This document shows, one piece after another, positions 1-64,000 of a DNA stretch of 64,000 nucleotides (the stretch's first letter is position 1; each line of letters opens with the position of its first letter). This stretch comes from Candidatus Aenigmatarchaeota archaeon (lineage in GTDB: Archaea; Aenigmatarchaeota; Aenigmatarchaeia; PWEA01; JACQIF01). The stretch lies in assembly GCA_016432325.1 (NCBI GenBank), contig CP066684.1, forward strand, positions 32,001-96,000, read 5' to 3'. The notes under the pieces were generated by a model that saw only the letters and a program-made list of their open reading frames with translations, was not told the DNA's origin and did no database searches. Both the position numbers and the translations under genes were made by a program.

Positions 1-434
1 AAGTCCGAGAGTTTCTGTCTCAGAGAGACGTCGAGATCCGAAACCGTGAGGTGCCTGTCTTTTCCTGTTTCAGCGTCTTTCCTCAGGTTGAGCATGTAGG
101 AAGGAATGTTGTAATTTGCCGGGTTGCGTACGATTTCTTCGAGCTTCTTTAGCTGGTCCTCTGTGAGCGTGCTGGTCTTTGTCAGCGGGTCCAATTCGGC
201 CACGAGGCATATCGCCTTTGCCAGCGAGAAGTTGACGCCTCTGATGGCGCGGAGCGCGTTGAAGATGCTTGCGTTTCCGTCGAGGTCTGTCGCCATGAGA
301 CGGACTATGTTGCGTTCGAGAGTCGGCTCGGGCTTGCCCTGTTCTTTCTTGAGGGCCTCGCGCGCCTTTTTCTCCTCTTCGCGGCGCTGCTCCTCGATCG
401 GGTCCTTCGTCGTCTTTCCTTTCAATCCGCCCAT
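1..434 (-). CDS. rps13: 30S ribosomal protein uS13 (5' part; runs off window start)
   Basis: Manual translation from ATG 434: charged extension, then RNIVRLMATDLDGN..ALRAIRGV..NIPSYMLNLRKDAETGKDRHL, typical of archaeal S13. Confidence 0.93.
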   Translation of the reverse strand, partial: MGGLKGKTTKDPIEEQRREEEKKAREALKKEQGKPEPTLERNIVRLMATDLDGNASIFNALRAIRGVNFSLAKAICLVAELDPLTKTSTLTEDQLKKLEEIVRNPANYNIPSYMLNLRKDAETGKDRHLTVSDLDVSLRQKLSD

Positions 435-480
435 TTTGACACCGATTCTTTTTCGCGTAAGCGTATTTTTGATGTTGGTT

Positions 481-698
481 TGGCGCTGGGGGTGAGATTA
501 TCAGCCCTACGCCTTGTGCAAAGCATCTCAGCAGTAGGGAATTCGAACTCACGCGGGCTTGCGCCCACCGGTTTTCTTGCCGTGTTTCTTTTGCACCCGT
601 ACTTTTCTTTTTGAAAGAAAAGCCCGGTTCAAGACCGGCGCAGTGAATCCCTAGCCGCACGCTTGCGCGCACGGGTTACCAGGCTTTGCTACCCCAGC
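481..698 (-). tRNA. tRNA-Ser(TGA) with three introns (D-loop ~645-676, anticodon 37/38 at 574-627, T-loop ~498-541); CCA encoded
   Basis: Acceptor GCTGGGG/CCCCAGC+G+CCA, D-stem GCA/TGC, anticodon stem CCGGT/ACCGG with CT-TGA-A, long variable arm GGGCGCAAGCCC, T-stem GTGAG/CTCAC; three self-folding inserts interrupt the cloverleaf. Confidence 0.9.
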
Positions 699-817
699 GT
701 ATTCTAACTGGGGTTCGGATGGCATTTAAACGTGTCTAAACGCCTCTCTGAAGCTTTCAGGCAAAGCATATAAGCTTGTCGCCAAGGCCAAAAACGGAGT
801 TTTCGCGGCTAAAAGCA

Positions 818-1537
818 CTATCCGAACAGCCTGAACGGCTTGGCCTCTTCGAAACCCGCCGCGCCGATGACGAACTGCGCTTGCGTTCCCTCAGGCAGCG
901 AGCGGTGCTTGCGCAGGACGGCGAGTCGCCTGCCCTTGTCGTCCAGTTTCAGCAGTTCTACGAGGCACTTCGACCAGTAGCGCGCGACGTCACGCGATAC
1001 GAGTTCTATCGTTCCGCGGTTGTCGAACTCGCTGTATATCTGGTTCGTTATCAGTATCGGGACGTTTGCGTCTCTCGCGAGCTTCGAGAGTATTGACAGC
1101 TGTTCAGACAGTTTCTTGTTGGCTTCCACGTGTCCGCCGTTACCCATCTCCAGCCTGTAAAGAGCGACCAGCGAGTCTATGACGACGAGCCCCGCGGCCT
1201 CCTTCTCCACGATCTTGTCCAGTTTCTTTACAAGCTCGCTCTGTTCCTTGAATGTCTTGGGTTCCATCATCAGAATCTTCTTGGAGACGCCCTCAAAATC
1301 GGCGCCGTTGCAAATCTGGGCGAGACGCTCGGGGCTGAACCCTCCTTCAGTGTCGATGAACACGACCTTCTTGCCCGCGCGCACGGCGGCTACAGCGGCA
1401 AGCAGCGCCACGTTCGTTTTTCCCGCGCCTGCGGGACCGAAGACGTTCGTCAACGACGCGTACTCTATGCCGCCGCCGAGTAGATCGTCCAGTGATTTCG
1501 CGCCCGTCGCGAGCCGAGGATTCGTGTATTCTGCCAT
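818..1537 (-). CDS. radB: DNA repair and recombination protein RadB
   Basis: 239 aa RecA-family ATPase, GPAGAGKT, no N-terminal HhH domain, C-terminal LRKHRS motif. Confidence 0.92.
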   Translation of the reverse strand: MAEYTNPRLATGAKSLDDLLGGGIEYASLTNVFGPAGAGKTNVALLAAVAAVRAGKKVVFIDTEGGFSPERLAQICNGADFEGVSKKILMMEPKTFKEQSELVKKLDKIVEKEAAGLVVIDSLVALYRLEMGNGGHVEANKKLSEQLSILSKLARDANVPILITNQIYSEFDNRGTIELVSRDVARYWSKCLVELLKLDDKGRRLAVLRKHRSLPEGTQAQFVIGAAGFEEAKPFRLFG

Positions 1538-1595
1538 AAGGAACGACGATATTTGCCGTCTCTACGTTAAGTAGTTAACGCCGACAGCGGTAACT

Positions 1596-1617
1596 TTGAA
1601 ACGGCGCGCCGTTTCAA
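1596..1617. repeat. 22-bp perfect palindrome TTGAAACGGCGCGCCGTTTCAA
   Basis: Self-complementary; overlaps the stop codon of the 59-aa ORF and lies upstream of radB. Confidence 0.85.
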
Positions 1618-1793
1618 GTAGTTTTCTTGCGCGGCAAAAACGCGAGTATCACGGAGAATCCGAGAAACACGACGCCCAGATACAGGCTCACAACGCCGCT
1701 GCCTCCTTGCAAGCGGTAGATGCCGGCGGCCAGCGTGACGATTACCATTGCGAGAGACAGGATGAACGGAACGTTGAGATTCTTGAGGAGCAT
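1614..1793 (-). CDS. small two-TM membrane protein (59 aa, not in ORF track)
   Basis: MLLKNLNVPFILSLAMVIVTLAAGIYRLQGGSGVVSLYLGVVFLGFSVILAFLPRKKTT; two hydrophobic helices, basic tail, TATA-like box upstream. Confidence 0.7.
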   Translation of the reverse strand: MLLKNLNVPFILSLAMVIVTLAAGIYRLQGGSGVVSLYLGVVFLGFSVILAFLPRKKTT

Positions 1794-1939
1794 GTATAAA
1801 ATCGGGCACGCGTATATTTAACCGACTCCCACAACATTCGTCTTTATATAGTTTTGTGTTTACTTACACACCAAAGAACCTTTTTGCGCAGGGAAACGCG
1901 CAGAATATTCGCAAAAGTACGCTTCCGCACGGTGTCCAC

Positions 1940-2293
1940 ATGAGAATAACAATCAAACGCAGCGGCAATCGCACGGCGGTGCTGGTGTCGTTCTCCGCGC
2001 ACTCCGAGCGCTTCGAGTCGAACTACGAGCGAAACCGCTTCTATTCGGGGCTGTATGGACGTGCGCAGCGCGTCAGGCACGGACGCGACGTCTACAACTA
2101 CCGCCGCGAAGGGCTGTTGGACGAGGTGCCCCATATAAAGGTAGACAGCTCAGTTTTTATTGTAGCTCTCCAAGAAATGGAAAGGATACTGCAGTACATG
2201 CGCGATTGGCAGCCGAAAATCGAATACAAGGCTTTCCAGGTTATGCTCGAACCGGACGAATTAAAGATGCTCGAGAAGGGTGCTGAAGAATGA
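1940..2293 (+). CDS. conserved archaeal hypothetical protein, possibly Cas2/VapD/PaaX-like ferredoxin fold
   Basis: GGTG SD 5 nt before ATG 1940; RNRFYSGLYG..YRREGLL..SVFIV pattern; ATGA overlap with cdc48. Confidence 0.6.
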   Translation: MRITIKRSGNRTAVLVSFSAHSERFESNYERNRFYSGLYGRAQRVRHGRDVYNYRREGLLDEVPHIKVDSSVFIVALQEMERILQYMRDWQPKIEYKAFQVMLEPDELKMLEKGAEE

Positions 2294-4566
2294 CTGTCAA
2301 GGAAGTGAGGCTCAAGGTTGAAGAGTTGACGAGCCGCGACGAGTACGGCCGCGGCATCGCGCGCCTCGACTCCAGGATAATACGCGAACTAGGCCTCAAG
2401 CAGGGCGACGTCATCGAGGTGGAGGGCAAGCGAAAAACGGCTGCGATAGCAGTCAGCCCCTATCCCGGCGACGTGGGCCTCGCTATCATACGCATCGACG
2501 GCCTCGTGCGCAAGAATTCGGGCGGCGTTTCGGTCGGAGAGTTCGTCAAGGTCCGCAAGGCCGAGATAAAGGACGCGAAGAAGGTGACGCTCGCCCCCGC
2601 GCAGAAGGGAATCATCCTTCACATGTCTCCGAACATACTGCGCAACAATCTCTTCATGCGGCCGCTGCTGAAGGGCGACATCATCGTTCCCACGTCCATC
2701 GTGTCGAGGCGCGGCAGCGACGAGTTCCTCGAATCGTTCTTCGGGCCCGGCTTTGACATAATGACTCCGTTCGGTTCCTTCGGCGCGGAGACGAAACTGG
2801 CGGTCGTGAAGACGAGTCCCGAGTCGACAGTACGTGTTACCGAGGAAACGGAAATCGAGCTGAAGCCGCAGGCCGTCGAGATAGAGGAGGTCCGCGTTCC
2901 GACCGTTACGTACGAAGACATAGGAGGCCTCCGCGAGGAGATTACGAAAGTCCGCGAGATGATAGAGCTGCCTCTCAAGCATCCGGAGCTTTTCGAGCGT
3001 CTGGGCGTCGAGCCTCCGAAAGGAATTCTCATGCACGGCCCGCCCGGAACGGGAAAGACACTCCTCGCGAAAGCAGTTGCTTCCGAAGCGGGCGCGCACT
3101 TCCTCTCGATTAACGGGCCCGAGATCGTTTCGAAATGGTATGGACAGTCAGAACAGAACCTGCGCAAGATATTCAAGGAGGCCGAGGAGAACGCGCCTGC
3201 GATAATCTTCATCGACGAGATAGACGCCATCGCGCCGAAGCGAGAGGAGGTCACGGGCGAGGTCGAGCGCCGCATGGTTTCGCAGCTTTTGACTCTGATG
3301 GATGGACTCGAAGCGCGAGGCAAGGTTATCGTTATAGCCGCGACGAATCGCGTGAATGCCGTAGACCCGGCGCTCAGGCGGCCCGGGCGTTTCGACCGCG
3401 AGATAGAGATAGGCGTGCCGGACAAGAGAGGCCGCAAGGAGATTCTGCAGATTCACACGAGGAACATGCCTCTCGAGAAGGAGGTCAGCGTGGACAAGGT
3501 GGCCGAAGGCACTTACGGATTTGTCGGCGCGGACCTGGCGGCCCTCTGCAAGGAAGCGGCCATGCAGGTTCTCAGGCGCGTACTTCCTGACGTGCAGGGT
3601 CTCGAGGAAGACAAGCCGATTCCGGAAGAGATTTTGAAGAAGCTCATCGTGATGAAGAAGGACTTCGATAAGGCGCTGAAGATGATACAGCCCAGCGCAA
3701 TGCGCGAAATAATGGTCGAAGTTCCGAAGGTTCACTGGTCCGACATAGGAGGCCTGGAAGAAGTAAAAGGACGTTTGAAGGAGGCGGTTGAATGGCCTCT
3801 GAAAAACCCGGATTCTTTCAAGAGACTTGGAATCCGCCCGCCGCGCGGGATACTGCTCTACGGTCCTCCGGGATGCGGCAAGACGCTCATCGCAAAGGCC
3901 GTTGCGACAGAGAGCGACGCCAACTTCATCTCGATAAAGGGTCCCCAGGTCCTGTCAAAGTGGGTAGGCGAATCGGAAAAGATGGTGCGCGAGGTCTTCA
4001 AGAAGGCGAGACAGGTAGCGCCGTGCGTGATATTCTTCGACGAGATAGACTCGATCGCGCCTGTGCGCGGCGCCTCTTCCGATTCGCACGTAGGCGAGCG
4101 CATAGTATCGCAGATGCTGACCGAGATGTCTGGGCTCGAGGAACTCAATGACGTGGTTGTTCTAGCAGCGACGAACAGACCGGACATAATAGACCCGGCG
4201 CTGTTGAGGCCGGGCCGCTTCGATACGCAGGTTCTCATACCCTCACCAGACGCAGAGTCGCGGCTGAAAGTTCTGGAAATTCACACCAAGAACATGCCGC
4301 TTGAAAGCGTGACGCTCAAAACGCTCTCTGACAAGCTCGACGGCTACAGCGGTGCGGACGTCGAAGCCGTCTGCCGCGAGGCCGCGCTGGCCGCGTTGAG
4401 AGAGAACATAGGCGCCAAGACTGTCAAGACCAAGCACTTCAATGCGGCGCTGAAAAACGTGAAACCGAGCCTGACCAAAGAAGTCGTCGAGTACTACTCG
4501 AAACTAGACATGCAGAAGAAGGCAGCGGCCGCGGTCGAGCAAGAGGCGACGAGGTATCTGGGTTGA
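2290..4566 (+). CDS. cdc48: CDC48/VAT AAA+ ATPase
   Basis: N-domain plus two AAA modules ([26 protein letters not shown]), C-terminal HbYX-like YLG. Confidence 0.97.
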
Positions 4567-5174
4567 CGCTGAACTACAAGCTCGAGACCAAGAAGGCGTA
4601 CGACAGCTACGCTGAGACCTTCGACAAAAAGTTCAGCGCCTACGTTCCATACATAGAGAAAGAACAGAAAGTTTTCATGGAGAATCTTAAAGGCAAGAAG
4701 ATTCTTGACGTGGGTTGCGGGCCTGGAAACCATTCCCTGACGTTCAAGGCGAACGGCCTCGAGCCACTTTGCATAGACATCTCGGAGAAGATGGTCGAGT
4801 TGTGCAGGGCCAAGGGCCTCGACGCCCGCGTAATGGATTTCGAGAACCCCGCGCTGCCGGCGGGCCAATTTGACGGGCTGTGGATATACACGTCCCTGCT
4901 TCATATTCCGAAAGAAAAATTCCTGCCGGTTTTGAAGCATATTCTGCAGGCCCTAAAACACGATGGAGTCTTCCTGCTTGGGATGCGCGAAGGACCCTCG
5001 TCGGAGAGGTTTGTCAAGAATCCCAAGTACGGGGAGACATTGCGATACTTCGCTGATTATACGGAAGAAGAGCTCGCGAAGATTATGAGGGACAACTTCA
5101 GGATATTGTACAAATCGAAAACAGTGATGGACGCTGAGCACGTGTATCTGAATTATTTGTGCAAGACGGAGTAA
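4563..5174 (+). CDS. class I SAM-dependent methyltransferase
   Basis: ILDVGCGPG motif I; TTG start overlapping cdc48 stop. Confidence 0.85.
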   Translation: MTLNYKLETKKAYDSYAETFDKKFSAYVPYIEKEQKVFMENLKGKKILDVGCGPGNHSLTFKANGLEPLCIDISEKMVELCRAKGLDARVMDFENPALPAGQFDGLWIYTSLLHIPKEKFLPVLKHILQALKHDGVFLLGMREGPSSERFVKNPKYGETLRYFADYTEEELAKIMRDNFRILYKSKTVMDAEHVYLNYLCKTE

Positions 5175-5304
5175 AACGCATGTTGTGGGTTCTCCTCAGG
5201 AGGATTATCGCCCTCCGTCATAGGTATCCCGCCGCCGCGCCAGATGGCTAAACCATCGCATAATAGATGGCGATTTTGATATAAAAAGGCGTTCTTAATT
5301 CCGA

Positions 5305-6204
5305 CTAAGCCGTCACAACTTCCGGCTCCTTCCCCACGATAACAGTATGCTCGGCCTGCGCGACTGGCGCGTCCGACACTTCGCGCAGAGGCGGATATTC
5401 GTACAGCGAGCCGTTCTCCACAAGACCCTTTATGACGAGCGCGAGCTTGGCCGGCGTCACGTTGGCGTCACTGACGAGCCAGCGTTTCGCAAAAGGCAGG
5501 CGTGCGTAACGCTCACGCGCAATCTGCAGTATCTTCGTGCTCTCGGGCAGGCGCGTGTGGCGGTCCGATGTCCACCTGTATATTTGCGTGCCTGACGTTT
5601 CCTTTACCATTCCGACTCCTGTCGTGACGAACGGTTCTATCGCGAAGACGTCGCCTTCTTTCAGGACGTATGGAGATTTCGTTCCAATATTCGGTATCGC
5701 AGGAGCCGTATGGACCTCGTACTGGCCGACTCCGTGGCCTGTGAGGTTCACGACAGGATTGAAGCCGGCGTCCCGAATTGTTTTTTCTATTGCAGCAGAG
5801 ACGTCGCCTATCGTGTTTCCCGGAACCATGAGTTTGATGGCGTTTTGCAGGGCAAGCTCGGCCGCCGCCTTCAGCTTCCCGCCGAGTTCATTCTTCCCTA
5901 CAACCACCGTAACGGCCGTGTCAGAAACCCATCCGTCGACGTGCGCTCCGATGTCGAGTTTCACGACGTCCCCGTCTTTGAATACGCGCGTGTCGCCGTG
6001 CGACGGCAGGTCGTGCGCAGCGGTGTGATTGAATGAAACGTTGCAGGGGAACGCAGGCGCGGCTCCGAGTTCGCGTATCTTTTTCTCCACGGCCTCCGCG
6101 ACGTCGAGCGCACGCGCGCCTTCCTTGACAAGTTTCGCTCCGTAGTCTCTGGCTTCGGAGGCTATCTTTCCGGCCTTGCGCACGCTCTCTGTTTGCTCTG
6201 GCAT
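5305..6204 (-). CDS. map: type II methionine aminopeptidase
   Basis: AFPCNVS, KLDIGAHVDG, SDTAVT, NLTGH, AIEPF, AQAEHT metal ligands. Confidence 0.96.
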   Translation of the reverse strand: MPEQTESVRKAGKIASEARDYGAKLVKEGARALDVAEAVEKKIRELGAAPAFPCNVSFNHTAAHDLPSHGDTRVFKDGDVVKLDIGAHVDGWVSDTAVTVVVGKNELGGKLKAAAELALQNAIKLMVPGNTIGDVSAAIEKTIRDAGFNPVVNLTGHGVGQYEVHTAPAIPNIGTKSPYVLKEGDVFAIEPFVTTGVGMVKETSGTQIYRWTSDRHTRLPESTKILQIARERYARLPFAKRWLVSDANVTPAKLALVIKGLVENGSLYEYPPLREVSDAPVAQAEHTVIVGKEPEVVTA

Positions 6205-6243
6205 GTTATCGACCAGCGTAGCGGCGTCAAGAATATAAGAGCG

Positions 6244-6549
6244 TTACGATTTAATTTCATACTTCTTCCATCCCACCTCTCTCATCTGTCCGTTGGGAAG
6301 ACTGTGCGAGTCGCACCACGCGTCGTATTCTCTCTTGAGAAGAGGAAGGTCTCGTCCGTTGCCGTTACGGGCCTTTTCCTCGAGGCCTACGACGATCGCG
6401 TGCGCTTTGAAGCCGCACGCCATGACAAGATTGGCGAAGCTTTCGGAGTCATGCGATTTCATCTCGTCCAACGGACCGTACTCGGCCTCCAGTAGCTTGC
6501 AGTACTTGTCAAAGTCGTCTGTAACAAAGTCGCTATACACGTCTGCCAT
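6244..6549 (-). CDS. hypothetical protein
   Basis: 101 aa ATG ORF filling the gap; no recognisable motif. Confidence 0.55.
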   Translation of the reverse strand: MADVYSDFVTDDFDKYCKLLEAEYGPLDEMKSHDSESFANLVMACGFKAHAIVVGLEEKARNGNGRDLPLLKREYDAWCDSHSLPNGQMREVGWKKYEIKS

Positions 6550-6591
6550 ATAGCTCTGGAATTAAGGCGAGAAAGCATAAAAAGGGCTTTG

Positions 6592-6828
6592 TTACTCGTA
6601 GCCTATCGCGTGTTCGTTGTACGCCTCTGCAATCTTGAAGCCCGAGTAGCCGTTTATCGCGGCCGCTATCGCTATGGCAAGCGTACCAGAAACGGGTTCT
6701 GCGGGGAGAAGCACGCCGCCGATGGCTGCGAGAATCGTGCCTGTCGCGACGTTCGCCCCGTGCACGGGCACGTCGTGTGTTTGCGACCGCGAATACAGAG
6801 AGCGTTTGAGAGACGGAGTGTGGACCAT
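6592..6828 (-). CDS. hypothetical small membrane protein
   Basis: 78 aa with two Ala/Gly-rich hydrophobic segments. Confidence 0.5.
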   Translation of the reverse strand: MVHTPSLKRSLYSRSQTHDVPVHGANVATGTILAAIGGVLLPAEPVSGTLAIAIAAAINGYSGFKIAEAYNEHAIGYE

Positions 6829-6845
6829 GGCTACATTATGGCCGA

Positions 6846-7208
6846 TTAGAGATTTAAACGTGCTTTAGAGCCCCTTTTGAACAGTTTGCCCAGTCCGGGA
6901 CGCAGCTCCAGAACGTACGCGCACGCCGCGCACGGTTTGTATATCTTCCATGTCAGGGGGTTGAGCTTCCAAGGCGTCGCTTCCTGCACATCGACGACAA
7001 TCCCGTTTCTATCCACGAACACCAGATCCATCGGAACGCAGAAAGGCATCTCCACTCCCCATCGCGCTTCGCGCGGGAACACGAAGAGCATGCCGTCTCC
7101 GACGTCACGCCACGAACGAAACATCATCCCGCGCATCTGGGAGAGAATGTTAAACACGGCGCGAACGCGAAGAGTCCTGCCGTGAACCGTCACTGTCGTA
7201 TTTTTCAT
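6846..7208 (-). CDS. DUF192 family protein
   Basis: RGMMFR..GMLFVF..PMDLVFVD..YVLEL; start set at ATG 7208 overlapping HAD stop. Confidence 0.85.
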   Translation of the reverse strand: MKNTTVTVHGRTLRVRAVFNILSQMRGMMFRSWRDVGDGMLFVFPREARWGVEMPFCVPMDLVFVDRNGIVVDVQEATPWKLNPLTWKIYKPCAACAYVLELRPGLGKLFKRGSKARLNL

Positions 7209-7864
7209 CAGATCGCGACCTCTTGAGGCGCCTTCACGAACAGTTTGAGCAGTTCGGGGATACTTCCTACGAGCATCTCGGGGTTTGATGCCAGCAGGCC
7301 TTTCGAAGTCAGGTCCGCGAGCACGCCTATGAACAGCATCTCCGCCGCGTCCGCAGCTCCCTTGTCTCTCCACGAGTCGCCGACGTAGGCGCACTGGTCA
7401 GGACGGATGCGCATATCCTTCGCGGTCTTTAGAAGTATTTCGGGGTCGGGTTTCGGCCTGTGGATGTCCTCGGCGGTTACGATGTCGTCTATCAGATGCA
7501 TCGGCACCATCCTCTTCACTGGGCCGAGATATGAGCCGCTTGAGATGGCGACCTTAAAGCCGCGCTTCTTGAGCGCTTCGATAGTGCGTACGTTCTCGTG
7601 CGGTATGCTCTCTTTTGATATGAGTTTCATGTACTCGCGCATCTTGAAATCGCTTATCCTCTTCACCGTCTTGTCGTCTGCGGTCGGAAGGAGAGTTCTT
7701 ATTATCTGGTCCTGCGGCACGCCAAACAGGTCCACGAGGTCGCTTTCCTGCATATCATAGCCGAACTTCCTGAACGCAGTTCTGAAAGAGAGAAAATGCA
7801 AACGGTTCGTCTGGGGAGCGAACGTCCCGTCGAAGTCGAAGATTACCGCGCGTATGGTGTGCAT
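7208..7864 (-). CDS. HAD-superfamily phosphatase
   Basis: IFDFDGT, KPDP, YVGDS..D motifs; start set at ATG 7864. Confidence 0.9.
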   Translation of the reverse strand: MHTIRAVIFDFDGTFAPQTNRLHFLSFRTAFRKFGYDMQESDLVDLFGVPQDQIIRTLLPTADDKTVKRISDFKMREYMKLISKESIPHENVRTIEALKKRGFKVAISSGSYLGPVKRMVPMHLIDDIVTAEDIHRPKPDPEILLKTAKDMRIRPDQCAYVGDSWRDKGAADAAEMLFIGVLADLTSKGLLASNPEMLVGSIPELLKLFVKAPQEVAI

Positions 7865-7866
7865 GT

Positions 7867-10356
7867 TCAGACCTTCTTCACAAACTTTCTTATGGTTGCT
7901 TGCGTGCCCATTCCCTTTAACTCTTCTTCTGTCACGCCCAGCACTTGCAGGACGCGCATTCCTGCAGGAACTATCTGGTTGTTTATGTAGTACTCGGCGT
8001 CTGTGCGCTCGACCGACGCGTCTTCGATAGGCTCGGCTCTCTGAGATATTGAACCCTTGCCCTCTGTTATAACATATACCACAATCATGCCCGGTCCATA
8101 TGGCCGCCCGCGCTCCTTTATCTTGCGCGCGGCGACCACGTGCGGGCCTATCTGTTTGTACTCTTCCAAGCGTTTGGTCAGCTGCTCGTGAATCGTGAGC
8201 TCCTTTATATCGACTTTCTTCTTGCGCACGCGTTCTACGACGCTCTTCATGTACGCGATCGCGCCTTCCTTGTCCTTTTTCTTCAGAACGTAGACGAGCA
8301 CGTTTCGCTGCACTTCCTTCGCCAGTTCGCACCAGTCGCGTCGCACAGTTTCGAGGCCGCGTATGGTAAGCGCGCCTTTAGAGTCTATAAGCGCGTAGCG
8401 TTTCTTGGCCGTGCCGCGCTCGGAAAGCTTTGCTTTCCGGCGTGCCGAAGCGGCCTTGCCGTTTCGTGCATAGCCTGCGCCTTTGGGAATGAAGACGCCG
8501 CGCTCGTAGATTCCCTGAAGCTCGAGCTCCATTATTCCGGGCAACTTCTTGTTCATCTGCTCGATGAACTGCGCGGCTGACTTGCCGATGTCCTTGGCCT
8601 TATCTCTTTTGACGAAACACGAATCCGTGTCCGCATAGACGACGGTGAAACCGGCCTTCTCGGCCTCCCCCATCGTTAAACTAATGTAGTATCTTCCGAA
8701 GGCCGCGCTCGCTTCCGCGCATTCGTAGCAGTACCATTTCGCGCCTGTGTATGCTAACGCTCCGTAAGAGGCGTTGGCCACCATCTTCAGCGCCTGCTCC
8801 TCAAGTTTGAGGTCCTTGTACTCTTGGGAGGCAGGCTTTAGCTTTTGCAGGCGTTCCTTGACAGCGACGCGAGCCTCGATTAATCCACGAACAGCCGCGG
8901 AATAGAAACCCTGCTTCTTCTTGCAGAAGTGGCGCTTCATGCCGGGAACTTTGTATCCATCTGTTTTGCAGCAATCGCAGTCCAGCGTCTCCGGGGATAT
9001 GTTGTGCGACGCGATTATCGAAGGATACAGGGAGCGGAAGTCCATCACCGCAATCTTTTCTTGTATTCCGCCGAGAGGCTCCCTGACGAAGCCTCCCACG
9101 TATGCCGGGCGCGCCCGCCGAGCCTCTATCTCGTCGAACCTCGGCTGGTTGGGGCTTATGCGGCCTTCTGCGTGCGCGCGTCTCACCAAATGCCACTCGA
9201 CCAATTGCGAATAAGACATGCGCGAGACGTCGAAAGGCGGCTGTCCCACCACGCGCGCAATCCCAAGAACTTCCGGAAGGAATTCGTTGGCCAGGCGGAA
9301 CGTCAGCTCGGAGTCTTTCAGGTTGTATTCGGCGAACTTTCCCAGATTGCGTTCGCTTCTCCACGCCTCGACCATCTGCTCGTACGCCAGCTCTATCTTT
9401 CTGTCTCCCAGAATCTCCGCCGCGACTGCGTCGAGCGTCAAAGTTTCCGTGTCCAGATGGTATTTCAGAACGTTGTTCACCAGCGCGTAGAGGTCGAGAT
9501 GCACGCGGCCGTTGAGACGCGCTGACGAGACGCGCATGCGGCGTACGGACGTGACCTCTTCGCCGTCTCGCGAAAGCACGAGCTTCACTTTCAGTTCGTC
9601 GCACCGTTCGCGCAGCAGCGCAAAATCAAACTCGTCTCCGTTGTATGTAACGAGAACGTCGGGGTCTGCCTCGTTTATCGTTTCGATTAGTTTTTCGATC
9701 AGTTCCTTCTCGTTGGCCACGACCGTTACGTATGCGCCGTACCTAGCCTTCTTGTAAGTGAAGACGCGTTTCGTGCTGCCGTAGACAGACGCCATGATTA
9801 TGTGCGGTTTGCCTGCCTCTTCGTATGACTCAAGATCGAATGCGAGGACGCGCAGTTTGGGCGCGACTGTCTGTTTCGACTGCGTTATCTTCTCCGCCTT
9901 TACAACCACGCCGAACTTCCAGTCGCTCTTCACGTTTTCGCCGTCGACTTCATACCACGCGCCCGGCGCGAGCGAACGGTCTATCAGATACCGCCTGTAG
10001 AAATTTACCGCATACTCGTAACAGCCGTCGTGTCCTATTTCTTTGAAACTTTTTAATGCGTCGCGGAGGTTAGGCACGTCGGACGGCGTGGACGCGTACA
10101 CCTTGAGGACGTCTCTCTCTTCTGCGCCGAGCTTTCTTTTTACGACTTCGACGCGCGCCACTTTGGGTTCCTTTATCGCGGCGATTCTGTTCTGCAGTTC
10201 TTTCGTCATTGTTTTCGGAACCGCGTAGAGGTAAGGTTCGTATGTATCTAACACGCACACCGAGCGTCCGTTCGCGTCGACTCCGAACAGGCGCACCAGC
10301 GGTCTGCCGTTCTCAACCACGTAGTCGGCGTCCAGAAGGTAAAACGCGAGCTTCAT
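7867..10356 (-). CDS. polB: family B DNA polymerase (PolB3-like)
   Basis: Exo FDLES, YNGDEFD, YNLKD; polymerase DFRSLYPSII, KMVANASYG, YADTDS, KKRYA. Confidence 0.96.
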   Translation of the reverse strand: MKLAFYLLDADYVVENGRPLVRLFGVDANGRSVCVLDTYEPYLYAVPKTMTKELQNRIAAIKEPKVARVEVVKRKLGAEERDVLKVYASTPSDVPNLRDALKSFKEIGHDGCYEYAVNFYRRYLIDRSLAPGAWYEVDGENVKSDWKFGVVVKAEKITQSKQTVAPKLRVLAFDLESYEEAGKPHIIMASVYGSTKRVFTYKKARYGAYVTVVANEKELIEKLIETINEADPDVLVTYNGDEFDFALLRERCDELKVKLVLSRDGEEVTSVRRMRVSSARLNGRVHLDLYALVNNVLKYHLDTETLTLDAVAAEILGDRKIELAYEQMVEAWRSERNLGKFAEYNLKDSELTFRLANEFLPEVLGIARVVGQPPFDVSRMSYSQLVEWHLVRRAHAEGRISPNQPRFDEIEARRARPAYVGGFVREPLGGIQEKIAVMDFRSLYPSIIASHNISPETLDCDCCKTDGYKVPGMKRHFCKKKQGFYSAAVRGLIEARVAVKERLQKLKPASQEYKDLKLEEQALKMVANASYGALAYTGAKWYCYECAEASAAFGRYYISLTMGEAEKAGFTVVYADTDSCFVKRDKAKDIGKSAAQFIEQMNKKLPGIMELELQGIYERGVFIPKGAGYARNGKAASARRKAKLSERGTAKKRYALIDSKGALTIRGLETVRRDWCELAKEVQRNVLVYVLKKKDKEGAIAYMKSVVERVRKKKVDIKELTIHEQLTKRLEEYKQIGPHVVAARKIKERGRPYGPGMIVVYVITEGKGSISQRAEPIEDASVERTDAEYYINNQIVPAGMRVLQVLGVTEEELKGMGTQATIRKFVKKV
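8421..8470. repeat. in-frame double-hairpin insert in polB
   Basis: CGGAAAGC-ttt-GCTTTCCG then CGAAGCGGC-ctt-GCCGTTTCG; encodes extra basic peptide before KKRYA. Confidence 0.6.
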
Positions 10357-10416
10357 GAAGAGACTAGGACCCCGAAATATAAGCGCTTTAAATAGCTATT
10401 TCAAAACCATCTCTCC

Positions 10417-11352
10417 ATGAATCCCGTAAAAGACATCGCGTTTACGAGAGACACCAACGACCTGATAAAGCAGTTCTCCGAATCGGGCGGCTTCACGGCC
10501 AAGAAGCTCGCTGATGGCGTGGACATTCTTGAAACAGCGTCGAAGGAATGTACGCTTATGCTGTCGTTCCCTGCGGCGCTCATAGCTACAGGCACCCGCG
10601 GCGTCGTTCGTGACCTCGTCAAGAACAAACTCGTCTCGGCCATAATGACGACGAGCGGGACTCTGGACCACGACCTCGCGCGCCTGTGGCAGGATTATTA
10701 TCATGGCTCCTTCGACGCGGACGACGCAGAACTGCACAGGAAAGGAATCAACCGCCTTGGAAACATTTTCGTGCCGAACGAGTCTTACGGAGAGGTTCTG
10801 GAACAGAAACTGCAGCCGATGTTCAAGAGACTCTACGACGAAGGCCTGAGAGACTTCTCAACGAGGGAACTTGTCTGGAAAGTAGGCGAGCATATCGCAA
10901 ACGAAAAGAAAGCCGAAGAGTCCATCACGTATTGGGCGTGGAAGAATAAGATACCCATTTTCGTTCCGGGTCCGGCAGACGGGGCGTTCGGCTACCAGCT
11001 CTGGCTCTTCTGGCAGGACGGTCACAAGGACTTCACTGTGAACGTGCTGAAGGACGAGAGCGAACTCAACGCGCTCGTGCACGACGCGAAAAAACTCGCG
11101 GCTCTGATGATAGGAGGCGGAATTTCCAAGCACCACACGATATGGTGGAGCCAGTTCCGCGGCGGGTTGGATTATGCCGTGCAGATCACATCCGCGGTCG
11201 AATGGGACGGTTCGTTGTCCGGCGCGCGCACGCGCGAAGCCGTCTCGTGGGGCAAGATAAAGGAGAAAGCGAAGCACGTCACCATAGAAGGAGACGCGAG
11301 CGTTCTTCTTCCGCTGATGGTTTCTGCGCTGATGCAGAGGCTCAATATTTGA
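10417..11352 (+). CDS. dys: deoxyhypusine synthase
   Basis: GINRLGNIFVPNESY, GGGISKHH, DGSLSGARTREAVSWGKI. Confidence 0.96.
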   Translation: MNPVKDIAFTRDTNDLIKQFSESGGFTAKKLADGVDILETASKECTLMLSFPAALIATGTRGVVRDLVKNKLVSAIMTTSGTLDHDLARLWQDYYHGSFDADDAELHRKGINRLGNIFVPNESYGEVLEQKLQPMFKRLYDEGLRDFSTRELVWKVGEHIANEKKAEESITYWAWKNKIPIFVPGPADGAFGYQLWLFWQDGHKDFTVNVLKDESELNALVHDAKKLAALMIGGGISKHHTIWWSQFRGGLDYAVQITSAVEWDGSLSGARTREAVSWGKIKEKAKHVTIEGDASVLLPLMVSALMQRLNI

Positions 11353-11599
11353 GAATCCAGTATTTCTCTGTTTTATCTCCTGTGTGAACGGTCTCTATTT
11401 CCAACACGCCTTCTTTTGAGAGATCCATGAACCGCTCTCTTATTTCTGGGTCCAAGCCCACGTCAGGTATCTTTCCATCAAGATCCGGTGGGATGGAGAG
11501 TCCGTCCGCCGCTCCGTGTGCTGCTTCATCTGATAGACCGCCTTCTACCAGAACGGAATAGACTCTGTATCTCAAATCCGTTTCTGTTCGAGCGTCCAT
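11342..11599 (-). CDS. hypothetical protein
   Basis: 85 aa acidic ATG ORF. Confidence 0.5.
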   Translation of the reverse strand: MDARTETDLRYRVYSVLVEGGLSDEAAHGAADGLSIPPDLDGKIPDVGLDPEIRERFMDLSKEGVLEIETVHTGDKTEKYWILKY

Positions 11600-11621
11600 G
11601 ACAAAAGATTCCCTCCAACGT

Positions 11622-12629
11622 TTAAATCCCTTTGTTTTGCGAGACTATCGACGCTCCATAGAAAGATCCAAGAACCAGACCCGCGGCGAGAGGAATCCAG
11701 TAGCTTATCAGGCGCTCGATTATTACAGCAGCAGCAGCCGCGTGCAGCGGCACGCCCAGAAGAACGAGTGCTCCAATCATGCCGCCCTCCATCAGGCCGA
11801 GACCGCCGGGCGTCGACGGCACGGTTGACAAGAGCAGGCTGACCCCCAGTACGACAACGATGACGGGCAATCCAACATTCGCCCCGACAGCCGCCAATAC
11901 GAGCGCGAAGCGCAGCATGTCGAAGAACCTCTGGGCGAGAGTGGTCGCGACTGCAATCGAGAGGGCGCGCGGATCCGAAAGACTCTCCTTGAAAACCTTC
12001 TGGAACTTTACGATGCGTGTGCGCAAGTCATGCACGCGGCTCCGTACGTTCGTACTTCTCGAGGACAGCCATTTGAGAGAGCCGTGTGCGAAGCGTGTGT
12101 GCGCGGCGAGAGAGACGAAGACGCCAATCACGACTGTTGCGGCTACGAGGCCCGCTATCATCAATGCAAGAAGCGACGTCTCAACGCCTATTACGAAAGC
12201 GGCTGTCGCGACTGCCACGAACATGGCTGTCAGGGAAACCAAGGCGTCCACGGACAGTTCCGCGGCCACTGTCGCGAGTCCGACACGCATCGGCACACCG
12301 CATTCCCGTTTCAATAGATACGCGCGTACGGGTTCGCCTGCGAACTTGGCCAACGGCGTGACGCCGTTGACGGCCATTCCAACGAACAGGTTGGCGTACA
12401 TGCTCGCGAATGGAACGTTGTAGCCGCTTCGCTGGACGAAAACTTTCCATCTTAATGTCCAGGCGACGGAAGAAAGAATGAACGCCGCGAATGCGAGAGC
12501 GACTATGTTGGGAGGGGCCGATATGAGAAGAGGAGCCAACTGGCCGAGGCCGACTGCGTTAAACTCCACAACAACGGCGACGATTCCAAGAAGAAACAGG
12601 AATACGGCAGCGTACCGTTTGAGAACCAT
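11622..12629 (-). CDS. UPF0104 / lysylphosphatidylglycerol-synthase TM-like flippase
   Basis: RW..TP..GEPVRAYLL, PSTPGGLGLMEG, ERLISYW; multi-TM. Confidence 0.88.
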   Translation of the reverse strand: MVLKRYAAVFLFLLGIVAVVVEFNAVGLGQLAPLLISAPPNIVALAFAAFILSSVAWTLRWKVFVQRSGYNVPFASMYANLFVGMAVNGVTPLAKFAGEPVRAYLLKRECGVPMRVGLATVAAELSVDALVSLTAMFVAVATAAFVIGVETSLLALMIAGLVAATVVIGVFVSLAAHTRFAHGSLKWLSSRSTNVRSRVHDLRTRIVKFQKVFKESLSDPRALSIAVATTLAQRFFDMLRFALVLAAVGANVGLPVIVVVLGVSLLLSTVPSTPGGLGLMEGGMIGALVLLGVPLHAAAAAVIIERLISYWIPLAAGLVLGSFYGASIVSQNKGI

Positions 12630-12688
12630 GGCACTATTGGCGTGTGCAGCAATAAATGGTTTAAATCGTTTCCACTTCCAATATAGTT

Positions 12689-13222
12689 ATGCCAATAAAG
12701 GGTCGTGTTCATCAGCTAAGCGTAAAGCCAAGCACGCCGGGAGAAGTGGGCCTGCCCAAACTTGCTATTCCTCAGGCGGCAGTCACGCGTCTCGGAATGG
12801 CCGGTGATTACAATCAGTATAGGCAGGAAGTGCACGAGCCTCTCGGAGACGAGAGAATGGCACTGCTTTTGATGCCGCTTGAAACCATTTGGCAGTTGAA
12901 CGACGAAGACTGGCCTGTCAAGCCCGGAGACCTCGGAGAGAACATAACAACAGAGGGCATTCCTTACGGTGCTTTCGGAACGCAGATCAATAAGGGCCTC
13001 AAGTACGAACTGATCTCCGGCCACACGTTCAATATAGGGAACGACCTTGTTGCAGAGGTGGCCAAAGTCTGCAATCCCTGCCATAATCTCATGGAGCTCC
13101 CGTACGTCGGGAAGGAGAACTTCGCGGAGTTTTGCCGGACGCTTCTCGGAAGACGCGGTTGGTACGCGAGAGTTCTGGACGAGGGAACAGTGGATAGAGG
13201 AGCTCGAATCACACGGTTGTAG
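12689..13222 (+). CDS. MOSC domain protein (YiiM-like)
   Basis: GLPK, PGDLGENITTEG, PCxxL, RRGWYARVLDEG. Confidence 0.88.
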   Translation: MPIKGRVHQLSVKPSTPGEVGLPKLAIPQAAVTRLGMAGDYNQYRQEVHEPLGDERMALLLMPLETIWQLNDEDWPVKPGDLGENITTEGIPYGAFGTQINKGLKYELISGHTFNIGNDLVAEVAKVCNPCHNLMELPYVGKENFAEFCRTLLGRRGWYARVLDEGTVDRGARITRL

Positions 13223-13223
13223 T

Positions 13224-14435
13224 TTATACCAGCGCCGTCGCCAGCTTCAGGAGAGAAGGCTTCTTCATGAGCACTTTCGCAAGAACGCTCAACCTTTTGC
13301 CGTGGCAAAGCTCCATTATGGTCTCCCCGTCCAGGCTGTCCGCGAGCATGTCCATGTCCTCGTCGGCTATCTTCTCCATCACTTCGCGCACTTTTTCCAC
13401 ATTGCGGAGCATGTTCCCGCGCTCTGTCCACCAGCGTTCGTTGTACGTTGCGAGCGCCTTCGCCGAGAAGTCGTTCTTCTGTTTGGCCTCTGCGAGCACG
13501 TGCCCCAGTATGTAGCCGGCTCTCTGGGCTTCGCCTATCCCGCCGCCGTGTATCGGGTTCACCTGGTGAGCCGCGTCTCCGACAGCCGCGAAGCCGTTCA
13601 GAACCATGTTCTTCAGGAAGCCTCCGACAGGGATGCCTCCGCATACGGTGTTGACGATAGAACCTTTCCTTATACCGGGCTGCGTCGCAATCCACGCGTC
13701 CAGATATTGTTTGGCCGTCTTCTCGTAGCCCATGGAACCGATGCCTATACCGACGTTCGCGCGGTCGTCGCCCTTGGGGAATATCCAGACGTAGCCGCGC
13801 GGCGAAATCTTCGAGCCGAAGTATATTATGAGCTTGCGCGGATCCTCCATCTCGATGTCGACCATCTCGTACTGGTAGCCCGAGTCAGTCGTCTTCAGCA
13901 TCAGCGTCGAGCGCAAGCCGGCCATGCGCGTGATGCGTCCTTCGACGCCGTCCGCCCCGACAACGGCGTTGCACTTTATCTCGAAATCATCGCTCTCAAA
14001 GTTGCCTTTGACGCCTGTTATGTACGTTTCTCCGTTCTTCTGTTCCTTGACGAGTTGCGTAATCTCGGTTTTGGCTTGCACGTACGCGCCTTTGCGCGCC
14101 GCCTGCTGCGCGAGCCACGCGTCATACATCTTGCGTTCGAGAATATAACCGACTGTCTCTCCAAAGTCTATGACGACCTTCTTGCCGTTTGGAGAATAGA
14201 CTATCGCGCCGTCTATCTCCTGCGCGTAGACCTGGCGAGGAAGCTTGTCGACCATTCCCAGCGCTTGGACCGCGTAGATGCTCAGGCCTTCGCCGCATCG
14301 GACAGGGATTCCTATTTCCTGACGTTTTTCTAGAAGTGCGGTCTTGAGTCCGAGCTCTGCGCACTTGCGCGCTGTGGCCGAACCGCCTGGTCCTGCGCCC
14401 ACGACAACAACATCATATTCAGAACCCAGAACCAT
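13224..14435 (-). CDS. digeranylgeranylglycerophospholipid reductase (GGR)
   Basis: GAGPGG FAD motif, PVRCGEG, GYVWIFPKG, GDAA..GGGI. Confidence 0.92.
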   Translation of the reverse strand: MVLGSEYDVVVVGAGPGGSATARKCAELGLKTALLEKRQEIGIPVRCGEGLSIYAVQALGMVDKLPRQVYAQEIDGAIVYSPNGKKVVIDFGETVGYILERKMYDAWLAQQAARKGAYVQAKTEITQLVKEQKNGETYITGVKGNFESDDFEIKCNAVVGADGVEGRITRMAGLRSTLMLKTTDSGYQYEMVDIEMEDPRKLIIYFGSKISPRGYVWIFPKGDDRANVGIGIGSMGYEKTAKQYLDAWIATQPGIRKGSIVNTVCGGIPVGGFLKNMVLNGFAAVGDAAHQVNPIHGGGIGEAQRAGYILGHVLAEAKQKNDFSAKALATYNERWWTERGNMLRNVEKVREVMEKIADEDMDMLADSLDGETIMELCHGKRLSVLAKVLMKKPSLLKLATALV

Positions 14436-14444
14436 ATGTTCACC

Positions 14445-14672
14445 TTAATGAGCGTGTTGCTTTGCCTTCGGGGGCTCGACTTTGATGCATCCTATCGGGC
14501 AGACCTTCTCGCAGAGCGTGCAGTGCGTGCACTTCTCCTCTATGAAATGTATTCCCCCGCGTTCCGTGAGGTCCAGCGCGAGAGGCGGGCACACGCCCAC
14601 GCAAGCGCCGCATCTGAGGCACTTGTCGTCGTCTATCGTCCAGCCCTGTTCCTGTCTGATGCCTTGATCCAT
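14445..14672 (-). CDS. 2x[4Fe-4S] ferredoxin
   Basis: Two CxxCxxCxxxCP motifs; AGGTGA SD before ATG 14672; upstream of GGR. Confidence 0.9.
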   Translation of the reverse strand: MDQGIRQEQGWTIDDDKCLRCGACVGVCPPLALDLTERGGIHFIEEKCTHCTLCEKVCPIGCIKVEPPKAKQHAH

Positions 14673-14677
14673 GAACT

Positions 14678-14726
14678 TCACCTTTTCCTCATGGACTTTT
14701 GAAACAGCAGTTTCATTTGGTCCATG
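14678..14726 (-). promoter_or_regulatory. structured leader plus 15-codon uORF (MDQMKLLFQKSMRKR) before ferredoxin
   Basis: CATGGAC-caaa-TGAAAC-tgct-GTTTCA-aaa-GTCCATG; near-identical copy at 40161-40197. Confidence 0.7.
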
Positions 14727-14814
14727 CGTTACGTGAGACGCGCGTCTTAAATAGGTTGTGTCGGCGAAGTTTTGATTTGTGTGTTTCAGGAGTAAACGAG
14801 ATGGCACCATTTTC

Positions 14815-16128
14815 TTAAGGAACCAGCCTCTTCATGTCATGCGGGACGAACGTGACCTCGCGCACGTTCTTGACGCCGAGCATCTGCATGAGGAATCTCG
14901 TGAGACCGAAGCCCAGGCCGCCGTGCGGAGGCGTGCCGTAGCGGAAGAAGTCCAGATAAAACTGGACGTTTTCCATCTTCATCTTCTTTTCTGCCGCTTG
15001 CTTGAGCAGAACGTCATAACGGTGCTCGCGCTGCGAGCCTGATGTTATCTCCAGTCCCTTCCACAGCAGGTCGAAGCTTTTCGTAACTGCAGGATTCTTC
15101 TCGTTTCTCATGGTGTAGAACGGGCGAACGGCCCACGGGAACTCTGTCAGGAAAACGAACTCGTGTTTCTTCTTTTCCTGTATGTGCGTGCCCATCAGCT
15201 TCTCGCCTTCCGAATCGAGATCGGTGAAGTCATGCGTCTCCGCGGGAGCGCGGCCCGTTATCTTGTGGGCCTCCTTGATTGTGACGCGCGGGAAGGGCGT
15301 TTCCGGAACGACCACATCGACGCCGAACGCCTCCTTGATTTCAGAACCGAACTGCTTCTTGACGGATTCGAGGACGTGAACTATCATCTTCTCTTCATGC
15401 GCCATCACATCTTCTTCCGAATCTAGCCACGACATCTCGGCGTCCACTGACGTGTATTCAGTGTCGTGGCGGCTCGTCTCCGAAGGGTTCGCGCGGAAGA
15501 CCGGTGCAATCTCAAAGACTTTCTCAAAGCCGGCCATCATCGCCATCTGCTTGTAGAACTGCGGCGACTGTGCTAGGTAGCCGCTCCTGCCGAAGTACTC
15601 GACCTCGAACAGTTCTGCGCCCGTCTCGCTCGGAGAGCCCATTATCTTGGGAGAGTGTATCTCGATGAAGCCGTTCTTCAGCCAGAACTCGCGCATCGCG
15701 GCCTCGACAGCGGTCTGAATCCTAAATACCAGTAGGTTCTTCGGACTGCGCAGGTCCAGATATCTCCAGTCCAGCCGTTTGTCCAAACCCGTCGGCGTAT
15801 TGCCCCAGACGTCTATGGGCAGAGGCGTTTCGCTGCGCGAGAGTACGCTCCACTCCTTTACGACGAGCTCGTTCTCTCCCGACTTCACTTTGCCGCGGAC
15901 GACGTCGCCTGTGGCGGCGATGACGCTCTCGGGCGTGAGATTCTTCACCGACTCAAAATCTTTCACGTCGGGTTTGAAAGTCAGTTGGATAGTGCCCGAA
16001 CTATCGCGCAGTATTACGAAAGCAAGCTTTCCGACAGCACGGACGCTCTTTACCCAGCCTGCGACTGTCGCGTCGCCCTCGCTCTTCTTCGCATCTTCGG
16101 CGTGCAGACGCTTCTGAAGACGTACCAT
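14815..16128 (-). CDS. aspS: aspartyl-tRNA synthetase (archaeal type, probably non-discriminating)
   Basis: RLDWRYLDLR, LAQSPQFYKQ, FRAN..RH, GLEITSGSQREH, PPHGG. Confidence 0.95.
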   Translation of the reverse strand: MVRLQKRLHAEDAKKSEGDATVAGWVKSVRAVGKLAFVILRDSSGTIQLTFKPDVKDFESVKNLTPESVIAATGDVVRGKVKSGENELVVKEWSVLSRSETPLPIDVWGNTPTGLDKRLDWRYLDLRSPKNLLVFRIQTAVEAAMREFWLKNGFIEIHSPKIMGSPSETGAELFEVEYFGRSGYLAQSPQFYKQMAMMAGFEKVFEIAPVFRANPSETSRHDTEYTSVDAEMSWLDSEEDVMAHEEKMIVHVLESVKKQFGSEIKEAFGVDVVVPETPFPRVTIKEAHKITGRAPAETHDFTDLDSEGEKLMGTHIQEKKKHEFVFLTEFPWAVRPFYTMRNEKNPAVTKSFDLLWKGLEITSGSQREHRYDVLLKQAAEKKMKMENVQFYLDFFRYGTPPHGGLGFGLTRFLMQMLGVKNVREVTFVPHDMKRLVP

Positions 16129-16133
16129 GGAAA

Positions 16134-16361
16134 TCACAGGTTTGTAGCGAGGGTCCACACGATTATCCAGATGAAGACATACATGAAGGCCAGTCCCAGC
16201 GCCTTCTTCTTGAAGTCAGGGACTTTCTTGGTCAGTTGCGCGGCTGCAAGAAACGCCACTATTCCAAGCGCGTATGCGGCGTATTTGGGAACGAATGCCG
16301 AAATTGCGCCGACTGCTATGGCCAGCGCCACATACACCAAGTTGAGTTTCCTGTCGTCCAT
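16134..16361 (-). CDS. small membrane protein, archaeal EMC6-like (DUF5379)
   Basis: Three TM segments, C-terminal YVFIWIIVWTL signature. Confidence 0.7.
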   Translation of the reverse strand: MDDRKLNLVYVALAIAVGAISAFVPKYAAYALGIVAFLAAAQLTKKVPDFKKKALGLAFMYVFIWIIVWTLATNL

Positions 16362-16448
16362 TTGCCGAACCTCGCGAGTAAGACCCGAGACTCGTCCCGG
16401 GACAGGTCGCTATTTATAACGGGGATTTAAATATACAAGGGAAAGACG

Positions 16449-17054
16449 ATGTTGCGATATCTCGTGGTGCTGCTTCTCGCCGTCGCATTCATCTTGGCTG
16501 CCAACGAAGCCGAAGCCCAACAGCAGACCGAGCTGCGCCTCTTCGTAGAGGCTTCGATAGGCGTCTCTGTGGAAGCGCCGGACAAGGTTACGCTCAACCT
16601 CGGAGAGCCCGGCGGTTTCTTCATGACCATCGTGAACGAGGGGAACATCCGCGACAAGATACGCGTCGAAGGCGCGCTGGTCCCGAAAAACGACTGGGTG
16701 GATTTCGCGTTCGCCTGCACAGGCGGTCTGGGGGAATGCGACTCCGTGCTGGGTTCCGGCATGCACACCATAGACAACATCGAGCTGACGCCTGAGATAA
16801 ACTCGACCACGGTTTTCGTCGAGATGGAAGGATGGAGAAAGACGTCCACGTTCTCTAAGGCGAACAAGCCCGTTCTCGCGCTCACCGGATACTCGCTGAC
16901 GAATTCTACAAAACAGAGCCTGAAGGCGATAGAGGTCGACGTAGTGGACCCCAACGCAAGCTTCGGTCCCCTTGCCGCGCCTGAGCTGAATCCGTACGCG
17001 AGCATAGCCCTGATGGTTCTCGCCGGAATGATTGCATACCGCGGCACCTTCTAG
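16449..17054 (+). CDS. secreted, C-terminally anchored surface protein
   Basis: Signal peptide, beta-rich/Ig-like middle (IVNEGNIRD), APEL plus C-terminal TM. Confidence 0.75.
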   Translation: MLRYLVVLLLAVAFILAANEAEAQQQTELRLFVEASIGVSVEAPDKVTLNLGEPGGFFMTIVNEGNIRDKIRVEGALVPKNDWVDFAFACTGGLGECDSVLGSGMHTIDNIELTPEINSTTVFVEMEGWRKTSTFSKANKPVLALTGYSLTNSTKQSLKAIEVDVVDPNASFGPLAAPELNPYASIALMVLAGMIAYRGTF

Positions 17055-17087
17055 CTCTTTTTATAACAGCGCGTCATACGTTCGCTT

Positions 17088-18062
17088 ATGACAATTCACA
17101 AGGTAGTCGCTGAGTTGAAGAAGGCGCGCAAGATAGCGATACTCACGCACCACAATGCCGATCTCGACTCTGTCTGCCCGGCGCTTGTATTGAAGGAGGT
17201 TCTGCAAAACCAAGGCAAGGAAGCGATGGTAGGCGCGGCAGAGAGCGTCAGTAAAGGAGCGAGGCGCATGATAGAAGGGCACGACGTTAAGATAGACCCT
17301 GACGTGAGCGCGTACGACCTGGTCGTTACGATAGACTGTGCGTCTCCCGAACAGCTTCTTCCCATCAAGCTGGACTACACGAAACTCGTGGTTATTGACC
17401 ACCACCAACCCGGTGCGCTCGCGGAGAAGGCCGTGGCAGCGTACGTCGACTCTACGTCGCGCTCGTGCACGCAGATCGTTTACAAGATAGTCAAGGAGTT
17501 TGATGTGAAGCTGACGCCTGATATGGCCAAACTGCTCATCGCCGGAATCGTCGGAGACACCGCATACCTGCGTTTCGCTGACATCGAGATATTCGAGATT
17601 CTGATAGAACTGCTCAAGATATCGGGGAAGAAGTACCACGAGATTCTGGACCTGCTCGGTTCCGAGACGGACGTTTCCGAACGCATAGCCATTCTGAAGT
17701 CCGCGAAGAGGATTCACGCGTATTCTGTCGGAGACGTGCTGGTCGTCTTTTCCACGGTCGGCTCTTTTGAAGCGTCCGTCGCACGCTCGTTCCTGAAGCT
17801 CGGTTCGGATATAGCGATCGTTGCGGTTCCGCGCGACGGAGCCGTGCGCATCTCGGGCCGCATGAACTGGACGCTGAGGCCCAAACTGAACTTAGCGACA
17901 GAAATCTTCAAGCCCTGCGAGGCGTTCATCGGGGGCTCGGCAGGCGGGCATGACGCGGCCGCTTCGGCGAACGGCACCAAGCCCGAGAACATAAAGCGTA
18001 CGTTCGAAGAGATGCTGAAGCTCTTGGAGAAGAAGCTCGGCGCGAAAGCGAAGGAGATTTGA
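17088..18062 (+). CDS. DHH/DHHA1 phosphoesterase (NrnA-like)
   Basis: HHNADLD, IDHH, GIVGDT, GGHDAAAS. Confidence 0.92.
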   Translation: MTIHKVVAELKKARKIAILTHHNADLDSVCPALVLKEVLQNQGKEAMVGAAESVSKGARRMIEGHDVKIDPDVSAYDLVVTIDCASPEQLLPIKLDYTKLVVIDHHQPGALAEKAVAAYVDSTSRSCTQIVYKIVKEFDVKLTPDMAKLLIAGIVGDTAYLRFADIEIFEILIELLKISGKKYHEILDLLGSETDVSERIAILKSAKRIHAYSVGDVLVVFSTVGSFEASVARSFLKLGSDIAIVAVPRDGAVRISGRMNWTLRPKLNLATEIFKPCEAFIGGSAGGHDAAASANGTKPENIKRTFEEMLKLLEKKLGAKAKEI

Positions 18063-18109
18063 GAGGCCTACAGATGAATTATAAATAGCTTAGGTTGTGA
18101 TAGTGACCC

Positions 18110-18703
18110 ATGGCGACGAGCAACTATAGCATTCCGGTGAGGCGCGCAGCCTTGCCGCCGTATCTTTCTCAAAAGGAAGAATGGGCGCAAGGTGTGGCAG
18201 ACAACATCTCGTCTTTTGCCACGGCATTGACAGACGCCCCTAACAGGTCCCATGTGCGTGTTGTACCCGGCTCTAATGTAGACATAGCAGAGAACCTTTC
18301 GTGGGGGCCTGCTAAGGAGGCGTGGCTGTGGGGGTTCGTGGAGGTCGAAAATCCTCTTGGGTTTGCAGACACAGAAGACGGCTTGGTTATCCGTGTCGCG
18401 TGCAGTCGGACGTGGCGGCAGATGCCTGACGTGTTCTTCCCTAAGGCCGACGATCATCCAGTCGAAATACAGGCGCAGTGGGGCAAGTTGACAGGTTTCT
18501 ATCCAGGAGTTCCACTATCTGTCTATAGAGACCCCTACGGCCAGCTTACGGGGGAAACGGTTCTTTCGCCCAGAACGGTAGACGCTATGGCAAGAACGGT
18601 TGGCGAAAGATTTGACCGAAAGGGAGACGAGATAATGGCGCTTAGGAGTCCAGACAAACTCTGGAGAGAACAGTACGGCAGGACGGTGCGGGTGGAGCAT
18701 TAG
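18110..18703 (+). CDS. hypothetical protein
   Basis: 197 aa ATG ORF with upstream TATA; abuts next ORF. Confidence 0.6.
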   Translation: MATSNYSIPVRRAALPPYLSQKEEWAQGVADNISSFATALTDAPNRSHVRVVPGSNVDIAENLSWGPAKEAWLWGFVEVENPLGFADTEDGLVIRVACSRTWRQMPDVFFPKADDHPVEIQAQWGKLTGFYPGVPLSVYRDPYGQLTGETVLSPRTVDAMARTVGERFDRKGDEIMALRSPDKLWREQYGRTVRVEH

Positions 18704-19237
18704 ATGCCAGTCAATACAATGTCGTTCGAAGCCAAGGTTCCCCGCATAGGCACGTATTCTACGAAGGGCGCGCCCATTGCGATGGGGACCCTCGGTAAGA
18801 TTGACGGGGAGATAGACGCAGGCGCGATTAAGAGCATTAACATAGAAGACATGTTCAGTTATGATTACGCGGTTCAGAAAGAAAACAGCGCCCTCACTCA
18901 TCTGCATCCTGTGGTCGAGACCGTATGGGTCGCCAAAGGCCCGTACCACGACCCGGAGTTCGTCGATGTCGTAGGAGAGTACAAGACCGGCCAAACCGTC
19001 CAATATCCGGCGCATTCGATACACACGCCGACAAGCGACGACGGCGCGCTCCTGTTCTGCATATCCAGATTCCCGAAGTTCAACAGCAGGCGAGCCGACC
19101 AGCCCGACTCTGAAAATCCGCTCCTGAAGCATCTGACAGAACACGGCGCCGAAGTCGCGCAAGTGATGGGCGTCCCTGCTGAAACACTCATCGAATTCTA
19201 CAGACAGAATCAAGTCGTACGACCAGCGAAGGCCTAG
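18704..19237 (+). CDS. putative cupin-fold protein
   Basis: HLHPVVETVWVAKG (HxH..E..G) and GQTVQYPAHSIH (P..H) cupin motifs. Confidence 0.6.
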   Translation: MPVNTMSFEAKVPRIGTYSTKGAPIAMGTLGKIDGEIDAGAIKSINIEDMFSYDYAVQKENSALTHLHPVVETVWVAKGPYHDPEFVDVVGEYKTGQTVQYPAHSIHTPTSDDGALLFCISRFPKFNSRRADQPDSENPLLKHLTEHGAEVAQVMGVPAETLIEFYRQNQVVRPAKA

Positions 19238-19303
19238 TCGCTGCATTTAAATACCTTATCCGGCTACTCACGCCAGATGTTCGCTACATCTGCGGTGAGG
19301 GGC

Positions 19304-19552
19304 ATGGACACAGAACCTATTGTGCAAGCTATAGAGCAGATTCTCACGGACCGCGGGGTCCCGAAAAACATCAAATCCTCCTGCGATGAGTGCCTGCGCG
19401 CCCTCAAGGATGAGAAGGAAGACCTTTCCGTGCGCCTCAATACGTGCATCTCCGTTCTCGACGAAGTATCGAACGATCCGAACATCCCGATGCACACGCG
19501 GACCTTCGTCTGGAACATCGTTTCCATGCTCGAGGCGGCGCAGCACGCTTAA
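19304..19552 (+). CDS. UPF0147 family protein
   Basis: DRGVPKNI..ISVLDEVSNDPNIPMHTRTFVWNIVSMLE. Confidence 0.92.
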   Translation: MDTEPIVQAIEQILTDRGVPKNIKSSCDECLRALKDEKEDLSVRLNTCISVLDEVSNDPNIPMHTRTFVWNIVSMLEAAQHA

Positions 19553-19576
19553 ATCCTTCCATTCTAGACTGCTGTC

Positions 19577-20002
19577 ATGGAGAACGTCCAGATCAGAGAT
19601 TACACGGACGCGGATTACAACCAAGTAAAACAAATTCTGATAGAAGGAAATCTCTTTGATGAAACTCTGGACAGCAGAGACAACCTCCGGAAGAAAATAG
19701 AGCGGGATCCGGCCTCCATTATAGTCGCGGTGTTCGATAACCGTGTGATAGGCAACGCCTATATTGTAGAGGACGGATGGGCCCATTTCATATTTCGTCT
19801 GAGCGTCAGCAAAGAACACAGAAAGCGCGGTGTAGGCAAACTTCTGATGCAAGCCGCGGAGAAGAGGATGAAAGACAGAGGGACGCCGGAGGTTGGTCTC
19901 TTAGTTAGAAGCGACGACAACGAGTTAGTCGGCTACTACAAGAAACAGGGGTACACGCATTCCGAAAAGACCTTCAGGTTCATGTGGAAGAAGCTCTCTT
20001 AG
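19577..20002 (+). CDS. GNAT N-acetyltransferase
   Basis: RLSVSKEHRKRGVGKLLM, YYKKQGY. Confidence 0.9.
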   Translation: MENVQIRDYTDADYNQVKQILIEGNLFDETLDSRDNLRKKIERDPASIIVAVFDNRVIGNAYIVEDGWAHFIFRLSVSKEHRKRGVGKLLMQAAEKRMKDRGTPEVGLLVRSDDNELVGYYKKQGYTHSEKTFRFMWKKLS

Positions 20003-20621
20003 AAAGAATCCAGAACAGTACCATCGTCGCAGTCACGCTTTCTATCGCAATCGCGTTCAGGTACGGGCCTGCTATGAAGGGTATCGGATACGGAACCGTT
20101 CCTATTACGTAATCGAAAAAGTCGTTCAGAAGGAACCACGCCAGAACGAGCGCCGCGTGCTCTCGCTTGACGCGCCCTTTCCAGACGGAGAGCAGCACGA
20201 ACGCCTCGAGAACCATTCCCACGTGAAGCGCGATAAGCGCAGCGGAGAACGACGCCTTGAGAACGAAAAACGAAGGCCAGAACAGGAGAAGAACGAACAC
20301 GGACCACACGCCGACTTTGATGAGGTAAATCGACGTCAGGAGGTTCAGCGCGGGATGCTGGTATTTCTTGAACGCGTATAGGAAAAGGAATGTTGCGAAC
20401 AGGAAGACGGCGGTAGGCGAGTCGGGCACGAGCGGCAGAAGGTAGAACGGCGTCGCCATGAACTGTTCCCAATAATAGTAGATTCCGAAGGCGACGCCGA
20501 TGAGATTGATTACGATTAGGAGAAGAGCAAGCCTCCTATCCTTTGCGAATCTTCGAACGTCCCGCGTTCGAAGTTTTCGAACCGCGTTCGAAAGCATTGC
20601 GAAAAGCCGTTTCCACTGCAT
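19980..20621 (-). CDS. DUF1405 membrane protein
   Basis: INLIGVAFGIYYY..Q..VPDSP, KVGVW, NDFFDY. Confidence 0.85.
   Translation of the reverse strand: MQWKRLFAMLSNAVRKLRTRDVRRFAKDRRLALLLIVINLIGVAFGIYYYWEQFMATPFYLLPLVPDSPTAVFLFATFLFLYAFKKYQHPALNLLTSIYLIKVGVWSVFVLLLFWPSFFVLKASFSAALIALHVGMVLEAFVLLSVWKGRVKREHAALVLAWFLLNDFFDYVIGTVPYPIPFIAGPYLNAIAIESVTATMVLFWILSKRASST
20543..20603. repeat. in-frame double-hairpin insert with 7-bp flanking direct repeat
   Basis: TTGCGAA at 20543 and 20597 (54 nt apart) enclosing CTTCGAACGT-ccc-GCGTTCGAAG and TTTCGAAC-cgc-GTTCGAAA. Confidence 0.8.
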
Positions 20622-21098
20622 CTACTTCTTCCTCTTGATTCGCATCGGATTGCCGTGAGCGAACGCTCCTGCGGGCACGTCGCGGTCCACCAGAGTCATC
20701 GCCGAGACTGTCGCGTTATCGCCTATCGTCACGCCTGCGAGTATCGTGGCGTTCGCACCAACGAGGACGCGCTTTCCTATTTTCGTCGCGCCGCGCCTCC
20801 ATTCCTTCTGTAAAAACTCGTGGCTCAGGACAGTAGCGTTGTATCCGATTATGGTCTCGTCTCCGATTTCAATCAGTTCCGGGAAGAATATGTCGAAAGA
20901 CGCGTCAAGAGCGACGCGCACGTGGCGGCCGAGCCTGATGCCGATAAGGCGGTAGAGAACGTTCTTAACCGTCAGAGGCGCGCCCCTCGCCAGCTTCATC
21001 AGGACCATGTTCTTCGTCACAGAAAAAGGATTGCGCGCGCCCATCCAGTAGTAGAGACTGTTGTGTTCTCCGACAGGGAAGCGTTCGAGACGGCGCAT
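20622..21098 (-). CDS. hexapeptide-repeat (left-handed beta-helix) acyltransferase
   Basis: FPELIEIGDETIIGYNATVLSHE, IGKRVLVGANATILAGVTIGD, GNP. Confidence 0.88.
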   Translation of the reverse strand: MRRLERFPVGEHNSLYYWMGARNPFSVTKNMVLMKLARGAPLTVKNVLYRLIGIRLGRHVRVALDASFDIFFPELIEIGDETIIGYNATVLSHEFLQKEWRRGATKIGKRVLVGANATILAGVTIGDNATVSAMTLVDRDVPAGAFAHGNPMRIKRKK

Positions 21099-21213
21099 GG
21101 AACGTAATTGTTTCGACCTTCCTTATAGCCTTTATATAGCTTCCGTCCCGATTCCAGTACGCCCGGCGCTGACACCAGACGCGTGACGGACGAGCTGGGC
21201 AAGGTGATATGAA

Positions 21214-21651
21214 ATGGCATTTAGAACGGTAGTTTCTACGAAAGACGGAAAAGCATTCCAAAAGGAAGTCGAGGCGCCTTCTCTCGTCGGATTGAAGATA
21301 GGCGAAAAGGTCGACGGTTCGCTCGTGGGACTGAACGGCTACACGCTTGAGATTACGGGCGGCAGCGACAAGGAAGGCTTCCCGATGCGGCGCGACCTGC
21401 CCGGTCTCGCCCGAAAGAAGATTCTTCTGACAGGAGGCAGCGGATACAACGCGCCGCAGAGCGGCGTGCGCAAGCGCAAGTCCGTCAGAGGAAACACCGT
21501 GTCCGAACTTATAATACAGGTGAATCTCAAGGTCATTACGGCAGGCGAGAAGCCCGTGCACGAGCTTTGGGGAATAACGCCAAAACCACCCAAGGAAAAG
21601 TGGAAAGCGCCGGAAGGAGAAGCCAAGCCGGCGCCGGAAGAGAAGACGTGA
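21214..21651 (+). CDS. rps6e: 30S ribosomal protein eS6
   Basis: LEITGGSDKEGFPMR, RKRKSVRGN, QVNLKV. Confidence 0.96.
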   Translation: MAFRTVVSTKDGKAFQKEVEAPSLVGLKIGEKVDGSLVGLNGYTLEITGGSDKEGFPMRRDLPGLARKKILLTGGSGYNAPQSGVRKRKSVRGNTVSELIIQVNLKVITAGEKPVHELWGITPKPPKEKWKAPEGEAKPAPEEKT

Positions 21652-21652
21652 G

Positions 21653-22900
21653 GTGGGCCCTTTCACGGACAAAACCTCTCTGGATTCGCGTTTCGTTCCA
21701 GAAGTCAACATCGGTCTGGTCGGCCACGTCGACCACGGAAAGACGACGCTCGTCGAGGCGCTCACCGGCAAGTGGACAGACACGCATTCGGAAGAACAGA
21801 AGAGAGGCATAACGATACGTCTCGGTTATGCGGACGTCACTTTTTACAAATGTTCGAAGGACGGCCAGTGGTGCAACGGCGCGAAATGCCCTACGTGCTT
21901 CGGAGACGCGGAACCTGTGCGCACCGTGTCGTTCGTGGACGCTCCCGGACACAGCACCCTGATGGCCACGGTTCTTTCAGGCGCTTCCATAATGGACGGA
22001 GCGTTGCTCCTTGTATCGGCGAGCGAGAAATGTCCTCAGCCGCAGACAGCCGAACATCTGATTGCACTGGACATCGTTGGAATCAGGAACGTCATCATCG
22101 TGCAGAACAAGATTGACTCTGTCGATGAAAAACGCGTGCGCGAGAGCTACGAAGAAATAAAAAAGTTCGTCAAAGGGACTGTCGCGGAAAACGCGCCTGT
22201 GATCCCAATTTCGGCTCTGCAGAGAATAAACATAGACGCGCTCATCGAGACTATACAGGAAAAGATTGCGACTCCTTCGAGGGATCCGAAGAAAGAGCCC
22301 AAGATGTACGTCGCGCGTTCCTTCGACATCAACAAACCCGGTACGTCATACGACAAGCTGAACGGCGGCGTGCTCGGCGGTTCCATCGTTCAGGGAATCT
22401 TGAACGTCGCAGACGAAATAGAGATAAGGCCGGGATGGGAGAAGGGAGGCAAATGGATGTCGCTGCGTACGACCGTGGCCGGACTTCAGAAGGTCGGGAA
22501 GAATGTGGACGAGGCGGGCCCGGGCGGCTTGCTCGGAATTTCGACAAAACTCGATCCGTTCCTGACGAAAGCAGACTCTCTCGCCGGCCACGTAGTCGGA
22601 CTGCCCGGAAAGCTCCCGCCGGTTCACACGAAGCTGCTGCTTGACGTGCATCTGCTGGAGAAGATGGTCGAGACGAGCGAGCGCGTGAAGCCCATAAACA
22701 CCAACGAGCCCCTGATGATGACCTGCGCCGTCGCGAAGACCGCTGGCGTCGTGACGTCGGCGCGCAAGGAAGGCAGGGAGGTCGAGATCGTTCTGAAACT
22801 GCCGATATGCGCGGATTACGGCGACCGCGTCGCCATTTCGCGCCTGCACCAGAATCGCTGGCGTCTTATAGGACACGGAATCATAAAGCGTGCTACTTGA
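21653..22900 (+). CDS. eif2g: translation initiation factor aIF2 gamma (non-ATG start)
   Basis: PEVNIGLVGHVDHGKTT, RGITIRLGY, DAPGH, NKID, RWRLIG. Confidence 0.97.
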   Translation: MGPFTDKTSLDSRFVPEVNIGLVGHVDHGKTTLVEALTGKWTDTHSEEQKRGITIRLGYADVTFYKCSKDGQWCNGAKCPTCFGDAEPVRTVSFVDAPGHSTLMATVLSGASIMDGALLLVSASEKCPQPQTAEHLIALDIVGIRNVIIVQNKIDSVDEKRVRESYEEIKKFVKGTVAENAPVIPISALQRINIDALIETIQEKIATPSRDPKKEPKMYVARSFDINKPGTSYDKLNGGVLGGSIVQGILNVADEIEIRPGWEKGGKWMSLRTTVAGLQKVGKNVDEAGPGGLLGISTKLDPFLTKADSLAGHVVGLPGKLPPVHTKLLLDVHLLEKMVETSERVKPINTNEPLMMTCAVAKTAGVVTSARKEGREVEIVLKLPICADYGDRVAISRLHQNRWRLIGHGIIKRAT

Positions 22901-23519
22901 TGCTGAAATTCTTCACTCCCTTTGCGTTCTTCAGCTTCCCGGGGAGCGCGCGTATCTCTTCGCTGCTGCCGCTCGACATGAACGTTGCCGTGTACTCGCC
23001 GCCCTTCACGCGGAAGGACGACTCCATGTAGACGCTCTTCTTCGGGAGCATGCGCCTCACGCGTTCTATGGTGCCGGCCCCGGACGCCGTGACCGTAATC
23101 ATCTTCGCGTAGCGGCCGAAGCCGATGCGCTCGAAGTAGGCGTCTATCACCATCACAACGGCTATGAAAAAGTAGAGAAGAAGCCCTTCGGCGAACATTC
23201 CGGCGCCCATCGAGACGCCGAAGACGGCGGACGCCCATATGGAAGCCGCGGTGGTGAAACCGAAGACCTTGTCTTGGTAGCGCAGCAGGGAGCCTGCGCC
23301 GAGGAAGCCTATTCCGGTTATGATACCTCCGACCACTATTACCGGGCTGCCGCCCAGTTCTGTAGCGACCACGGTGAGCACAGAGCATCCGGTCGCAACG
23401 AGCGCGAACGTCCCGAAGCCGACCGGCTTCTTGCGTATCTGTCTCTCCAGACCGAACATGAGGGAGAGCAGAAACGTCAAACCGACGCGCAGCAGTACCT
23501 CGTAGAACTCAAGCGGCAT
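22893..23519 (-). CDS. MgtC/SapB family membrane protein
   Basis: GLERQ..KPVGFGTF, GIGFLGAG, GFTTAASIW. Confidence 0.9.
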   Translation of the reverse strand: MPLEFYEVLLRVGLTFLLSLMFGLERQIRKKPVGFGTFALVATGCSVLTVVATELGGSPVIVVGGIITGIGFLGAGSLLRYQDKVFGFTTAASIWASAVFGVSMGAGMFAEGLLLYFFIAVVMVIDAYFERIGFGRYAKMITVTASGAGTIERVRRMLPKKSVYMESSFRVKGGEYTATFMSSGSSEEIRALPGKLKNAKGVKNFSIK

Positions 23520-23565
23520 GTTTAGACGTAACTCTGCATATTAAAATAGCCTTTCTACTATCTTC

Positions 23566-24969
23566 ATGAACCCGAGTCTTCAGGGAGTTATAACAGACGT
23601 TCTGCGCGAGGTCGTTCCCTCGCAGGAGGAGAAGGACGCTATACGCCGCCTGCAGGACAAGCTTCTTACAAGGGCGTACGCAGTTGTGAAGCAGCGGTAT
23701 TCCATAGAGCCGGTCTTCACAGGTTCCATAGCAAAGGGCACGTGGATGGCCGGCGCCAAAGACATAGACCTGTTCCTGATGTTCCACGAGCGCGTGCCGC
23801 GGGACGAGCTGGAACGCACGGGCCTCGACGTCGCCAAACAGATTGTGCAGGACATGGGAGGCCGCTGGGAGATCGCTTACGCGGAACACCCGTATCTGCG
23901 CGCTCAGATAGAGGGCCACAAAGTCGATATCGTACCTGCCTACGACGTGAAAGACGCCTCGAAGATAAAATCTGCGGTTGACCGCACGCCGCATCACGTT
24001 CGCTACATCCAGAGCGCGTTAGATAAGAATCTCCTCAACGAGGTGCGCCTCCTGAAGAAGTTCTGCGTCGGAGCAGGCGTCTACGGCTCTGACCTGAAGA
24101 CAGAAGGCTTCTCGGGCTACCTGTGCGAACTGCTGGTCGTCGAATACGGAACGTTCGAAGACGTTCTTCGTGCTGTCGTGCAGTGGAGGCCCGGAACAAT
24201 CATAGACGTCGAGGAGCATCACGCGGAGGCTTCCCTGAAGAAGAAGTTCCCGCACGATCCGCTCGTCGTGATAGATCCAGTAGACCCGAACAGGAACGTC
24301 GCCGCTGTCCTGTCGTTGGAAAACTTCCTGGTGTTTATACGCCGCGCGCGAGAGTTTTTGCAGGAGCCCAAGTTCTCGGCGTTCTTCCGTTTGCCTGTGA
24401 TGGCACCATCGATGGAAGAGTTGCAGAGGCATCTGGACGAGCGCCAGACGCGTTTCGTTTTCATCCGTTTCAGCACGCCCGACGTGCTCGACGACGTGCT
24501 CTGGCCGCAGCTTCGCAAATGCACGGAACGCGTCCGCACGCTTCTGGAGGAGAACGAGTTCGAGGTCCTGCGCACGGGAATCTGGAGTAGCGACGTGGCG
24601 ACCGTGCTCGTGATAGAACTGCTCGTGGATGAACTGCCTGCGATACAGAAGCGCCGCGGCCCGTCGGCCTTTGACGCCGCCAGCTCGAAGAGCTTCCTCG
24701 ATCACTATCGCGGCTACAACGTTTTTCTTGAGGACGGCTTCTGGGCCGTTGAATTCAAGCGCAAGAACCGCAACGCGATGGAACTCCTGCGGGCGTTCTT
24801 GGGTGAAGGCGAGTCCGAATTGAGGGCGAAGGGCGTTCCGTCATATGTAGCGGCGGCGCTTCACGAGGACGTCGAGCTTGCGACAGGAGAACACGTCGCG
24901 CGTCTGCTCAGGCGTTTCGACAGCTTGCGGGCGTTCATGTACAACTACTTCCACAGGAATTTGGTGTAA
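23566..24969 (+). CDS. cca: archaeal class I CCA-adding enzyme
   Basis: GSIAKGTW..DIDLF, YAEHPY, SAVDRTP, GFSGYLCELL, DPVDPNRNVAA. Confidence 0.96.
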   Translation: MNPSLQGVITDVLREVVPSQEEKDAIRRLQDKLLTRAYAVVKQRYSIEPVFTGSIAKGTWMAGAKDIDLFLMFHERVPRDELERTGLDVAKQIVQDMGGRWEIAYAEHPYLRAQIEGHKVDIVPAYDVKDASKIKSAVDRTPHHVRYIQSALDKNLLNEVRLLKKFCVGAGVYGSDLKTEGFSGYLCELLVVEYGTFEDVLRAVVQWRPGTIIDVEEHHAEASLKKKFPHDPLVVIDPVDPNRNVAAVLSLENFLVFIRRAREFLQEPKFSAFFRLPVMAPSMEELQRHLDERQTRFVFIRFSTPDVLDDVLWPQLRKCTERVRTLLEENEFEVLRTGIWSSDVATVLVIELLVDELPAIQKRRGPSAFDAASSKSFLDHYRGYNVFLEDGFWAVEFKRKNRNAMELLRAFLGEGESELRAKGVPSYVAAALHEDVELATGEHVARLLRRFDSLRAFMYNYFHRNLV

Positions 24970-24972
24970 CTC

Positions 24973-25911
24973 ATGGTCTACCAATCCATCGCGCTTCTGC
25001 TCGGCGGTCTCGTCATAATGTTCTTCTCCAGCAAGTGGGCGATACGCTACGCCATAGGAATCTCCGAGTCGCTTGCGCTGGGCCGCTTCGCCGTCGGCTT
25101 CATTTTCATAGCCATGACGACGACGTTCCCGGAACTGGTCGTTTCCATATCGTCCACGCTTCACGGCGAACCCGGGCTCGCCGTAGGAAATGCCCTCGGT
25201 TCGGTTTTAGCCAATCTGACGCTGATACTTGGAGTGGCCGTGCTGGTGGGTGGAACAATGAGACTCAGGAAGGATCATATAGGAGACCAGATAGAGGTGC
25301 TCTTCGTCTCGGCCCTCGTCTCAATTTTCCTCCTGCAGGCAGGCTCCCTGAGCATCCTCCAGGGCCTCATACTCCTCGTCCTCTTCGCCTTCTTCGTCAA
25401 CAAAGTGCGCCGCGGAGGGATTCCGATGAAGGCCAAGCCGGACATACTCGTTTTCTTCGGCCACTTCGCGCGGTTCATAGCGTCTGTCGCCGTCCTCCTG
25501 ATAAGCAGCGAAATGATAGTTCGCGGCTCGATTCAGATGGTTGAGGCGTACGCTTTCGCGCCGGAGTTCATAGGCCTCACGATAATCGCGGTAGGCACGT
25601 CGATGCCCGAGCTTGCCGTAGGCATACGCGCCATTCATTCGAAGGAGTATGCCCTCGCTCTGGGCGACCTTGTAGGCGCTTCGGTGATCGACCTCACTCT
25701 AATCATGGGAATAGTGGCGCTCCTCAATCCAGTGCCGGTCAACCTCGCGCACGTGAGCGGAGTCATGCCGTTCATACTGGCGGCTATATTGGCAAACTGG
25801 TATTTCCTCAGCAAGAGAATCAACATCACAAGGAAGATTGCCTTCCTGCTGGTCTGTCTTTTCTTGCTATTTCTCCTCGAGCAGATAGGAATCTTAACGC
25901 TCTTCGGATGA
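24973..25911 (+). CDS. Ca2+/cation antiporter (CaCA, YrbG-like)
   Basis: Alpha repeats TTFPEL..GNALGS and GTSMPEL..GDLVGA. Confidence 0.9.
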   Translation: MVYQSIALLLGGLVIMFFSSKWAIRYAIGISESLALGRFAVGFIFIAMTTTFPELVVSISSTLHGEPGLAVGNALGSVLANLTLILGVAVLVGGTMRLRKDHIGDQIEVLFVSALVSIFLLQAGSLSILQGLILLVLFAFFVNKVRRGGIPMKAKPDILVFFGHFARFIASVAVLLISSEMIVRGSIQMVEAYAFAPEFIGLTIIAVGTSMPELAVGIRAIHSKEYALALGDLVGASVIDLTLIMGIVALLNPVPVNLAHVSGVMPFILAAILANWYFLSKRINITRKIAFLLVCLFLLFLLEQIGILTLFG

Positions 25912-25915
25912 TACC

Positions 25916-26887
25916 ATGCGCATATTAATCGAGACGACGGGTTTGCACAAGGAGATGCCTTCTGCGGAAGTTCTGGCCGTGGGCGGCGGCATCCCCATAG
26001 AGGAAAGAGGCAAGCTGTTTGTCGTTGACGTTACGCAGTGGGAGCCTTTGAAGAGACTGGGTTACTCGGCGCGAATAATGGAGTTCTTGGGGAAGTCCGC
26101 GTTCAACGAGCTGCCGTTCGCTCCTCAACACGTCGTGGAAGGACGTTACGCCATACGTGCGCTCAACGCCGGTTTCAAGGGAAACACGGAGGCCTTGCGG
26201 GAGTCCCTGTACGAACTGGTATGGTCGTCTTTGTCCGCGCCGCAAGTGGATTTGAAGAACCCGCAAACGGTTCTGTACGCGTACATGACGCCGAAGGAAG
26301 TCTGGTGGGGCCGCCTTCTTCACGAGTTCGGTGCCGATGCGTTCGCACAGCGCGACTCGAAACACCGCGTGTTCAAACGCGCGGTTGAGATGCAGCCTCG
26401 CAAGGCGCGTTGTTTAGTCAACCTGTCCCGCGTGCAGCCCGGCGAACGAATGCTCGACCCGTTCTGCGGTACGGGCTCCTTTTTAATCGAGGCCGCTTCC
26501 ATGGGCGTCCAGGCGTACGGCGGCGACGTGGACGGAGAGATGGTCTCCGGAGCCAAGCGTAACGCCGCGCACCTCGGTCTCGCCGCTGACGTCCGCCACA
26601 TCGATGGCCGCCTGACCAGCGGCTGGGGAGTGAAGTTCGACGCGATAGTGACGGACCTGCCTTACGGCCGCTCTGCCTCTCTCAAAAAGGTAAAGATGGC
26701 CGAACTCTACAAAGATTTTCTCGAGTCGGCGTGGGGCGTTCTCGGACCCGACAAGTACGCGGTCGTGCTGGCGCCTAAAGGAAAACTGAAGGTGCCGCCG
26801 AAGCTGTTCGCAAAGGTAAGCGCCTTCGACGAGTATGTGCACGGTTCCCTGACTCGACAGATATTCGTCCTGCATAAGAAGGACTAG
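25916..26887 (+). CDS. trm11: tRNA (guanine-10 N2)-methyltransferase (THUMP plus MTase)
   Basis: VDLKNP THUMP segment, LDPFCGTG, DLPYG, VHGSLTR. Confidence 0.85.
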   Translation: MRILIETTGLHKEMPSAEVLAVGGGIPIEERGKLFVVDVTQWEPLKRLGYSARIMEFLGKSAFNELPFAPQHVVEGRYAIRALNAGFKGNTEALRESLYELVWSSLSAPQVDLKNPQTVLYAYMTPKEVWWGRLLHEFGADAFAQRDSKHRVFKRAVEMQPRKARCLVNLSRVQPGERMLDPFCGTGSFLIEAASMGVQAYGGDVDGEMVSGAKRNAAHLGLAADVRHIDGRLTSGWGVKFDAIVTDLPYGRSASLKKVKMAELYKDFLESAWGVLGPDKYAVVLAPKGKLKVPPKLFAKVSAFDEYVHGSLTRQIFVLHKKD

Positions 26888-27315
26888 TGCGTCGCTTCGT
26901 ACAGAACCACGGCCAGCGCGGCGACTTCCGAATGCGGCTGTTTCGTCACGGACACGTTCGCGTCGGCCAGCCCGTAGATTTCCCCCGGGACCTTCTCGCC
27001 GCCTACGACGATTAAGACGTTCTTCGCCTTCTTTATTTCGGCAATCTTCGTTTCAAACGGCTCTCCGTACATCGTCAGATGCACCTTCAAACCGTCAAAC
27101 CGTTCAACAACATTCCTCCAATCCTTTGCGTACGTCACGGAGAACTCGCCGCCGAACCCTTCTGACACCTTGCGCACCGATGACATCATCTTCTCGTCCT
27201 TGAGACCCGAGTAGACGACGGACGACGCGCCGAACGCTCGCGCCACGAGGCCGACGTGCGTGCTTATGCGCGAGTCACGGCCCGGACGGTGGCCGAGTCG
27301 CAAGACGGTTATCAT
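26884..27315 (-). CDS. trm56: tRNA (cytidine-56 2'-O)-methyltransferase
   Basis: VLRLGHR..RD.RISTHVGLVARAFGA, HLTMYG, VGGEKVP, QPHSEVAALA; 143 aa. Confidence 0.93.
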   Translation of the reverse strand: MITVLRLGHRPGRDSRISTHVGLVARAFGASSVVYSGLKDEKMMSSVRKVSEGFGGEFSVTYAKDWRNVVERFDGLKVHLTMYGEPFETKIAEIKKAKNVLIVVGGEKVPGEIYGLADANVSVTKQPHSEVAALAVVLYEATH

Positions 27316-27913
27316 TCGATCTAGCCTCCTTGTTTCTATAAACGACAAGAACGTCCTCCTCTGTTCCTCTGGCTCTTCGCGCCTTGTCGAACGGGCCTCT
27401 ACATATGGCTTCAAAAGGTTCCCCGTCATGAACAAACACATTCTCTACGTCATAACCTACCACGGTGACCGCGTGGCCAACGAATGTGCCTCGCGGAAGT
27501 ACACTGAGCATATCTGCGTCAATAGCCACGATGGGGACACTGTCCCGATTCGCGAAAGAAAGCACCTCGTCGAGACTCATTATTCTCTTTTCAATCTCTA
27601 TTTTGCGATCTTTCGCTAACCTAGCGAACTTCTGAATATCATGTGGCGGAAGTTCCTTATACCATTCCAAATCCAGATCATCGCGATTGAATTCGGAGTA
27701 TTTAGAGAGCAATCTCGGCGTGAACCCCATCTCGGCCGCCGCTATAGCTAGGCCTATCGTGTTGGTCAATTCGTCCGGTCCCATCTCGCCCGCGTTTCTG
27801 ATATAATTCTCGCTTACAATCTTCCCGAAATAAGCAGCAACCATCCTTAGCGCGTTTGAACCGCAATTCGATCCTCGTTCGTAGAAGGGAATGCTTAGCT
27901 TCATAGAGACCAT
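27275..27913 (-). CDS. C39-like papain-fold peptidase
   Basis: NCGSNALRM (Cys), GHAVTVVGYD (His), VHDG (Asp). Confidence 0.8.
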   Translation of the reverse strand: MVSMKLSIPFYERGSNCGSNALRMVAAYFGKIVSENYIRNAGEMGPDELTNTIGLAIAAAEMGFTPRLLSKYSEFNRDDLDLEWYKELPPHDIQKFARLAKDRKIEIEKRIMSLDEVLSFANRDSVPIVAIDADMLSVLPRGTFVGHAVTVVGYDVENVFVHDGEPFEAICRGPFDKARRARGTEEDVLVVYRNKEARSNDNRLATRPPSGP

Positions 27914-28016
27914 TTAAAGGATGGAAGTAACGTATTTAAATGTCGCACGTGACCAATAGCATACCAAATCTTCAATAGGTTGGATGTAACCGGAAGATTA
28001 CGTCTTGGTGGGTCGC

Positions 28017-28340
28017 ATGTCGTCTAAAGCGCGGATTAAGCTGACGGGAAGGGATGTGCAGAAGCTCGACGAGCTCTGCAAGCAGATAAAGGACATCGCC
28101 GAGAAGTTTGGAGTTTCTGTCAAAGGCCCTGTTCCCATGCCAACAAAGCGCTTGCGCATTCCCGTTCTTAAAACTCCCAACGGTTCCGGTACGGGCCATG
28201 GCAATGCTACGTGGGACCACTGGGAGATGCGCATCCACAAGCGTCTGCTCGACGTCGGTGCGGACCAGCGCACGCTGCGATACATAATGAAAATAGAAAT
28301 CCCGGAAGACGTGAACATCCAGATACAGCTGATTGAGTAG
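28017..28340 (+). CDS. rps10: 30S ribosomal protein uS10
   Basis: KARIKL, GPVPMPTK, TWDHWEMRIHKRL; GGTG SD before ATG 28017. Confidence 0.96.
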   Translation: MSSKARIKLTGRDVQKLDELCKQIKDIAEKFGVSVKGPVPMPTKRLRIPVLKTPNGSGTGHGNATWDHWEMRIHKRLLDVGADQRTLRYIMKIEIPEDVNIQIQLIE

Positions 28341-28381
28341 CACGTAACGGCCTATTTAACGTTTCTTCTCCAAGACTGCGC

Positions 28382-28732
28382 ATGGGCGTCCAAGTCGAGT
28401 TCAACACCGCTCTCGGCCTGAGAAATATTTCTGAATTCAAAATCAGCAGGAGAGTTCTGGAAGAGTGCATACCCGAGAGACTCGGCGCCGGAGAGACGTA
28501 CGCGTTCCTGAAAAAAGGCCAGAGAAACTACGCGATAGGAGACGAAATTCCTCTGGTCGAAACAGAAGGCGATAACAAGATATCACGGCCCCTCGCGAGC
28601 GTAGTAATCGAAGAGGCTGCGCACTTCCTAATCGACGGGAGCGTCCATACGAAAGGCACGTACAGGGTCGTCTCTGTATTCGATCCGAAGGACCCGGCCG
28701 TCCATTTCGAGGGCGTGAAGCGCGTACGATAA
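28382..28732 (+). CDS. hypothetical protein, DUF2584-like
   Basis: MG.QVEFN..L, FLKKGQR.Y, EIPLVET, TKGTY pattern. Confidence 0.6.
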   Translation: MGVQVEFNTALGLRNISEFKISRRVLEECIPERLGAGETYAFLKKGQRNYAIGDEIPLVETEGDNKISRPLASVVIEEAAHFLIDGSVHTKGTYRVVSVFDPKDPAVHFEGVKRVR

Positions 28733-28784
28733 ACCTATTTAACATCTCGTTTTGCATCTCAGCCTGAGCTGGCTTTCAAAGAAC

Positions 28785-28969
28785 GCTGGGGTAGCCAAGC
28801 TTGGTTTACGGCGCCAGACTGGAAACCACACTTTTGCGAAAAGTGTGGGCAAAAACGACGAGCAAAAAACGGAAATCTGGTGGGCGCAAGCCCGCGCGAG
28901 TTCAAGCGCCTTTTTGCCGCGGCAAAAACCCGCGGGAAAACGGCCGAACGAATCTCGTCCCCAGCGCCA
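28785..28969 (+). tRNA. tRNA-Ser(GGA) with two introns (37/38 at 28825-28874; T-loop 58/59 at 28906-28951); CCA encoded
   Basis: GCTGGGG/CCCCAGC+GCCA, anticodon stem CCAGA/TCTGG with CT-GGA-A, variable arm GGGCGCAAGCCC; BHB-like GTTC-AAG / GAAC-GAA at the T-loop intron. Confidence 0.92.
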
Positions 28970-29053
28970 TTCAATATAACCGAGCGCTGGTACGAAACCG
29001 CAGTTTCGGCTTCCAGCGCCACGTATTTATCCTTTTGCGTGCGTACAGGAGAC

Positions 29054-29554
29054 ATGACGCAGCAGCTCATTTTAAAGAACAAGGAGACGCGTCTTATAGA
29101 CGCGCTGGTCCATAGAACGGCGTTTATCGGCGGAACAGAACGGGAAAATGATGTCAACACTGCGACCATGGCCTTTGCACGAGAGTACCATCCAGTGCTG
29201 AGGCAGCACTCCGAGGGGATTGCTCACCGGGTAGGCGGAGACCTTCTGGCCCACGTCGATAGAGAACAGCCCATGGACCTGTTCGGGATTCAGTACGAAG
29301 TCAAGACCAAAGGCGGCCTTCTGGGTTATCCGAAACGTATCTCCGAGTCATCCTTCAATTACTGGTGGAACCCGGAGGACGCCGGCGTCGTAGTAGTCTG
29401 CGCGTACACCCCGGAAGCGGTGAGGAGAATCGGTTTTGAGGGTCTCAAAGACATCGAGGCGGATTTCGGGAAGAAGTTCCCGAAGGCGTACAGTAGCCCG
29501 GTAATTAAATCCGCGTTAAGGGTGAGCACTCATTTCCGCAAGGCGCCGAAGTAG
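29054..29554 (+). CDS. hypothetical protein
   Basis: ATG with AGGAG SD downstream of the tRNA; the longer track ORF runs through the tRNA. Confidence 0.6.
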   Translation: MTQQLILKNKETRLIDALVHRTAFIGGTERENDVNTATMAFAREYHPVLRQHSEGIAHRVGGDLLAHVDREQPMDLFGIQYEVKTKGGLLGYPKRISESSFNYWWNPEDAGVVVVCAYTPEAVRRIGFEGLKDIEADFGKKFPKAYSSPVIKSALRVSTHFRKAPK

Positions 29555-29574
29555 CCTTTATATAGTTTGTTTTC

Positions 29575-29841
29575 TCACGAGAGGACGTCTCTCAACGCTT
29601 ACAGAACGTTGTAAACCTTCTGTAAAACCGTACAGCTTTCGTGCAAACGCGCGAAAGAATGCCGCTGGTCTTACAGCGCGCTGTAAGACAGCAAACGAAA
29701 GTTTGCTAATTCTACGTGACGAGCCCGAAAAAGGCGTTTAAATAGGCTTCGGACAAGGTAAACCCAGCAGAGTTTGCGGTTGCAAACTTGGTGATACGCC
29801 TTGATGGACCTATTTCAGGTCGTTAATAGGGTGAATAGAAA
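29575..29841 (+). ncRNA. candidate structured RNA or long 5' leader of the rpl3 operon
   Basis: TTTATATA box at 29557; at least 7 hairpins incl. 22-nt palindrome 29668-29689 and GAAA-tetraloop stem 29690-29707. Confidence 0.55.
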
Positions 29842-30825
29842 ATGCCGAAAGTACACAGACCACGCAGAGGTTCGCTCCAGTATTGGCCTCGCAAGAGAGC
29901 CGCACGCATCCATCCTAACGTTTCCATAGATTCTGCGAAAGTCACGGTCGAAGGCACTCGTCCTCTCGCTTTTGCGGCTTACAAGGCCGGCATGACCCAT
30001 CTCATCGCGGTCGACGCGGTGAAGGGGTCGCCGAGCTTCAACCAGCCCATCGCCGTGCCGGTCTCTGTTCTCGACGCCCCTCCTCTTCTCGTTCTCGGTT
30101 TCCGTTGTTACGCCGCCTCCGGACGCTCTTCTGTCGCATCGTTTGACGTCTATGCGGACGGCGTTCCGAAAGAACTGCGCGTCAGTCTCAAGTCGAAGCA
30201 CAAGGCGGCCGACGTGGAAAAGAACAAGAACGTCGACAACGTGAGGCTCATCGTATCCACGCAGCCGACGAAGAGCGGAATCGCGAAGAAGACCCCTGAA
30301 ATATTCGAAGTCGACATAGGAGGCAAACTCGGCGAAAAGATAAAGTACGCCAGCGAAAAGCTCGGCAAGGAGATAACGGTCGGCGAGGTTTTCAACGAGG
30401 GACAGTTCATCGACGTCACTGCGATAACGAAGGGCAAGGGTTTCCAGGGAGTTGTCAAGCGCTTCGGCATCCGCGTCCGCGGCCGCAAGGACGAGCAGGG
30501 CCACAGGAAGATAGGCATCCACGGCCCTGAGCGCATGGGACGCATACTCTACAGCGTTCCGATGGCAGGACAGCTTGGGTTCTTCAGGCGCACCGAACAC
30601 AACAAGCAGATATTCAGGATATCAAGCGACGGCTTCTCTCCGAAAGGCGGCTTCGTCGGCTACGGCGCGGTCCCCAAAACAATGATATTCCTCAAAGGCT
30701 CCATTCCGGGCTCCAAGAAGAGGCTAGTCGTTCTGCGCGCCCCTCTCAGGGCCTCATCGAAAGGATACCCGATCGCAATACAGGAAGTCAGCGTTGCGAG
30801 CCAGCAGGGCATGAAGACTCGGTGA
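29842..30825 (+). CDS. rpl3: 50S ribosomal protein uL3
   Basis: RPRRGSL..PRKRA, YKAGMTH, TKGKGFQGVVKRFG. Confidence 0.97.
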   Translation: MPKVHRPRRGSLQYWPRKRAARIHPNVSIDSAKVTVEGTRPLAFAAYKAGMTHLIAVDAVKGSPSFNQPIAVPVSVLDAPPLLVLGFRCYAASGRSSVASFDVYADGVPKELRVSLKSKHKAADVEKNKNVDNVRLIVSTQPTKSGIAKKTPEIFEVDIGGKLGEKIKYASEKLGKEITVGEVFNEGQFIDVTAITKGKGFQGVVKRFGIRVRGRKDEQGHRKIGIHGPERMGRILYSVPMAGQLGFFRRTEHNKQIFRISSDGFSPKGGFVGYGAVPKTMIFLKGSIPGSKKRLVVLRAPLRASSKGYPIAIQEVSVASQQGMKTR

Positions 30826-30829
30826 TTGA

Positions 30830-31630
30830 ATGGCGGATGTTCACGGACTCGACGGGAAGAAAACGGGCACGATCGAATTGCCCAAGGTCTTCCAGACGCC
30901 GTACAGGCCGGACCTGATAGCGCGCGCCGTGCTGGCGTACCAGTCCGCGCGCAGGCAGGCGTACGGCACGGACCCGAAGGCAGGCATGCGCTCAAGCGCC
31001 CACTACCACGGTTACAGGAAGTTCCGCCCTGAAGTTGTGATGATGAACAGGGAGATGGCCCGTCTGCCGCGCATCCACGGCGACGCGCCGGCGCACCTCG
31101 GAATGCGCGCGCGTCTCGTTTCAGGAGCAGTCGGCGGTCGCACGGTCCACGGCCCCCGCTCGGCGCGGATCTGGACACAGAAGCTGAACGTACGCGAGCG
31201 CATAGCCGCGATAAGGAGCGCGATAGCAGCCACAACGCGGGCCGACCTGGTGGCGGCGAGACGCCACGCATATACGGGCAGCGTTCCTCTGGTCGTTGCA
31301 GACGACATCCAGAACGTCAAGAAGACCAAGGAGCTCGTCAAGACTCTGCTCGCCTTGGGACTCGAAAAAGAAATAGAACGCACTTCGGAGAAGCGCGTGA
31401 GAGCCGGCCGCGGCAAGATGCGCGGCCGCAGGTACAAGGTCAGGAAGGGACCGTTGCTCGTCGTTTCAAAAGACGGCGGAATCGTCAAAGCCGCCGCAGG
31501 CGTGCTGGGCATGGACGTGGCTCACGTTCGCGGTCTTAACGCCGAGCTTCTGGCTCCGGGAACGCAGAGCGGACGATTGACCATCTGGAGCAAGTCGGCG
31601 GTCGAAGAGATTGGAAAAAAATACGCGTGA
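30830..31630 (+). CDS. rpl4: 50S ribosomal protein uL4
   Basis: RPDLIARAV, RAGRGKMRGRRY, LLAPG..GRLTIWS. Confidence 0.97.
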   Translation: MADVHGLDGKKTGTIELPKVFQTPYRPDLIARAVLAYQSARRQAYGTDPKAGMRSSAHYHGYRKFRPEVVMMNREMARLPRIHGDAPAHLGMRARLVSGAVGGRTVHGPRSARIWTQKLNVRERIAAIRSAIAATTRADLVAARRHAYTGSVPLVVADDIQNVKKTKELVKTLLALGLEKEIERTSEKRVRAGRGKMRGRRYKVRKGPLLVVSKDGGIVKAAAGVLGMDVAHVRGLNAELLAPGTQSGRLTIWSKSAVEEIGKKYA

Positions 31631-31635
31631 TTGTT

Positions 31636-32010
31636 ATGAGTGAAGAAAAGACGGTCAAGACGGCGACAAAAGCGGTAAAAAAGGCCGCTCCGAAGAAAGA
31701 CGCAAAGGTGAAACCGAAGGCCGGAGCGCGCACGGACGCCGTTCCCACGGTAGACCCGTGGACGATACTGCAGTATCCCCATCTGACAGAAAAAAGCCTC
31801 GGAATGGTCGACAGCAGGAATACGCTTGTGTTCGTCGTCGATCCGCGCGTGACGAAGCGACAGGTCAGGTGGGCAGTCGAGCGCGCATTCGGTGTGCGTG
31901 TCGTCTCGGTCAACACTCTGAACGACATGATGAACAGGAAGCGCGCGTTTGTCAAACTCGCCAAGGAGAACAGCGCGCTTGACATCGCGACAAGATTGGG
32001 AATGGTGTAG
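31636..32010 (+). CDS. rpl23: 50S ribosomal protein uL23 with Lys/Ala-rich N-terminal extension
   Basis: TEKS..NTLVFVVD..VNTL..KRAFVKL..ALDIATRLG. Confidence 0.95.
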   Translation: MSEEKTVKTATKAVKKAAPKKDAKVKPKAGARTDAVPTVDPWTILQYPHLTEKSLGMVDSRNTLVFVVDPRVTKRQVRWAVERAFGVRVVSVNTLNDMMNRKRAFVKLAKENSALDIATRLGMV

Positions 32011-32013
32011 TAA

Positions 32014-32697
32014 ATGGGAAAGGTCATTCGTGCACAGAAGAAGGGCAAGTCGCCGAAGTACTGGGCGCCTTCGCACAGGCATCCGGGCCTGCCCAAGTAC
32101 ATCGAAGGAACGCTCGTCGTGAAAGACATAATCCACGGGGTCGCGCGCAACACGCCTCTGCTCAGGGTTCAGGGCGCGAACGCGTCGGCGCTGATGATAG
32201 CGTCGGAAGGCGTCGCGACAGGGGACACCGTCTCTGTAGGCGCAGGGGAGACCAAGCCCGGGAACGTCCTTCCTCTCGCGCAGATACCGGAAGGCGTTCC
32301 GATATTCAACATCGAGGCCCAGCCAGGCGACAACGGCGCTTACGCGCGCAGCGGCGGTTCATTCGCATTCATAGTTTCCAAGAGCGCGGGGGTTGTCGTT
32401 CGTCTCCCGTCCAAGAAGACACGCACGTTCAATCCGTCGTGCCGCGCAACGATCGGAACGCCGGCAGGAGCCGGACGCAAGGACAAGCCCTTCGTGAGCG
32501 CAGGCGCGCGCTTCCACTATATGAAGGCCCGCGGCAAGGCGTACCCTGTCGTGAGCGGCGACAAGATGAACGCGGTGGACCACCCGTTCGGCGGCCGAAC
32601 CAAGAAGGGAATCCCGAAGACCGTGTCGCGCAACGCGCCTCCTGGCGCGAAGGTCGGCTCGATAGCCGCGAGCCGCACGGGACGCAGGAAGAAGTGA
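32014..32697 (+). CDS. rpl2: 50S ribosomal protein uL2
   Basis: MGKVIRAQ, MNAVDHPFGG, APPGAKVGSIAASRTG. Confidence 0.97.
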   Translation: MGKVIRAQKKGKSPKYWAPSHRHPGLPKYIEGTLVVKDIIHGVARNTPLLRVQGANASALMIASEGVATGDTVSVGAGETKPGNVLPLAQIPEGVPIFNIEAQPGDNGAYARSGGSFAFIVSKSAGVVVRLPSKKTRTFNPSCRATIGTPAGAGRKDKPFVSAGARFHYMKARGKAYPVVSGDKMNAVDHPFGGRTKKGIPKTVSRNAPPGAKVGSIAASRTGRRKK

Positions 32698-32703
32698 TGA
32701 GAG

Positions 32704-32898
32704 ATGCCAATTTACACAGTTAAGATAACCGCGGAGTGCGAGACGGTATACGAGTTGCGCGACGAAGAAATTGATATCGTTGGCGGTTGGGGCATGGACG
32801 CCGAATCTGCCGAGAGTCTCGTAAAGAGGTTGGGGAAGGTTGCGCGAGAGGGGCTGCCCGGGACTACAGGTCCGACAGACATGCATTACGAAATATGA
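32704..32898 (+). CDS. hypothetical 64-aa protein inserted between rpl2 and rps19
   Basis: ATG ORF exactly filling the gap. Confidence 0.6.
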   Translation: MPIYTVKITAECETVYELRDEEIDIVGGWGMDAESAESLVKRLGKVAREGLPGTTGPTDMHYEI

Positions 32899-32909
32899 GT
32901 TGACGACGA

Positions 32910-33287
32910 ATGGCAAAAGAATATCTCTATCGCGGGCGCACGGTTGAAGATTTGAAGAAGCTGAGCCTCGAGGAGTTTGTGACGCTGCTGCCGTCCCGCG
33001 CGCGACGCTCTTTAAAGCGCGGCCTGTCCGACGACCAGAAAACTCTGCTCAAGGACATTCGCGCAAACGCGAGCGTGAAAACGCACGTGCGCGATCTCGT
33101 GATACTGCCCGAGATGGTCGGGAAGAAAATATCGGTGTACAACGGGAAGGAGTTCGTCTCATTCGACGTGATACCGCAGATGATAGGCTTCAGGCTCGGG
33201 GATTTCGCGATAACGATAAAGGAAGTCAAACACTCTTCGCCGGGCATGGGCGCCACGCGTTCGTCCAAGTTCGTGCCGTTGAAGTAA
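32910..33287 (+). CDS. rps19: 30S ribosomal protein uS19
   Basis: KTHVRDLVILPEMVG, GATRSSKFVPLK. Confidence 0.97.
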   Translation: MAKEYLYRGRTVEDLKKLSLEEFVTLLPSRARRSLKRGLSDDQKTLLKDIRANASVKTHVRDLVILPEMVGKKISVYNGKEFVSFDVIPQMIGFRLGDFAITIKEVKHSSPGMGATRSSKFVPLK

Positions 33288-33288
33288 G

Positions 33289-33855
33289 GTGGTTCGTATT
33301 GTAGGATATCCGGTTCAGATAGGGGAAAGGGAAGCGAAGGCCGCGATAGTCTACGCTCCTGTCTCGACCAGAAACTCGCGGGCCGTGTGCAGGCGCATCA
33401 ACGGGATGCCCCTCGAAGCCGCAAAGAAGTATCTGGGAAGCCTGCTCGATGAAAGCGCGAACATAAACGGCCGCCACCACACGTTCGCGGCCGAACAGAT
33501 ACTCGTGCTGCTCGAGAGCGCGCAGAAGAACGCCGAGTTCAGGGGGCTCGGCAAGACGCGCATCCGCACGATAATCGCGGAAGAGGCGCGCCGCATGATA
33601 CGCCGCAAGCGCAAGGGCGGCCGGCAGTTCAAGCTCACGCATCTCAAGGTCGTGCTCCAGGAGGTAGAGAAGCCGAAGGAAGGCGCCAAGAAAGGCCCCA
33701 AGGCAATGGAGACAGCGACCGAAAAGAAAGCAGGCGACGCGGCTGCGGACAAGAAATCAGAAGAGACGGTCGAAAAGCAGACAGGCGAAGAAAAAACAGA
33801 GAAGACCGAACACGCGAAGGAAAAGAAACACGAAAAACACGAACACGCTCACTAG
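33289..33855 (+). CDS. rpl22: 50S ribosomal protein uL22 with charged C-terminal tail (non-ATG start)
   Basis: Operon position; VCRRINGM, LLESAQKNAEFRGL, THLKVVL. Confidence 0.9.
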   Translation: MVRIVGYPVQIGEREAKAAIVYAPVSTRNSRAVCRRINGMPLEAAKKYLGSLLDESANINGRHHTFAAEQILVLLESAQKNAEFRGLGKTRIRTIIAEEARRMIRRKRKGGRQFKLTHLKVVLQEVEKPKEGAKKGPKAMETATEKKAGDAAADKKSEETVEKQTGEEKTEKTEHAKEKKHEKHEHAH

Positions 33856-33865
33856 GTGTGACGAT

Positions 33866-34801
33866 ATGGCAAGCATCAAAAAGACATTCGTGAACAAGGG
33901 CATAAGGAAACTGACGATAGAGGAGTACCTCAGGAACAGCTTCCAGAAGGCGGGTTACTCGCACTCGGACATCAGGCGCACGCCTTTGGGGATGCAGATA
34001 ACCGTTCACGCCGACCGCGTGGGCCTCATAATCGGCAGGGGAGGCCAGACCATAAACGCGATGACCGAGAAACTTGAAAAGGATTACGGGCTCGAGAACC
34101 CGAGGCTCAACGTGGAAGAGATAGGCAAGCCGTTCCTCAACGCGAAAATCGTCGCCGAGGAGATAAAGAACGCGGTGGAGAAAAAGGTCAACCACCGCAA
34201 GATTTGCAACATCATGATGCAGAGAATACTTGCAGCCGGCGCAGTCGGATGCCAGATACGCATAAGCGGTCGCATAGGAGGCGCCAAGTCGCGCAGGGAC
34301 AAGTTCAACATCGGTTACCTGAAGCACTCCGGGCAGTATGCGAAGGATCTCGTGGACACGGCCACGGTGGAAGCGCAGACGAAGCTCTCTTCGATAGGCA
34401 TCAAGGTCAAGATAATGAGATCGAAGCCGGAGGCGGACATAGCGTCGCTGCGCGCAATCATGGAGAAGAGACCCGAGGCGGCGCAGGCCGTTCAGCTCAG
34501 ATGCCCTGTCTGCAGCAAGGATTACGACAACGAACGTTCGCTCAAGATACATATCGGTCAGAGACACCCGGAGGCGCAGGCGCCTGTCGCATCCGCGCAG
34601 GCGGACGCGTCGCCGCCTCAGGAAGACACCAAAGTCGCGCAGCTGCTCGAAGGCAACGTCTCAGACGTCAGGAAGAAGATAGAAGATGCCAGAAGGCCGG
34701 ACGTCAAACTGCTGCTCAGGTCCGAAAAGGAAGGCAAGAACAGGAAAGGAGTCGTCGAGTATCTGGAGAGACGCGTTGCGGAGAAGGAGGCGAAATCGTA
34801 A
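33866..34801 (+). CDS. rps3: 30S ribosomal protein uS3 fused to a C2H2 zinc finger and helical C-terminal domain
   Basis: KH GLIIGRGG, GYLKHSG, GIKVKIM; then CPVC-x12-H-x4-H. Confidence 0.95.
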   Translation: MASIKKTFVNKGIRKLTIEEYLRNSFQKAGYSHSDIRRTPLGMQITVHADRVGLIIGRGGQTINAMTEKLEKDYGLENPRLNVEEIGKPFLNAKIVAEEIKNAVEKKVNHRKICNIMMQRILAAGAVGCQIRISGRIGGAKSRRDKFNIGYLKHSGQYAKDLVDTATVEAQTKLSSIGIKVKIMRSKPEADIASLRAIMEKRPEAAQAVQLRCPVCSKDYDNERSLKIHIGQRHPEAQAPVASAQADASPPQEDTKVAQLLEGNVSDVRKKIEDARRPDVKLLLRSEKEGKNRKGVVEYLERRVAEKEAKS

Positions 34802-35037
34802 TGAGCATCATACGCGCGAAGGAGATGAGGTCGATGGAAGAGCGGGAACTTCGCAAGCGCGTCGACGAGTTGAGACTCGAGCTTACGAAATCGCAGGCTC
34901 AGGTGGCCATAGGCGGCGCGCCGCCGAATCCGGGCAGGATAGGGGAGATAAAGAGAACAATCGCACGCGCGTTGACGATAAGGAGGGAGCGCGCATCAAA
35001 GTCACAATCGCAGAAACCCGCAAAACGAGGTGCATGA
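34801..35037 (+). CDS. rpl29: 50S ribosomal protein uL29
   Basis: MSIIRAKEMR..ELRLEL..NPGRIGEIKRTIARALT. Confidence 0.95.
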   Translation: MSIIRAKEMRSMEERELRKRVDELRLELTKSQAQVAIGGAPPNPGRIGEIKRTIARALTIRRERASKSQSQKPAKRGA

Positions 35038-35081
35038 AACATGGTTTCATACCTCCTCGCTTCGAAAAAATCCAGAGGTGA
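35034..35081 (+). promoter_or_regulatory. two-hairpin leader plus 15-codon uORF (MKHGFIPPRFEKIQR) before aIF1
   Basis: ATGAAAC-atg-GTTTCAT then ACCTC..GAGGT stem pairing the SD; ATGA overlap with rpl29 stop. Confidence 0.6.
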
Positions 35082-35087
35082 CAAGAA

Positions 35088-42792: not shown

Positions 42793-44313
42793 ATGGCAGC
42801 ATATACAACCGCCCAGAACGCCAATGAGGGACCGGTAAACGTCCCACCGCAAACCGTTCAGCCGTCAGCGCAGTCTCCTGTTACACTTTCTCTCCGCGAC
42901 GTATACGTCAAGTTCATCAACTGGCTGCCCGGACTGGACAAGCCGAGGGAAAAGTTGCTGTTCAAGACGAAGCTCATATGGACCGCGGCCATGCTGCTGT
43001 CGTTCTACGTGATGAGCGAAATCCGCGTCTGGGGTTCCGGCGACCCCGCGGGCAACCTTGCCCTCGCAGAGACGGTCCTCGGTTCGCAGATAGGAACTCT
43101 CATGACACTCGGCATCGGGCCCATTGTTACGGCGTCCATAATACTACAGTTGATATCGGGCAGCGGCATGATACGCATAGACACGTCGACCCATCAGGGC
43201 CGCGCCGTTTACCAGGGAACGCAGAAGGTTCTGGCCATCGGCTTCGCGTTCTTCGAGGCGATCGCCTTCGTGATGTTCGGGGCTGTCCCCCCTGCCTCTG
43301 CGGGTCTCGGGCTCGCCGCGGCCGTGATGTTCCAGATAGCTCTCGGAGGACTCATAGTGATACTGATGGACGAGGTCGTCTCCAAGTGGGGCATCGGTTC
43401 TGGCATATCCCTCTTCATCGCCGCAGGAGTCGGCCGCGAGATATTCATACGCGCCTTCAACTTCGTCGGCCAGGGAGGGGTCATAAGGCCCGTCGGAAAC
43501 ATTCCCGTTGCCGTCAGCAGCTTCATGTCAGGGGCTCCGGGCAACGCCTTCATAGCGCTAGTGCCGATAGCCATCACGATTGTCGTGTTCTTCATAGTCG
43601 TCTACGCCCAAGCAATGAAAGTGGAGATACCGATGACGATAAACGCCCTGTTCGGCAAGCGCGTGGCGCCGGGATGGCGCGGCCTCAGTCACAGGTATCC
43701 GCTCAAGCTTCTCTACACTTCGAACATCCCCGTCATACTGATGTCCGCGCTTCTCGCCAACTTCCAGCTGTGGGCGACGCTTCTACAGTCCCGCGGATCG
43801 CCGATTCTCGGTACGGTCGGAGCCAGCGGGATCGCTGAAACAGGACTCATCTCGTGGATATCGCCGCCGACCCAAGTGCCTTTCTCCGAGATAATGATAG
43901 CCGCTCTGGATCCGTCGGTTTCGGTCAACCCCGACGCGTGGAGGTGGATTACGTACGCCATCTTCCTCACGGCCGGCTCCATAATATTCGCGTTCTTCTG
44001 GGTCAACACGGCAGGTCTCGATTCCAAGACGATGGCGCAGAAGATGCATAACGCGGGCTTCGGCGTGCCGGGCTTCCGCAGCGACGTTCGCGTCGTGGAA
44101 CGCGTGCTGGACCGCTACATACCGGCGCTGACCATACTCTCGGGCGCTTTCATAGGGCTCCTCGCGTCATTCGCGGACTTCGCCGGCGTGCTGGGCAGCG
44201 GCACCGGAATCCTGCTCGCAGTCATGATAATATACAACCTCTACGAACAGATAGCCCAGCAGCACGTGGAAGAGATGCATCCGATAATGCGCAAGTTCAT
44301 GGGTGGTACGTGA
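42793..44313 (+). CDS. secY: protein translocase subunit SecY
   Basis: LGIGPIVTASIILQL, DEVVSKWGIGSGISLFI, YTSNIPVIL, SGTGILLAV. Confidence 0.97.
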   Translation: MAAYTTAQNANEGPVNVPPQTVQPSAQSPVTLSLRDVYVKFINWLPGLDKPREKLLFKTKLIWTAAMLLSFYVMSEIRVWGSGDPAGNLALAETVLGSQIGTLMTLGIGPIVTASIILQLISGSGMIRIDTSTHQGRAVYQGTQKVLAIGFAFFEAIAFVMFGAVPPASAGLGLAAAVMFQIALGGLIVILMDEVVSKWGIGSGISLFIAAGVGREIFIRAFNFVGQGGVIRPVGNIPVAVSSFMSGAPGNAFIALVPIAITIVVFFIVVYAQAMKVEIPMTINALFGKRVAPGWRGLSHRYPLKLLYTSNIPVILMSALLANFQLWATLLQSRGSPILGTVGASGIAETGLISWISPPTQVPFSEIMIAALDPSVSVNPDAWRWITYAIFLTAGSIIFAFFWVNTAGLDSKTMAQKMHNAGFGVPGFRSDVRVVERVLDRYIPALTILSGAFIGLLASFADFAGVLGSGTGILLAVMIIYNLYEQIAQQHVEEMHPIMRKFMGGT

Positions 44314-44984
44314 TGGAGTTCCTTGTGACGCATGCGGCGCTGTCCATAGCAGTTGTGGCACTGGTCACGTCATTCGCGATAACCCTGATTTACAAGTACA
44401 CGATGGACCAGAACAAGGCGAAAAATATCCGTCTCGAACTGGAGGAGCTCAAGAAGAAGGCGGTGGACGCACAGAAGGAGAACAACCAGAAGGACTCGAA
44501 GAAGTATCAGGACAGGATGATGGAGATTTCCCACGACCAGATGCGCATGAGCATGAAGCCCATGATGGTAACATTCGTTATCGTGATACCCGTCTTCGTT
44601 TGGCTGCTGCCCCTGCTCTATGCGGTGCCGTCCGTGACGCTCACCGAAGGCTCCGGAACGCTCGTTTATCAAGGAGTCGATATTCCTGTTACGCTGACAA
44701 CCAACAGCGATCCTGTTTTGACCATCGGAGCCGTTCCTGTGAACGGCGAGACATACGGCAAGGAGGTGAAGTTTCCCAACACCGTAGTCGTCAATGAAGG
44801 AGGGTATATGTTCCAGCCCGTGTTGTACAACAAGGAGACCTCGCGGCTCGAGGCTAAGCGCATTGTTGTAACGCTTCCCGTACCTCTGCCGTTCTTCGGT
44901 TCTGAGTTGGGCTGGATAGGATGGTACGTATTCTGCTCGTTACCGCTCGGCATTCTCACAAGGAAGCTGATGGGCGTCGTATGA
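44313..44984 (+). CDS. DUF106 / EMC3-TMCO1 (Oxa1 superfamily) membrane protein
   Basis: TM, coiled coil, MKPM, C-terminal LGWIGWY..S..RKLMG; position after secY. Confidence 0.88.
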   Translation: MEFLVTHAALSIAVVALVTSFAITLIYKYTMDQNKAKNIRLELEELKKKAVDAQKENNQKDSKKYQDRMMEISHDQMRMSMKPMMVTFVIVIPVFVWLLPLLYAVPSVTLTEGSGTLVYQGVDIPVTLTTNSDPVLTIGAVPVNGETYGKEVKFPNTVVVNEGGYMFQPVLYNKETSRLEAKRIVVTLPVPLPFFGSELGWIGWYVFCSLPLGILTRKLMGVV

Positions 44985-45943
44985 TGAACAAGGATTGGCT
45001 CGTTCGTTCGGAAGAGATATCAGACATGCGCTTCGGCTGCTATCCCGGCGCGCGTACTGTCGAAAATCACATAAAAAACGGAATCGTCGTCATAGACAAG
45101 CCCCCGGGTCCGACTTCCCATCAGGTTACGGCTTGGGTCCGCGACATGCTTGGTTTGAAAAGGGCGGGCCACGCAGGCACGCTTGACCCCAAGGTTACGG
45201 GCGTGCTGGTGACGGCTCTGGAGAACGCGACGAAGATAATGCCCGCCTTGATGGGCGCGCAGAAGGAATACGTCGCCGTCATGAAAGTTCACCGCGACGT
45301 GACGGACGCGGAGCTCGCGGACGTCGTTAAAAAGTTTCTCGGCAAGATAAGGCAGACGCCGCCGCGAAAGTCCGCGGTCAAACGCGTCGAACGCACACGC
45401 GAAGTGCAAGAACTGGAAATTCTGGAGCGCGACGGCAACGACGTGCTGATGCGCGTTTCGTGCGAGGCCGGAACGTACATCCGCAAGCTCATATCGGACA
45501 TGGGTGTGCTTATCGGCGGTGCGCACATGGCCGAGCTGCGTCGCGTGCGCTCCGGATTCTTCGGCGAAAGCGCGCTCGTGCGCATGCAGGACCTCAAGGA
45601 CGCGTACGACGTCTGGAAGGAGACAGGCAACGAGGACGAAATCCGCAAGCTCGTCATGCCTGTGGAAGAGGGCGTTGAGCACCTGAAGCACGTGATCGTC
45701 AAAGACACGGCCATCGACGCTTTGTGCAACGGCGCGCCGCTTTCGAGCGGCGGCGTGCTGAGGCTTGAAAAAGACGTTCGCGCAGGCGATCTTGTCGCGC
45801 TGCTTTCCGCCAAAGGCGAGCTCGTCGCGATAGGCAAGGCCGCCGCCGGCGCGGAAGCAATCCACAAGGAGCGCGTGATGGCCGTGCGCACAGACCGCGT
45901 GGTCATGGCCCGCGGCGTCTATCCGAGGACGTGGAAGGTTTGA
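44981..45943 (+). CDS. cbf5: H/ACA RNA-guided pseudouridine synthase Cbf5 (TruB family plus PUA)
   Basis: DKPPGPTSHQV, GHAGTLDPKVTG, CEAGTYIRKL. Confidence 0.96.
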   Translation: MMNKDWLVRSEEISDMRFGCYPGARTVENHIKNGIVVIDKPPGPTSHQVTAWVRDMLGLKRAGHAGTLDPKVTGVLVTALENATKIMPALMGAQKEYVAVMKVHRDVTDAELADVVKKFLGKIRQTPPRKSAVKRVERTREVQELEILERDGNDVLMRVSCEAGTYIRKLISDMGVLIGGAHMAELRRVRSGFFGESALVRMQDLKDAYDVWKETGNEDEIRKLVMPVEEGVEHLKHVIVKDTAIDALCNGAPLSSGGVLRLEKDVRAGDLVALLSAKGELVAIGKAAAGAEAIHKERVMAVRTDRVVMARGVYPRTWKV

Positions 45944-45977
45944 TGTTTATATATAATTCAACGGCAAACGTGATTCA

Positions 45978-46154
45978 ATGCCCAAATCCAAACTCGAAAC
46001 CCTTCTCGAAGTGCTGGCCTGCCCCAAGTGCAAGGGCGACGTGCGCCATTTGAAAAAAGAGAGCGTCCTGGTCTGCGAACGGTGCCACCTCAAATACAAG
46101 ATTCTCGAAAATGACGTTCCTGACATGCTCATCAAGGACGCGGAGGCGTACTGA
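45978..46154 (+). CDS. trm112: Trm112-like methyltransferase activator (58 aa, not in ORF track)
   Basis: LLEVLACPKCKG..LVCERCHLKYKI..VPDML. Confidence 0.9.
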   Translation: MPKSKLETLLEVLACPKCKGDVRHLKKESVLVCERCHLKYKILENDVPDMLIKDAEAY

Positions 46155-46552
46155 TGTTCGTCCGCGTCGCGGGCGCGCGGCTCGAAGTGGACGAGTCCCT
46201 GATCAGGAACAAGAGCAGGGACGATATCGCGAAGGACGTTGACGCGTACATGAAGCGCAGGCGCCTTACGTTCGAGGACTACGACGTGGACATGAAACCG
46301 TTCACGCACTTCCAGAGGCGCGTGCTCGTGGAGATGCGCCACATACCGTTTGGAATGACATTTTCGTACAAGCGCTTGGCAGAACTGGTGGGCAGGCCGC
46401 ATGCGTACCGCGCTGTTGCAAACGTCTGCGCGACGAACGCTCTGCCGATAATAATTCCGTGCCACCGCGTGGTCGGTTCGCACTCTCTCGGAGGCTACTC
46501 GGCCGGACTCGGCGTCAAGAAGGCATTGCTGAGACTTGAGATGGGTCACTGA
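46154..46552 (+). CDS. ogt: methylated-DNA-protein-cysteine methyltransferase
   Basis: FQRRV..IPFG..SY, RAVA, IPCHRVV, GGY, LLRLE. Confidence 0.93.
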   Translation: MFVRVAGARLEVDESLIRNKSRDDIAKDVDAYMKRRRLTFEDYDVDMKPFTHFQRRVLVEMRHIPFGMTFSYKRLAELVGRPHAYRAVANVCATNALPIIIPCHRVVGSHSLGGYSAGLGVKKALLRLEMGH

Positions 46553-46601
46553 CCTGCCTGAAACTGCGCGGTTGCAAAGTCACCTGTCTTCTGCCTGGTA
46601 A

Positions 46602-47000
46602 CTACTCAACCGTCAGAGTGCCTGTATTCTCGTATATCGAGTCTGAGAACGTGTACGTGCCCGGACGCGCGGCGAAAGTGAATGTGCGCGTCTCTTCAGG
46701 CGGGATTATCTGGTCTATGCTGTAATCGGGAAGCGCGAAGCCGTGAGTGCTCGTCGCCGCGTTGCGGACTGTTATTGTAACCTCGCCTGCGGCCAGTGCG
46801 ATTGAAGAGGGCGCGAAGCCGCTGTCGTCTATTACGAGCGAAGCGGTCGACGGAAGGTTGGATTTGGCGTGTCCGGCGCCTTCTGCGGACCCCTGCGTGC
46901 CTCCGAGCGGACTCGTGGCCCCGCCCATGAGCGCGAATGCCAAAGCACCGACAACAATTAGAATGCCAATACCGAGCTCGAGTTCGCGCGTATACTTCAT
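46602..47000 (-). CDS. membrane-anchored cupredoxin-fold protein
   Basis: N-terminal TM; F.PSSI.L..GEVTITVRN..HGF..PGTYTF..GTLTVE. Confidence 0.75.
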   Translation of the reverse strand: MKYTRELELGIGILIVVGALAFALMGGATSPLGGTQGSAEGAGHAKSNLPSTASLVIDDSGFAPSSIALAAGEVTITVRNAATSTHGFALPDYSIDQIIPPEETRTFTFAARPGTYTFSDSIYENTGTLTVE

Positions 47001-47178
47001 AAACCCTTTACGGACGGCCCATTAATAAAGTTTTAAAAGCGCTATTGCGCGGACAGTCGGGTTTAAATAGCTACTGCGGAGCGCGGTAATTTTAAAACAA
47101 CGCATTGTTTTATATAGGTGCTGTTGCGTACAACGTACAGACCCTTTTTGAGGTTTCAATGTTTCTACGGTGACTATC

Positions 47179-47811
47179 ATGACAGACCAGATGGAAAGCA
47201 AGAAGACCGGGACAACCAACGTTGTGATCAGATACAACGGAGGCATAGTTCTCGGCGCTGAAAAGAAAGTGACGATGGGATACCTCGTGGACGGCACGCA
47301 CGTCAGAAAGGTGTATCCCATAGACGAGCACATAGCCATGACGATAGCGGGCATGGTAGGAGACCTGCAGTCGATCGTACGGTATCTCCGCGCCGAAGTG
47401 AAGCTCTACAAACTCCAGAAGGGCGAGCGCATCGGGGTGCGTTCTGCGGCTACGCTCTTGGCTAACATACTCCAAGGCGCCAAGTACTTCCCTTACATGG
47501 GGCAGTTTCTCCTGGCAGGAGTAGACAACAAAGGACCGCAACTGTATTCGCTGGACGCATACGGAGGCGTGGTCGACGGAGAGGACTATCTGGCGGCCGG
47601 CAGCGGAATGCCGTACGCACTGGGCGTTCTTGAAGACCAGTACAAATCCAACATCACGCGCGACCAGGGAATAACGTTGACACTCAAAGCGCTGCGCGCA
47701 GCCACAAAGCGCGACATAGCTTCAGGCGGCGACGGCTTCACGATAATAGTTATAGACGAGACGGGTTCCAAGGAACTCTCCGAGAAGGAGATAGACTCCT
47801 ATCTTAAGTGA
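47179..47811 (+). CDS. psmB: 20S proteasome beta subunit
   Basis: Propeptide KTG/TT, GSG, RDIASG. Confidence 0.95.
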   Translation: MTDQMESKKTGTTNVVIRYNGGIVLGAEKKVTMGYLVDGTHVRKVYPIDEHIAMTIAGMVGDLQSIVRYLRAEVKLYKLQKGERIGVRSAATLLANILQGAKYFPYMGQFLLAGVDNKGPQLYSLDAYGGVVDGEDYLAAGSGMPYALGVLEDQYKSNITRDQGITLTLKALRAATKRDIASGGDGFTIIVIDETGSKELSEKEIDSYLK

Positions 47812-47861
47812 CGGCCAAAAGATTCTCGAAACCGAGATAAGGAAACAAAAGGTGTACTCTG

Positions 47862-49733
47862 GTGAATATAATTGACGAAGTGAAGGCAGGGCTGCCTGCG
47901 GACGCGGACGTCTCTGACATCGCGTTCGAAGGCTCTGAGATTGTAGTATACGTGAAGAACCCCGAGACGTTCACGGCCAACGGGACGTTCATCCGCGCGC
48001 TTGTCTCCAAACTCAAGAAACGCATCGAGATACGGCCGGACCCTTCGATAACGAAGGACATGGAGGAGGTGCGCGAGACGATAAAGAAGGCCATTCCGGA
48101 AGCGGCCGGCCTCGAGGAGATAACATTCGAACCGGCATTCTCGCGCGTCACCATCGAGGCCCTAAAGCCCGGGCTGGTCATAGGCAAGGGTGGCGAGCTG
48201 CTGAGGAAGATAAAGAGCGACACCCACTGGGCGACTGTCGTGAAGCGCGCGCCTGCGATACAGTCGGATGTCGTGGCGACGATACGAAAAGTTCTTTTCA
48301 AGGAGTCCGAGTTCCGCCGCAAGTTTTTGAACGATATCGGCAAGCGCATCCACACGGCGGACAAGAAGGAGATAGACTGGGTGCGCCTGACCGCGCTGGG
48401 GGCGTTCCGCGAGGTCGGCCGCTCGTGCATGCAGATATCCACGCCGAACAGCCGCGTCATCATGGACTGCGGTGTGAAGCCTTCCACGAAGCCGGAGTAT
48501 CCGTATCTGCAGATTCCCGAATTCGACATCCGCGCGCTGGACGCGGTCATAATTTCGCACTCTCACCTCGACCACGTGGGGTTCATGCCCTATCTGTACG
48601 AATACGGTTACGAGGGTCCTGTCTATTCCACGTCGCCGACGCGCGACCTTATGACCCTGCTGTGCCTGGACTACGTGGACATCGGCGAACGCGAGGGCGG
48701 AGGGTCGCCTTACACGACACGGGCCGTCGAAAAGGCGATAAAGCATTCCATAACGCTTGAATACGGCGAGGTCTCGGACATCACTCCTGACATGCGCGTC
48801 ACCCTGCAGAACGCCGGCCATATGCTCGGCTCGGCGCTGGTCCACCTGCACGTCGGCGAGGGGCTGCACAACATCGTCTATACAGGGGACTACAACTTCG
48901 AGCGTTCGAAGCTGTCAGAGCCCACGTTCACGGATTTCCAGCGCATCGAGACCCTGATAACGGAGTCAACGTACGGCGCCGCGAACGCAATACAGCCTTC
49001 GCGCGTCGACGCGGAGCGCAAACTCATCGATAAAGTCATGGCGACTCTGAAGCGCGGCGGGAAGGTGCTGATACCGTCTTTCGCGGTGGAGCGCGCCCAG
49101 GAGATGATGATAGTCCTCGCGACGCAGAAGGACTTCAACTATCCCGTGTATCTCGACGGCATGCTGTGGGACGCGACGGCCATACACACCACGTATCCTG
49201 AATACATGTCGCGCGAACTGCAATACAAGATATTCCACCAGGGCGAGAACCCGTTCCTGAGCCCCATCTTCAAGCGCGTCGGTTCGGCCACGGAACGCAA
49301 GGAGGTCATAAACAGCACAGAGCCTTGCGTCGTGATAGCCACGTCGGGGATGCTCGTGGGCGGGCCTTCTGTCGAATACCTGAAGCACTTCGCCGAGGAC
49401 GAGAAGAATACGCTCCTGTTCGTCAGCTACCAGGCTGAAGGTACGCTAGGCGCGAAGATCCAGCGGGGATGGAAGGAGATACCTCTCGAGGAGAAAGGCA
49501 AGCGCGTGCTCGTGAAGGTGAACATGGAAGTCGACGTGATAGACGGCTTTTCCGGGCACTCCGACAGGAACCAGCTGCTTTCGTACATCCACAGGCTCCG
49601 CGATCGTCCGAAAAGGGTGATATGCGTGCACGGGGAAGAGTCGCGCTGTCTCGACTTGGCGCACGCGATACACAAGAACTTCAGAATAGAGACGCTGGTG
49701 CCGAGGAACTTGGAGACCGTGAGGCTTGTTTGA
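47862..49733 (+). CDS. fttA: beta-CASP ribonuclease aCPSF1 / termination factor FttA
   Basis: KH domains, REVGRS, HSHLDH, AGHMLGS, GFSGHSD, VHGE. Confidence 0.96.
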   Translation: MNIIDEVKAGLPADADVSDIAFEGSEIVVYVKNPETFTANGTFIRALVSKLKKRIEIRPDPSITKDMEEVRETIKKAIPEAAGLEEITFEPAFSRVTIEALKPGLVIGKGGELLRKIKSDTHWATVVKRAPAIQSDVVATIRKVLFKESEFRRKFLNDIGKRIHTADKKEIDWVRLTALGAFREVGRSCMQISTPNSRVIMDCGVKPSTKPEYPYLQIPEFDIRALDAVIISHSHLDHVGFMPYLYEYGYEGPVYSTSPTRDLMTLLCLDYVDIGEREGGGSPYTTRAVEKAIKHSITLEYGEVSDITPDMRVTLQNAGHMLGSALVHLHVGEGLHNIVYTGDYNFERSKLSEPTFTDFQRIETLITESTYGAANAIQPSRVDAERKLIDKVMATLKRGGKVLIPSFAVERAQEMMIVLATQKDFNYPVYLDGMLWDATAIHTTYPEYMSRELQYKIFHQGENPFLSPIFKRVGSATERKEVINSTEPCVVIATSGMLVGGPSVEYLKHFAEDEKNTLLFVSYQAEGTLGAKIQRGWKEIPLEEKGKRVLVKVNMEVDVIDGFSGHSDRNQLLSYIHRLRDRPKRVICVHGEESRCLDLAHAIHKNFRIETLVPRNLETVRLV

Positions 49734-49775
49734 GTTTCAAGTTCTGCCATATACGAGGACACGGCCTTTATCTAA

Positions 49776-50444
49776 TTACGTTCGGCCGTATTTACGAACT
49801 TTCTCACAGCGTTTTATTATCCAACCAAATAGGTCGACGAGGGGTTTATACATGGATCCGGTTGCGGTAAGAATAAGAGTAACAAATGCGATGAAAATCT
49901 CTATCGGATAGACTCTTTGCCCAACGTCAGTGCGGATATCATAAGACAACCTCTCAATAGGACAGAAACAGTTAGATCCCTCGCAGCCGTCTTTGCTCTC
50001 TATATAGAGACGATCTATCCCTATACGACATTCCGCCGACTGGTATGGAACCCACATTTCTTCGTGTGCAATCAGGCGAGTTATATTCCCATTCACGATA
50101 AAATTCTTAAACCGCCGGCTATGGTAGACCCTTTTGTATTCTGGTATTGGGTTGCCTGTACCATCAAGACAGCTCCATATAAATGAATATCGAAGGTCTC
50201 TCTCGAATTTCGTGAGGTCGCCATTGATTTCTAATTCCATTGTTGTAAGGGCGCTTTCATGTTCTATCAAGAAAAACGGACTGAATACTCCATACCACGA
50301 AGATGGCCTCGTCGATATGTCTATTCGATTTAGCTCCGCCGATGAAGCTTGACTACAAGATCGATTGTATTCTTCGGCGTTCACGAACTCTGTCTGTAGA
50401 ACGAAGAAGAAAGACAGCAGGAGTAAAAACAGCTTCCACTTCAT
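49776..50444 (-). CDS. hypothetical secreted, membrane-anchored protein
   Basis: Signal peptide, Cys-containing ectodomain, C-terminal TM; AT-richer than neighbours. Confidence 0.65.
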   Translation of the reverse strand: MKWKLFLLLLSFFFVLQTEFVNAEEYNRSCSQASSAELNRIDISTRPSSWYGVFSPFFLIEHESALTTMELEINGDLTKFERDLRYSFIWSCLDGTGNPIPEYKRVYHSRRFKNFIVNGNITRLIAHEEMWVPYQSAECRIGIDRLYIESKDGCEGSNCFCPIERLSYDIRTDVGQRVYPIEIFIAFVTLILTATGSMYKPLVDLFGWIIKRCEKVRKYGRT

Positions 50445-50476
50445 TAAACAACCCCCATGGATAGGAGAGTTCCTGC

Positions 50477-51001
50477 TTATGTATCTTTCGATGCCATGTG
50501 TCTCTTACCTTCGTGGGGGAATATTCCCAACTTCATTAAAACCACGTCAAAGAAGCTCAACGAAGCGAGCATGAGACTCAGAGAGGCCGTGATGATAAAC
50601 GCGTCTCTAAACATACTCTCCACATAGGGATATTCTACCAAAAACAGGAATGTAAGAGCGGCCATGAAGAACTCCAGAGATGATACTGTTGCCAAAAGAA
50701 GAGCTCGATTCGCCGCGCCCGATATGTTAAGAAGTCCGTACATGAATGACGCGGTCACGAACGCTATAGACCCGAGAGCGAATACGTCCACAGGTTTTAA
50801 TTCTGGTAAACCGAGTCCACTCGAAACGGCAGACAACACGCCAAACCCGACAAGAAGTGTCCCTTGGCCAAGTAAGATCCCTCTCCCGCGTTCTGTTGTA
50901 AGTTGAAAATTGGCCGTGATAGGAAGCGCTATTCTCGCAATACCGTACCCAATAAATAGTATTGAGGCCGCTAGAAGGCCAAGAGTGAACGCGTCAATCA
51001 T
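50477..51001 (-). CDS. hypothetical multi-TM membrane protein
   Basis: About five hydrophobic helices; AT-richer than neighbours. Confidence 0.65.
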   Translation of the reverse strand: MIDAFTLGLLAASILFIGYGIARIALPITANFQLTTERGRGILLGQGTLLVGFGVLSAVSSGLGLPELKPVDVFALGSIAFVTASFMYGLLNISGAANRALLLATVSSLEFFMAALTFLFLVEYPYVESMFRDAFIITASLSLMLASLSFFDVVLMKLGIFPHEGKRHMASKDT

Positions 51002-51060
51002 CTGTCAACACCTTTCCTAAGTTACGCTAAACAAAATAAAAAAAGAACGGCCGCGCGTTT

Positions 51061-51435
51061 CTATCGCGCGGCAGGTCCCGGAGCAGGGCCAAGAACGGCC
51101 TGTCCGGGTTCAGAACGATCGACACGCGCGAAGTTCGGCGTGATTATCACGAAGTTCTCATCGACTCCTGCGATGTCTCCGTTTATCGCCATTACCGTCT
51201 TGCGCAAGCGCTCGACCGCGCGCTTGAGTTCGCTCATGTCCTTGTCCTTCAAGCCTTTGATCTTGACGAAGACTATGTTGCCTTCCCTGACCATTTTCTG
51301 GACCGGCTCGACGTCGGCGTAGTCGTTTATCTTCGCGATTCTTATCGGAATCGAGCTCGCGTCGTGCGCGCTGTGGTGCTCGACCTCGACAAAGTCGTCT
51401 TCAGACGCTTCCCTTTTCAAAAAATCCCATGCCAT
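51061..51435 (-). CDS. sepF: cell division protein SepF
   Basis: VREGNIVFVKI..ELKRAVERLRK..GDIAGV..VIITP. Confidence 0.9.
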   Translation of the reverse strand: MAWDFLKREASEDDFVEVEHHSAHDASSIPIRIAKINDYADVEPVQKMVREGNIVFVKIKGLKDKDMSELKRAVERLRKTVMAINGDIAGVDENFVIITPNFARVDRSEPGQAVLGPAPGPAAR

Positions 51436-51539
51436 CTCAAATCACCTTCTGTTTTTAATCCTCCCGACTGCGTTTTATTGTGTTCTAGGTGATATTTAAA
51501 GGCTCGGGAGCCCGTTGCGCATTTAAACGGCTTCGGGGT

Positions 51540-52973
51540 TCAGTAGCTCCTTCCGAAGTACGCGGCGTGGCTGGCTCCCTTGCCGCAATACACGCATTCG
51601 CCCTTGACAGGTTTCGTATTGAGTCCGTAGGGCAGGCACGATATCTTGGCGCCCGTCTCCTCCCTGACTCCGTCTTCGCAGGTTCTCGAGCCGCACCATA
51701 GGGCGCGGATGCGATTCCCATCGAGGTGCTTCTTGAGCTCCGTCATATTAGAAGCCTCCTTCGTGTGCTCATCGGCAAATTTCTTTGCCTTGCTGTAAAG
51801 ACTCTTCTGTATCTCCTCGAGCGCGGCCTCCGCCTTCTCGCGGAGTCCCGTGAGCTTCACGGCCGTCTTCTTCCCGTCGTCCCTTCTGACGAACACGGCT
51901 TCCTTTGATGCCATGTCCCTTGGGCCGCACTCTATGCGCAGGGGCACTCCTCGCAGTTCCCACCAGTTGAACTTGAATCCCGGCGTATAGGCGTCTCTGT
52001 CGTCCACGTGCACGCGCAGTCCGGGGAGCTTCTCGGAGATTTCGTGGGCGTATTTGAGAACCTCCGTCTTGTTTTCGTCCTTGTATATTGGAACTATGAC
52101 GGCTTGTACAGGCGCAACTCGAGGCGGTACTATCAGTCCCTTGTCGTCCCCGTGCGTGGCGAAGAGTATTCCCATCGAACGGGTCGTGAAGCCCCATGAG
52201 TTCTGGTAGACGTGCTGGTCCTTCTCGTCTTTGTCCTTGAACGTGATGCCGAAGGGCCTGGAAAAGTTCTGTCCCAGATGATGCGAGGTGCATCCCTGTA
52301 TGACCCAGCCGTCCGGCATCATGATTTCCAGAGTGGTCGTATATTCCGCGCCGGCAAACTTCTCTTTCTCCGACTTGAGACCCGAGACGACGGGGACCGC
52401 CATGAGGTCCTCGTAAACCGCTCTGTAGTCCTCTCTCGCGTCCTCGACATCGCGTTTCGCCGTTTCCTTGTCCGCGAATGCCGTGTGGCCCTCCTGCCAG
52501 AGAAACTCCCGCGTTCTCAGGAAGAGCATGGGATGCTTGAACTCCCAGCGAACGATGTTGCACCATTGGTTTATCTTGAGAGGCAGGTCGCGCCACGAGC
52601 GTATCCATTTGGCGAACGACTCGTACATTATGGTTTCTGACGTCGGTCTCACCGCAAGGCGTTCTCCGAGCTTGGTCTCTCCCGAATGGGTGACCCAGGC
52701 GACTTCAGGAGCGAATCCTTCTATGTGCTCCGACTCTTTCTTGAGCAACGACTCCGGTATGAACATCGGGAAGTATGTGTTCTGAACGCCGCGGGCCTTG
52801 AACCTGTCGTCGAGCGCGCGTTGAATCCTTTCCCATATTGCGTGCGCGTACGGTCTTATCACCATGCAGCCGCTGACCGAGGAGTGGTCGGCGAGCTCGG
52901 CCTTCTGCACGATTTCATTGTACCACTCGCTGAATTCGGATTTCTTGTGCTGCATTCCAAGCTGTTCTGACAT
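51540..52973 (-). CDS. proS: prolyl-tRNA synthetase (archaeal/eukaryotic type)
   Basis: RPTSET, FLRTREFLWQEGHT, HHLGQNFS, C-terminal Zn site and GRSY. Confidence 0.97.
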   Translation of the reverse strand: MSEQLGMQHKKSEFSEWYNEIVQKAELADHSSVSGCMVIRPYAHAIWERIQRALDDRFKARGVQNTYFPMFIPESLLKKESEHIEGFAPEVAWVTHSGETKLGERLAVRPTSETIMYESFAKWIRSWRDLPLKINQWCNIVRWEFKHPMLFLRTREFLWQEGHTAFADKETAKRDVEDAREDYRAVYEDLMAVPVVSGLKSEKEKFAGAEYTTTLEIMMPDGWVIQGCTSHHLGQNFSRPFGITFKDKDEKDQHVYQNSWGFTTRSMGILFATHGDDKGLIVPPRVAPVQAVIVPIYKDENKTEVLKYAHEISEKLPGLRVHVDDRDAYTPGFKFNWWELRGVPLRIECGPRDMASKEAVFVRRDDGKKTAVKLTGLREKAEAALEEIQKSLYSKAKKFADEHTKEASNMTELKKHLDGNRIRALWCGSRTCEDGVREETGAKISCLPYGLNTKPVKGECVYCGKGASHAAYFGRSY

Positions 52974-53017
52974 TCACCGAACCTCGTGAGGCAAGTTTGA
53001 AATCCGCATGATTTCAT
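52974..53017 (-). promoter_or_regulatory. two-hairpin leader before proS
   Basis: Minus strand ATGAAATC-atgcg-GATTTCA-aactt-GCCTC-ac-GAGGT-TCGGTGA-ATG; same layout as the rpl14 leader. Confidence 0.6.
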
Positions 53018-53074
53018 GCGTACGTCCACCGTCGTACGACAGATATTAAAGCCTACGGAACCTATATAAAACGT

Positions 53075-53344
53075 ATGAACGATCGTGCCTTGAACGTCGA
53101 TGAGCGCGACACGCGCTTCTTCCATTTCAGGCCTTGGGCGCGCGTTTGCGAACGGATGCGCGGGCTCACCACGCACTACGTCGAGGACCACGGGTTTGAC
53201 GCGGTTCCCTGCGGCCAGACGCATCCCGCGCAGGCGGACCTGCGGATGTACGGTCTTGAATTGGGCCACTTCCCCGAGGCGGACTGGGATTTCAAGCCTG
53301 TCTGCTCGCAGGTTGGGTTGGAACATTTCGAAGAGAGCGCATGA
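53075..53344 (+). CDS. hypothetical His/Cys-containing protein
   Basis: 89 aa ATG ORF with upstream TATA-like box. Confidence 0.5.
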   Translation: MNDRALNVDERDTRFFHFRPWARVCERMRGLTTHYVEDHGFDAVPCGQTHPAQADLRMYGLELGHFPEADWDFKPVCSQVGLEHFEESA

Positions 53345-53378
53345 AGAATCGGCCACAGTTTCGTTTCAAGCTGCTCCT

Positions 53379-54254
53379 CTAGGCGAATTTTGTCGCGTCT
53401 ATCCAGTCGGCCTGCAGGCGCAACGGTTCGATTCTGTCGTGGAGCGATTCGGGCAGTAGCTCCTTGAGGCGTGCCGTCCCGCGTTCTATCGATTCAGTCG
53501 TCGTTTCCTTCCCCCTCCTCGGCGCGAAGCGCATGGAGACTATTCCACGCATCGTTTGTTCAAGGAACTCCCCGTCGACCACGCGAACGTAGTCCGCGCC
53601 CCAGTCGCAGTAGTCCGACCTTAGAACGGAGAAGCCGACGATGAAATCGTTCCGCACGACGTCTGGATCAAACAGGCCGTCCGGGAGGATGCACTCTTTG
53701 GCGAAGCTCTCGAAATCCTCGTACCTTCCTGCCTTCAACTCTTCCTCGCCGGCTCTGCCTTTCTTTATGAGCCCTTGATTCTCGCCGTCGAGGCCGGGTC
53801 CGTAATGGGGACGCGGGATCGTTATGTCGGAGAGGAGTATTGGGTTGCGGATGAACGGTGTGTGCGCTGTTTGGACGATGAGGTAGTTGTTGTGGTCCAT
53901 CATTCCAAGAACTTCGCGTAGCGCGGCTTCTCTTTGCTCCCTCGTGAGATACGGATAGACGGCTCCAACAGCATTGTATATGGGCGCGGTGATGGATTCA
54001 TGCGGCCCGCCTGCCATAGCCATGACGTAGCTGGCACCCAATCCATCTGGTCCGTCATAAGCGTCACGGATCGCTTTGCCCATAGAGGGCCTTATCAATT
54101 TTATGCCTTCTTCCGGATTCCTTTTCATCTCTTCGAGGAGGTGTTTGCCGTAGGCATTGCCCGCATTGTCGTAGTTCTTTAGCGCCCTGTCCAGCCCCTT
54201 CATCATTTTGTCGACATCGTCGCAACTCTCGCCTTCCGGTTCCCCCATGCGCAT
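53379..54254 (-). CDS. hypothetical protein
   Basis: 291 aa ORF with upstream TTATATA box; no motif recognised. Confidence 0.7.
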   Translation of the reverse strand: MRMGEPEGESCDDVDKMMKGLDRALKNYDNAGNAYGKHLLEEMKRNPEEGIKLIRPSMGKAIRDAYDGPDGLGASYVMAMAGGPHESITAPIYNAVGAVYPYLTREQREAALREVLGMMDHNNYLIVQTAHTPFIRNPILLSDITIPRPHYGPGLDGENQGLIKKGRAGEEELKAGRYEDFESFAKECILPDGLFDPDVVRNDFIVGFSVLRSDYCDWGADYVRVVDGEFLEQTMRGIVSMRFAPRRGKETTTESIERGTARLKELLPESLHDRIEPLRLQADWIDATKFA

Positions 54255-54302
54255 TCTTGGAAGCGAAAAGATTTATATAAGTTATCGCGCCTTAAGGAAA
54301 CC

Positions 54303-54476
54303 ATGAACGAACTCGTCAGAAACGACCCTCTCCTCTCAAGGCTCCGCCGCGAGTCCGCGGAAGCGCTGGGTGTCGCGCCTGAAGAGATAGACAACATGTG
54401 CCTCTCGGACCTCGAACGCCGGCTGGGTCTTAACAGATACGAACCGGCTTGCGCGTACGCGACCAACGGCCACTAG
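54303..54476 (+). CDS. hypothetical 57-aa protein (not in ORF track)
   Basis: MNELVRNDPLLSRLRRESAEALGVAPEEIDNMCLSDLERRLGL..; TTTATATA about 25 nt upstream. Confidence 0.55.
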   Translation: MNELVRNDPLLSRLRRESAEALGVAPEEIDNMCLSDLERRLGLNRYEPACAYATNGH

Positions 54477-54524
54477 AGCCTCCAAAGTTATATCCGTCTT
54501 TCTTCCAATTAACCGGGGGCAGTC

Positions 54525-55709
54525 ATGCGAATAGCTTTCATATCAGACACGCACTTCGGCTTCGGCCGCTCGACAGAGCGAAGCGAAGACGCTTGGGATA
54601 CATTCGAGGAGGCTGTCGCGCGCATCGAAGAGCTGGAGTGCGATTTGATAGTGCACGCCGGCGACATGTTCGACACCAAGCTGCCTAGACCAGAAGAGTG
54701 GTCACGCGCTCTGCGGACATTGGCGAGACTGAAGACGCCGCTTGCAGTCATCCACGGCAACCACGAGCGCCGCGGCAAGGGGCTGACCAATCCTGTCGAA
54801 GGCCTCGCGCAAGGCGGACACTTCGACTACATCAACGCGAACCACAAGCTCTATGAGTTCGGAGGAGCGCGCGTCGCCGTTCACGGCATAGGATGGGTTC
54901 CGGAGGCGTACGCCCGTGACGTTCTCCAGCATTGGAATCCCAAGCCCGTTGAAGGCGCATTCAATATTCTGGTGATGCACCAGTCGATACATCCGTTCAT
55001 CTTCAATCCGATAGAGCCTCCTTCGATACGCTTGGAAGACCTGCCCGCAGGCTTCGACCTGTACGTGGACGGTCACATACACGAGCATCAGGTCACGACA
55101 GCGCACGGCAAGCCTTTCATGATTGTCGGTTCGACGGTGACGACGCAGGTGAACAAGGCCGAAGCGAGCGGGGGCAAGAGCTTTGTAGTCGTGGAAGTCG
55201 ACGGCGCGAAGACCAACATACAGACCGTTCCTCTCCTGTCCGCGCGGCGGGTTTTTTACAAGGAGATAGAGATAAACGACCGCCCGCCCCAGGAGACTAA
55301 GAAGCTCGTGGAGGCTTATGTGGAAGACGTTCTGAAACAACGCTTCGACAGGAAACCCCTTATCCGCGTTCGTGTTAAAGGAAGACTTCCGAAAGGCGTC
55401 TCGTTCTCCGATACGAATCTCAAGGACCTGCGCGACGCGTATGCGGAGAAATGCATTTTGAGCATCGGCTCACGGCTTTCGGAGGAATCATTTGGGCGCC
55501 ACGTACTTCAGGAGATACGCGAACAGCGCCTTTCGCTCGACGAGCTGGGCTTCAAGCTCCTGCGCGAGTTCCTGAAACAGCAGAAGTCGGGCTTCCGTTT
55601 CGAGGATGTCTTCGAGCATCTGGTGGAAGGCGACGCAGAGGCGACTCTTGTGACGTTGCTGGCGGAAAAGAGAGAACAGATGGAAAGACCGATGGGCGTT
55701 CCTGCATGA
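54525..55709 (+). CDS. mre11: DNA double-strand break repair nuclease Mre11
   Basis: SDTHFG, AGDMFD, GNHE, MHQ, GHIH; adjacent to rad50. Confidence 0.93.
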   Translation: MRIAFISDTHFGFGRSTERSEDAWDTFEEAVARIEELECDLIVHAGDMFDTKLPRPEEWSRALRTLARLKTPLAVIHGNHERRGKGLTNPVEGLAQGGHFDYINANHKLYEFGGARVAVHGIGWVPEAYARDVLQHWNPKPVEGAFNILVMHQSIHPFIFNPIEPPSIRLEDLPAGFDLYVDGHIHEHQVTTAHGKPFMIVGSTVTTQVNKAEASGGKSFVVVEVDGAKTNIQTVPLLSARRVFYKEIEINDRPPQETKKLVEAYVEDVLKQRFDRKPLIRVRVKGRLPKGVSFSDTNLKDLRDAYAEKCILSIGSRLSEESFGRHVLQEIREQRLSLDELGFKLLREFLKQQKSGFRFEDVFEHLVEGDAEATLVTLLAEKREQMERPMGVPA

Positions 55710-55737
55710 GTTCCCTGATCAACATGGTGGTTTGGCA

Positions 55738-57744
55738 ATGATTACGAAGCTTACGTTGAAAGGATGGCGCTCTCACTGGGACTCGACGCTCGAATTTTCG
55801 GAAGGCACGAACGCCCTGATAGGCGTGATGGGTTCCGGCAAGTCGAGCGTTCTGGACGCGATATCGTTCGCGCTGTTCGGCACGTTTCCGGCGTTGAGCG
55901 CGCGGCGGCTCGTGCTGGAGGACGTGATAATGAAGCGTCCGCAGAAGAGAGCCGAGGCCGAGGTGAGACTCGAATTCGAATGGAACGGCGTTGCGTACGA
56001 GATAATGCGCAGGATAGACCGCGACGGCAGGCGCGTCGCAGAGATACGCAAGGAAGGCCGCCTGCTCGATTCTGGAGTTACAAAAGTTACGGATGTCGTC
56101 GAGCGCGTGCTGCACACGAACTACGACCTTTTCTCGCGGGCCGTCTACGCGGAACAGAACGGCCTGGACTACTTCCTCACGTTGCAAAAGGGCCAGAGGA
56201 TGAAGCGCATCGATGCGCTGCTTCGCATAGACCGCTTCGAAGCCGCGCGTTCCACGTGTACGACAGTGCTCAATCGCATACGCGACAGCGTCCGGGACAA
56301 GAGCGCGTTTGTTAGAGAGATGGAGAGCGGCGACGGGATGAGGCGTGTCGATGGGATAGAGAGCGAAATGCGCGAGCTTGATGGGAAGCGCAGGAACCTG
56401 AAGCTGAAGGAGATGGAAATAGCGACAGCAACGAACAAGATGGAAGAGGAGATCCAGAACGTGCGCAAGAAGGAAGTTGAGATACGCTCTCTTGATGTCG
56501 AGAAGAGCAGGCTGCTCGGTTCGATAAGGATTCTTGAAACAGACGCCGTTGACGTGCGCGCGGACGTTCTGGCAGAGAAAAAGAAACTTCTCGCAGAAGG
56601 GATGCCGCATATTCAAAAACAAAAGGAGACCAGGGACAGGAAACTGCGCGACCTGACAAATATGAGACAGCGATTCGAGATGGCTATAGAAGAGGCCGCG
56701 CGGCGCATCGAAGCGCTCAAATCGGCAGGCGCAGTATGCCCTACATGCGAGCAGCCCATAGACGAGGCTCACAGGAGTGCGCACGTCGTTGAGAAGGAGG
56801 CCCACATAAAGGAGCTTCGGGGCAATATCGAGCACGCTCTGAAGCATCAGGCGGATGCGGAGAAGGAACTGGCCGAGTCGTCTGAACTGATGGAATCGTG
56901 CAGGGAAGAGCTCCATGAACTGGACAAGAGAATTGCGCTCTGCGAGCAGGCCGCGACAAAAAGGAAACTTCTTGAAGAGAATACGCGAAAGCTTTCCGTT
57001 CTTGAGGTTCGAATGGCAGAGATGCGCGCCGCCATGGACGGGGTGTCCACGGACGGCTTGCAGGACAGGCTGCGCGTGTCGTCTTCGGCGCTGGCGTCCT
57101 TGCGCACAGAGCTGCGGGGCGTTGAGAACGTTCTGATAGACAGAACGAACGAGCTGGCGCGCCTGCGCGAGCGCCAAGCGCTCTTTGACAAGCACCGCGA
57201 ACAGATACAGAAGATGGAAAGCCTGGCAGATGACCTGAGGAAGTTTCAGTCCGCTCTCGAAGAGACGCAGACCGCGCTCCGCCGCGAGTTCGTGGTCGCT
57301 GTGAACGCGACGATGTCGCAGTTATGGGAAACGCTCTATCCGTACGAAGATTACATCGACGTTCGTCTGGGCGTCAGCGATGACTACACGCTCGAATTGA
57401 AAGAGAACGCGGGAGACTGGGTTCCTGTCGAAGGAGTCGCTTCAGGCGGTGAGCGCACGACGGCTCTGCTCGCGCTGCGCATGGCATTCGCGCTCGTACT
57501 CGCCCCCAACCTGCGGTGGCTCGTGCTGGACGAGCCGACGCACAATCTCGATGCGAACGCGGTGGAACAGCTCGCCGAAGTGCTGCGCGACCGCATCGGC
57601 GAGTACGTCGACCAGGTCTTTTTGATAACGCACGACGAAAAGCTCGAAGACGCGGTCACCGGATATTTGTACCGTCTCGAAAGGGAGCGCGAGAAGAACG
57701 AGCCCACGCGCGTCGTGCGCGTGATGAACCCAACAACCGTTTAA
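55738..57744 (+). CDS. rad50: DNA double-strand break repair ATPase Rad50
   Basis: GVMGSGKSS, coiled coil with CPTC hook, ASGGE, LDEPT, ITH. Confidence 0.95.
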   Translation: MITKLTLKGWRSHWDSTLEFSEGTNALIGVMGSGKSSVLDAISFALFGTFPALSARRLVLEDVIMKRPQKRAEAEVRLEFEWNGVAYEIMRRIDRDGRRVAEIRKEGRLLDSGVTKVTDVVERVLHTNYDLFSRAVYAEQNGLDYFLTLQKGQRMKRIDALLRIDRFEAARSTCTTVLNRIRDSVRDKSAFVREMESGDGMRRVDGIESEMRELDGKRRNLKLKEMEIATATNKMEEEIQNVRKKEVEIRSLDVEKSRLLGSIRILETDAVDVRADVLAEKKKLLAEGMPHIQKQKETRDRKLRDLTNMRQRFEMAIEEAARRIEALKSAGAVCPTCEQPIDEAHRSAHVVEKEAHIKELRGNIEHALKHQADAEKELAESSELMESCREELHELDKRIALCEQAATKRKLLEENTRKLSVLEVRMAEMRAAMDGVSTDGLQDRLRVSSSALASLRTELRGVENVLIDRTNELARLRERQALFDKHREQIQKMESLADDLRKFQSALEETQTALRREFVVAVNATMSQLWETLYPYEDYIDVRLGVSDDYTLELKENAGDWVPVEGVASGGERTTALLALRMAFALVLAPNLRWLVLDEPTHNLDANAVEQLAEVLRDRIGEYVDQVFLITHDEKLEDAVTGYLYRLEREREKNEPTRVVRVMNPTTV

Positions 57745-58382
57745 GCGAATTCTTTGCCGTCGTTGAAGCGGCGATCGTAGTCTCCAAGCCACTCCTCGAC
57801 ATGGTCTTTCATGGCAGCTTTGTGGTCGTCGAGCCTCTTCCTGTAAACATTGATACCCGCAGGAAGCTTGCCCTTCCTTTCAGGAGGTAGCTTGTTGACA
57901 GTGTGACGGAATGCTCCCAGGCTCTGCGACTGAAACGCATGGAAACGATCTACTTTCTCGTCGACCCTATGCAGTTCTGTCATGTCGAATTCGTCGTTTC
58001 GAAGTATTCTCGTTGTTTCACGTTCGTATGCGTTGAGGTTGGAAATCATGCTTTTCACGGAGGATACCATGTCGCTGGCACGGGACACGTAGAGGCGTCT
58101 GCATAAATCGGCGTAGTCGAGAAAACACATTGGCTCGTCCAAGTCGCCTTCCTTCTTCCTCTTCAGACCCAAGTCCTGAAGGGTCTCACCATATGTGAGC
58201 TCGCCGCGCATCCAGGCGCCCAATATGGCACGCCACTCCTCCTTGGTGTTCAGCATGAGTCTCATGAGCTGGGAGTCGGCGGCGACTGTATTCACCATCG
58301 AGTTTTTGAGCACTTGTTTCCTGTCTTGAAGAGTTTCGGCTGTAACGAACATGGAATCGCCTTGCCAGACAAGGTTATGCAT
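57741..58382 (-). CDS. hypothetical helical protein
   Basis: 213 aa ORF, start uncertain. Confidence 0.6.
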   Translation of the reverse strand: MHNLVWQGDSMFVTAETLQDRKQVLKNSMVNTVAADSQLMRLMLNTKEEWRAILGAWMRGELTYGETLQDLGLKRKKEGDLDEPMCFLDYADLCRRLYVSRASDMVSSVKSMISNLNAYERETTRILRNDEFDMTELHRVDEKVDRFHAFQSQSLGAFRHTVNKLPPERKGKLPAGINVYRKRLDDHKAAMKDHVEEWLGDYDRRFNDGKEFA

Positions 58383-58405
58383 AGAAAGCTTTATATGTCG
58401 CTTAG

Positions 58406-58960
58406 TTAACGCTGCACGCCTGCCCCGAACTCAATTCTCTTGTTTGTCCAGAGTTCCCATTCTTTCTGAGCCGCGACATCTTCCTCGGTCTGCGGCTTGC
58501 CGACGAACCTGCCGCCTTCCAAGAGGACGCTGCGCGGCACAGGAGGCGCCCTGTCTCTCGCGGGGTTAAAAAAGCCTGTCCTTTCGTGGTAGCTTCCCAC
58601 GGCATCTGTGTTAAGAAGAACGCTAGCGTAAACCGGTAACATCACGCGCCTTTCTCTGACGCGTTCCAGACTATCCATTACAGGAATCGTTACAGTACCG
58701 TCTTTTATCGTGACTTTTCCGTAGTTCACTCTGCTTGGATCTATCTTGAGAACATCTCTGGCATAGTCTGCGATGAAGGCGCGGCCACCGTCACCAAGTA
58801 CGTCGCCTGGCGTCTCTGTAATTGCCCGCACAACCCTGCCGTTGCGGCTTCTAGGTTCGCTGAACTCATCGTGTTCCATTGAAAAATCGTAATGTTCCAT
58901 CCAGATACCCACAACATGTTTCGGGTCGTGTCCCCGATATGCCGACTGTAGCGCACGCAT
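58406..58960 (-). CDS. hypothetical protein
   Basis: 184 aa ORF, start uncertain. Confidence 0.55.
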   Translation of the reverse strand: MRALQSAYRGHDPKHVVGIWMEHYDFSMEHDEFSEPRSRNGRVVRAITETPGDVLGDGGRAFIADYARDVLKIDPSRVNYGKVTIKDGTVTIPVMDSLERVRERRVMLPVYASVLLNTDAVGSYHERTGFFNPARDRAPPVPRSVLLEGGRFVGKPQTEEDVAAQKEWELWTNKRIEFGAGVQR

Positions 58961-58998
58961 ATTTATAGTACACGCGTGCGAGTCGATTAAACAAACGT

Positions 58999-60534
58999 TT
59001 ACTGTTCGCCGTCGTCCATCAGCGCCGCCGCGTCGCTCTTCCTCTGCGCGCTGCCCTTGGCGTATGCGACGGCCGCCTCTTCAAGAGGCACGCCGCGCTC
59101 GCTTTTCTTGGAGCGGCGCTCGCGCACGCGCACGAATATCGGATAGTTCACGGCCTCTCCCACGATGAGCGCTTCGCCGACGCGCAGGCTCGATATGATG
59201 TCGAGCACGTCGCGCGTCAGTCCTTCGGACGACTTTCCGATGTGGTCGAGGTCGTAGGGATTCGTGACGCGCAGAATTATGTGCGTGTTGCATTGGCTGA
59301 GCGCCGTTGTAGAAAGCTGTATCGGCCTCTGCGAAATCAGGCAGAGCGAGGCGTGGAACTTGCGACCCTCGCGCGCTATCTTCTCTATGACGTTGCGGCT
59401 CAGCGCTCCTTCCTTCGAGACGCCTTCGGGCGCGAAGTTGTGGGCCTCCTCCACGAACAGGACGAACGGCGGCACTCGCCCGTCCATCCGCGCCTGGAAA
59501 AGCTTGCGGCCGAGATACGCCACGAGCATCTGTCTCTTTTGCAGAGATGTCGTGTCAGATACGTCAATGACTGTTAGGTGGCCCGGCTTCGCAAGAACGT
59601 CCATGGACGGGTTGTCGGCCACGCCGAAGAATCCGGTGTTGCGCAGCTTGTAGAGGTTCGCCATCAGAACGTCTTTTGTGTTCGATTTTATGCGCTCGTC
59701 CGCGGCAATCTTGTTCGCAACTTCCGTGAGACCGAAGACCTTCCCCTTGAACTCCTCGCGCATCTCGTCTATGACGCGCTCGAGCTCTCTTTTCTGCACG
59801 GACGTCATTTCAGGAATCAGTTCTTCTATGAGATGCACGGACAGATCAGGCACTCCAATCTTGAAGTCGCGGCCCGAAACCACGGTCGTCTTGTTCCTGT
59901 ATTTTTCGTCTTCTGCGAAACCCATGTATTCGCCGTGCGTGTCTATCATCACTGCGGCGATTTGGCCGTCTTCCGGTTTGCGTTCCAGCAGCTCCTCGAT
60001 GAGAACGGATGTAAGGTAAGACTTGCCTCCGCCTGAGATGCTGAGTATCGCCAGATGCTTCTGGAAAAGCTTGGTGAGGTTCAGGCGAGCGTCAACGTCG
60101 TGATTGCCCAAGTTGCCCATGTGCAATCCTTTCTTGGCGTCGAGTCCTATGAAAGAGGCGAGCATCTTGTCGTCTGCCACGTGCACGGGCGTGCCCGGAG
60201 ACGGGGGGAAGGCCGGCCTTTGAAGCACGGACGAGAACACGGCGAGAGGCTTGGCTTCTCCTATCAGGAACTCCCAGCGGCTCACGGGGAAGAGATCGGA
60301 CATCTTCTTGCCGGAGCGCTCGTATTCGCGCACGGACTCGGCTCGCTGATAGTAGCGGTTCGACTTCACGATGTCAGATACGCGCGCGATGAGAACTCCT
60401 TCGTGGCTCTCCACCGTGACGAACTGGCCGCGCCTTACGGGGTTCGCCTCGTCTATTACGAAAGAGAAACCGGTGACGCTCGGCCCTTCGTCTGTCGAGA
60501 TTACCGTTCCTATCTGGTTTGCCAGAATGCACAC
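58999..60534 (-). CDS. herA: HerA helicase/translocase (HAS barrel plus ATPase)
   Basis: HLAILSISGGGKS, IDTHGEY, EEAHNFAP, IAREGRKF, SQRP. Confidence 0.93.
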   Translation of the reverse strand: MCILANQIGTVISTDEGPSVTGFSFVIDEANPVRRGQFVTVESHEGVLIARVSDIVKSNRYYQRAESVREYERSGKKMSDLFPVSRWEFLIGEAKPLAVFSSVLQRPAFPPSPGTPVHVADDKMLASFIGLDAKKGLHMGNLGNHDVDARLNLTKLFQKHLAILSISGGGKSYLTSVLIEELLERKPEDGQIAAVMIDTHGEYMGFAEDEKYRNKTTVVSGRDFKIGVPDLSVHLIEELIPEMTSVQKRELERVIDEMREEFKGKVFGLTEVANKIAADERIKSNTKDVLMANLYKLRNTGFFGVADNPSMDVLAKPGHLTVIDVSDTTSLQKRQMLVAYLGRKLFQARMDGRVPPFVLFVEEAHNFAPEGVSKEGALSRNVIEKIAREGRKFHASLCLISQRPIQLSTTALSQCNTHIILRVTNPYDLDHIGKSSEGLTRDVLDIISSLRVGEALIVGEAVNYPIFVRVRERRSKKSERGVPLEEAAVAYAKGSAQRKSDAAALMDDGEQ

Positions 60535-60572
60535 CCGTCCCTTATTTAATCGTTATGGATATAAACGGCTCC

Positions 60573-61385
60573 ATGGAAGGAGTCCGCTTTGTCACGAACG
60601 AGGCAGCGATGCTCGTAGATGACGCGCTCGTGATAGGCGAGCTGCATATAGGATACGAGACCGAGCTTTACCGCAACGGCGTCTTCCTGCGTTCGAACAC
60701 CGGAGCGATGCTCAAAAGAATCCAGAAACTGATACGCGAGACGAAGGCCAGGAAGCTGTTTATCATCGGCGATTTGAAGCACAACGTTACGAACATAACG
60801 TGGCAGGAGCGCCGCGAGGTTCCGAAGTTTCTGGAGGAGCTTTCCAAGAGCGTGGAGGTGCATGTCGTTCCGGGAAACCATGACGGTCTTATAAAGGAGC
60901 TGGTTCCGAAGGGCGTGCGTTTGCACAACCAATCAGGTTACAAATACAAAGACGCGTACTTGACACACGGCCACGCGTGGCCTTCCGCGTCCGTGTGCTC
61001 GGCCTCCATGCTCATAATGGCCCACCTGCATCCTGCGGTGGAGTTCCGCGACAAGCTCGGTTTTCGCTCGGTCGAATACTGCTGGCTGCGCGGCGATGCG
61101 AACGCGGACGCTCTGCACAAGAAGTACAGGAAACAAAGAGACAAAATCAAGACCAAGAGCGTCATCGTCGTACCGCCTTTCAATAACCTGACAGGAGGAA
61201 TGCCTGTCAACCGGCCGCTCGCAGAGAATTTGGAATCTCGCGGTTCCAAACTTCGGAACCGCGGTTCCGAAAAGGAGATATCGCCGATAACGCGCAATCA
61301 CGTCGTACGCGTACGCGAATGCGACGTGTTCCTTCTGGACGGCACGCATCTGGGGAAGGCCGGGGAGATTAAAGCTAAGGCTTGA
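60573..61385 (+). CDS. calcineurin-like metallophosphoesterase
   Basis: GELHIGYE, GDLKH, GNHD, THGH, AHLHP. Confidence 0.88.
   Translation: MEGVRFVTNEAAMLVDDALVIGELHIGYETELYRNGVFLRSNTGAMLKRIQKLIRETKARKLFIIGDLKHNVTNITWQERREVPKFLEELSKSVEVHVVPGNHDGLIKELVPKGVRLHNQSGYKYKDAYLTHGHAWPSASVCSASMLIMAHLHPAVEFRDKLGFRSVEYCWLRGDANADALHKKYRKQRDKIKTKSVIVVPPFNNLTGGMPVNRPLAENLESRGSKLRNRGSEKEISPITRNHVVRVRECDVFLLDGTHLGKAGEIKAKA
61229..61271. repeat. in-frame double-hairpin insert in phosphoesterase
   Basis: TTTGGAATC-tcgc-GGTTCCAAA followed by perfect palindrome TTCGGAACCGCGGTTCCGAA. Confidence 0.75.
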
Positions 61386-62082
61386 TCCTCTCCGCCTTCT
61401 CGTAGTACGCAAGGAAGAGCTGCTTCATCAGCTTGGCGAAGGCTTTGTCCCGTATTTGGACATGGACCTCGGTCTTGATGAGCGCTATCAGGACGCGCTC
61501 GTCGTCCTGCACGCTCAAAGCAACGCCTTCATTGTGTATGGGTCGTATGTTCTTGTGTATCTTCAGCCATTTGCGTACGTTCTCTTTCGTCTCTGCGTCG
61601 TATCTCGCAAGCACCTTCAGGTCGATTCCACGCTTGACGCCGCTCGTCGTATCGCGCGTCCATTCCGGCTTGAATTCTGAGGAGTATTTGATGGAATAGC
61701 TGTACTGCTTACTCTCTGGAGCCTCTCTTATCAACCTGTTGAAGTTCGCCTTCTCCTTGGTCACGAACACGGCTTCTGTCGGCCGCGTCTCGTGTGCGGC
61801 CTTGAGTTTCTCGACTTCCTTGCCCAGCTCAAGCAGTTCCGTGACGCGCTTCTCTATGAGGTCCTGTATGGCTGTCGGAGACTCGGGCGTGTACGTCTTG
61901 GGCTTCTCCGGCGTCACCTTGACGAGGCCCTTCAGGACGAGGCTTTCCAGAACGTCGTATATTCTGCCGTATGGCACGCCGGACGCAGCCGAGACCTGCG
62001 CGGCCGTTCCCTTGCCTACGCGCAGGAGCGTCTCGTATGCGTTGCTCTCGAACTTGTTGAGGCCCAGCGCTTTCAGATCCAT
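61375..62082 (-). CDS. TrmB-family transcriptional regulator
   Basis: LGLNKFESNAYETLL..SGVPYGRIYDVLESL..KGLV..PKTY. Confidence 0.9.
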   Translation of the reverse strand: MDLKALGLNKFESNAYETLLRVGKGTAAQVSAASGVPYGRIYDVLESLVLKGLVKVTPEKPKTYTPESPTAIQDLIEKRVTELLELGKEVEKLKAAHETRPTEAVFVTKEKANFNRLIREAPESKQYSYSIKYSSEFKPEWTRDTTSGVKRGIDLKVLARYDAETKENVRKWLKIHKNIRPIHNEGVALSVQDDERVLIALIKTEVHVQIRDKAFAKLMKQLFLAYYEKAERIKP

Positions 62083-62170
62083 GCAACCACTAAGGTTGTA
62101 TTTGCGGCTTGCCTGTATTAAAAGGACCATAGCGCTGCGTCGTTCCCTCTGTGCAACCACGCCGGTTGTG
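62082..62170. promoter_or_regulatory. two palindromic operator-like sites TGCAACC-N5-GGTTGT
   Basis: 62082-62100 and 62152-62170, in the divergent region at the TrmB start. Confidence 0.65.
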
Positions 62171-62228
62171 GCAGACCTTTATCTCCTTCTTCGGCCATTG
62201 TGTCATTACCATTTGGGGATGATGGTAA

Positions 62229-62921
62229 ATGCAAACGAATGATGCGCCTCCGAACGTTCGCGTGATAGGACTCTTCAGGCAGGCCATCAAGGAACGCCCT
62301 GACCTCATCGGAGAGTACAAAGCCATAGCTCTTTTCGGTTCCGTTCTGCACAAACCGGACTTCAACGACGTGGACCTCGTGACTTGCGGCAACATAGAAA
62401 ACAACGAGGAATTTCTCATTTATCTAAAACAGTTCCTTGAGAAGGAGGGGTTCGAGGTAGACATTTTCGTCCATGTGGCGCAGGAGCCCAAGAAGCAGCA
62501 CCCCAAACACATAATCATACAGAACGTGAGCCTTCTCCCAACGAAGGATGCCATTATGCAAGATCTATGGCGCAACTGGCCGGACCTCATCAATGAAATT
62601 GTAGAGAACTCGCTGCTTCTGCATGGCTCATGGGACGGCGTTCCGCATTTCGAGGTACGCGAGGTAGACTTCTATAGAGGCTGGTTGGGGCAATGCGGCC
62701 ATATAGACAGAAAGGAAGGCGCAGGCGTTTGCGCCCACTATATCGAAAAGATGCTGTCCAAACTCGCCGAGAGGCATCCGCGGATGAGCGGTGCGCAGGA
62801 GACTGGGAGGAGGCTGCTCGGCGTCTTTGCCAAAGACGACTGGGTCGCCGCGAGGGAAGAGGCGACGATACTACTCGTGCAGAAGATATTGGAAGTCAGA
62901 GGCGAGTCGTCGGCTATATAA
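62229..62921 (+). CDS. Pol-beta-like nucleotidyltransferase domain protein
   Basis: LFGSV..NDVDLV..EVDI motif plus helical C-terminus. Confidence 0.7.
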   Translation: MQTNDAPPNVRVIGLFRQAIKERPDLIGEYKAIALFGSVLHKPDFNDVDLVTCGNIENNEEFLIYLKQFLEKEGFEVDIFVHVAQEPKKQHPKHIIIQNVSLLPTKDAIMQDLWRNWPDLINEIVENSLLLHGSWDGVPHFEVREVDFYRGWLGQCGHIDRKEGAGVCAHYIEKMLSKLAERHPRMSGAQETGRRLLGVFAKDDWVAAREEATILLVQKILEVRGESSAI

Positions 62922-62954
62922 CAGATTTAAGAATGTCTCCCCTCAACTTCCCGC

Positions 62955-63809
62955 ATGCGCATACTCGCCATCGGCTGCTTCCACGGCAGGATTCCAACGG
63001 GCTTCAAGAGATACGTAAAAAAGAACAAGATAGACGCGATATTCGCTCTCGGCGACTACCCGGGTGAGCGCATGCGCACTCTATACTTCAAGCACTCAGG
63101 CCTAGCGAAAAGAGACAAATGGGGCTTCTACGACTGGAGTCCCATAGACAAGTTCCTTGGTAAGAGACGCGTCGCGCGCATGGAGGCCTGCGACAGAAAA
63201 GACGGCGTACGTGTTTTGCAGGGCTTGAACGGTTTGGGCGTGCCTGTATACACGACATACGGCAATCACGACAATACTGAACACTGGCCTTACGGCGAAA
63301 TAGGATACAACAGAAGAAACCTTCTCGAAGACGTCATCAAGCCGTTCAAGAACATAACGTTCCTCGATTATGATACCGCGCGGCTGGGCGACTACACGCT
63401 CGCTTTTTCTGGAGTCAAGTACCCGAACTTTTACAAGGAGGATACTAAACGCGTGCACGCGAAGAAGGTTGACGTCCGCGCGGAGGAGAGAAGCAATCTA
63501 CTGAGAATGATAGAGGATCCAGAATTCACCGTGGTCGTAACGCACGCTCCTCCTTACGGAACGGGACTTGATCGTGTCAACGACAGGAAAAAGCCAGGTT
63601 ACGGCCAACACTTCGGCGACGACGTTCTCAGAGGCGTCGTCAAACGCAAGCAGCCTCGCCTCGTCCTCTGCGCTCATTTCCATGAGAATCAGGGAATGAC
63701 GCGCATAGGCAAAACGCAGGTCGTCTGCACGGGTTACGGCAAGAAAGGGCAGGCCGCTTTGATAGAACTGGGCAAGACGCCAAAGGCGCGGTTGGTAAGG
63801 ATACGCTGA
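62955..63809 (+). CDS. Icc-like metallophosphoesterase
   Basis: GCFHG, LGD, GNHD, THAPPYG, CAHFHE. Confidence 0.88.
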   Translation: MRILAIGCFHGRIPTGFKRYVKKNKIDAIFALGDYPGERMRTLYFKHSGLAKRDKWGFYDWSPIDKFLGKRRVARMEACDRKDGVRVLQGLNGLGVPVYTTYGNHDNTEHWPYGEIGYNRRNLLEDVIKPFKNITFLDYDTARLGDYTLAFSGVKYPNFYKEDTKRVHAKKVDVRAEERSNLLRMIEDPEFTVVVTHAPPYGTGLDRVNDRKKPGYGQHFGDDVLRGVVKRKQPRLVLCAHFHENQGMTRIGKTQVVCTGYGKKGQAALIELGKTPKARLVRIR

Positions 63810-63815
63810 ACGCGT

Positions 63816-64000
63816 CTACCACGTCTCCACTTTCAGCCCCTTTATCCTGCCGAAGTGCTTCACGTTTCGCGTGACGAGCGTTTCGTTGTGCGCTATGGTG
63901 ATGGATCCTATAAGCGCGTCCATATTGTCTATCTGCTCGCCGCGCAGTTTCAGATTCCCTATTATCTGTCCGGCCAGGCTGGCCGCCAGACTGTCCAGAT
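63816..64000 (-). CDS. vapC: PIN-domain (VapC-like) toxin, 3' part
   Basis: Manual translation: ..GNLKLRGEQIDNMDALIGSITIAHNETLVTRNVKHFGRIKGLKVETW*. Confidence 0.88.
   Translation of the reverse strand, partial: LDSLAASLAGQIIGNLKLRGEQIDNMDALIGSITIAHNETLVTRNVKHFGRIKGLKVETW

Follow-up and report, generated by a model that had tools for sequence, protein, structure and literature searches.

Two genes in the window (the whole 64,000-nt stretch of archaeal DNA analysed here), one encoding a ferredoxin and the other ribosomal protein L19e, are preceded by closely similar hairpins and 15-codon ORFs, which raises the question of whether their leaders hold a conserved cis-regulatory RNA or a mobile mini-element that brings its own ribosome-binding site. 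The original prediction had put forward both readings, with apparent covariation cited for the first. Direct reading of the sequence gave 37 nt for each hairpin, CATGGACcaaaTGAAACtgctGTTTCAaaaGTCCATG on the minus strand before the ferredoxin gene (14726–14690) and TATGAACcaaaTGAAACcaccGTTTCAaaaGTTCATG on the plus strand before rpl19e (40161–40197). As had been described, the two differ only at base 1, at three of four loop positions and in one pair (G-C to A-T), and they have in common an inner stem (TGAAAC/GTTTCA), a 7-bp outer stem and, between them, an A-rich internal loop in which CAAA faces AAA. The distance to the gene is also equal, with each hairpin followed by 6 nt, AGGTGAAG, 3 nt and ATG. 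Allowing up to three mismatches, this leader pattern occurred at two sites in the window and at none in 100 shuffles, and a search of the whole 874,869-bp genome returned the same two sites. The ferredoxin hairpin folds with −14.8 kcal/mol (z = −6.0 versus shuffled sequence) and the rpl19e hairpin with −9.8 kcal/mol (z = −5.2), and the minimum-energy fold of both leaders leaves the working Shine-Dalgarno (SD) sequence and the working start free. The internal loop is not an L7Ae-binding kink-turn, which has a 3-nt bulge and tandem G.A/A.G pairs: CAAA faces AAA, and no GA stands next to the stem on the 3' strand.

In the ferredoxin leader (minus strand), a TATA-like box (TATTTAAG, 14746–14753) ends 20 nt ahead of the first ATG, a distance that equals the genome-wide spacing of leaderless starts (19–22 nt). 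The original prediction had placed this ATG about 25 nt after the box and probably at the transcription start. The upstream ATG belongs to an upstream copy of the ferredoxin start (ATGGACCAA, 14717–14725), a direct repeat of ATGGATCAA at 14672–14664. The hairpin (14690–14726) consists of a 7-bp outer stem of start sequence, a 4/3 internal loop and the 6-bp core (14715–14700) with loop TGCT. Its last 7 nt, GTCCATG (14690–14696), are an inverted copy of the start and can pair with either start copy, with a duplex energy of −11.8 kcal/mol for the upstream copy and −11.8 kcal/mol for the real start. The leader reads as copy, inverted copy and copy (ATGGACCAA ... GTCCATG ... ATGGATCAA), the order of a small inverted triplication. 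The insert-borne SD AGGTGAAG (14676–14683) holds the TGA stop (14680–14678) of a mini-ORF of 15 codons (MDQMKLLFQKSMRKR, 14678–14725 including the stop), at a stop-to-start distance of +5 nt from the working ATG (14672–14670) of the 4Fe-4S dicluster ferredoxin gene (14445–14672; Pfam Fer4_7, 4e-15). A geranylgeranyl reductase gene (13224–14435; GGR_cat, 1e-23) lies directly downstream.

The rpl19e leader (plus strand) has the same architecture in a different setting. The TAG stop of an upstream 61-aa zinc-ribbon ORF, followed by GGTG (40150–40156), forms the ancestral stop-SD context of rpl19e, and within this context stands the upstream copy of the start (ATGAACC, 40162–40168), repeated directly at 40215–40221. 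The hairpin core, TGAAAC-CACC-GTTTCA (40172–40187), is followed by the inverted start copy GTTCATG (40191–40197), giving the order ATGAACC ... GTTCATG ... ATGAACC, which is general across the family described below. Here too the insert-borne AGGTGAAG (40204–40211) contains the TGA (40207–40209) of a 15-codon mini-ORF (MNQMKPPFQKFMQCR, 40162–40209), again +5 nt from the start of the L19e gene (40215–40685; Pfam Ribosomal_L19e, 4e-21; L19e_C, 6e-26). The predicted 15-codon frame with its stop inside the SD is thus open in both leaders. The zinc-ribbon ORF itself (39967–40152, plus strand; CPICG...CRTCG), located between rpl32e and rpl19e, is without a Pfam match and keeps its position in 5 of 5 relatives examined.

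The two leaders proved to be not a private pair but members of a family of about 30. The core TGAAAC-N3-8-GTTTCA is present in 36 copies in the 0.87-Mb genome, compared to 0 in the reversed control and at most 4 for palindromes of shuffled hexamers, and the looser form GAAAC-N3-9-GTTTC in 78 copies compared to 4 in the control. A covariance-model search of the genome and its relatives had been proposed as a check on the prediction; our model (R1), built from 18 copies, found approximately 31 distinct loci in this genome at E ≤ 0.01, where the E-values are rough. The ferredoxin hairpin was the top match in the genome (43.1 bits), and the rpl19e hairpin scored 40.7 bits. With 35 of 46 positions identical, the two inserts are typical of the family, and we rejected the idea that they are an exceptionally close, recently copied pair; copies across the family are 76–84% alike, and at this likeness no recent burst of copying is visible. 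A third member in the window precedes the aIF1/SUI1 gene (35027–35055, plus strand) and consists of a decoy SD (GAGGTG), the core ATGAAAC-ATG-GTTTCAT and an anti-SD (TACCTC). It is a weak R1 match (E = 0.03), and the frame opened by its ATG (35034) runs for 15 codons up to a TGA lying within the real SD, GAGGTGA (35075–35081).

Gene-facing copies are usually built alike, beginning with a duplicate of the start or ribosome-binding site and continuing with the conserved hairpin, an inverted start copy, a GGTGA-type SD and the working start. Outside the core, the 5' arm is a copy of the host gene's own start or ribosome-binding site and the 3' arm is the complement of that copy, as in ATGGGAGCCGC at C1:395592, ATGATAAC(C/G)AAAATC at C1:122282, ATGGCACAAGAAG at C1:481594 and GAGGGAC(C/A)AGTAAATG at C1:802653. 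Pairing of the outer stem is specific to each gene, with a copy's own flanks giving −10.0 kcal/mol compared to −6.9 for permuted flanks (p = 7e-9, a value that overstates independence because the copies are related by descent, as holds for the other p-values across copies). In the alignment, all seven outer pairs (7/7) vary on both sides, the inner stem is invariant and the outer-pair covariation score is 0.171 compared to 0.085 after shuffling (higher in 500 of 500 shuffles). A direct repeat between 5' arm and working start scored at least 9 at 24 of 156 oriented sites compared to 1% of controls, and a scan of all genes for start duplication, which relies on a crude custom gene caller, gave 18 genes with a score of at least 10, variant cores included, compared to 1 in the control. 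The flanking repeat begins at or before the ATG and is 7–22 nt long. A typical insert measures approximately 46 nt, and the GGTGA(A/T)G tail is common to more than 30 unrelated sites and to several genera. We rejected the SD variant GGTGAAG as a marker of the element since it also precedes genes with no hairpin.

The genome is recognisably archaeal from the L19e, L32e, L7Ae, histone, geranylgeranyl reductase and splicing endonuclease that it encodes. Host genes of the inserts include those for L19e, L1, S12, L7Ae, RNase PH, Rpp14, ThrRS, SMC, HerA, histone, FKBP, nitroreductase and ferredoxin; these are assorted housekeeping functions and form no regulon. The TGAAAC core is also found at gene 3' ends, inside operons and, in relatives, in or beside tRNA genes. 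Two members at gene 3' ends lie at C1:633371-633405 and C1:102859-102892, and in the former the 5' arm takes in the end of the upstream gene, with its final codons and TAA stop. Hairpins with a GAAAC...GTTTC core are also seen in the window at 28986–29017 (plus strand) and 1598–1615; one has outer arms GCTGG/CCAGC and stands approximately 47 nt before a predicted start, and the other reads TGAAAC-GGCGCGCC-GTTTCA. Inserts with other cores (TGAAAT/ATTTCA, AAAAAC/GTTTTT and others) duplicate starts with the layout and GGTGAAG tail of the TGAAAC family, at C1:31799-31833 (approximately 170–200 nt before the window start), 334263, 413149, 370519, 590878 and 119186/124429, and the copy at C1:31299-31778 has a perfect 18-nt repeat.

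Comparison with relatives pointed to both gain and loss of inserts. The nearest relative is 71–83% identical at the protein level and all relatives compared are at genus level or beyond, so an 'empty site' here is a between-species comparison. At rpl19e, the hairpin is lacking in five relatives (G001, of the same genus, G004, G013, G017 and G019), in which the stop of the 61-aa ORF is directly followed by GGTG/GTG and the L19e ATG; the ancestral context TAG-GGTGTA-cgt-ATGAACC is retained upstream of the hairpin in this genome. The ferredoxin-reductase gene pair has a plain leader in four relatives. An insert before L39e is present in this genome, G017 and G019, where the G017 and G019 copies would represent one shared event, and absent from the same-genus genomes G001, G004, G013 and G015. 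G001 and G009 have an S10 insert and G007 has one with a variant core, but this genome and 13 others have none, and the hairpin at aIF1 is absent from the G001 site. A different short hairpin (GGATGTAAC...GATTACRTC) precedes the SD of S10 (28017–28316) in the window, at approximately 27950–28016 on the plus strand, and recurs in G001 (locus L100), where the TGAAAC insert stands between this hairpin and the ATG. Searching the whole class with the model gave 22 matches in this genome, 4 in G001, 1–6 in family f4, none in nine genomes of family f5 (0/9) and single matches in 3 of approximately 126 genomes outside the order; judged by these matches, the hairpin family is confined to a few families of one order. 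A metagenome search with L19e for closer relatives returned no matches. The empty sites, presence and absence within genera, restricted range and unrelated hosts are together consistent with repeated gain at gene starts rather than with an old conserved regulatory motif.

A stem selected as RNA should gather G-U pairs on the mRNA strand and fold better in the sense orientation. Across copies there was no such bias: 12 copies folded better as the sense strand and 19 as the antisense strand (p = 0.44), and the sense strands had 17 G-U pairs compared to 28 in the antisense strands. We therefore rejected selection on sense-strand RNA and trace the 'covariation' to sequence copied from the target. 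Given this symmetry between strands, the stems resemble palindromes of DNA, perfect at first and eroded without strand preference thereafter. The single 'compensatory' pair that separates the ferredoxin and rpl19e hairpins, previously taken as evidence for RNA structure, falls exactly where the genes' own starts differ (ATGGAC versus ATGAAC), which again argues that the stem was copied from the target. The only polarity we found was in the loop, where TNCG lies on the gene-ward strand in 7 copies and on the other strand in 1, and this may just mirror the fixed orientation of the cassette. Of the two original readings, the mobile mini-element with its own ribosome-binding site thus fits the approximately 30 copies, empty sites, gain and loss within genera, single lineage and functionally unrelated hosts. 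The conserved cis-regulatory RNA found no support at these two loci, as neither hairpin is found at the orthologous rpl19e and ferredoxin sites of the relatives examined and the mRNA strand carries no G-U excess.

We conclude that the leaders are probably start-duplicating hairpin micro-inserts of approximately 45–75 nt, members of a lineage-restricted family that settles at gene starts and carries its own ribosome-binding site. The unit would comprise a start or ribosome-binding-site copy, the hairpin TGAAAC-loop-GTTTCA, an inverted start copy, a spacer with a GGTGA-type SD and the working start. At the ferredoxin locus, a leaderless gene with its ATG at the transcription start would have gained approximately 44 nt behind codon three and a second ATGGAYCAA along with them, and at rpl19e the point of insertion would lie after ATGAACC, downstream of the ancestral stop-GGTG context. 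The old start would now head the 15-codon ORF, which continues across the hairpin to a stop inside the new SD, 5 nt short of the new start. With the stop so placed, the gene should stay translatable by direct SD-led initiation and probably also by termination-reinitiation. The outer stem would be a by-product of making the insert, namely the inverted target copy, and not an RNA structure kept by selection.

How such inserts arise is a matter on which we hold a tentative view, at slightly less than even confidence: a portable hairpin and SD cassette of approximately 46 nt may be installed without a transposase, possibly via replication or repair, with the target copied once inverted and once direct. 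The cassette would form a class of insertions of its own and be self-neutralising, building its own long stem from host sequence and turning a leaderless gene into an SD-led one while the coupled mini-ORF keeps translation going, and its modules in tRNA genes could be a source of archaeal introns. We know of no mechanism that gives direct and inverted target copies around a portable hairpin. No Y1/RAYT transposase (PF01797) was matched in the 874,869-bp single contig, in a search that scored in 6 of 14 control genomes. The whole genome also contains no multi-copy insertion sequences (IS) or long repeats, with no 18-mer present at least four times except short motifs, and no CRISPR array was found in it as a source of the core.

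Promoter spacing and mini-ORF stops bear on how the host genes stay expressed. Long ORFs across the genome most often begin 19–22 nt after a TATA-like box, a sharp peak in the spacing (96 of 271 cases) that indicates leaderless mRNAs as the norm at promoter-proximal genes. The ferredoxin copy and nine others have decoy ATGs 20–23 nt after TATA-like boxes, which fits this peak, and the upstream ATGs of these ten copies look like original leaderless starts. Among 18 copies with a repeat-defined upstream ATG, 15 have a mini-ORF stop −8 to +10 nt from the working start, compared to 24% of control upstream ATGs. Termination-reinitiation works at approximately −8 to +10 nt in Haloferax volcanii and E. 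coli, with coupling about halved at 13–14 nt and absent by 22 nt (PMC10666635). The ferredoxin and rpl19e copies, at +5 nt, are within this distance, translation of their mini-ORFs being a prediction. In one subfamily the two ATGs are separated by 54, 57 and 87 nt, all multiples of 3 despite unequal loop lengths, and the stop is a TAA or TAG abutting the working start codon (recurrent context GTAAATG). One copy (C1:757410) has no stop and reads through in frame, which would add 17 codons to the protein, and another (C1:395592) stops early at the TGA of the core. The working start of inserted genes has its own well-placed SD.

Several of these regularities would also suit the main rival explanation, a host cis-regulatory cassette in which the 3' arm serves as an anti-start or anti-SD that pairs either with the upstream decoy (ON, working start free) or with the working start (OFF), the balance being set by mini-ORF translation or loss of the 5' arm and the core serving for protein binding or nucleation. 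Pairing of the 3' arm with the region of the working start is stronger than that of permuted arms (−9.75 compared to −6.99 kcal/mol, p = 1e-4), which makes such a switch physically feasible, and the stops in reinitiation range, the ATG-to-ATG distances that remain multiples of 3, the sense-strand TNCG loops and the L39e insertion common to two species (G017 and G019) are all in its favour. We nonetheless consider it unlikely, as orthologous sites lack conserved hairpins, the host genes share no function, the mRNA strand has no G-U bias and the same core recurs at the 3' ends of genes and within or adjacent to tRNA genes; in addition, the minimum-energy fold keeps the upstream hairpin with the working SD and start free, so that no switch is predicted. 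The regular mini-ORF stops and the pairing of the inverted copy with the working start may nevertheless reflect a host-beneficial regulatory role, original or later acquired. As barely credible, we rejected the idea that a dimeric transcription factor binds the palindrome as its DNA operator a short way past the promoter: the half-sites TGAAAC/GTTTCA are invariant and the site lies 10–25 nt after the predicted transcription start, but half-site spacing varies from 3 to 9 nt, the gene-specific outer arms covary, copies are also seen within tRNA genes, operons and the ends of genes, and there is no regulon among the hosts.

Two further explanations concern the origin and fate of the insert. Each leader could have been made in place, with no mobile unit and with the core as a shared mutational hot spot, by template switching during replication or by a small inverted triplication where the sequence is prone to form hairpins. 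Such events produce the order copy, inverted copy and copy (PMC13334657), and a single template switch can yield stems together with apparent compensatory changes (PMC8794818), and no transposase was found in the genome. The conserved 16-nt core, the approximately 46-nt length and the GGTGA(A/T)G tail at more than 30 unrelated sites in several genera nevertheless need a copied template, and the two sides of the internal loops regularly fail to match (CAAA faces AAA, for example), as those of a newly made fold-back copy would not, which makes this origin very improbable. Scarcely any weight falls on the possibility that the insert is an intron-like segment removed from the mRNA by the archaeal splicing endonuclease, restoring the ancestral leader. 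The enzyme is encoded in the genome (PF01974, 3e-28), relatives have tRNA genes with the same core within or alongside them and 10 of the 12 tRNAs recognised by ARAGORN in the genome have introns. However, a scan for bulge-helix-bulge motifs (two 3-nt bulges on opposite strands with a 4-bp helix between, at both junctions) gave one match in the ferredoxin leader and none in rpl19e, compared to 0.7 and 0.5 in shuffles; we rejected such an intron at both leaders, since the scan was at chance level. The lone ferredoxin match would not excise the insert in frame, and the predicted fold has a symmetric 4/3 internal loop and not staggered bulges.

Start-duplicating micro-inserts resemble several known systems in part. 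Integrative elements, such as those that integrate in tRNA genes, regenerate the displaced end of the target gene but are kilobase-sized, with an integrase and an attachment site. The inserts likewise replace the displaced gene end, with a unit of approximately 46 nt and no enzyme gene. Rickettsia palindromic elements (RPEs) are also short palindromic repeats in a reduced genome that land in or at essential genes which stay functional (PMC2635572), and the C1:757410 copy resembles them in reading through in frame (+17 codons). RPEs, however, lie in frame within coding regions and are translated in the protein, with no target copy, inverted copy or ribosome-binding site, whereas the inserts described here sit at the gene start, where the old frame is ended and translation would be restarted; the window copies stop after 15 codons, and 1 of 18 copies reads through.

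MITEs, REP/REPIN sequences and Correia elements are, similarly, non-autonomous, hairpin-forming, multi-copy DNAs near gene ends that can change expression signals (PMC3184786; PMC11602168). Unlike these, the inserts have no terminal inverted repeats, with a hairpin at one end only, their flanking repeat ranges from 7 to 22 nt instead of having a fixed length, and the outer stem derives from the target and not from the element; the genome has no RAYT (Y1/IS200-like) gene, multi-copy IS or parent IS that we could find. Small inverted triplications and template switches share the order of segment, inverted segment and segment as well as apparently compensatory stems made in one step, but use local sequence only, with approximately 150 bp in yeast and human (PMC13334657; PMC8794818; PMC5453318). 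Here, 7–22-nt repeats surround a portable conserved hairpin and SD tail at more than 30 sites, and a spacer hairpin is outside that definition. In most copies an upstream stop lies −4 to +7 nt from the next start with an SD between, as in termination-reinitiation coupling and leader mini-ORFs (PMC6728339; PMC10666635), although the upstream ORF consists of the gene's own former start, severed from the rest and read on into the insert, and is not a gene or a conserved leader peptide; its translation is a prediction.

An Rfam match, or the existence of just these two copies with neither conserved in relatives, had been named beforehand as a finding that would refute the prediction. Neither outcome was observed, given the many copies in the genome; there were 0 Rfam matches at gathering score in the window, and an E-value search of both loci returned only the unrelated tfoR, at E = 0.71 and away from the hairpins. 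We also found no description in the literature of Aenigmarchaeota hairpin insertions or of palindromic elements with start-codon duplication. The inserts matched no described element that we could find in Rfam or the literature. If this reading is correct, very small DNA can spread in a streamlined genome without killing essential genes, as the insert restores the broken start codon and ribosome-binding site and leaves the old start as a coupled mini-ORF, converting leaderless genes to Shine-Dalgarno-led ones in one step. Apparent 'covariation' would then arise without selection on RNA structure, which is a warning for structure-based RNA discovery, and the inserts would be a possible origin of hairpins with exon-complementary arms, the raw material of archaeal introns. 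Wrong start-codon picks at dozens of genes in the annotation of DPANN-type archaea would also be explained.

Other features of the genome were observed along the way. ARAGORN reported 12 tRNA genes in the whole 0.87-Mb genome, 10 of them intron-bearing, which suggests that most tRNA genes are too interrupted for detection. In the hairpin copies at C1:246784, 641183 and 830128, the arms read TGGTGGACC and match the reverse complement of a tRNA 3' end with CCA. In the aIF1/SUI1 gene (35079–35414, plus strand), no ATG, GTG or TTG occurs between the in-frame TGA (in the SD GAGGTGA) and the conserved CPNCGLPK zinc knuckle. This genome and 14 of 14 relatives inspected (loci L123-L143) instead have a conserved ATA, ATC or ATT codon that follows a strong SD by approximately 6–9 nt and precedes the first Cys by three codons, which suggests a non-canonical AUH start codon for the very factor that guards start-codon fidelity. 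Such a start would parallel bacterial infC, which begins with AUU, and eIF1, which is autoregulated through context. An AUH start of aIF1 is not mentioned in PMC6237735.

A second repeated leader module, TTTACCGCTCAGA-N7-8-GAGGGACCAGTAAATG, precedes approximately 15 gene starts, mostly outside the window (C1:488080-488176, 178630-178690, 596626, 853957, 421945 and others). At C1:488161 it forms a tandem repeat with a 44-nt unit, and a diverged copy of its GAGGGACC-GTAAA part lies in the window at 42826–42841. At C1:178672 the module is chained with a TGAAAC hairpin, giving two serial mini-ORFs that each end in TAA-ATG.

Follow-up and report, generated by a model that had tools for sequence, protein, structure and literature searches.

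The DUF1405 locus

We analysed a window of 64 kb (the whole stretch of DNA under study) from the genome of a groundwater member of Candidatus Aenigmarchaeota (DPANN). This genome consists of a single 875-kb contig and is referred to as G000, and the sister MAG from the same genus as G001. The gene of interest codes for a DUF1405 membrane protein (Table 1). The start codon of this gene directly adjoins the stop codon of a hexapeptide-transferase gene upstream, a junction that is homologous in G001 and in locus L029, which lies on a Logan contig (SRR27109257) of a third lineage. Public gene models let the protein begin at Met9 (P0001, 205 aa), while the start supported by the orthologues is located upstream, at position 20621.

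Within the 5' part of the gene, four TTCGAAC half-sites (at 20552, 20566, 20576 and 20586, in the order +,-,+,-) build two adjacent hairpins with perfect stems. At a distance of 1-3 nt from the hairpins, the heptamer TTGCGAA is present on both sides as a perfect direct repeat (7/7) with a start-to-start spacing of 54 nt. Repeats and hairpins had been described in the initial annotation, and both were found where it had placed them; its statement that deletion of 54 nt yields an in-frame N-terminus is correct as well. The two hairpins have outer arms that are inverted with respect to each other, as follows trivially from the fact that both are palindromes built on one half-site. As RNA, the element has a predicted folding energy of -19.4 kcal/mol (z = -2.9 versus shuffles).

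The motif TTCGAAC occurs 22 times in the window, and 8 of these sites are confined to two clusters of 41-44 nt, one in DUF1405 and the other at 37949-37992 in the gene of ribosomal protein uL5. Therefore, the clustering of these sites is not due to chance. The TTGCGAA repeat is a real feature, too, since only 0.4% of random coding positions are flanked by a 7-nt direct repeat; where it comes from is another matter, which is treated below.

Table 1. Coordinates of the host genes, repeats and twin-hairpin inserts. Positions are those of the window unless a G001 locus is given.
Feature	Position	Strand	Description
PolB insert	8416-8469	-	54 nt = 18 codons; imperfect twin hairpin, in frame; ORF 7867-10356 (family-B DNA polymerase)
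DUF1405 membrane protein (host gene)	19980-20621	-	213 aa; Pfam PF07187, E = 3e-32
Left TTGCGAA	20543-20549		On the gene strand F25-A26 plus first base of K27, downstream of the insert
DUF1405 insert proper	20550-20594	-	45 nt = 15 codons, residues 10-24; boundaries +/-2 nt
Hairpin A	20551-20573		9-bp perfect stem, 5-nt loop
Hairpin B	20575-20593		8-bp perfect stem, 3-nt loop
Right TTGCGAA	20597-20603		On the gene strand F7-A8 plus first base of M9, upstream of the insert
Ribosomal protein uL5 gene	37912-38478	+	Pfam Ribosomal_L5, Ribosomal_L5_C
uL5 insert	37947-37995	+	48 nt = 16 codons (+/-1 nt); empty site in sister L005
G001-private insert	L060:2948-2995		48 nt
G001-private insert	L065:2996-3043		48 nt; in PolB, at another site than the PolB insert of G000
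G001-private insert	L114:2777-2812		36 nt

Orthologues without the inserts

The segment encoded by the DUF1405 insert is absent from five orthologues that represent at least four lineages, namely those of G001, P0003 (from L029), P0005, P0006 and P0007, and the synteny is conserved; in G001, the hexapeptide transferase is found upstream, with S6e and eIF2-gamma beyond. For uL5, a clean gap of 16 residues was observed in all N-termini examined from 25 relative genomes and in the six closest of 384 database homologues, and the uL5 sequence of G001 (L005) reads straight across the insert site. Since the orthologues and relatives of both proteins lack these segments, insertion in the G000 lineage is the parsimonious direction of change for DUF1405 as well as for uL5. 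In a collection of 5.8 billion proteins, no DUF1405 homologue with an identity between 69% and 100% was found.

A look-up of public sequencing runs found the locus in four DNA runs of a single groundwater study and in no RNA run. The filled allele is present in all four, as seen when their contigs were aligned to positions 20000-38500 of the window. No contig joint skipping the DUF1405 or the uL5 insert was detected in these four runs, in which contigs cannot show rare alleles. As four independent run assemblies agree, it is unlikely that the hairpins are an assembly artefact. The empty-site alleles that the initial annotation had proposed to look for were recovered from the sister MAG and the third lineage, but not from the run contigs. 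Its proposal that the element is mobile is supported by the fact that five DUF1405 orthologues and all uL5 relatives examined are without it, that its modules recur at other loci and that each of the sister species has private copies; mobile would then be understood in terms of comparative presence and absence and not of an observed event.

Origin of the flanking TTGCGAA repeats

The initial annotation had explained the heptamers as a target-site duplication of 7 bp. In this model, a 47-nt element would have been inserted after a staggered cut, and the empty allele would code for a single Phe-Ala pair and would be 18 residues shorter. In its favour, the repeat is perfect, lies very close to the hairpins and is of a type that is rare at random coding positions. 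However, the insert-free orthologues already carry the codons for F-A-x-F-A. P0003 reads M-D-W-K-E-L-F-A-T-F-A-N where G000 has M-Q-W-K-R-L-F-A-M-(15 aa)-F-A-K, and its DNA at the site is TTC GCG ACC TTT GCC, so that the right repeat exists in a synonymous form in insert-free orthologues. P0006 reads L-F-E-L-F-A-K, P0007 and P0005 show the equivalent F..F/W pattern, and all three have the same head of 9-10 residues ahead of the second F-A as P0003. Against P0003, P0006 and P0007, the insert appears as one clean gap.

The lengths of the N-termini point in the same direction. In the orthologues, F-A (or F..F-A) units occur twice with a spacing of 9 nt, and the N-terminus is as long as that of G000 after subtraction of 45 nt rather than of 54 nt. 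When a gap of 45 nt is assumed, the head in front of the LLI-x-x-NL motif comprises 18 residues in G000, the same number as in four orthologues, and 19 in G001 and P0005. A gap of 54 nt leaves a head of 15 residues, 3 shorter than in 4 of 5 orthologues, and an additional deletion of three codons would be needed. Nor is the identity of the two heptamers demanding: with the codon usage of G000, the two Phe-Ala pairs are expected to use identical codons with a probability of about 0.24, the seventh base being fixed by Met and Lys. Since the insert-free P0003 reads L-F-A-T-F-A-N and the heads of P0006, P0007 and P0005 match, both TTGCGAA copies are, judging from these alignments, ancestral codons, and the insert is one indel of 15 codons (45 nt) and not 47 nt plus 7.

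At six other coding-sequence copies, which have a usable empty site in the sister genome and junctions defined at codon level, no duplication of at least 4 nt was found either; these include the copies in uL5, Lhr and PolB and those private to G001. The hexamer TGCGC(G) flanking the uL5 insert derives from conserved M-R-x-V-R codons and is already present in the empty site of the sister, and the PolB junction shows only a microhomology of 5 nt, which is also part of the terminal motif of that sub-type. Two observations had been named beforehand as speaking against the initial interpretation, an alignable segment of 18 residues in the orthologues and a lack of flanking repeats at other copies. 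The former was not made, as the orthologues are without the segment, while the latter is what we found. An apparent pattern at DUF1405, uL5 and CysRS (3 of 5, against 4.9% expected per site) was discarded as a post-hoc coincidence, as nothing comparable was seen at PolB, Lhr and the three G001-private inserts.

Two results are in favour of a duplicating insertion. Genome-wide, direct repeats of at least 6 nt that hug hairpin clusters are in weak excess (4 observed versus 0.7 expected), two of the four being those of DUF1405 and uL5 explained above. In addition, beyond an 84-nt hairpin array located behind a tRNA gene (G000:C1:830053-830156), there is a 10-nt copy of the tRNA 3' end, which consists of the acceptor arm and CCA. 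Unlike the coding-sequence copies, this tRNA-adjacent copy has a genuine flanking duplication of 10 nt. Some members of the family may thus insert with target duplication, which is not a general property, and for the DUF1405 copy we regard a duplicating insertion as decidedly unlikely.

Copies in uL5 and in other coding sequences

The uL5 insert lies 17.4 kb away from the DUF1405 copy and is a near-twin of it. A 10-mer and a 9-mer, which the initial annotation had listed as common to the two, were found in both elements. The uL5 element folds as an autonomous twin hairpin with -21.7 kcal/mol (z about -3). As seen from their matches to a further copy at G000:522063, both inserts have the same genomic orientation as this copy though their host genes are on opposite strands, and they are therefore oppositely oriented relative to their host genes; the orientation relative to transcription is free. 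In public gene models, uL5 starts at Met6 (P0016, 183 aa), and the start supported by orthologues is again upstream, at 37912.

Further inserts were identified in other genes (Table 1). The one in the family-B polymerase gene (Pfam DNA_pol_B) is private to G000 and is identical at 32 of 36 positions to a copy at G000:529503. A 48-nt in-frame twin-hairpin insert in the gene of an Lhr-type helicase is also private to G000. The gene for CysRS harbours an in-frame copy of 45 nt, for which gene identity and frame placement were confirmed and a sister orthologue was not found. When all G000 ORFs were aligned to the G001 ORFs and all indels of at least 8 residues were listed irrespective of hairpins, the strongly folding indels were twin-hairpin inserts.

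The lengths of all eight coding-sequence copies are multiples of three, and all are free of stops in the frame of the host gene. Among genes with a sister orthologue, none was split or frame-broken by a hairpin copy; only shadow ORFs and single-stop differences were encountered, none of them at a hairpin. The 45 nt of the DUF1405 insert are open in six of six frames because the self-complementary half-site is free of stops on both strands and in every frame, and the uL5 copy is open in five of six.

A separate observation concerns positions 1871-1921 of the window (G000:33871-33921), where an insert of 17 residues with one 8-bp hairpin is found in G000 only. The frame in question has 168 codons, is 70% identical to a G001 frame and may be a real gene or a shadow frame.

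A repeat family of narrow distribution

Using structural pattern scans (stem of at least 6 bp, loop of 3-7 nt), 78-80 clusters of adjacent perfect hairpins were counted in G000, versus 7-16 in Markov shuffles, and 35 in the whole of G001 (540 kb). Several sub-types of the family share the plan hairpin, linker of 2-6 nt, hairpin, and differ in their stems and loops. The TTCGRAC hairpin motif was obtained 19 times in G000 (1 with the reversed-pattern control) and 12 times in the sister, where the control gave 0. A further relative has it once and 38 others have none, so that within the set of 41 related genomes this half-site hairpin is restricted to the genus. A search of 185,579 species genomes with the strict twin pattern gave a match in the sister MAG and in no other.

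Individual copies resemble each other beyond their stems. The DUF1405 copy shares 27 of 30 nt with G000:522063, in a match that spans hairpin A and the linker and reaches into the first part of hairpin B, and 20 of 20 nt with the sister locus L105:2139-2158, comprising the linker and most of hairpin B together with its loop. In the uL5 copy, hairpin A agrees with G000:522065 at 21 of 22 nt.

These matches bear on the possibility that the hairpins were born locally, by fold-back or template-switch errors during replication of TTCG-rich sequence, and were then expanded. The stems differ between copies and yet stay perfect, which a local origin would account for, but which is not what one expects of a selfish repeat in simple decay. 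It would also fit that the flanking TTGCGAA resembles a half-site with one extra base, and that no transposase was found (see below). Nevertheless, whole modules, down to the unpaired loops and the linker, are found again at loci unrelated to each other and in G001, and the lengths of the inserts cluster tightly at 45-48 nt, which makes a local origin very unlikely. A related idea, that the stems are templated from the target sequence, was dropped after no convincing similarity was seen by eye.

Retention of the hairpins for a function in the host, be it to slow or gate translation after the starts of DUF1405 and uL5 or to serve as a protein-binding site, was also considered. Both copies in the window lie within the first 30 codons of their genes and form stable stems of -19 to -22 kcal/mol, which counts in its favour. 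On the other hand, the hairpins are missing from the sister species and from every other relative, other copies are located mid-gene (PolB, CysRS, Lhr) or between genes, the two copies face opposite directions relative to their host genes, and no Rfam family was matched, either in the whole window at the gathering score or in 20450-20700 at E values up to 10. We consider a host function very improbable.

The twin hairpins of the third lineage (L029) belong to the wider family. One of them, at L029:8973-9016, lies in a C-terminal extension of 24 residues in the S6e protein of this Aenigmarchaeota contig (SRR27109257); neither G000 nor G001 has this extension. Another two are intergenic (2440-2484 and 4266-4311 of the same locus).

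Probable translation of the inserts

Initiation of DUF1405 at Met1, with a start that abuts the upstream stop as in the orthologues, means that ribosomes would have to read through the insert. Downstream of the insert, no in-frame ATG, GTG or TTG start precedes the first membrane helix. The 15 residues of the insert have a net charge of about +5 and precede TM1. In the AlphaFold model, they are part of an N-terminal tail of lower confidence, with block means of 59-64 versus 81-94 for the next helices. The situation in uL5 is comparable, with a pLDDT below 50 for residues 1-24, which cover most of the insert (13-28) and are situated directly ahead of the confident first strand. Most likely, the DUF1405 insert is transcribed and translated through, and it would add a strongly basic stretch of 15 residues to the cytoplasmic tail before TM1.

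Alternatively, the insert could resemble an intron and be cut out of the mRNA, with the archaeal splicing endonuclease as one candidate enzyme, in which case the protein would remain unchanged. It counts for this explanation that bulge-helix-bulge splicing of protein-coding mRNA is known in archaea (cbf5). An intron-rich tRNA-like gene, which contains several small hairpins, is seen in the window at about 28780-28975. However, splicing requires neither a length that is a multiple of three nor the absence of stops, features that all eight coding copies possess, and no frame-breaking copy exists among the genes with a sister orthologue. In the MFE and centroid folds of the insert with its flanks, inspection by eye revealed no bulge-helix-bulge intron fold but two independent hairpins, with no helix between the exons and no 3-nt bulges at the junctions. 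Both the rule of stop-free multiples of three and the lack of bulge-helix-bulge geometry speak against RNA removal, and we consider an intron unlikely.

Possible insertion mechanism and source

No match to the transposase profiles PF01797 (Y1/IS200), PF07282 (TnpB), PF01548 (IS110), PF01609 (DDE_Tnp_1) and PF00665 (rve) was obtained in the 875-kb genome; the search covered these five families, and positive-control genomes were matched. Concerning a viral source, a 17-mer across the linker between the hairpins matched 7 IMG/VR contigs, a count within chance, and none of them has a twin hairpin.

Taken together, we propose with a probability of roughly 0.7 that positions 20550-20594 are one copy of a genus-restricted selfish twin-hairpin repeat of about 45-54 nt, similar in kind to the Rickettsia palindromic elements (RPEs), which is tolerated and translated through. 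The insertion itself, the membership in the family, the absence of a real target duplication and the compatibility with the reading frame are shown by the comparisons above. The copy was inserted into the 5' part of the DUF1405 coding sequence after G000 and the sister species had diverged, and it landed between two pre-existing Phe-Ala codon pairs with no detectable target duplication. It would have survived by being a multiple of three, stop-free and placed in a floppy N-terminal tail that makes few structural demands, where its presence would be neutral, and the copies in uL5, PolB, CysRS and the Lhr helicase would be tolerated likewise. Loops and linkers common to different copies argue against local birth of palindromes and suggest that the repeat spreads through the copying of pre-formed modules, probably by a copy-and-paste process acting on the hairpins. 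The enzyme responsible would not be encoded by any recognisable transposase gene of G000.

A more far-reaching version of this proposal is that the twin hairpins are a previously undescribed kind of archaeal mobile micro-DNA (45-54 nt), which a host-encoded or hairpin-specific nuclease/ligase would insert, with neither transposase nor target duplication, even into essential genes. We offer it tentatively and hold it to be possible rather than probable. If it were true, a source from which archaea gain introns and protein loops would be visible at the DNA level.

Comparison with known repeat systems

To our knowledge, selfish palindromes inserted in frame are a textbook phenomenon only for Rickettsia. 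RPEs (Ogata et al. 2000, summarised in PMC10969869) are dispersed palindromes in the reduced genome of a host-dependent microbe, with many copies in frame in unrelated housekeeping genes, compatible with the protein fold and with no transposase known to be associated, all of which resembles the elements studied here. The RPEs of that account differ in that they measure about 100-150 bp, form ten families and occur in a bacterial genus, whereas the twin hairpins are 45-54 nt long, have variable stems and loops and come from a DPANN archaeon; a relationship in sequence would not be expected. The family consists of dispersed palindromic repeats in many copies, and at DUF1405, uL5, PolB and Lhr it shows in-frame insertion with insert-free orthologues, in this case sister empty sites. 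With inserts of 45-54 nt in an archaeon, it falls outside the RPE size class, so that the elements work like RPEs but are not members of them.

The double-hairpin elements (DHEs) of Allomyces mitochondria (Paquin, Laforest and Lang 2000; cited in PMC7218506) are likewise very short and made of two adjacent hairpins, and their mobility was deduced from optional presence between close relatives; they belong to a fungal organelle genome and are unrelated in sequence. They are reported to reside in coding as well as in non-coding DNA. The twin hairpins resemble DHEs in architecture and are not members of that family. Prokaryotic MITEs are also small, multicopy, non-autonomous and taxon-specific elements (PMC10969869, PMC11602168), and they have inverted-repeat ends, to which the outer arms of the twin hairpins may correspond. 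Their size range is 50-800 bp (PMC11602168), which puts the twin hairpins at its bottom or below. In contrast to MITEs, the twin hairpins have no target-site duplication at verified empty alleles and no parent transposase; neither such a duplication nor a cognate autonomous transposase from the five families searched was found.

REP/REPIN sequences, which depend on RAYT/Y1 enzymes, and the palindromes derived from IS200/IS605 are hairpin repeats that often occur as doublets and lack a target duplication. They differ from our family by being extragenic, by having conserved stems and by co-occurring with a Y1 gene, whereas in G000 there is no Y1 or TnpB and copies are found inside genes. No account of elements like these, be it from Aenigmarchaeota or from another DPANN lineage, was retrieved by full-text literature searches.

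If the repeat is indeed RPE-like, the phenomenon would not be a bacterial oddity but would have a much smaller analogue in a DPANN archaeon with a genome of ~0.9 Mb. Rapid turnover in uL5, PolB, CysRS, the Lhr helicase and a membrane protein would amount to a natural experiment in which essential proteins gain surface loops. The absence of both a recognisable transposase and a target duplication points to an unfamiliar insertion mechanism. On the practical side, the repeat inserts explain the odd start codons called in public models for DUF1405 (Met9) and uL5 (Met6).

Hairpins and assembly breaks

ARAGORN predicted no tRNA in the whole window. At the tRNA-like gene mentioned above, breaks or branch points are present in the contigs of each of the four public runs, with joints and loose ends at 28874-28951. 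In the fragmented G001 assembly, hairpin clusters accumulate close to contig ends, no more than a few hundred bases away (for example L040:167-636, L073:253-291, L070:177-219 and L116:223-264), which suggests that the repeats break short-read assemblies.
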